The notes beneath the pieces were generated by a model. It searched no databases, was not told the DNA's origin, and saw only the letters and a list, made by a program, of their open reading frames with translations. The position numbers and the translations under genes are program-made. 43,710 bases of DNA from Pelomyxa schiedti (lineage: Eukaryota; Protista; Evosea). Positions 1 through 43,710 of the stretch are shown piece after piece. How positions within the stretch are numbered: position 1 is the first letter of the stretch; every line of letters begins with the position of its first letter. The stretch is from contig JAHLWZ010000769.1 of the NCBI GenBank assembly GCA_020536535.1, positions 1 through 43,710 of the forward strand. Direction: 5' to 3'.

Positions 1-117
1 TTGCTGCAGTGGTTGCAGGTTTACAGTGAGTGACGGCAGTGCCGTAGTTGTGTTTGTCGGAGATTCGTCTTCTTTGCCGGAGCTGTTACGGTGACGGTGC
101 TGCGGGTTACTCGACAT
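1..117 (-). CDS. 5' end (partial) of a second copy of the RhoGEF gene (MSSNPQHRHRNSSG...)
   Basis: 1-117 matches 6385-6501 base for base as far as I can see. ATG on the minus strand at 117; the gene runs off the window start. Confidence 0.85.
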   Translation of the reverse strand, partial: MSSNPQHRHRNSSGKEDESPTNTTTALPSLTVNLQPLQQ

Positions 118-320
118 TCCCAAACAACGAAATCTACTATGTACTCTCCCTACGACAACAATAAACAACTCACTCCCGATACGATCTCTCTTTATTCGCC
201 CGGTGCGTGGGCTCCGTCCTTTTTCACTTAATTTTGTTCTTTTTCTTTTCGTAATTTTTGAACTTGCGTGATTATCATCTTACCGGAAACTGTAGCTGGA
301 TCACCGTGGCATTTGTGATT
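1..320. repeat. Duplicated block A: 1-320 matches about 6385-6698 (RhoGEF 5' end and upstream region)
   Basis: Direct repeat, identical in the coding part, with small substitutions/indels in the non-coding part. Similarity ends after ATTTGTGATT (311-320 / 6689-6698). Confidence 0.95.
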
Positions 321-428
321 GTCAAGATTTAACTTCCAGAAAATCATGCCAATTCGCTGTTGTTGTTTTTCTACGGCTTTAAAAAAAGATCAGCGTGGAT
401 CTGGTGTTTGGTCGTGAGAAAAATGGTT

Positions 429-723
429 ACAAGGACGAATAGCATTGAATTTTGTTTTGTTTTGTTTTGTTTTAAAATATAGTGTTTTATATTCACAGTG
501 CCATGGAGCGTTCCAGTGCTGCCAATTCGTCCTCCTCTTTTCTCTTTGCTAAGGTGGCTTTTAGAGAAGGAGTATGGATACAAGGTAGAACCTGGTGTGG
601 GCGTGGCTGTGGGGACGGGGGGAAGTTTCACAGGAATCTCATCCACGGCTGCAAGTTGTTCATCAAGGGCTTGTTGTTCCAATTGCTCAAGCTCTAAAAA
701 CCGGTTATTCCAACTTAGGGAAA
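429..723. repeat. Duplicated block B: 429-723 matches about 18981-19265 (SNF7 3' end)
   Basis: Direct repeat starting ACAA(G/C)GACGAATAGCATTGAA. Differences fall mostly in the intron/UTR, plus a synonymous change. Confidence 0.95.
493..723 (-). CDS. VPS32: 3' end (partial) of a second copy of SNF7/VPS32, cut by the gap
   Basis: Encodes ELEQLEQQALDEQLAAVDEIPVKLPPVP...EDELAALERSMAL*, the same as 19035-19240. Confidence 0.85.
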
Positions 724-823
724 NNNNNNNNNNNNNNNNNNNNNNNNNNNNNNNNNNNNNNNNNNNNNNNNNNNNNNNNNNNNNNNNNNNNNNNNNNNNN
801 NNNNNNNNNNNNNNNNNNNNNNN
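724..823. other. Assembly gap (100 N, probably of unknown true size)
   Basis: Run of exactly 100 N. Confidence 0.99.
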
Positions 824-1012
824 GATCCAAGGTTCAATTTTCTTCTTCAAACTTAAACTAACCAGTACTTTCAGTGTAATAGCACATTATGATAAACTGG
901 AGCACTCTCCAGACTACAATACTTTATTCACTAGTTTACGGTTTGAAGAAGAAAATTGAACCTTGGATCCTTCAGCGACCTATACATAGTCTCGACCTCG
1001 TTGTTGTAACTG
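824..1012. repeat. Rearranged contig edge: direct copy of 1537-1657 (at 824-944) joined to an inverted copy of 1494-1565 (at 941-1012)
   Basis: Exact matches by eye, with 4-bp GTTT microhomology at the switch. The copied DNA is exon/intron sequence of the phosphatase gene. Confidence 0.9.
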
Positions 1013-2364
1013 CGTGGGTGGTAATTTGTTGTGCTGCTTGCATGACCCTGAGTTGCTACAGTTTACTACATACAGCCACCAGCGGGTAATATTTTCTGTT
1101 TCTCCGTAGTTGTCTCAATGGACTATTTCCTGTCTGAAGGGCGCCCTTACCAGAGAGGGGACAAGAGAATGCACCCGGGTAGGAGAATGGCTACGCGCTA
1201 CATACATTGACCAATACCACCTTGTTCCTAGCCATTTCGACCCGGCTCATGTTTTCTTCAGGTTTTTATCCCAATCAGTAGCGCTGTATTACCTATAACA
1301 AACAACCACAGTTTACTCTATTCCTTCTCCTTGCCTTCTCCCGCCTACAACACAGGCAAATTTGGGTACATCCATAAACATGGTACAATAACAGGACCTC
1401 CAACTGGGATCGCACCATTCAGTCTGCCAAATCGGCTATCAGAGGGATGTACCCTCGCGAAATGAGAGGAGATTTCAAATTAGTACCCATTCACAGTTAC
1501 AACAACGAGGTCGAGACTATGTATAGGTCGCTGAAGGATCCAAGGTTCAATTTTCTTCTTCAAACTTAAACTAACCAGTACTTTCAGTGTAATAGCACAT
1601 TATGATAAACTGGAGCACTCTCCAGACTACAATACTTTATTCACTAGTTTACGGTTTTCACATTTTCTCATTGGCTCCAAAAGTCACACCCAACAAGAGA
1701 TCAAATTGCTCCATTCTTCAACCCTCCTGATCTTACGTCTAAAACGTTTCTGGAAATGGCCAACATCGTTGCCTTTGCGAATTCTCTGAATCTACCTCTT
1801 CCTCCAGAAATCGTTTCTCTTAGCCATCAGGTTTAATTTATTCAACCCTCTATTGCAAAAGGATCACGACTTCCCGTGTAGATTGAGGACGTTTCCTCTC
1901 GGTTGCTTGAAATGCATTATGCTGATGAATTCCTTCCTCTTTCCATTGGAAGATTTGTGGAGGAGATACTTGCCCTTATGCAAGGCAAAGTCGATGGAAC
2001 TTCCCACAATCAGGAGCTTCATTTTTTCTGTGCCCATGAAGTTACATGTCAGTTTTTCATGTAATTCGCCTTTCTCCTCACCTCTTTAGTGGCTCCTCTT
2101 CATTGCCTGCTTGGTATATATAGAGGGTACCCGAAGGTGGCCTCAACTCTGACATTTGAATTGTGGCGAAATCGCACCGGACCGGCGGACACTGCTCCAC
2201 CAAAACACTTTGTCCGTGTCCTGTATGAAACCAAACCAGTGGAGTTGCCTGTATCTCCAGGACAAGGTACATTTTATACATTCCTTGGTACCTTCCCCAA
2301 CAACGGCACAGCTTTTTGTGATTATGAAACATTTACCCAAGCCATGAAACAAGCCATTTATTAG
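1013..2364 (+). CDS. Histidine acid phosphatase (branch 2, lysosomal/prostatic acid phosphatase-like), multi-exon, 5' end missing
   Basis: Spliced exons give GALTREGTRECTRVGEWLRATY, RTSNWDRTIQSAKSAIRGMYP...VPIHSY, FFCAHEVTLAPL and YPKVASTLTFELW...FVRVLY...CDYETF. The N-terminal RHGxRxP motif is not present. Confidence 0.8.
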
Positions 2365-2523
2365 AACTAAATGGGCAAGTAGTTAGGGGTGTAATCCCAC
2401 CCTGAAACAAAAACCTTGTGGCTTTGAAATTTGTGCCACCACTGTTCATACCCAAAATAAAAGAAAACAATACATCATTTTTTTTGGTTTGGGTATTTAT
2501 GACACTCACTCACTGTTGTGGGT

Positions 2524-5500
2524 TTATGGTACAAGTGTTAGGCGAGCGCCACACTCAAAGCACTCCCGGACATCTCCTGGACTGCTGATTGTGCTGGGTT
2601 TGCTTGTGTTGGTTGTTTTGGTGTATTGTAGTATTCGGGGCTGTGTTGACAAACCAAATTTGGCAGACACAACTCCAAGGAGTGTATCAACACTTACGGA
2701 GTTGGGCACTTCAACCCACCGTGTGTTGGATTCAAATGTGCAACAGAACCGCATCTAGTTTGTTTGTTAGTGGGTAGGTTGAGCAGTTGCGTTTGTTACC
2801 GTATTTCTTTGGGTGCTGCATGGGAGACCAGGTAGTGCTTTCCCTTTTTTAAGTGATGATAGCATGGCGATACTAGAAGAAGCGTTTGATGGTGGCGTGG
2901 TGCAAATTGGCCCTTCAGCATCTGAATCTGTGTCCGAACTGGCATTGTCAACGCTCGCAGTAGCACTTGTAGCGCTGGCACTGACACTGGCACTTGCACC
3001 AGCCCCCGCGCTCGCGCTGGCGCTGGCTCCTACACTGCTCGCGTTTGCACTAGTGTTGGATCCAGTGCCACTGGCTCCACTGTTCTTTAAATTGTCAGTT
3101 GCTGTGGGTGGTGAAACTTGTGGGGGAGTAGCTGCTGCCACTGTGGGTGTTGTTGAGGATACTGGTGGAATGATCTCTTTGCTAGGGTGCCGAAGATGCT
3201 TTTTAATTGTTTCCTACAAGGTGTTATGGGTACCCATCAAAGAGTTATTCCATACAATTCCAAGGGTATAGGAACGTCGTTTGGGTTGAGATGGATCGGC
3301 AGGTACGGATAACATGTCCTCAGCTAATGAAGGATCCATACCTTGAGTTTGTTGGAAGGGAAATGAAATAAACTGAAGATGGAAACCAGTGGGCTTCTTT
3401 GCAGTCGGATCGGGTTTTTTAATAATGCCCTCGACCAGCGAGACCCAAGCTTCCAACTCCTCCACTGAATTGACAATTGCAATGTATTTAGCTGTGCCGA
3501 TATGATTCAATTCAAATGCCGGACTATTTGTATTCATCCCTGCCAACTGTTTTGCGTCATTGCTCATTGTGCTGATACCCAGTGCATCTGGAGGTATTTG
3601 TGACTTGAGCTGAAGACGAGAGCTGAGAATTGATGGCTTAGCACGAAGGAGCATATCACTGAAAAGAAAATAACGGATATCCATCATCCCTGATTTGGGT
3701 GGCTATTTTATTGTTAGAGAAGAATGTTTTGTAAGTACTCTTTGCATACAGGAGACCACTCCTTAAAGAATCCTTCTTTGAGGAACCGTCTTGAAGGATG
3801 GACTATTTTAAGGGGCTGTTTAACAAAAGTTAACAAGGTATTGAGCGGAAAGGACATACCCCATTTGATGCTTCGATGATATTCTGGATCTCCGTCATTT
3901 TAGTGATATTGTCATCAAATTTTTTGATATCATTCAGACGATCTATAACTTCTTGGATTTTGTCTGCTGTTTTTTTCAGCTGCTGTATGGTTTCTTCAGA
4001 CTCGATATTCTTTTGGATTTCCTGTCTGACGTCAGTGAAAAAACTTTCTTCTCTCGGGCATACTCGTAATAAAAGAGTGTAGCGGCATAGTCTCTGAAAT
4101 GGTTTGATTAACAAATCGCGGAGCTGCAGTTTTCTCAGTTGGGGATTTTTGTAGGTTTCCTATTCAAGTGAGACAAGTTTTAACTTAGGTTCAAAGTACA
4201 TTTATGAAAGAGCGGAAATTCGCTTTTTTCATTTTCTTTTGTAATACGGCTGAACTTGTGTCTTGATTCCCACAAAATAGTTGGTAGAATTTGAGAATTT
4301 CTGGCTTTTACTCTAAGGTAATGCAGAGACAGAGGGTTGAGTACCATTTTAACCCAGCACTGAGCAATAGTCTTCATTGTAGCCGATTTAAAAGCCCTAA
4401 AAAGTTGTGAGTAAACCTTCAATTTGATGTGTTGGTATACGCCAGGAGGTCAGAGTTTAGCTTGTAAATGGACTCGGCACAGTTGAAAATAGCTGTGATA
4501 TTCCTGTCTGAGAGAAGACGTTTTTCTCTGATAGGCTTAATAAACAGCTGAGCAAATTGAATTAGGAAAAGCTGCGGAGATACGAGAAAGTACAGTGACG
4601 AGGAGCTGCAAATCTCCAACATAGCGTTCTTCAGTACCCCGAAGTTCACTCAAAATGTCACCATAGGCCTCACATGGAGACTGGAAAAGTAGGACGTGTA
4701 CTTGAGTTGATTTTGGAAAAAATAAGCAATACCAAAGGAGCTGAGATAACTAAAGAGTCTTCATCGTCTACATGTAAGGAGTGGCTGTTATCAGCACTCA
4801 AACTTGGACGTGGGGTAGTTGATGACCTGGGAGTAACTGGGGTTTCGGCAGGGTGCCCCTGTTCACCTGTTATGTGTCAACATAGAGCTGAAAAAGTATT
4901 TTCGTACTTGGACTTGAAGTTGAACTTGAACTTTTGAGAGAAAAAGTTGGGGGAAACAAAGTGCGCCTTTGTGGTGCTGATGTTGAGAGTAGTGATACAG
5001 GTGACGGGGAAATGGTTGGTGAGGCGTGGCTTGGAGATGATAACATAGTGTGTGTTAAAAGAGGTGAAGTGAACCCTGCTGGTGTTGGTGGGGCTGACGC
5101 TATTGAGGAGGGATTAGCCGAAAAAATAGCAAGGGAAGTATCCGACTCAATAGCCATAATAACTTGTAGGGCTGCCAATAAACGGGCAGAAGGTGGTGGT
5201 GCTGGTGGAAGTGGTGGTTTCACTTTACGTTGTTTCGAAAGTGTAGAGGGAGCTCCATCAAGTGAACGACCGGGTGTTCTTGGCGTGGTGCTAGTTTGAG
5301 AACTGGGAGCCACAGTCAATGTGGCAGGAGTTGATGTATTTATGCCATAAGGTTTTGGAGAAGTGGGAGGGGTAGAAGTGGCCGAGTTGGTGGGTATTGA
5401 AAGGGGTGGAACTACTGGACGTCGGTGGCTCGTACCTCTGGGCGTTCGCGGTGATGCTGGCTCATCATCCACTCCGTGGCGGTGATGGTGGTGTGGTGGG

Positions 5501-6501
5501 TGGTGATGGTCTCCAAACTTCCCAGTATCATCAGTGGCTTCATTCGATGCACTGTCACCTGCACCGGACTCTTCCAAGCCTGGAAGTGTCGTCTTACGTT
5601 CCTCTTCTCCCCTACTAAGTTCTATCTTCTTCATCAAGGGGAGTGGGTCATCGCCAGGGAGGGTTAGTTTTCTGGGAGGTTCTGGGGCACCTGCCCGTCT
5701 ACTCGTAAGTGGTGGATCATCAGGGTTTAGTGGCTTTCTTTTATCACTAGAAGTAAACATCTTCAGTTTGTTGATCATATCTCCTCCGAATTTTAGCTTA
5801 GATTTGAGGGCTACTGGATCCTCTGATACTTTTTTTGCCTCGTCGGTGATAGGGTCAGAGCTTGGTACACTACTTTTGTTCGACTGAAGGGACACATCCT
5901 CAGTCCCTTCTTTTTTTTGTAGTACCTGCAGGTCAGCAGTAAAAGCCGGAACAGTTGGTGGGGTGGACGAAGGGGAGCTGTTGTTTAATGGGAGCTCATC
6001 TGAACCATGTGATCTTTGGTGCGTCTTGTTTAGCGTATCCTCTGGCTCCCCTGGATTGCGGGTCCTCCTCATTGTTGGTTCGTCACTTTCTGGGCTTGGT
6101 GGAATAGGTGACCTCCTTCTCAGCAACAAATCATGGGATACGGGTTCCTTATCTTTTAAGTCCTCCTCAGCTCTGCCAGTGCCACTCGCCGATGTAGCCT
6201 CGGTGTTCACTGTGTGGCTGGTGTGTCTCGTATGCCTCGATGTATGCGATCTCGAAGAGTGGCTGCTGTGATGACTAGCGCGCGATCGTGGCGTGCACGG
6301 CACGTCGTCGTCGTCATATCCGCCAGACGGAAATGACGAAGTCGGCTGTGGCGAAGACGACAGCGGCTGAACCGCCGCCTGCTGTTGCTGCAGTGGTTGC
6401 AGGTTTACAGTGAGTGACGGCAGTGCCGTAGTTGTGTTTGTCGGAGATTCGTCTTCTTTGCCGGAGCTGTTACGGTGACGGTGCTGCGGGTTACTCGACA
6501 T
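2524..6501 (-). CDS. RhoGEF (Dbl-family DH-PH) with a long Ser/Pro-rich N-terminus and a C-terminal PB1/ubiquitin-like domain, multi-exon
   Basis: DH motifs LFIKPIREKRLLSDRNITAIFNCAESIYKLNSDLL and LIKPFQRLCRYTLLL; PH-like RYFLFSDMLLRAK...EELEAWVSLVEGII; terminal exon 2524-2754 follows a GT-AG intron. Confidence 0.88.
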
Positions 6502-6697
6502 TCCCTAACAACAAAATCTACTCTGTACTCTCCCTACGACAACAATAAACAACTCCCGATACGATCTCTCTTTATTCGCCCGGGTGCGTGGGCTCCTTTT
6601 TCACTTAATTTTGTTCTTTTTCTTTTCGTAATTTTTGAACTTGCGTGATGATTATCATCTTACCGGAACCTCTGGTGATCGCCGTGGCATTTGTGAT

Positions 6698-9600
6698 TTG
6701 GGTGAATAACAAAAACTCCGGGCATCCCTGGAGTTTAGCTTTTGTTGCTATTCAAAAAAAGATTCGATCAGATCGGTACATCGAATTCAAAGAATAATCG
6801 GATGATCGGACGTAACAGCACCGTTACAACAACAAGAGCGCGGACATGGAGCGTTTGCACACAAGTGAAGGAGTGCCTCGCACAAAACATCGACCAAGGA
6901 ATGCAATCATTTTTGCTGCAGCAGGGTTCTCAACGTCAAGACATTGAGTACCCTGTCTCAGGTTGTTCAGTTGTTGGTATGCTATGATACAGTGGCCCAC
7001 TGTTGTGTTTTGTGTGTTGTATTTAAACTATATATCTACCCTGCATATATGTGGTCAATTTTAACATCGATTTCTTCTTCTTCCAGGGGGAGACATTCAA
7101 GGACAAAATGCCTTGATGTCAACAATCAAATTCCCAACATCTCCTTCTGATGGGATTGACATGGCACAGCGTCAACTGATGTTCAAGAAAATTGTTGAAG
7201 AGCACACCAGTGCCAATGGCAGAAAAGACCACCAAATGGCTCACACATGCCTGCACATTGTTGGTCACATCCCACAGGAGACTTTGAAACAACACAAGCT
7301 CCACTTCAGCAACAATTCTTTTAAGAATCGAGACAGCAGAGAGGTTGCAACCCTGGACATCCAAAATGAGAAACACCTTTGGTTTCTCAGACAAGACCAG
7401 AAGGGTATGTCCAACAACAACACTGCCACCACAAGAGGGCAGCAACACCTCTCAGTCACAACACTTTTAAACATGATACATCAATTACAAACACAGTGAA
7501 AGACAAACATATATGTGTGACATCTGTGACACAGGGAAGAATATCAGTTGTGAGAAGAGCTCCAAAGGAGCTGAACAGGGACTTCTACTTCCAGCAACCC
7601 TTGTCTGTCTTTGGGATCCAAACAATCAGAAAAAATCCCACAACACAAGACAGAAAGGAAATACTGGAGTTACTTTATCTTGAAGTTCACTCTCCTCAAA
7701 GTGTAATTAAATTAAATAAACCCCAATTTTTACTTACTCTTCTTCTTCAAGGTCAAGCAGGAAGTCCCTGAAACCCCAAAAAGTGTTTCCTTTCTGAAGT
7801 TTGGCAACTCACTGACTACCACTGTTTCATGTCCAATCCAGGCAGCTCCCAGAAAACAACTTCGGATGAGTCAGCCGACCCTCAGCCTGAACAGCAGGGT
7901 CAGGAAGACCACAATCAGAACCACCACCATAGCCACAGCTGTCAGCAGCAACAGCAACCGCAACCACAACCACAATGCCAGCAAGCATACCCAGCAACCC
8001 CAATCACAACAACAGCAACAGCAACAACACAAGCACAGCCCCTCAACACTTTGCCAGTTCCGCATATGGCAGCACCACCCACTGTGTGACACACAAGCAA
8101 ACTGTGCACAAGGCACACTCGCAAGACTTGAGACTGGATGGACACTCAGAGGCTTGCGGTGTGCGTTGTGCCCTCTGAGTTTCAACTACAAGAAATCCAC
8201 TTCATCAATGCTGCGTCATTTCCATGATGTTCACTCAGAATTAATTCTGTGGTTTTTCTTTTGACTGTGTTTTACACTGTAAAGGAGCCTTGTGAGCCAA
8301 CATTGTCAGACACTGCCAAAGCTAAGTTGAATCAAAGCCTTGCACAACTCATCTGCTGTGGACTTCAACCATTTTCCATTGTGGAAAATGCTGCATTTCG
8401 TGCATTTGTGCATGAGTTAAATCCTGCTTTCACACTGCCCACTAGAAGTCACCTAAGATCAACTCAAGTCCCACTACTGCACAGTGAAGTGATGGACCAG
8501 GTACACATCACAGTTATTCGAAAATTTATGAGTATTTAGATAAAACATGCTCTGGGTAGTACACAATTGCTAGCATTTCCTTTTCCTATACCCCTTTCTT
8601 CACCTCAATCATAGCAATTCCCAGAGCTACTTCGGGGTGATATTTCATGTCATAACTAAGCAGTGGACACCTTTGGAGTTTCTTGCTAGAGTGCAAGTCA
8701 CCACTGATTCCACAGCCGATTCTTATGCTGTGTACATTGCATCCCTATGCAACATCTGGAGTCCACTCAAAATATTTGCCTTCAACTGTGATGGTGGCAG
8801 CAATGTGAAGGCACAGCAACTGCGGTTCATGCAGATCCCTTGTGGTTGTCACTTATTACAGCTCACCGTGAAAGCGTTATTGGAGGTAAGTTTCCTCAAA
8901 CCAGAATGATGTTAATACATATTCATAAAGAAACAAATTTGTTGTTGTTGCACCTTTATGGCAAAAAGTGAAGCAGACCACGCACCACTTTCAAAGCAGT
9001 AATAAAGCTCAGACTTTGTATAACCACCAAATTACTGCTAAACACAAACAAAGTGGTAAATAACAACCTCACTTGATGGAACAGCACTTACAAAATGCTG
9101 CTACAGTTTTGACTATTCCTTCCTTATTGAGATTAACTAAACACAGACTGCAAGAGATTGCTCAGGATGTGAGTGCCGTACTGAGAGCTGAAGGCCTGTT
9201 CCACCTAACTCTTTCTGCAGTGCTTACATCCGTTTTATGTTGTTACTCAGAGACTGGAGGCTGCAGATGCCACTATCAGTTGTATCCTCCCTTTATTTCG
9301 TGGAATGGAGAGAACATTATCTCAAGTTGGCCATATCCCTTCCTTTCTATCCCTTAATTATTCACAGCTCCAGGGGTCATCTACTTCAGCAGCAATGACC
9401 CAATACCTGACAGTGCTCTATGAGGACTTCTCCCCACGCTGGAGACAGGCCTATCATGCTGAGAATGTGCACAACCTCTTGGTTGTGGCAACCTATTTAG
9501 ATCCACGATACAACGACCACTACTTCACACCTGCTGAGTGTGCAGAGTGATAAACTTGCAACTGTTGCTCAGTGTGTTTTCCCAGCATCTCACTTTCACT

Positions 9601-9932
9601 CACACTCATGTGTCGGACTTACAGACCCTCCTATCTTACCTGCAAGCCAACAAGTGTACAAACAAATCAGTGATAGTATTGACCGGTTTCGGAGTCAAGC
9701 AGGACTGCTCTGTTGTAAATTACGAAGCCAATTGCACCCACACACCTTAGAGCAGATGCTAATGACAGGGTTTAACACAAAAGCTCTACACAACATGGCC
9801 ACATTCAATAAAGAGTGATTCTTTTCGCAAATTGCCAATGTGGATAACTAATCCCTAAAGTTTAAGTTTTTTCAGGACACTTTTAGAGTATCCCGTTTTC
9901 TTGCACAAAATTTGAACTCAAATTTGACCCAA
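6698..9932 (+). mobile_element. Degenerate hAT-superfamily DNA transposon (boundaries tentative)
   Basis: Contains hAT transposase motifs and is strongly CpG-depleted. The left edge coincides with the point where this copy diverges from the copy at 1-320. Short imperfect terminal IR: TTGGGTGAA (6698) / TTGACCCAA (ends 9932). Confidence 0.55.
7866..9818 (+). pseudogene. hAT (Ac/Hermes/ZBED-like) transposase, intron-containing and apparently disrupted
   Basis: BED finger CALCPLSFNYKKSTSSMLRHFHDVH; LQPFSIVENAAFRAFVHELNPAFTLPTR; YFGVIFHVI; CDGGSNV; CGCHLLQLTVK (CxxH); ATYLDPRY; dimerization-like SIDRFRSQAG...RSQLHPHTLEQMLM. I cannot find the first catalytic Asp segment, and the SERxFS Glu reads D. 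Confidence 0.8.
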
Positions 9933-10045
9933 CTTGTGAACATAAGAAAGACTAAAAATATACTGTGCCAGCAAGTTGCACGCCACCGGCTTTATAAAAA
10001 ATTGTGAACTACAAAAACAAACACAAAACTGCTTGCACGACTACG

Positions 10046-13000
10046 ATGGACACTCCCGCGGACTGGGTGGCGAAGATGAATAGTATGCTCGCCTCATGCC
10101 AGGCGTCGGCACGGGCGACGGATTGTGCGCTGGAGCTGAGGTACTTTTCCCCCACCACCGCCTCCGCTTTTCCGCTCACGCCGCCCTTTCCCGCCCCCAC
10201 CCCTTTAACAGAGCGCGCGTGAAGAGCTTGAGTGTTGCCACGGACACCAAGGAAAAGGAAATGCGGCGACAACTGGCGGAAACCGCACTCGAGCCGGAGG
10301 TCGTTAAGCTTTTGACGCAGCTTATAGTCACCGACTTGATGGAGCCGCTTGTGGTGGCCTATTGCACGGACCTCGACACTCTTGCACAGGCTTCATGCGA
10401 CCCAAGCAGGGCAAACTGGCTGCCCGGTGTGAGCGACGTTGTCCGTAACAAGCTCAGGTCCAAGCTTGAAATCCGCTCGCTGTTTCCGGGGTGCAGCAGA
10501 GGGTGGCTCAAAAACCTGCTGTCTGCGTGCACCACAAAGGAGGCACTCCAGGGGATGGAGTGGAGTGCTGTGGAGGGCATTGCCGGGTCCTCCGATCTCG
10601 GCGTGGAAGAGAAGTGGACAGTTGGTGAGAAGGAAAAAGTGAAAAAGCTGTGGGTGGAGGGCAACCCACTGCGGATGGCTGTAGAGGAAAGTGGATTGGA
10701 ACTGAGCTTGGTCGGTGAACTTCAGCAAAAAGGCGTGAAGGAACCAGCTGCCATTACACAAGAAATTGCGGACTCTCTGGCTGCATCCAGGCACAGCTCC
10801 AACCAAGAAAAAAGTAACCTGACAAACATGGTGAAACAACATGGAGGGGAGGGCAAATCAAAGCAGCAGGATCGTGAAAGGAAGCGGGAACAGCTCCTGG
10901 AGGCCACAAGGAAGGCTGCAGAAGCCGTCTCGAAGGCAAAAGAGGAAGCCCAATCAAACAGAGAGGGCGCAGCTTCCCGAGTTCAGGACCGCCTGAATGA
11001 AGCAACAAACCACCTCAAGATACCAGAGTGGCACATCACAAACTCTGGCAGCTGGGATCCAACAAAGGCAATGCAAGAATTGGCCTCCATTGAGGGAAAT
11101 CTGCAGAGTTCTGTCCAGGACCTGGCGTGTGGGGAGGGCAACTATGAGAGAGATGAGACAGTCATCTCCAATGTGAGTGGGGGGCTTGCCCTGTGTGGCG
11201 TATCTTTTGGAAATAATGTAGATAACTTTGGCAAACGCGCCCACAAGCCAGTGCTTGCACGCCCAGAGTACTGCCCACTGAAGGGGGCCCAGATGCCGTA
11301 CAGGCGCGAATATCTTTCCATTAACAGCAGTCACGCGATCGCTGCCTTCCACGCACTGTCTGAGTCATCAGGCCACAGTTTGGCAGTGCAGGTGTGTGGA
11401 GGTTACTGTGGTGTGTCAGTTTCGGCAGGCTTTGCAAAAGCAGACTCAACTTCAAAGTCCAACACAACGCAGTCATCTTCCACAACAACGGCAGTTGCAG
11501 TCATCCAAAGCATTGTGCACCCCACGGCCTCTTTCCGCATTCCGCAAGACCAGATGGTGCTTTCCACGGTACTCCCTTGTAAAAACCCTTCTCTTGTCTT
11601 AACTTTTTGATGCAGGAAGCAGAGTGGGCAGCCAAGTCTGTAAACACCACTGATAGTGCCATCAAGTTCATGAACGACTTTGGTTCCCACGTCAGTGACG
11701 GTCTCCACCACCTTGGAGGTTTGTTTTACCACACGATGGAGATGACCACGCAGGTGGACACAAGGCTTGACGAGATGCAGGCCGCCGTCAGTGACGAGCT
11801 CTCTGTTAATGCGGGCGTTGGCTTCTCTAGGTTTGGTGCTGAAGCCTCCTGTGGGATTTCACATCGCAACTTCTCGGCATCCGCAACTGCCGATGGGTCC
11901 CAGAAGGAGCAAAGGCAGGCCGAGTTTAAGAGCAGCGTGACCGCATTTGGCCCAGCATCACTCAACCCAGACATCTTTGACCGAACGCTGGAAGCAAACA
12001 ACAAGTCATGGCGCATAATCGACCGCGGAACGTTGCCTGAACTGGTGCCAATTTGGGAGGTGTGCACAAGAAAACAAACAACATTCCAAACCAACTGACC
12101 CATGTGCAGATAATGGGCCGCCATTCATCAAATAATGTAGTGAGAGCTGCAAGGCTTGTTCAAAAAGCGTGGCTAGACTCAGCTTCACACCTTGTGCAAT
12201 TCTTTCCAGTTCTAAGCTTTGAAGTTGAGCATGTCCGCATGAATGCCCTGGAGCAGTGTATCCCTTGCCAAGTTTCTGCAAGGCGGGAACTTCTTCCACA
12301 AGCTCAGCAACAAGCACAGAGCAGAGATATTGTTAAGGCGGCGATTGGCTCTGCATACAGGAGAATTGCTTCAACAGTTAATGAAACAGGTGTCTTGCAG
12401 ATCTTCTTGCAGCTCTTGACTTTGATCTCACAGGAGAGCTGCGTTGTGCAATCAGACCTGCTGCTGGAATTCATGGCAGACACTGCAATGGGTGGCGGTG
12501 AAAGTGAGCTGAAGGCGCTGGTGGAGAACCTGTCAGCAAGGCCACCCAAGCAGCATGCCAATACTCGCTCCATTTTAAGGCAAATTTTCCAGCCACGCTT
12601 GGTTCAGTTGGATCACAACCACATTGCAATGAGTCCTGCCTTCATGGAAGTCATGAACAACCAGGCTGAGGACGAGGCATGTCTGTCGTCATCTGCACTG
12701 TGGAGCATCCCCAAAGTCGAGGTTCCAGAGTTTGGGAATGAGGTCCGCCGACTGAAAACCATACAGCAAGACAGAGACATGGAAGTTGTGTGTGCGCGAC
12801 TCATTGCCGTACTAGACAAGAACATTGTCCCACTCCAAGCAAAAATCCCAGTGTGCAAGAAGATCATTGAAAAAGTTAAAGCTTATGGGCTTCGTGGTGA
12901 CTGCTTCACTGTTACTCTTACTGAAGAGGGATATGATTCTCTAGCAGAAGAAATTGATGAAATCCTGTCAAACAATGCAAGGGCGGTTATCCCTTCTTCG

Positions 13001-16000
13001 CCAAAGACGGCCGTGGGAACTCCAATTTTGCTCAGTCAGACATCACAGTTGAGCACTCCAACTTACTCACGTTTACTTGTTGACCGTCCTTTGAATTTGG
13101 ACCCACAAGTCTCCTTGGAAAACACCCTGTTGGACTGTTTGCGCCACCGCCTTGAACTGCCTGGTGATCGTCCTTCCGGCGACCAAACTGTTGAACCGGT
13201 GCATGCAGAGAGTGCTGCAGATGACCTGGAGATCGTTGGTGATGACGATGATGACAACAACGAAAACAACATAACTTTAGGGCCTTCTCTTTCCCTCTCT
13301 GTATATGACTCCCTTGCACGGCTCCTGCTCTCCCATGACTCCACTGGTCAGGCAGAAATATTCAGGTTGATACTGGAGCGCCGATGTGCTGCACCTCTGC
13401 TCGTCCCATCAGAGTTCATGCCTTCCCCCCCCTCTGGCCTTCAACCCTTCTGCTTCCTTGTTGATTCCCTGAAGTTTGTTGACATAGTTGGAACAGATGG
13501 CGCAGTCATCAATGTTGCCACTGATCAGAGCGCCCTGCGAGTGGCAGTCGTGTCTGAGTGCCGAGACACCGGTCAATCGCAAACTGGAGACCTGCTGCAG
13601 TCAGTGTTCAACGTTCACTCGTTCCGCACACACTGCTTCTCTCACATGACAGGGATTCCAAGCTGCAAAATGCCAATTCTGGAGATTGGTTGTGGGTTCA
13701 TTCTTGCTGCCAACCAAAAACCCCTTGCAGTCATGGTTGCACATGTGATTGGAAACCCTGAACCCCTCCAACCTTTCTTGGAGAAGTTCACCGAGCTTCT
13801 GGTGATTGAGGCACAGGAGGGGAGCCCAATCACCATACCGCGACCCAATGTGATGGGGAAGTCCAAAGCAACAAATGCTGCAAAGTGGAACTGCAATCAC
13901 ATAGTCTGGCTGTCAGACCCAACCCTTGAGATAAAGAAACGAATGGTTTACAATGCAACGATTGATAATAAAGTGAAAGAAGCCTTCATTATGATCATAA
14001 GGGGCAGTGTTGCACAGGTTTCGGGTACCATTGCCAGTGCAATTGTCACTGTGGAGCACCGTTTCAATACCCCAGAGAAAGACCCCTTGCAGACTCTGAA
14101 TTTTTCATCCTTTTCAAGGAGGGTGACCATAGACACTGTGGACATCGAGGCAACAACCAAGGGGAGAACAATAACGTGTGAAACACTTCGTAAAAGTTTT
14201 ATACTCCAATCAAGCTTCCAGAAAGAAGGGGCATCAATTGTTTCAATGCGTTCCCCACTCAACAAAGGAGTGTCTTTCAGAGAAGAAGTTTTTAAAGCAG
14301 AAATACGCAAAGAGCAACAATTCCGCCAAGACAAAGCAATCGAATTGGAAGCCAACCCATGGATAAAATGCTTTGTGGGAATATTGCAACAGGCCAGCGG
14401 CGTTGCGCGCGTCGAGTCAATGCTAAAGCTGAACTCTTACATCAACAAACAGATTTCCCCATTTTATAACAAACTCAAGCAGCAAGCTGATGCAGCATGG
14501 AATGCACACCGTGCAGACAGAAATAATGCCGGGCTCAAGCATGACTGGAGTTGCAAGAAAGAGGCAATGAACAGCATAACCATTCACACAGAGCACTTCT
14601 GGCGCGAGATATCGCACATGTACACTGCAAACCCAGAGAGGTACAACTCTTTCATTGAAATTGCCGTCCAGCATCTTCTCGACGGCTTTCCACTTGGTAA
14701 GAAACCAAAACACCCTACCTCCTTACACTTTTCTAATTCCTCTCTTTTGAAAAAAAAAAAAAACAGAGCTCTTAGATGGAGATGCTGGTTTCATTAACGA
14801 AGATTGGATATACAGCATCCTCTCTCACCTGCACAATAGGCTATCGATGCCAAGTGACAAGGAACCCCCGCGCATATTTGTGCTCTCAGTCCTTGGGGTG
14901 CAGTCTTGTGGGAAATCAACACTGTTCAACATAATGTTTGGCACCCGCCTGAGGGCCAGTGTTGGCCAATGCACACGGGGTGTGAACATGCAGTTGATCA
15001 GATGCATTGACAGGAAAACATATGACTACATCCTCCTTCTGGACACTGAGGGTGTTAGAGCACCTGAAACGAGTGGTCTTGAGGGGTCTGAGTGGAGGGA
15101 CAACAGGCTGGCCACGATAGCAATCCTCGTCGCCGATGCAACCATTGTTCTCAATGCCAATGAGGACCACACTGCAATCAAGGATATGCTCCCGATTGTT
15201 TTAACGGTTTATGCAATGGGCTCTCTCAATGATGGATCTGGCTCAACGCTCTCCTCCAAGCTCTTCTTTGTGTACAATCGAATAAACACAAGTGAGGCTG
15301 GAAAAACCAGAGACATACAACAAAAACTGCTGGAAGTACTTGATGAGAGTGTAAACGAAGTAGAGCGGTTCAGACAAGGTGCCCACTTAGACACAGCATC
15401 CACAACCCCTCTTTCCACACCTCCCTCTAATCCTCCACCAAAACCTTGTCCGTCATCCATGTTCTCAATAATCTCAGACCTGAAGCTCCACTCCAATAAC
15501 GAAGCCAAAAGTGACATCAGGATCTTGGGCCAGAACAGGCTCAAGGACTTCCCTCCGCACGATGTTCCTAACACCCTGTATGGACAAGCAGTCGTGGCAC
15601 TGCGTGAACACATGCACTCCAGCATGGTTTCTTCAACTTGGCAGCCCAGGACTGTGAATGGCTTCAAAGACCACCTCAGAGCAGTGTGGTCAGCTGTGGT
15701 CACTGAAGACTTTGGATTCAGCTTCCGGAGCATCATGGATCGCACGAACTACTCTATAATGGAGCATAATATGATGCAGCAACAGCAGAAACTTGCTGTG
15801 GCCTACAGTCTGCATTACTCCAAGGTGGATGATGAAATCAAAAAAATGGCAGCTGCAAACCCTGATGAACACCCTTCCGAAACTGACGCCAATGACCGCT
15901 TGGACAAACTTAAAAATATTCTGAGATCTGCAATAGCACCAGAGATAGCTTCCACAACCTGTTATATCAATGAGATGAAGAAGGACCCACGCTTTTCAAG

Positions 16001-17783
16001 CTTAGCAACTGGCTTGGAACAGCAATGGAGTTCGTTCCTTCATGATCAGAAGTCCCGCTGGGAGCGTTTGATTTCCTCATCATTCACAAGTGTTATTATG
16101 TATGGCTCCAAAGAGGAGGAATACAGAAAGCTCATGCGACATAAAATTGAAGGCCGCTGGGCAAGTACAAAGGGGTGCCTCACAGATCACGCAAAGAGAG
16201 AACTTTTTCAACAATTGTTTGATGACTTTCTACTCGAGGTCAACCTCAAAAATCCTTCCAGTGCTTCACGTGTAACCAGTCAGGTGCTTGAAGTGTATCG
16301 CCACTTTCCAGGCTTGCAAATTGATCTTAGCAAGTTTGATACTGACGAACTTTTACAGTCCCAGTCTCAGTCCTGGCTTGGGGGCTCAAACTTTGTTTTT
16401 CAAGCTTTCCAGAAAGTCTGGAATGCACTTTTTAAGAGCACAATCACCTTCACACCAAAACAAGAGGGAATGTTGAATGGATTGGCCAATGAGGTGGTAT
16501 CTCTGTTGTGTACTGCCAAAATGTTCAACACAGGTCTTGTGAATGAAGCCATTGAAAAAACCAACGCGCGACTGAGGCAATTTGATAATGTCAGCCATGT
16601 GAGGCAAAAAGCCCACACAATGGTGTTCTCAATACTTTGCACACAGCTCACTGAAGTGCAGAAGAAGTGGGACGAGGAAAACAGTGTAGGAGCCAAGATG
16701 CGCAAGAGCAAGGAAACCTTCCGGGTGTTCTTTGATGGAATCTTCAGTGGCTTGGAAGGAAAGGCGATGCTTATTCAAGCACTGACAAGGGCAATAGAAA
16801 TGAAGTACAGAGATGCGTTTGTGGAATACGCAATTAAAATGCTCACACCCAGCGCATTTGAGCAGCCTTACATTGGAGACTTCCACAAACTTATGGCTCA
16901 TGGTGACCTGGAGCTCATTGAACACATTGGAAACTTTGGAAAAATACAGCAGATATTACGAAATACACAACACCACCTTGACCAGGTGCAAGAAAAGCTT
17001 TTGGATGCTTTTATTGGCAGCAAGCTTTCATCACTGTGGCTTGCGTTCTGGAACAAGTTGAAAGAGGGCTTTGAACTTGCTGCTGCTGAAGCCAAGACTG
17101 TAACTCTCAATAGGACTGAAATGTTCATGAAAGTGTTGCGACAGCAGATTGCCACCTACCGGCCAATATGGGAGCACATGCCAGTCTACTCTGATTCGTA
17201 CAGAAATTGTGACAATGAGCCACCACAAATGTTTGATGGGTTGTGGGAAGTTGTCACCCACAAGGTTCCACTGCCTGGTCCTGGCCGTTGCCCTGTGACT
17301 GTCCACAGTCTTGTTTCTTTGCTCCTAGCAGAACTGAGGACTGGCCCACTGGATACTGCAGTTGGAGCTGTTCGCCCAAGGTGTTGTGAGCCTTGCCCCA
17401 TTTGCGAATCCCCTTGCATGTCGTCCCTTGGTCACTCGGGAAACCATGATACATACCACCAGCCACTGTCACTCACAGGGTGGCACATGGATGACACGAA
17501 AATGTTGATGCCTGAGACGTGTGTGCAGGCTGTGCGTTCCACCAAAAATTTCAAGCGACACTGTGACACAGAGTACCGCCCATATGCCAAGTGGACACAG
17601 TACTTCCCGAACTGGGACTTGCCGGCACAAAACAGGCACCTTGAACTTCGTGAATACATTGCCCTCCACTTCAACACCGAACTTGCAGGGAGTGCCTACA
17701 AGCCAGCAACCAACATTCCAGCAGAGTATGCAAGGAGCATTGAAAGCATCACCCAGTCCATAAAACACCTTGCACAGCTTTAA
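10046..17783 (+). CDS. Very large inducible GTPase (GVIN1/VLIG family) with an N-terminal MACPF-like motif; 5 exons, about 2,499 aa
   Basis: Exons 10046-10140, 10212-11568, 11616-12059, 12110-14696 and 14767-17783 (7,500 nt, all GT-AG, frame-consistent). Motifs: SGGLALCG; FMNDFGSHVSDGLHHLGG; ANNKSWRIIDRG...VPIWE; EHFWREISHMY; GFPLELLDGDA (formed only by splicing); P-loop GVQSCGKSTLFNIMFG; CTRG; DTEG; C-terminal CCEPCPICESPC...H...HQP. Confidence 0.92.
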
Positions 17784-17989
17784 AGTATCCGGAAAAACTT
17801 CTAAGAAATGAAAATTTAGTTAATCTTTCCGGGTCCTTTATCTTTTGCTATTTTGTTAGGGACACTCTATGGACACTGAGTACTGGGCCAAGATAGTGCT
17901 TTTCTATGCAGTAACTCACACCACTACACCACCAACAACTTCCAAATCGGCGTCTCCGTCTTCACGCAACTACGTGGCGGTACACAAAG

Positions 17990-18960
17990 TGTCGTGGGTC
18001 CCGGCCTTCGTGGCCTCGGGGTTCACCATCCACAGTGGTGGGGCTCAGGCGGGCGGGATGCACCTCCTCACGGTCCCGCTCACAACACAAGCAAGCCCGC
18101 AAGCACGCTCAGACTTCGGCGAGTCACGTGCGAGCCGCTCCTGCTTGCCCTTCGCCCAGAAACAAAGACTCTGCCTCCGTCACGAAGGCCGGGCCCCATG
18201 CACCCACAACGCCCACCGCACCAAAACCTGCACCCACCAACGCCACTCCCACATCTTCAACGCACACCACCCTCAAACCCGGCTCCATCTCCACCCTGGA
18301 TGCCGGCCACACCCCTTCTTCTTCAACTCACACGACGAGCAGCATCACTGTACGGATACACTGCTTCGCTCCTGAAGCACCTCTGGGCAGCGTCGAACAT
18401 CCCGCCCGCAGCATCACAGAGCGCCGTCGACGCCACCTGGGCCCAAGCAGTCTACTGCATTCAAGCCTACGCTCTCACCAAGAAGAGGGAAAGCGTGGGG
18501 GACCGGCAAGTCCAAGGGCAATTATCAACAGCAGAGGCACGCTCGCAGAAAGCGTGGAACACCGGACGTACTGCTTGACATCTCCCAGAGGAGGAAAGCA
18601 GCAAAGATCAAGAAACTAGCCGCGTATGATAGAGCTGCAGACGCAGTGAATGTCCTGGAGACGCAGGACCTTGCTCTGACGCCCGAGCAAGTTCTCCTCA
18701 GACTCACTGAGTTGCACTCGAGGGAGAGCCCCTGACGCAGGAGCATGAGCTCAACCTGGCATTCCCCAAGCACGACTGCAGCTGCAGAATCAAGGTGGAA
18801 GAACGAGGACGGCCAGTTCAAGTTCAGCAAGGGGCTCGTAGCAGCGACACTGAGCTCATCCAAGAAGGGGTCAAGCTCCGACGTGCGCCCCATAACGATC
18901 AGCGATCTTTCTGCAGATGGTTTTTCAAGTGCCTGGCAAGGTCGGTGCCGACCTTCGATG
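17990..18960 (+). mobile_element. Probable remnant of a non-LTR retrotransposon (CRE/RLE-type RT N-terminal region), frameshifted and truncated
   Basis: Fragments KIKKLAAYDRAADAVNVLE...PEQVLLRLTELH, LVAATLSSSKKGSS and, after a 1-nt frameshift near 18908, VRPITISDL/FCRWFFKCLAR resemble the RPIAVGExxRRLxxKCL segment at the start of such RTs. There are in-frame stops and no YxDD. Confidence 0.45.
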
Positions 18961-19034
18961 CCCTGACCTTTTTTAAAGCAACAACGACGAATAGCATTGA
19001 AGTTTGTTTTGTTTTAAAATATAGTGTTTTATAT

Positions 19035-19926
19035 TCACAGTGCCATGGAGCGTTCCAGTGCTGCCAATTCGTCCTCCTCTTTTCTCTTGGCTAAGGTGGA
19101 TATTAGAGAAGGAGTGTGGATACAAGGTAGAACCTGGTGTGGGTGTGGCTGTGGGGACGGGGGGAAGTTTCACAGGAATCTCATCCACGGCTGCAAGTTG
19201 TTCATCAAGGGCTTGTTGTTCCAATTGCTCAAGCTCTAAAAACCGGTTATTCCAACTTAGGGAAAGTAATATGAAAACCATTTTCCAGTTCGGTCTCATC
19301 AAAAGCTTCAGCGGCTCCTATAGGCTGACTAATGGCATTGCTGATGTCGGTGGCAATTTCCATTTGGTCTCTAATTTCTGGAACGCGATGAGAATGATGA
19401 ATACAACCGTTAAGAAAAGCGAACCATCCATGGTATCTTCTACATCATCGGGAGTCCTGCACGGTGTTAGGAGAGTTATGAGGGGAAAAAGCACTTACAT
19501 GCTTTTATGGATATTCTTCAAAGCCTGGGCTCCGACTTGCATGTTTTTAAGGGCCAACAAATTTGTATCAGCACTTTCAATTGCAAAAACCTACAAAAAT
19601 GAGCCGGAGAAAGTTGAAAACCGATACCTGTTGCTCTATTGTCATGCGAGCACCATTGATTTTATCAATCTGGGCTTCATAAGTCTTCTTGCGCTTCAAA
19701 CACATCATTGCACCTTAAAAAAAGTATTACTAAAAAGACCAGAAGAAAGGGGCTGGTTACTTTTCCTGTTCTTAGCTCTAATGAACGAGGTCGCTTGTTC
19801 CCCTTCCTGTGTTGCTTTCCTTTGCAAAAACGCCTCCCTTTTCTCGAGGGTCGTTATGGTGTCACGCAACTGGGTAATAGCTTCATTTGCAGATGGTGCT
19901 TTTTTGGCTTTGCGGAAGAGGCTCAT
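19035..19926 (-). CDS. VPS32: ESCRT-III subunit Snf7/Vps32 (CHMP4), multi-exon
   Basis: MSLFRKAKKAPSANEAITQLRDTITTLEKREAFLQRK; ALMCLKRKKTYEAQIDKINGARMTIEQQ; IRDQMEIATDISNAISQP; DETELENELEQLEQQALDEQL; EDELAALERSMAL*. Confidence 0.93.
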
Positions 19927-21181
19927 TGCTGTCGCTTATTCGGCACTCTACGTGTCGTGTATCGCTTGCGGTTTGTTTTTGGTTTGCTTTTTATTTGTTT
20001 TTATGGCTTTTTTTCATCCACTTTTCACATTCCTGAAAGAATCTAAATTGGTTTTTTGCAGATCTGAGAAGTGCTAAGTCGAATGTCGGGTGTTAGTGTA
20101 GTATCGTTAGATCTTCTCTCGACATACCGCGGGTCGTTAGATCGGGAATCCGACCTCAGTGATGCACTGCGCTTAAAAGCGAAGACTCTTTTTACGCACT
20201 CCCGAGCAATTTCTTGTGCCACAAATATGCTGCACACGAAAGCCAACAAAAACTCTGCTGCTGGTTTTTTTCCTTTTTTTTTTTTTTTTTTTGACTTGGT
20301 TTAGAGGCACTGGTAATTGAGAAACTTAGAGGGCACCTCTCTGATGCTAAGACAGTGGTCATTGAACTTTCGTCTTGTATCCCTCCCGGTATGTTCTACA
20401 AGTACATGTTCCATTGGAGAACGCAGATAACCCATTTGGTATTCAATCGTTTATGGATTTCGCAAAACAAACAAAGAAACAACCAGAAACGCCTATCCCT
20501 CCTTGGGAGACTCTTGGAAACCAACCTAGGTTTAGGTTGCTGGTGTAGTTTTAGTGGAGTGGCTGGAGCATAACAGGTTGGCAAGCTACAATGAAGTGGC
20601 TGTATGCAAAATTTTGATCCAAGCTCTCTTCTAAATTTCCACTTTTCAGAATACTTTGGGCTGCAGCAAACAATTCCCTCTACCCGTAAATTCCTACATT
20701 GACGGTCTCATTACTTAATGTTTCAATGTGCCTTAACTTTCCTGAAGGCATTTCGTCTCTGACACCCGAACTAGCTCGATTGGCAATAAATACAGTCACC
20801 AACAACAACTTTGATATTTCGAGAATTTGCTTCATGGTAAGAGCCATACAATGCCGTATGTCTTTTTTTTTTCCCCAAAGTTCTTTCTGTACTTATTTCA
20901 GTTTTTTCCAAAAGTGTTCCAGGGTTTGTCCGAGCATGGTGCAGTAATAACAGAGCGTCTGGGTCAGATAACAATGGATGTTAGAACGGTAGATTCCGCT
21001 GCATATGACATTGCATTGAGAGGCTTATCAACCCCAACCAAATCATGAACAACCCCACCGATAAAGACAGCTCAACAAGAGAGTATAATATATACTATTT
21101 AAAGGATAGTACAAAACAAAAGAAAAGACTTTCAGTCCTTTCCTCCTTTTGGTGCTAGTTTTTCTGAGGCCTTTTGGGCCT

Positions 21182-24100
21182 TCAATAATAGTGTTGCGTC
21201 TTTCCCAAAAATATCCTAAATGATGAGTTAGAGGACAAAAACACAACAAAGCATACCCGTGAAATTTTTTCCAGAGCGGAAGTGTTTGTTTTTGCCGGTC
21301 TTTGGAAAGAATATTAGAGGAAACAGAAGGCAGTTAGTTCACGAAGGGACACACGTTGGGCTCTTATTTGGGGGCTCGAGGCTTAAACTTAAATCGAAAG
21401 ATTCATCTGCTGTGAGAACCGGGGAGTTGTTCATGTAGTTTTGAATTCTTTCCACGGCTTCAAAAGTGTATCCGTTTAGTTGCCATAATTGAAGTGACCT
21501 AGATTAGATGAAAAACGAAAAACAAAAAACAAAAAGAAGGAACTAGGGTAGTTTACTTGACAATTCCCGAGGTGTGTCGGTACTTGGCAAAATTGATAAG
21601 CGGAGTACCAGCAATGAGGTCAGGGTTACCATCATTGGCAAACGTGAGATCTGTGAGAATCATCCCTAGGTATTGTAAATTCTTAATTAGGAATTGTGGA
21701 AATTGAATTGTACCGAGATAAGGAATGCAAGGCGCAACTGCTACTTTAACAGCCTCTCGATATAGCTGAAAATTTCCTTTTGCATCTAAAAATTCGCAGT
21801 ATTTGTCATACAAATCCCAAGTCGTTGGTGGTAGATACTAAATAGATATTTTGAGTAATCTGGAGACCAAGTAGGCTACTTACAGTCCATGACTGTTTCA
21901 GTCTGTGGACAGCAGAGTTCTGCAGTGCAGAAACAATTTCCATGAGTCCGTTGAAATTTCTCATTCTGAAGCACGCCTAGAGAAGAAAGTCAATAAGGGA
22001 ACTACCCAAGAATGTAAATACATCTGCAGTTAATATCAGTCTGTGAATAACAACAGCACGTTCTTTTTCATGTTTATATCGCACGACTTCAGATATGCAC
22101 CACATGGTACGCTTTTCTTTTGTGAGGAATATGGCTGGGAGTGCGGGTGTACCTTGTTCGATTCCATTATCATATTTGTAATGTTGGGGGCAAGTTTCTC
22201 TTTGAGAAGTTGTTTGTTCCAAGCATTTCGAACAAATTCTAGAAGGGTATTAATGAAGTCATTTTGGGTTGAGCTTCCGTCAAGTACCTCTCGGTCTGAT
22301 TTTGCGCCAGATATTCCACTCAATTAATGTCATTTGCCGAGCAAGTTCTTCAGGGTGAATGTCCATAAGTGAAGTAACATCGGCCTTGAGGATTATCGCT
22401 GGAGGTGGTGTTATTGGTATGATGATGGTATTGACTTTCTAGAATGGGTGAGTAGTGCAGTAACTCAGTACGGATAGCAAACCCGAGCAATTAAAGACAA
22501 AACAACAGTGGCTGCTTTACAGTATTTTGAAAAGATTTCCAGTGTACTCCGTAGCTTTTGCAAGTGTTCAGGATCCTGGAAATCATCAAAGTACAATGTC
22601 GCCCATGTGCGAAGAATGTTTACAACTCTGGAAAACCAAATAAGCTAAATTGTAGCTGAATTTGTGAATACCGCAGACGAACAATAGTTCTTATCTTCGT
22701 ATTAAACTCCTCTGAATCAAAAGTATCTGGCCGACGCATAAAAAATCTTATGACATGAGTGATTTCACGAGGGAATTTCCAGTTACCTAGCCACTAAAAT
22801 ATCAAGAAGTTTGACATCCTCAACATAAGCACTATGTGAAATTAAAAAAGAGTGAACAAAGTCCATATCTTTTTATGAGCATTTTAGAATCAACCAAAAT
22901 TTTTCATTTGTCCTTTCTTACCACTCTCTTCTTGGTGTGTTAAATATTGTACCAGCTTATAAACTGTCCCACCACGAATCATATATTCACGGGATCCTGG
23001 TGCTAACTAAAACCAGTTAGAGTTAGAGATGCCCTTAATTTAATACGTTGGCAGCTGCTTCCAGAGGGATTCTCATCCATCTAACATTGTCTTCCGAGTC
23101 TGGTTCCTCAAACAAGTGATAATCTTCTTGAAATTTCTCATATAAATCCACAGGTGTATACAACTCTTCAGTTATATGCTATATATCTCCGTTAGTGAAC
23201 AACTCACAATGGGAGACAACTTCAACGTGAATTGGTGTGAGGGAAGCACTGTCAGTGCGTGGAGAGACCGGTACAACAGATAGAGATCTTCTGTTCGGGT
23301 ACAACAGTTCAAGTACAGGGGGCCCAGAGGGAGGCTTCTAATCACCAGTCAGGAAACAGGATTAAAAAAAAAGAGGAGACATTTTGTTCAACAGTGTCAA
23401 TGGTTGCCTCATCTGTGCCCAGAAGTCTCATACGCTTTGAGAGTGATGACTTAAGAATAGCATTCAGCGGCAAGTATGCCACCCAATTGAGTGCACTTGC
23501 AAGAGGAAGACCATCCAACGCAATAGCGAAAGCTGTTTTTAGGTGAAAAAAAGTAGGGGACGAGGAAGGTCTACAGAGTTGGGAGGGAGTAACTCTATCA
23601 ATAGGAATCTGAGATCGAGAACCAGAAAAGCTCCATACCAATACGGTAGGGGGATGCAAAAATGGTGCTGAAAAATCTATTGTCATTCTTCTTTGTTGAA
23701 CTTTGAATCTTCCACTCTGGAAAAGAGTTGTACGGGAAGGCAACACCTCAAAAAGGAGTCGCACAACTTCCAGTGGAAGAGGAGATTGGGTGCCAGGAGG
23801 AAGTTCTGGAGCTAAAGTGGAGATATCAAGTTGTGCTGGTGTCTGTATCTGAGTGGCCCCAGTAGAAGTGTTATAACTTAAAGAGATCAGTAAACCATTA
23901 GACATGGAAAAGAAAACATTGCCAGTGCCTCGATTAGCTCTGGGTTATTGGTTTCCGTAGCTTTTGAGAGAGGCGTTTCCCCCTTATTGTTTGGAATATC
24001 TGCTAGTATTAGGGGTTGCCAGTGTTACGCATTTGGAAAGTGGGTCACACTTGGATCAGCTTTGGATTCCAACAATGTTGTTATGAATTCGATTTGAATG

Positions 24101-26053
24101 TTGCTCACACAACAAGCAAACATAAGAGCAGTATCTCCAGTATCCGTTTTGGCGTTCACAGGGCAATGGGAAGATAAAATGGTTCGGAGTAACTAGTTGA
24201 GGTTAGTTTTGAGATAAGCATCAACAAATGCCTTGTAGGCGAGCTCGTCTTCTTGTTTATATGATTTGGCAAGGAGATGCAGAGGAGTCTGTTTTCTGCA
24301 TGTGATTACTGAGATAGTTGCCCCCTTAGAGATTAAGAACTGTGCTATGGAGAAGTATCCTTGATTTATTGCACACCTAATAGTGGTAAACAATAAAAGA
24401 ATGGGTGAAATTACTCACATGATTGGTGTCCAACCTAGTTCGTCCTATTCCAAAATCGTTATTCAATATTCAATTTAAGCACATACATAAGGGGAAATAC
24501 CTTAGATTCAATCTCAGCTTCCCTTTTAAGAAGCCATTTGATCAACTCCAAGTTTCCAGCATATGCTGCTGCATGTAAGAGAGTTTGGCCGTCCGCGGCT
24601 GCACCGTTGATGCCAAGAGTCTACCGCCACATAAGCCATAAGCTCTCATAATTTCTCAATACTAACCTTAGTGCAGTCTTCGAGCTTTTCTAATAAACCC
24701 GGTGATATGTTGTCTCGAGGATGTGCAAGACATAGCCGAATTGCATCTTTAAGAGCAGCGTGTGTTGTGGGAGTTGTATAAGATATCCAGTAAATCACAT
24801 GATTGCCTTCCAGAGCAACGTTGAACCCACTTACTGTTGCAGAAATTTTACTGGAAGAGACTGTGGACATTGCCGGGGATGAAGGAGAGCCAAGAGACCA
24901 AGCACAAACTTTCGGGGGTGAAAGAAATTCACATGAAAAGGCCACTTGTAGCGGTTGTGACTGAGATGCCGTAGATTTGGGCTCTAGGGGTGGTGATGTC
25001 CCAGCAATTTCCGATCTACCACTTTGGAAGTGCACAGCCCTCACAGGAAAATTTACAAAAATCGATTCACATAAAATAGTTGGTACAGTCGCTCCACTCT
25101 CCACTATTGGAAGACTGGATATTGACAGGCTCGAGTGCAATTTGGATCTGTATGAAGGCATTAGGGGCAGATGCAATTGTTAGTCTCAGTTAAAACATAC
25201 AGAGAACTTGTATCAGACTGTGGGAGGGCCATTTGAGGTGCGGAAGCTCTGAGCTCACTATTTAGTTGCTCCTTTTTGTTGTTAAAAAAAAAAGTGCTAT
25301 GGAGTTGTGGGAATTGATTACCAGTTGGCCAATAGAATCAGAACTAGTTGCCAATGCGCGAATATCTCCCACCGAGGCAACTTTGTCAAAATTTACACCC
25401 CGTCTACGCCTGTGGTCGTGCTTGCCAAGTGAACTGTCATCACTGGATGTGAATGCAGGCGGAGATGCAGAGTGAGTATCCCTATGCCCGTGTGAGTGAG
25501 GAAGGCGCTGGAGATGGTCTGCGTCATAGCTCATCTTTCTTCCCATGCGTTCAAGCCGCTGCCCTACATCAGGCTCATGCCGATCGTGCCGGTGATGCCG
25601 GTGTGAGTGGTGTGGGCTCTATAAGCAAAGCAGTAAGTACCCTAGAACACTCATCCCACCGACATTATGAATTTTGTATGTGCTATTTACTAACACACTG
25701 TCTCAGCCATCACAACACACAAAGCTGAGAAATCCATAGCCATGTATATATATATGCATATATAGCAAACAAATACGTATAGTCCCACTTCCACGAACCT
25801 CGCTGCCGTCGGCCGGCGGGGGAGACGGCGGCGGGGGCGACGGCGGCGGCGGGAGCGGGGGCGAGCCCGTGGGCAGGAACGGCGGGGGCGGCGGCGACGG
25901 CGACGCGGCCAGGGGGAACGGCGGGGGCGGAGGCGACGGCTCCGGCGGCGGGGGTGACGGCGTGGCGGCCGGCGGCGGCGTCCGGCTCCCCCGCTCGTCG
26001 AACCTGAGGCTGCTTACGTTGGCACTCGAGGCTGAGCGGCGCAGTGCGTGCAT
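21182..26053 (-). CDS. RasGEF (REM + CDC25) with a Pro-rich N-terminus, ankyrin repeats and two copies of an H-type-lectin/gp53-like domain; multi-exon, 3' end approximate
   Basis: CDC25 motifs APNITNMIMESN, NFNGLMEIVSALQNSAVHRLKQSW, PCIPYLG, LTDLTFANDGNPD, LINFAKYR, SLSLEPP; REM-like VHSFLISHSAYV and VVNILRTWATLYFDDF; ankyrins GQTLLHAAAYAGNLELIKWLL, GWTPIM...CAINQGYFSIAQFLISKGA and GDTALMFA. Confidence 0.88.
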
Positions 26054-26540
26054 CTTGTTGTGGTGGTGTTGTTGTTGTTGTTGCGTCGCTGGCTGTTTCA
26101 CTGGCGTTTGCTGGTTGTGTGTTTGTATGTTTGTTTGTTTTACTGGCTGGCTTCTGGCCCTCTGGTGGGTCCCACTGGTTTAGACGAATGGAACTCGCTG
26201 GTACAGTTTGGAACTCAACTTCAACGACTTGTTTTTTTTTTGTTTTTTCCGTGCTTTTTTGGTGCCTACTGAGCCTTGATATTTTTCATCACGTGCCTCT
26301 TCGTGTAAGTGCAAAACCGTAAGCGCAGTAGAAACAGCCCATAATTGTGTGGCCGAGTTCTCTGTACAACCCGGCACGGAACAAAGGTACAGTGCGCTTG
26401 TTGGTGTGGAGAAAACAAAAGAAAACTGTGCATGGGGTTTATTTTGGGTGCTAGTATTTATGATACATAAGGGGTGGAAAAATGGAACGGGAGAAAAGTC
26501 ACCCCTCCTCCCTTGGGTTAGTGGTGGCAAAAATGAAATA

Positions 26541-29500
26541 TCACCCTCCTCGCGGTTCACATTCCAGAGAGAGTTGGTTTAGCTTGTTTGTTTGTTGCGT
26601 TAGAGATGTTTTGTTTCTTGGGAACATTGTGTACCTGATCGTCTGGTGTTGCCACTAAATTCTTGAAAAATATTTTGAAGACTGGTAGGGCCTTGAACTG
26701 ATACTGTACATCCTTAACTCGCAGTAATGCCTTGAAGGCATCGCAAAGCATTTCTAGCTTCTCATAGTTTACAATATCAGCCTCTTTCATAGTAGAATTG
26801 CCATCTTTTTACAACAACTAAATTTGTAACGTAATTTTCTCAAAGAGGTACCTTCAATGAAAACGAGGTCTCTTAGCCACAAGGCTGTGAAAGCTAAGAA
26901 GAAGGCAAAGAGTATCAAAACAACCTGCATAAGGCAAAAAAGGAGTTTCTGGGGGCACAGATGCAATTTGCTCACGCAGTAATAAGTAATTCTTTTCCCC
27001 AATGGCAAGTGATTTCAATTCGTCAAGCAAAGCGTTCTCATTTCTTGATATAAGCTGCAGAAAAAATTAGCTTGGCATGGTGCAAAGGCTAGTCACCTCC
27101 CAAGTTTTCTTTAGTCTATCAACAAATCTCAGCTGTAAACCAAGTGTGATCTCAACCATGGCGTTCCAATTTCGAAATTCTCTACACCTCTACATATTTC
27201 TTAAGTACTTGCCATGCACTTGAACCATTACTTGTGCAATCTCCAAGAAATGGGTAATAATAGCTTTCCTGTGTTTTACATCTCTTTTGGACTTGACAAT
27301 TTCTGTTTCATTTTATTTGGCATTTTATTTGATAGTGACACACCACTAGCAACCCAGTTAGAAATCTTATTTGAGTTTTCTATATATGCAGTCAAATGGG
27401 GTGCTAATCTTCTGCGCTTCTCTTTATTTTCCCATTTCTGAGACAGGTTAAAAGTTGTGTGAAATGGTCTTTCATACTTTATCAGATAACTCCATGATTG
27501 ATATCGAGCTAAGAAGCTCGTGTTCAACCAAAGTTAATTGCCTCGCTATTTCAGTGGGGTCAATGTCTGTTACATGAAAATTCTTGTTTTCTCTTATGTT
27601 CTGTATGATGTCATCATTTGGTACTGAGATTCAGGATATAACCTCGATAATATGTTTATCTACTAGAGGATCGGGCCATTGTTCATCCTAGTAATATTAT
27701 GCATCACCAAGAACATTTTCGATAGCTAACCTCAACGGTAAATACGTAAATCTTGGATGGCTTGAAATCAATTACTTTATCTGTGCTCTTTATTATATTT
27801 CTTCTTAGTAAGTCAACTCCAATTGCTGCAGCTTCATCTTCAGGGATTTCGAGCTCATGAGATAGGAGTTCGACCATTTTGCTTGCTTTGACAATCAATG
27901 AAAGAAATATAAGAATGATACCTTTAAATTTCCTCTGCTTCGTGCGACAAATCAGACTTGATTTGATTAGTGTTGCAACTTTCCCGAGGTCAGTTTTCTC
28001 GCGGTGTTGAATTTCCTTCACTTGAAAAAGTAGCCCCCTTTTACCATCTTAGAGGTGCGGTGGAGTAGGTTATGGTACAATTTAGGATTGGCCATTGTGG
28101 AGAGCGGCCGGACTCCAGAGCGCCTCGCAAAACCTCTTTCTGGACGATCCAGAGTACAGCTTTCAGACTGTTCACAAAGCACAACATTTAGAATAAAATG
28201 ATGAAGAATAATCATACCGCAAAAGAACTCATATTTTTAAAGGATGGGTCTCCAGCAGAAAGTAGTACTAAAGAATCTTCTTTTGCCTTGCTGTCCATTA
28301 GAACATATGCTAAATCAATGGAAGTACACACTAATGACTCTAATAACGGAATCTGAAGGAAACCTTTGAGGAGGTCCCCATATTTGTTATGCTGCTGTAG
28401 CATTTTGTGAACCAAGAAGTTCACCATCATATTACTAACTTCTGCACTAGTTTTGTTGCTAATGTCTCTGGCATGTTGTGCCCATACCACTAGCACCTCA
28501 ATTACCCTTCATGCATACTGTAACAAGGCAGAAGAAGTTGAGAGATTACCTTGTTCGCACATTAAACTGGTCGTAGAGTGATGATACACTGGCAGTCTGA
28601 GGGTCATCATATCTAACAAGTAATAAGATTAAAGACGCCATAAGGGGAGATAGACTTCTGTATAAGAGACTCCACAAACTGCTCTGTTGGCATGAAGTAA
28701 TGATGGGTAAGCACGATAGTGAGACAAAAATTGCTGCCTATCATAGTGTTAAAGAAAGGCTGGGAAATCAAGGGGAAAAAAAAGGTTACGTGGTTCAAAG
28801 TACAAAAGGGTATTCAGTAGAGTGTCTGCATTTCCACCAATTATTTTCCCTTGATTTCTAACATTCTTTGAGAATAGCCTTAAAAAAAAAGTAAACACAC
28901 GTTATAATTCCCAGTGGAAGCTGTGCTGGTAAAGAAGTTGGAGGAGGTGCAGGGGGTAAAATATTAGGTGATGATGTAGAAGTTGAAGAGTATAGTTGGA
29001 ATGACCCAGGAAGTGAAGTTGGTGCTGTTGATGTGATTGATGACACAGAAGGCGACAAGATTGGGGCAGAAGATGCCTTGGATAATTCAGTAATCTCGGA
29101 ACTCACAGGTGAGGCTCTAATTCTGGGTGATATGATTTTCCTGAAATGCGATGTGAATAAATCGTTACTACCTTTGAGTTGACATACCCACTAAAAGAAG
29201 GAGAAAGGGGCTTTAATTCATTTGACGCACTCAGTTCATCTGTGGGGTGAGCATCCAACATAATTTTTTTTTCAGGGGTTTCCTCCAAAACAACATCAGG
29301 TGAACTGGATGCGCTTGTGCAAATTGACAACGAGGGGCTTGAACATGTGGGTATTGTCCCCCGACGTGTGTTTTTGCCCAGTAACCTTGAAATGCGCGCA
29401 AAGGAAGATGAAGAGCGACCATTTGAAAGGGGAGCTGGGGGAGTGGGAGCGGGGGCGGGAGCAGCAGCTGGCGGTATGACGGCAGGAGGGGAGCTGACTC

Positions 29501-30356
29501 TTGGGGGTGTTGTTGAACGCACAGTTGGGGACGACGGGGGTGTGATAACAGAGGGGGAAGGCGCCATTGTGGGCGTTGGAGTTAGAGTGGGTGACGGGAT
29601 TGTGGAGGACGATGAAGAGCCATCATGGTCACTGGACAGGTCAGACGAGGCACGCTGAGATTCTTGCTCAGGAGGCACCTTTGGTTCTTGTGGCACTGGC
29701 ACAGGCGGTTGAGGGGGCTGGGGCTGCACAACAACAGGTGATTTTTCGACAAAAGTTACAAGAGTGCTCTTGTGTCTCCTGTGAGTGTGCGCGCGCTCAG
29801 GCCTGCCCTCCTGCGCATCGTCAATCGCAGGGGAATTCGAACTCGGGTGTTCCAAGTTGTGAGCCAATACAGGTTTGACACCAGGCACTCCCGAAGTGAC
29901 AACAGCCACAGAGCTATCAATTACAGCCGCAGTTGCATTTGCACTCGCAGTCGCAGGCACGGCAGTTTCAGCAGTGCCCGTGCCCGTGCCAGAGACGGTG
30001 CCGTGGCCGTGGTCGGCCTGGGCACTGCACATTGAGCGAACAAACACCGTGGTGGTCGCGTCGGGCACGCGCCCGCGGGGCTCGCCGTCGCCGTCGCCCT
30101 CGGGGCCGCTGGGGGGCGAGGGGTCGCCGCTGGCGCTGCGGGACCGGCGCTCCCCGCGGTGGCGGTGCCGGTGCGACGAGTGGCGCATGGTGTGCTGCTG
30201 CTGCTGCTGTTGCGGCGACGCGTCGAGCTCGTCCGAGAGGGAGGACGACGCGGCCCCGGAGCGGCGCGCGGACGACGAGGACGAGGAGGCAGACGATGCG
30301 GGATTCGCGCCCGAGGGGGGGTCGTCCGCTGACGTGTAGAGTAGTATCGACGTCAT
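26541..30356 (-). CDS. RasGEF (REM + DEP + CDC25) with a long low-complexity N-terminus; multi-exon, start codon uncertain
   Basis: REM-like FCLTIVLTHHYFMPTEQFVESL; DEP-like ICRTKQRKF...ASKMVELLS...EDEAAAIGVDLLRRNII...FKPSKIYVFT; CDC25 IDPTEIARQL, APHLTAYIENSNKISNWVAS, LRDLVFIEG, VNYEKLEML; end LNQLSLECEPRGG* at 26541. Confidence 0.85.
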
Positions 30357-30627
30357 CGCACTTACTTGCAAACGGGTGTGAACGACACGCGCCCAGATCT
30401 CGCTGCCGGTGCCAAAACGAAGCGGAATAAAGAGAAAAGATTTTCCGTAACCAACGGAACGGAATTCGCCCCAATCAGACCAGTTTGGCTGATCGCCACT
30501 GCTCACAGTCACCCATCCTTGCGCCACCTCTCGATGCAAGTACTGTTTTGAAGGGTCATCGATTACAAACAACCGGACCGAGTGCAGCCCTATTAGATTT
30601 CGTTTATTAAGTGGCAATTGCATTTCC

Positions 30628-30874
30628 ATGTCGACGACAACCCCGGTGCCCAGTTCCAAGGCGGGGACTCGTAAGTCGCCTCCCAAAACCACTCTCCCAA
30701 AGAAAACTCCAGCCCCCAACTTGAAAGCCAATACTCCCCTGGCCAAAAGGCCCAGGACCACACAGGCAAAGCCAAAAGCAAACCAGCAACAACAAGAGCA
30801 AGAGCAAGAGCAAGAGCAAGAGCAAGAGCAAGAGCAAGAGCAAGAGCAAGAGCAAGAGCAAGAGCAAGAGCAAG

Positions 30875-30917
<43 letters not shown>

Positions 30918-33433
30918 AAACAAACCAAATGCACCCGCCACAGAAACAACAAGAGTTGTTGTAAAAAGAAAATCACTACAGAGGGAAAGAAGAAAAGCAG
31001 GAAAAGCTGCTGCCGCCGCCGCCGCCGCCGCCGCAGTAGCAGCAGCAGAACCAGAAGTCAACGATGCACCCCCGACTGCTTCCTCAACAGTTACTCCGGA
31101 GGAGTCTATAGCTGGCAAAAAGCGGCCACCAAAGAACCCACGCGTGGTTGAGCGACCGAGCCCTGCCAAGCAAACCAGGGTGCAGTCATCCCATGATGAT
31201 GATGATCATGCTGCAACTCCGACGGGGGCTGCCGCAGTTGCAAAGGAAACTCCTCTGCCACTGCTAACAACTGACGGGGAGGCATCGCCAGACCAACAGG
31301 AAGGGGAGAAAACCCAAGAAGAAGTAGACGCAACCGAGCTTACATGGGACAAACCGATTGGCGAAGCTGCTGGCGATGGCGATGGCGATGGCGATGTAGC
31401 CGCAAATAACAGTGACCAATCGGCTGACGACAGTGGGTTCATCAGCCTAGCTAAATATGGTGATGACGTAGAGAAGAAACCCAATGAACGGAAAGCGATG
31501 TCATCCGAGGAAAGAATTCTTGTGGACACTGCCATTGGTGAACTTAAAAAAGTGCTTGGGGGGCGACAGGTCATAAAAAACGTCGTGGCAGAGTCTGCCC
31601 TCAAGGTTTTCCGTTTTGTTTCCCCTTGTGAATTCTAAGAAAATTCAGAAACTAAGTAGCGAGTGCAAAGCTCTCCTTGCACAGACGTTGTGGGATGAGG
31701 TTCTCCAGCATGATAGAACACTCCGATGGACTATGATCTTACCAGCTTTAATAAAGCACGATGTCTTCCCTTTGAACATGTTTTGTGATTACCTGGACCT
31801 CGGCCTCAAAGTTGCAGTTACGGACAATGTTTTTCATGTCAATGTTCTCAACCACTACAGACAAAAACAGCACTCTTCTCCTTTATTCGGAAGCCTGTTA
31901 TACTTCCCCTCATCTCTAAGCATCCTCTTCAAGCAGTGAAATTTGTGAAGGTTCTATGTAAGAACCGAACATTGTTGTACGGAAGAGAGGGGCAAATTGA
32001 GGTTCTTCTTTCCATTTCCTGAAAGGTCTAATCGGTGATTCTAGCAAGCATTGACCATGCCTGTCCATTGGCTCATCAATCTAGACAACGTAGAATACTT
32101 GGAAATGATGACCCCTCCATCATTTTCGTACCAAAAGCCTCAAATGCGGGATTCCCGTTAATTTTTTTCCAATAGGTTTGATGAGGCCGCGTATTCCTCC
32201 TTAGTAAGGCAGCACTGGAGTGTACTGTACATGAATGACAGTGAGAAAAAGGCGCGGGAATCCTTCATACAGGCAAAAGAAAAAAGGTAGTATATTTGGT
32301 TTTCGTGATCGCCATACTCCTTACACTCAACCATGCAAGGTTGAGCTGCGTTGAAAAGGGGGCCCGCCTTCTAACACAAGGATCGTTTTTATATGGTGCT
32401 TGCTCCAACGATGATGACTTGGATCTCGTCCTTCTGCTACCGCGTGTCCAGCAGCCTTCAAGCTCTTTCATGAAGGGGATCAACAAAACAGTCTTTAACC
32501 ATAGCGGAGTGTACATTCACGCAAAAGTGCCTATCCTTAAGAAGGTTCGTGGTTCCGAGCACTTCTCCTGGGATCTTACAGTGAACCGCACCCTCGGTGT
32601 CTTCAACTCCTCACTATTGCAAGGTTCCCTTCAAACTTCACAACAGTTGGCTAATATGCCCTTTTTAAAAAAAAACAAATAAAGAATATGGCAGAGTGTA
32701 CCATGACTTTCGTCCCCTTCTCTTCATTCTTAAACACTGGGCAAAAACTGTTGGAGTCATACAACAAACTTGGCTCAACTCATTCACTTTCGCCTGCCTC
32801 TTTGTATTTTTCCTTCAGCAAAAGAAAATTCTCCCAAACCTACAAGTTAAGGAACCCCTCATATACCCATTATAACCTTCACTTCAGGATGTCAAAGTCC
32901 ATACCAAGTTTGTTACCTGCCAAACTGCTGCCGAGCAACCCGATCTTAAGTGCTCCTGGATTAAAGCAGCCGCATTTTCGGTAGAATATAATCACTGCCG
33001 CCTTCAGCTTCGCACTAAAAGAAACCTTTAGACCGCGGTATTTCCTACAATACCGGTCGGGTTCCTATTGAAGGAATTCTTTGCATTCTATGGCTGGTTT
33101 GACTTTGGAAAACAAACAATCAATATAAGAGCTGCGGTACCAACTCCCAAGGTTTGAGATTCGTTGAACCCCCACCAAACTTGTAGCTAATAAAAACACA
33201 ATTCCCCCTTTCTTCCGCTATCTCTACAACAGCTCAGCACCGACCCACTTTTTGTCCCAGACCCTTTTGAGGTTCCACTCCGAAACCTCACTGCCCGCCT
33301 GGACATGGCAAAAACAATGTCCCTCACAGCTATATTCCGGCAAACCTACTGCTCGTTAAAAGACCCTCACAACACCCTATTTAGCCTTCTTCCCCCCACA
33401 AACACCAAGCTTCCACCACCTGAAAAAAAATAA
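30628..33433 (+). CDS. Cid1/TUTase-like non-canonical poly(A)/poly(U) nucleotidyltransferase with a low-complexity N-terminus, multi-exon
   Basis: GSFLYGACSNDDDLDLVL (GS-x-DxD); IHAKVPILK; WDLTVNRTLGVFNSSLL; FRPLLFILKHWAK...LNSFTFACLFVFFLQ...ILPNLQ; LLKEFFAFYG.FDF; VPDPFE...NLT. Confidence 0.85.
30793..30918 (+). repeat. Coding hexamer microsatellite, (CAAGAG) x~14 then (CAACAG)n, encoding (QE)n and poly-Q
   Basis: Directly visible tandem repeat inside the first exon. Confidence 0.95.
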
Positions 33434-33467
33434 GAGTGTGACGAAACTTTTCTTTTTCAACACTGAT

Positions 33468-43710: not shown

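Follow-up and report, generated by a model that had tools for sequence, protein, structure and literature searches.

The DNA considered here, 'the window', consists of 43,710 nucleotides, these being the first bases of a scaffold (C769) of Pelomyxa schiedti strain SKADARSKE, a population maintained in non-axenic culture. As described in the assembly paper, the genome was obtained from seven MDA-amplified single cells, co-assembled (52.4 Mb, 5,337 scaffolds) using SPAdes (--sc, k up to 121), with the final assembly scaffolded by P_RNA_scaffolder, i.e., based on RNA-seq. Two genes, one encoding a RhoGEF and the other Snf7, frame the locus of interest, and that locus is present in the window in two versions, just as the initial annotation had claimed: Between matching flanks are found either 108 bp (321-428; 'empty') or instead 12,282 bp (6699-18980; 'filled'). 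The naming of the flanking genes stands as well. The RhoGEF start codon is found at 117 or 6501, with DH and PH pieces (profile matches) located downstream of that start, collinearly and on the minus strand, while the Snf7 stop codon is found at 493-495 or 19035-19037, with exon-wise matches at collinear profile positions 1-41, 45-72, and 117-144. In the short allele these genes are separated by a compact 377 bp.

Alignment of the left flanks, i.e., of 1-320 with 6385-6698, yields 303 matches, 7 substitutions, and 6 indels, and alignment of the right flanks, 429-723 with 18981-19265, yields 279 matches, 6 substitutions, and 2 indel events, with the latter located in a GTTTT microsatellite. Overall divergence is thus ~2.2% substitutions plus small indels. 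Comparison of the alleles also bears out that those differences which are coding are synonymous, with the rest intronic or intergenic. Features are collected in Table 1.

Table 1. Features of the two versions of the RhoGEF-Snf7 locus, by window position.
Feature	Positions	Strand	Remarks
Empty-allele haplotig	1-723		1-121 = 6385-6505, 603-723 = 19145-19265; spanned by contigs from runs X1, X2, and X3
RhoGEF, first 39 codons, empty allele	1-117	-	= 6385-6501; ORF 4870-6501 (-) starts at 6501
108 bp confined to empty allele	321-428		Ancestral intergenic DNA or repair filler
GTTTT microsatellite, Snf7 3' UTR	437-483		Empty allele has 10 additional bases
Scaffolding gap (100 N) joining haplotig to main contig	724-823		Not a real adjacency
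Contig-end 121-base copy of 1537-1657	824-944		Within foldback, arms 932-1028 and 1476-1573
Left flank, filled allele	6385-6698		RhoGEF start plus upstream region
ATTT, taken as 4-bp target-site duplication (ANNT type)	6696-6699		Empty allele has ATTG at 318-321
Degenerate relic of multi-copy TIR transposon, GGCTGAATAAAA-type ends	6699-8085	+	Four internal segments missing, no right end
BED-finger, hAT-like transposase relic with stop codons	8155-9837	+	91% identical to C1971
KAH3758450.1 gene (2,499 aa), MACPF fold plus VLIG/URGCP GTPase	10046-17783	+	Intact, five exons
Unique G+C-rich 1.2 kb, 3' of gene	17784-18980		Single copy in genome
Right flank, filled allele	18981-19265		Snf7 3' UTR, last exon, 47-nt intron, part of preceding exon
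Snf7/CHMP4-like gene, multi-exon	19035-19926	-	Stop 19035-19037

The giant GTPase gene that is found within the filled allele consists of exons at 10046-10140, 10212-11568, 11616-12059, 12110-14696, and 14767-17783, with intervening GT-AG introns of 71, 47, 50, and 70 nt. Its description as intact is upheld, since the translation of every exon is found, in order, in the deposited protein, KAH3758450.1, a comparison that was made exon by exon against that protein rather than by means of a newly joined translation. A contig search for records encoding KAH3758450.1 returned no record. The GTPase itself is readily recognized, with the URGCP_GTPase profile (PF25683) matching at E 7.8e-53 (180 bits versus a cutoff of 55), with both the P-loop, GVQSCGKS at residue 1538, and DTEG at 1587 intact, and with the C-terminal 978 aa aligning over 99% with VLIG proteins.

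The N-terminal domain possesses, as judged from sequence and from a modeled structure, a perforin-type (MACPF) fold. Exon 3 matches the MACPF profile (PF01823) at 26.2-26.4 bits, versus a cutoff of 21.5, with the whole 2,499-aa protein missing E 0.001, and a FGSH...GG motif is conserved without change across 30 homologues. The domain's structure model (pLDDT 84, pTM 0.77) retrieved, with Foldseek, MACPF proteins as all 50 of the hits listed, the best being pleurotolysin B (E 2.3e-11, TM ~0.45). A PDB sequence search using the same domain retrieved nothing meaningful. N-terminal profile matches are to VLIG proteins of 2,400-2,550 aa, i.e., as from frog, bird, rotifers, a fungus, and an oomycete. 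A word-index search for relatives of the N-terminal region of the gene's paralogue came back blank, and an exhaustive profile search yielded 403 relatives.

That paralogue is the only one, is collinear, and is located on another contig (C802), with the two 23-47% identical. Neither the termini of the transposons described below nor window-like DNA was found in the 28.7 kb fetched around the paralogue. As the paralogue is free of these transposons, and as the introns of the gene are short and GT-AG bounded, like the 47-nt intron of Snf7, the giant GTPase gene looks to be both native and old.

To the left of this gene lie transposon remains. The initial annotation's 'hAT relic' corresponds to the right half of these remains only, that is, 8155-9837, with the left half, 6699-8085, belonging to a different TIR family. 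The two relics, 3.1 kb together, are fused inside the zinc finger as a chimeric junction. No hAT domains were detected by Pfam in the window's own ORFs; in a sister copy (L012) zf-BED is found at E 1.2e-6, along with a weak hAT-like RNase-H (E 0.034). The left-relic terminus occurs at least 230 times genome-wide, versus zero times for a reversed control, 17 of 18 MITEs belonging to the family show a 4-bp ANNT duplication, and for nine other copies flanking similarity stops precisely at the base matching 6699. The left breakpoint of the block is an exact transposon terminus, including its target duplication. The family appears to have been recently active, with 25 identical termini, many of them at contig ends, and 7 of the 29 bases of the relic's own end are not those of the family consensus. 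As young copies are nearly all found at a contig end or by an N gap, the family's right end is defined only from 91-bp MITEs. The relic was considered also as a processed, i.e., intron-less copy, but its four missing segments are not GT-AG-bounded on either strand.

At the other side of the block, the 'retroelement relic' that had been assigned to 17784-18980 is not sustained. No Pfam family matches at E up to 10, there is no other copy in the genome as either DNA or protein, and the sole hint was a RPITISDL-like motif, with the RT-like ORF lacking relatives in the genome. This DNA probably is 3' UTR plus other DNA. With the retroelement gone, the block, described previously as a 'TE-bounded' cassette, is therefore transposon-bounded on its left only, as the right breakpoint falls within unique DNA. 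No reverse-complement terminus was found anywhere in 6699-18980, nor was a second target duplication, and a GATGCCC...TTTTT match at 18980 to the relic's left end is no better than chance, being reached by 46 of 500 shuffles. The 108 bp of the short allele, for their part, have no second copy in the genome and do not significantly resemble either strand of the insert. Derivation from the transposon's subterminal region was rejected, as the 22-base likeness involved is weak, with its score reached by 35 of 1,000 shuffles and by 5 of 446 genomic windows.

How can both versions be found on one scaffold? The 723-bp piece and the main path share exactly 121 identical bases at either end, with first variants at 122 and 602, and since 121 is the k of the assembly, the piece is an unmerged graph branch, i.e., a haplotig, rather than a second locus. 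The 'two haplotypes' reading of the initial annotation is thus supported, both by this bubble and by separate sequencing runs carrying different forms. For the latter, Logan contigs were used rather than raw reads, from four runs (X1 to X4) that possibly are the source data of the assembly itself, and these supply one depth figure per contig, from which allele ratios are not derivable. The empty junctions are found in contigs of three of these runs: X1 (record 1) covers 1-436 without differences and continues for a further 1,938 bases beyond window base 1 on the upstream side, X2 (record 3) likewise spans 1-436, and X3 (record 10) spans 306-603. The filled left junction is found in X4, where record 12 has the filled-type left flank along with a loose end at 320 which reads into the transposon end. 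Contigs of X4 have nothing on 326-475 and none of the 108 bp, keeping in mind that a form which is missing from the contigs of a run is not thereby proven absent from that run. Both right-flank variants are present in X2 as well as in X4, and an X2 contig combines filled-type SNPs (122, 129, 139) with the empty junction, which may represent a real recombinant or instead a mosaic produced by bubble popping. Possible sources of run-to-run differences are allele dropout in MDA or cells differing in genotype. In total, 13 substitutions plus 8 indels in the flanks are linked to the presence or absence of the block, and the haplotypes therefore are old.

Two ways of doing without a pair of alleles can be weighed against these observations. 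A recent segmental duplication, as had also been proposed, would place both versions in tandem within one haploid genome, and the scaffold layout itself, though nothing else, is as such a duplication would predict. That layout exists, however, only via a 100-N gap which was set by an RNA-based scaffolder. The piece furthermore stops exactly k bases past its outermost variants, the DNA following the gap does not carry on Snf7 (i.e., 603-723 equal 19145-19265, for which the true continuation starts at 19266), the 1.9 kb by which the X1 contig extends past base 1 must be RhoGEF sequence, and different runs have different forms, so that a duplication is very improbable. Just as improbable is that the short form is an artefact, whether a misassembly or a chimera of whole-genome amplification. 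MDA is a known maker of chimeric junctions, and every dataset stems from amplified single cells, but an identical junction sequence was assembled independently in X1, X2, and X3, and the linked flank differences are not expected of a chimera of the long allele. The reading that is preferred, with a probability of roughly 0.8, is that of one locus with two alleles, 12,282 versus 108 bp, in the SKADARSKE culture, with the short allele lacking the GVIN gene; the allelism itself is shown, as are the two types of junction. At the point of difference between the alleles, the short one was left by the assembler as a branch of its own (723 bp), which the RNA-seq scaffolder fixed to the scaffold end via the 100-N gap, giving rise to falsely side-by-side empty and filled copies.

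Given two alleles, the direction of change is a separate issue, and the initial annotation's caution, that insertion versus deletion is unproven, still applies. The long allele includes old, broken transposon remains together with an intact, intron-bearing GVIN/VLIG gene, and we infer, if only by a modest preference, the loss of this long-resident gene from the short allele rather than arrival of the block. That loss may have been a deletion which left a repair scar in the short allele, or there could have been a deletion and, independently in the long allele, insertion of a transposon plus an internal deletion. Were the short allele instead ancestral, then the 12.3-kb block would have come in one piece, replacing the 108 bp, whether by one-ended or otherwise aberrant transposition from the 6699 end or by break repair which copied or moved other chromosomal DNA. 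Such an arrival is doubtful, though it is by a good measure the most credible of the alternatives. Consistent with it are a left breakpoint found exactly at a transposon terminus with target duplication, as an insertion-type event leaves, the seemingly recent activity of the left-relic family, and a short-allele intergenic region that resembles a normal compact locus. Against it, the right-hand inverted repeat and second target duplication are both missing, i.e., of the two TIRs of a simple transposon insertion polymorphism only the left is seen. The relic end is also well off consensus, with the relic itself chimeric and internally deleted, and in the assembly the block has no donor locus and occurs in no other context, its final 1.2 kb being absent from all other contigs. 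Nor is the empty site equal to the filled site minus an element and one target duplication: There are 108 unrelated bases, and the target duplication is ATTT versus ATTG in the short allele, which therefore is no pristine empty site. The earlier suggestion that the gene 'moved with or among transposons' finds little to sustain it, given no right-hand transposon end, second copy, or donor site, and given a transposon-free paralogue.

By family, i.e., a VLIG/GVIN GTPase with a MACPF fold, the label 'candidate defence gene' is a reasonable one, with a defence role being suggested by that family membership only. 'Immunity island', by contrast, is an overstatement, as there is a single candidate gene, with the remainder transposon debris plus other DNA. 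More speculatively, and rather improbably as a whole, this could be a perforin-fold GVIN GTPase which segregates as a presence/absence gene in a symbiont-bearing amoeba, with the null allele originating from a break at the transposon end, and with both alleles kept because the gene would be costly without, yet useful with, particular microbes. If true, an immunity-type polymorphism would exist outside of animals and plants. For users of the genome, C769 opens with a misplaced haplotig, and taking 1-823 for a duplication, or for another RhoGEF/Snf7 locus, would be a mistake. The Pelomyxa schiedti culture, that is, holds old, diverged haplotypes which differ in gene content, including a full-length GVIN-type GTPase, and an amoeba that can be cultured and that carries a natural null allele would be a handy place from which to ask what the GVIN family does. 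The perforin-like N-terminal domain is one that vertebrate GVIN members have as well, and in the literature searched no paper was found to connect the two.

As a de Bruijn bubble at a heterozygous site, the locus is conventional in that the overlap of branch and main path is exactly k at both ends, in that a single locus is represented by both branches, as diverged alleles, and in that one branch was misplaced by a scaffolder. It differs in that seven amplified cells were pooled, so that the branches, instead of being two homologues of one nucleus, may have come from different cells. As with transposon-end deletions and the filler of double-strand-break repair, one of its breakpoints coincides exactly with the end of a transposon, the second falls at an arbitrary position in unique DNA, and the junction contains a short piece of unrelated sequence, the 108 bp. 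Here, however, the transposon itself is missing from the short allele and the 108 bp have no detectable template, and the mechanism is a putative one. With the interferon-induced vertebrate GVIN1/VLIG proteins the amoebal protein shares the URGCP/VLIG GTPase domain, a size of ~2,500 aa, and an N-terminal domain with homologues in VLIG proteins of frog and bird (2,414-2,440 aa), though identity is ~30% at best and the amoeba has no interferon system. Presence/absence polymorphism, lastly, is seen with innate-immunity genes such as plant NLR genes and the mouse IRG/GBP GTPase loci. The present case differs from these in involving one gene rather than a cluster or copy-number array, and in its host being a free-living anaerobic amoeba. 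What it has in common with them is a GTPase gene, of an immunity-associated family, that is found in one haplotype only, with transposon remains adjoining.

Two versions of a single locus are found here, a short ('empty') allele at 1-723 and a long ('filled') allele at 6385-19265. What their flanks enclose is 108 bp in the short version (321-428) versus 12,282 bp in the long (6699-18980, the block). The flanks themselves align closely, i.e., with 303 matches, 7 substitutions, and 6 small indels on the left (1-320 with 6385-6698), and 279 matches, 6 substitutions, and a GTTTT-microsatellite length difference on the right (429-723 with 18981-19265). Only two differences, at 547 and 602, fall within Snf7 coding sequence, both of them synonymous, and those at 558, 560, and 574 lie inside a 47-nt Snf7 intron. 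These alignments, together with the RhoGEF and Snf7 gene pieces, confirm the duplicated flanks and the flanking gene identities of the initial annotation.

Features of the two alleles and contigs from four sequencing runs (X1-X4) that cover them
Feature	Position	Strand	Remarks
RhoGEF gene	start codon 117 / 6501	minus	DH and PH pieces farther downstream
Snf7/CHMP4-like gene	stop codon 493-495 / 19035-19037	minus	
Left-transposon relic	6699-8085		without four segments present in all other copies
hAT-like transposase relic	8155-9837		91% identical to copy on contig C1971
GVIN-type gene	10046-17783	plus	five exons; GT-AG introns of 71, 47, 50, 70 nt
MACPF-fold N-terminal domain	11100-12250		protein residues ~300-680
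X1 contig (2,428 bases)	1-436		no differences; extends 1,938 bases upstream of base 1
X2 contig	1-436		filled-type letters at 122, 129, 139
X3 contig	306-603		spans 428/429 with ample sequence on each side
X4 contig (5,923 bases)			filled-type left flank: 7 substitutions, 14 gap letters

How both alleles came to be placed on one scaffold is explained by the manner of assembly. The genome paper describes 52.4 Mb in 5,337 scaffolds (52,367,397 bases in 5,337 pieces in the assembly analysed, of which the window is the whole of scaffold C769, 43,710 bases from its first base). These were derived from seven cells isolated one by one from a polyxenic culture and MDA-amplified, with co-assembly of all reads in SPAdes single-cell mode at k up to 121, followed by P_RNA_scaffolder, which joined contigs via RNA-seq read pairs. 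The first 121 bases, 1-121, are exactly those of 6385-6505, and 603-723 exactly those of 19145-19265, with identity broken one base farther in. As the outermost variants are at 122 and 602, 1-723 thus extends exactly k = 121 bases past its variants on both sides, and so bears the signature of an unmerged assembly-graph branch. There is no sequence continuity across the run of Ns at 724-823, and the true continuation of 723 is instead the sequence from 19266 on, which contains the rest of the Snf7 exons. The segmental duplication that had been offered as one possibility is an assembly artefact. Bridging of the pieces by Snf7 or RhoGEF read pairs is a plausible reason for the RNA scaffolder's join.

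The main contig in turn opens with an exact 121-base copy (824-944) of 1537-1657, adjoining a foldback with arms at 932-1028 and 1476-1573 that are 93% complementary; 824-1657 is probably a contig end looping through that foldback element at k = 121. Elsewhere are a 99-nt inverted repeat (42085-42437; 94% complementary, 155-nt loop) and a long AGCAAG / AGCAAC hexamer array within a G+C-rich open frame (30761-31006).

The four runs, all of one study, cover the stretch as Logan contigs only, in which depth is not readable as allele dosage. Both junction types exist in these data, and the forms differ between runs. The X4 contig departs from the reference at 320, its loose end consisting of the insert's first 30 bases, and among the Logan contigs of that run none lies on 326-475. 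Both right-flank variants are present in X4, as they are in X2. The X2 contig over the empty allele shows empty-type indels beyond 139, following its filled-type letters, and is either a recombinant, i.e., a third haplotype, or instead a mosaic due to bubble popping by the contig builder. An amplification chimera, as might have given rise to the short form, is ruled out, as is tandem duplication within one genome: 13 substitutions and 8 indels go with the short form, both junction types are seen in the runs, and the forms differ by run. The linked variants and their distribution among runs fit two old haplotypes. The haplotype reading of the initial annotation therefore holds, given both junctions, the k = 121 branch, and the linked variants. 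The cells may all be heterozygous, with dropout of one allele or the other, or they may differ in genotype; the occurrence of both flank types in each of two runs suggests that in some cells, at least, both alleles are present.

The gene that distinguishes these alleles encodes a giant GTPase of the GVIN/VLIG (very large GTPase) family. Its exons, separately translated, all occur in the GenBank protein KAH3758450.1 of P. schiedti (2,499 aa), and in the right order. The URGCP/VLIG-type GTPase domain matches with E 7.8e-53 and its P-loop is intact. The N-terminal domain has, on exon 3, an above-threshold match to Pfam MACPF, and a profile of it finds 403 relatives, many of them VLIG proteins of 2,400-2,550 aa, those VLIG relatives being from frog, bird, bdelloid rotifers, the fungus Jimgerdemannia, and Saprolegnia. 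Frog and bird matches (E 1e-23 to 1e-24) indicate a MACPF-fold domain common to vertebrate VLIG/GVIN proteins. The domain was also modelled with AlphaFold (pLDDT 84), and the PDB matches listed for that model are all MACPF structures, the best being pleurotolysin B (E 2.3e-11). In the literature searched, a link between GVIN/VLIG and MACPF was found only as gene lists. As its domain relatives occur in full-length VLIG proteins and the fold is that of MACPF, this is a canonical, full-length GVIN-type protein rather than a new fusion.

The block had been described as TE-bounded, which stands for its left side but not for its right, where there is no transposon end. The left-hand boundary, base 6699, coincides exactly with the end of a multi-copy transposon, nine other copies of which align up to that base before continuing into unrelated DNA. 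In a genome-wide count at ≤3 mismatches, the terminal 26-mer was found at least 230 times, versus zero times for a reversed control. This family has MITEs 91 bp in length, whose inverted ends are of the GGCTGAATAAAA type; 17 of 18 copies carry a 4-bp target duplication of the form ANNT. At the relic that duplication is ATTT (6696-6699), with the short allele having ATTG. The segments missing from the relic, of 164-425 bp, are common to other copies at the same junctions (7398-8085 versus loci L016 and L029-L032); they lack GT-AG bounds, and at least one holds an open frame in other copies. The two relics are fused at ~8085-8155, within a BED zinc finger. The last 1.2 kb (17784-18980) is G+C-rich and single copy, and Pfam and genome searches gave neither family nor relatives, so the retroelement relic previously placed there is not supported.

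A MITE of the GGCTGAATAAAA family is found also at 35003-35093 (91 bp, 4-bp duplication AAAT). The left transposon has a young subfamily as well, with 25 termini identical over 26 bases. Its copies sit almost always at contig ends or beside N gaps (contigs C840, C713, C446, C1009, C1151, C794, C824, and others; loci L025, L027, and L035-L040), none being recovered at full length in contigs of this assembly, and the subfamily often causes the assembly to break.

The genome's one collinear paralogue is a 2,250-aa open frame on contig C802, with an identity of 23% over the N-terminal and middle regions and 47% over the G domain. It has no DNA similarity to the window, nor such transposon ends in the 28.7 kb examined. 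A short VLIG-type G-domain fragment at C454:3210-3563 (L008, L064; 35% identical, internal TAG) probably represents part of a pseudogene. No second contig has the block's end. There is thus no donor locus in the assembly and no sign of travel with the left-transposon family. The gene's suggested movement with transposons and an immunity island are both conjectural.

As to direction, plain transposon insertion fails, there being no right end, no second duplication, and replacement of the 108 bp. Plain deletion leaves a breakpoint at a transposon terminus unexplained. The block could instead have arrived whole, through aberrant one-ended transposition or as a repair-type insertion, but this is somewhat less likely: the gene has a native and old appearance and lies next to decayed transposons, the block has no second context, and the short allele, with ATTG rather than ATTT, is no pristine empty site. 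For these reasons loss of a resident gene is favoured over arrival, at roughly 60:40. Such loss could have begun with breakage of the long allele at its transposon end, after which the 12.3 kb would have been lost and the break repaired with filler. Alternatively, three ordinary events might suffice, no coincidence being needed. In the long lineage, a transposon would have landed next to the 108 bp, and its right part would then have been lost, along with the 108 bp, by an internal deletion (chimeric junction ~8100). The short lineage would have lost the gene by a deletion of its own.

What emerges is presence/absence variation of a GVIN-type gene, either heterozygous or at the population level, which is useful to know and provides a good experimental handle, though as a kind of phenomenon such presence/absence variation is already known.
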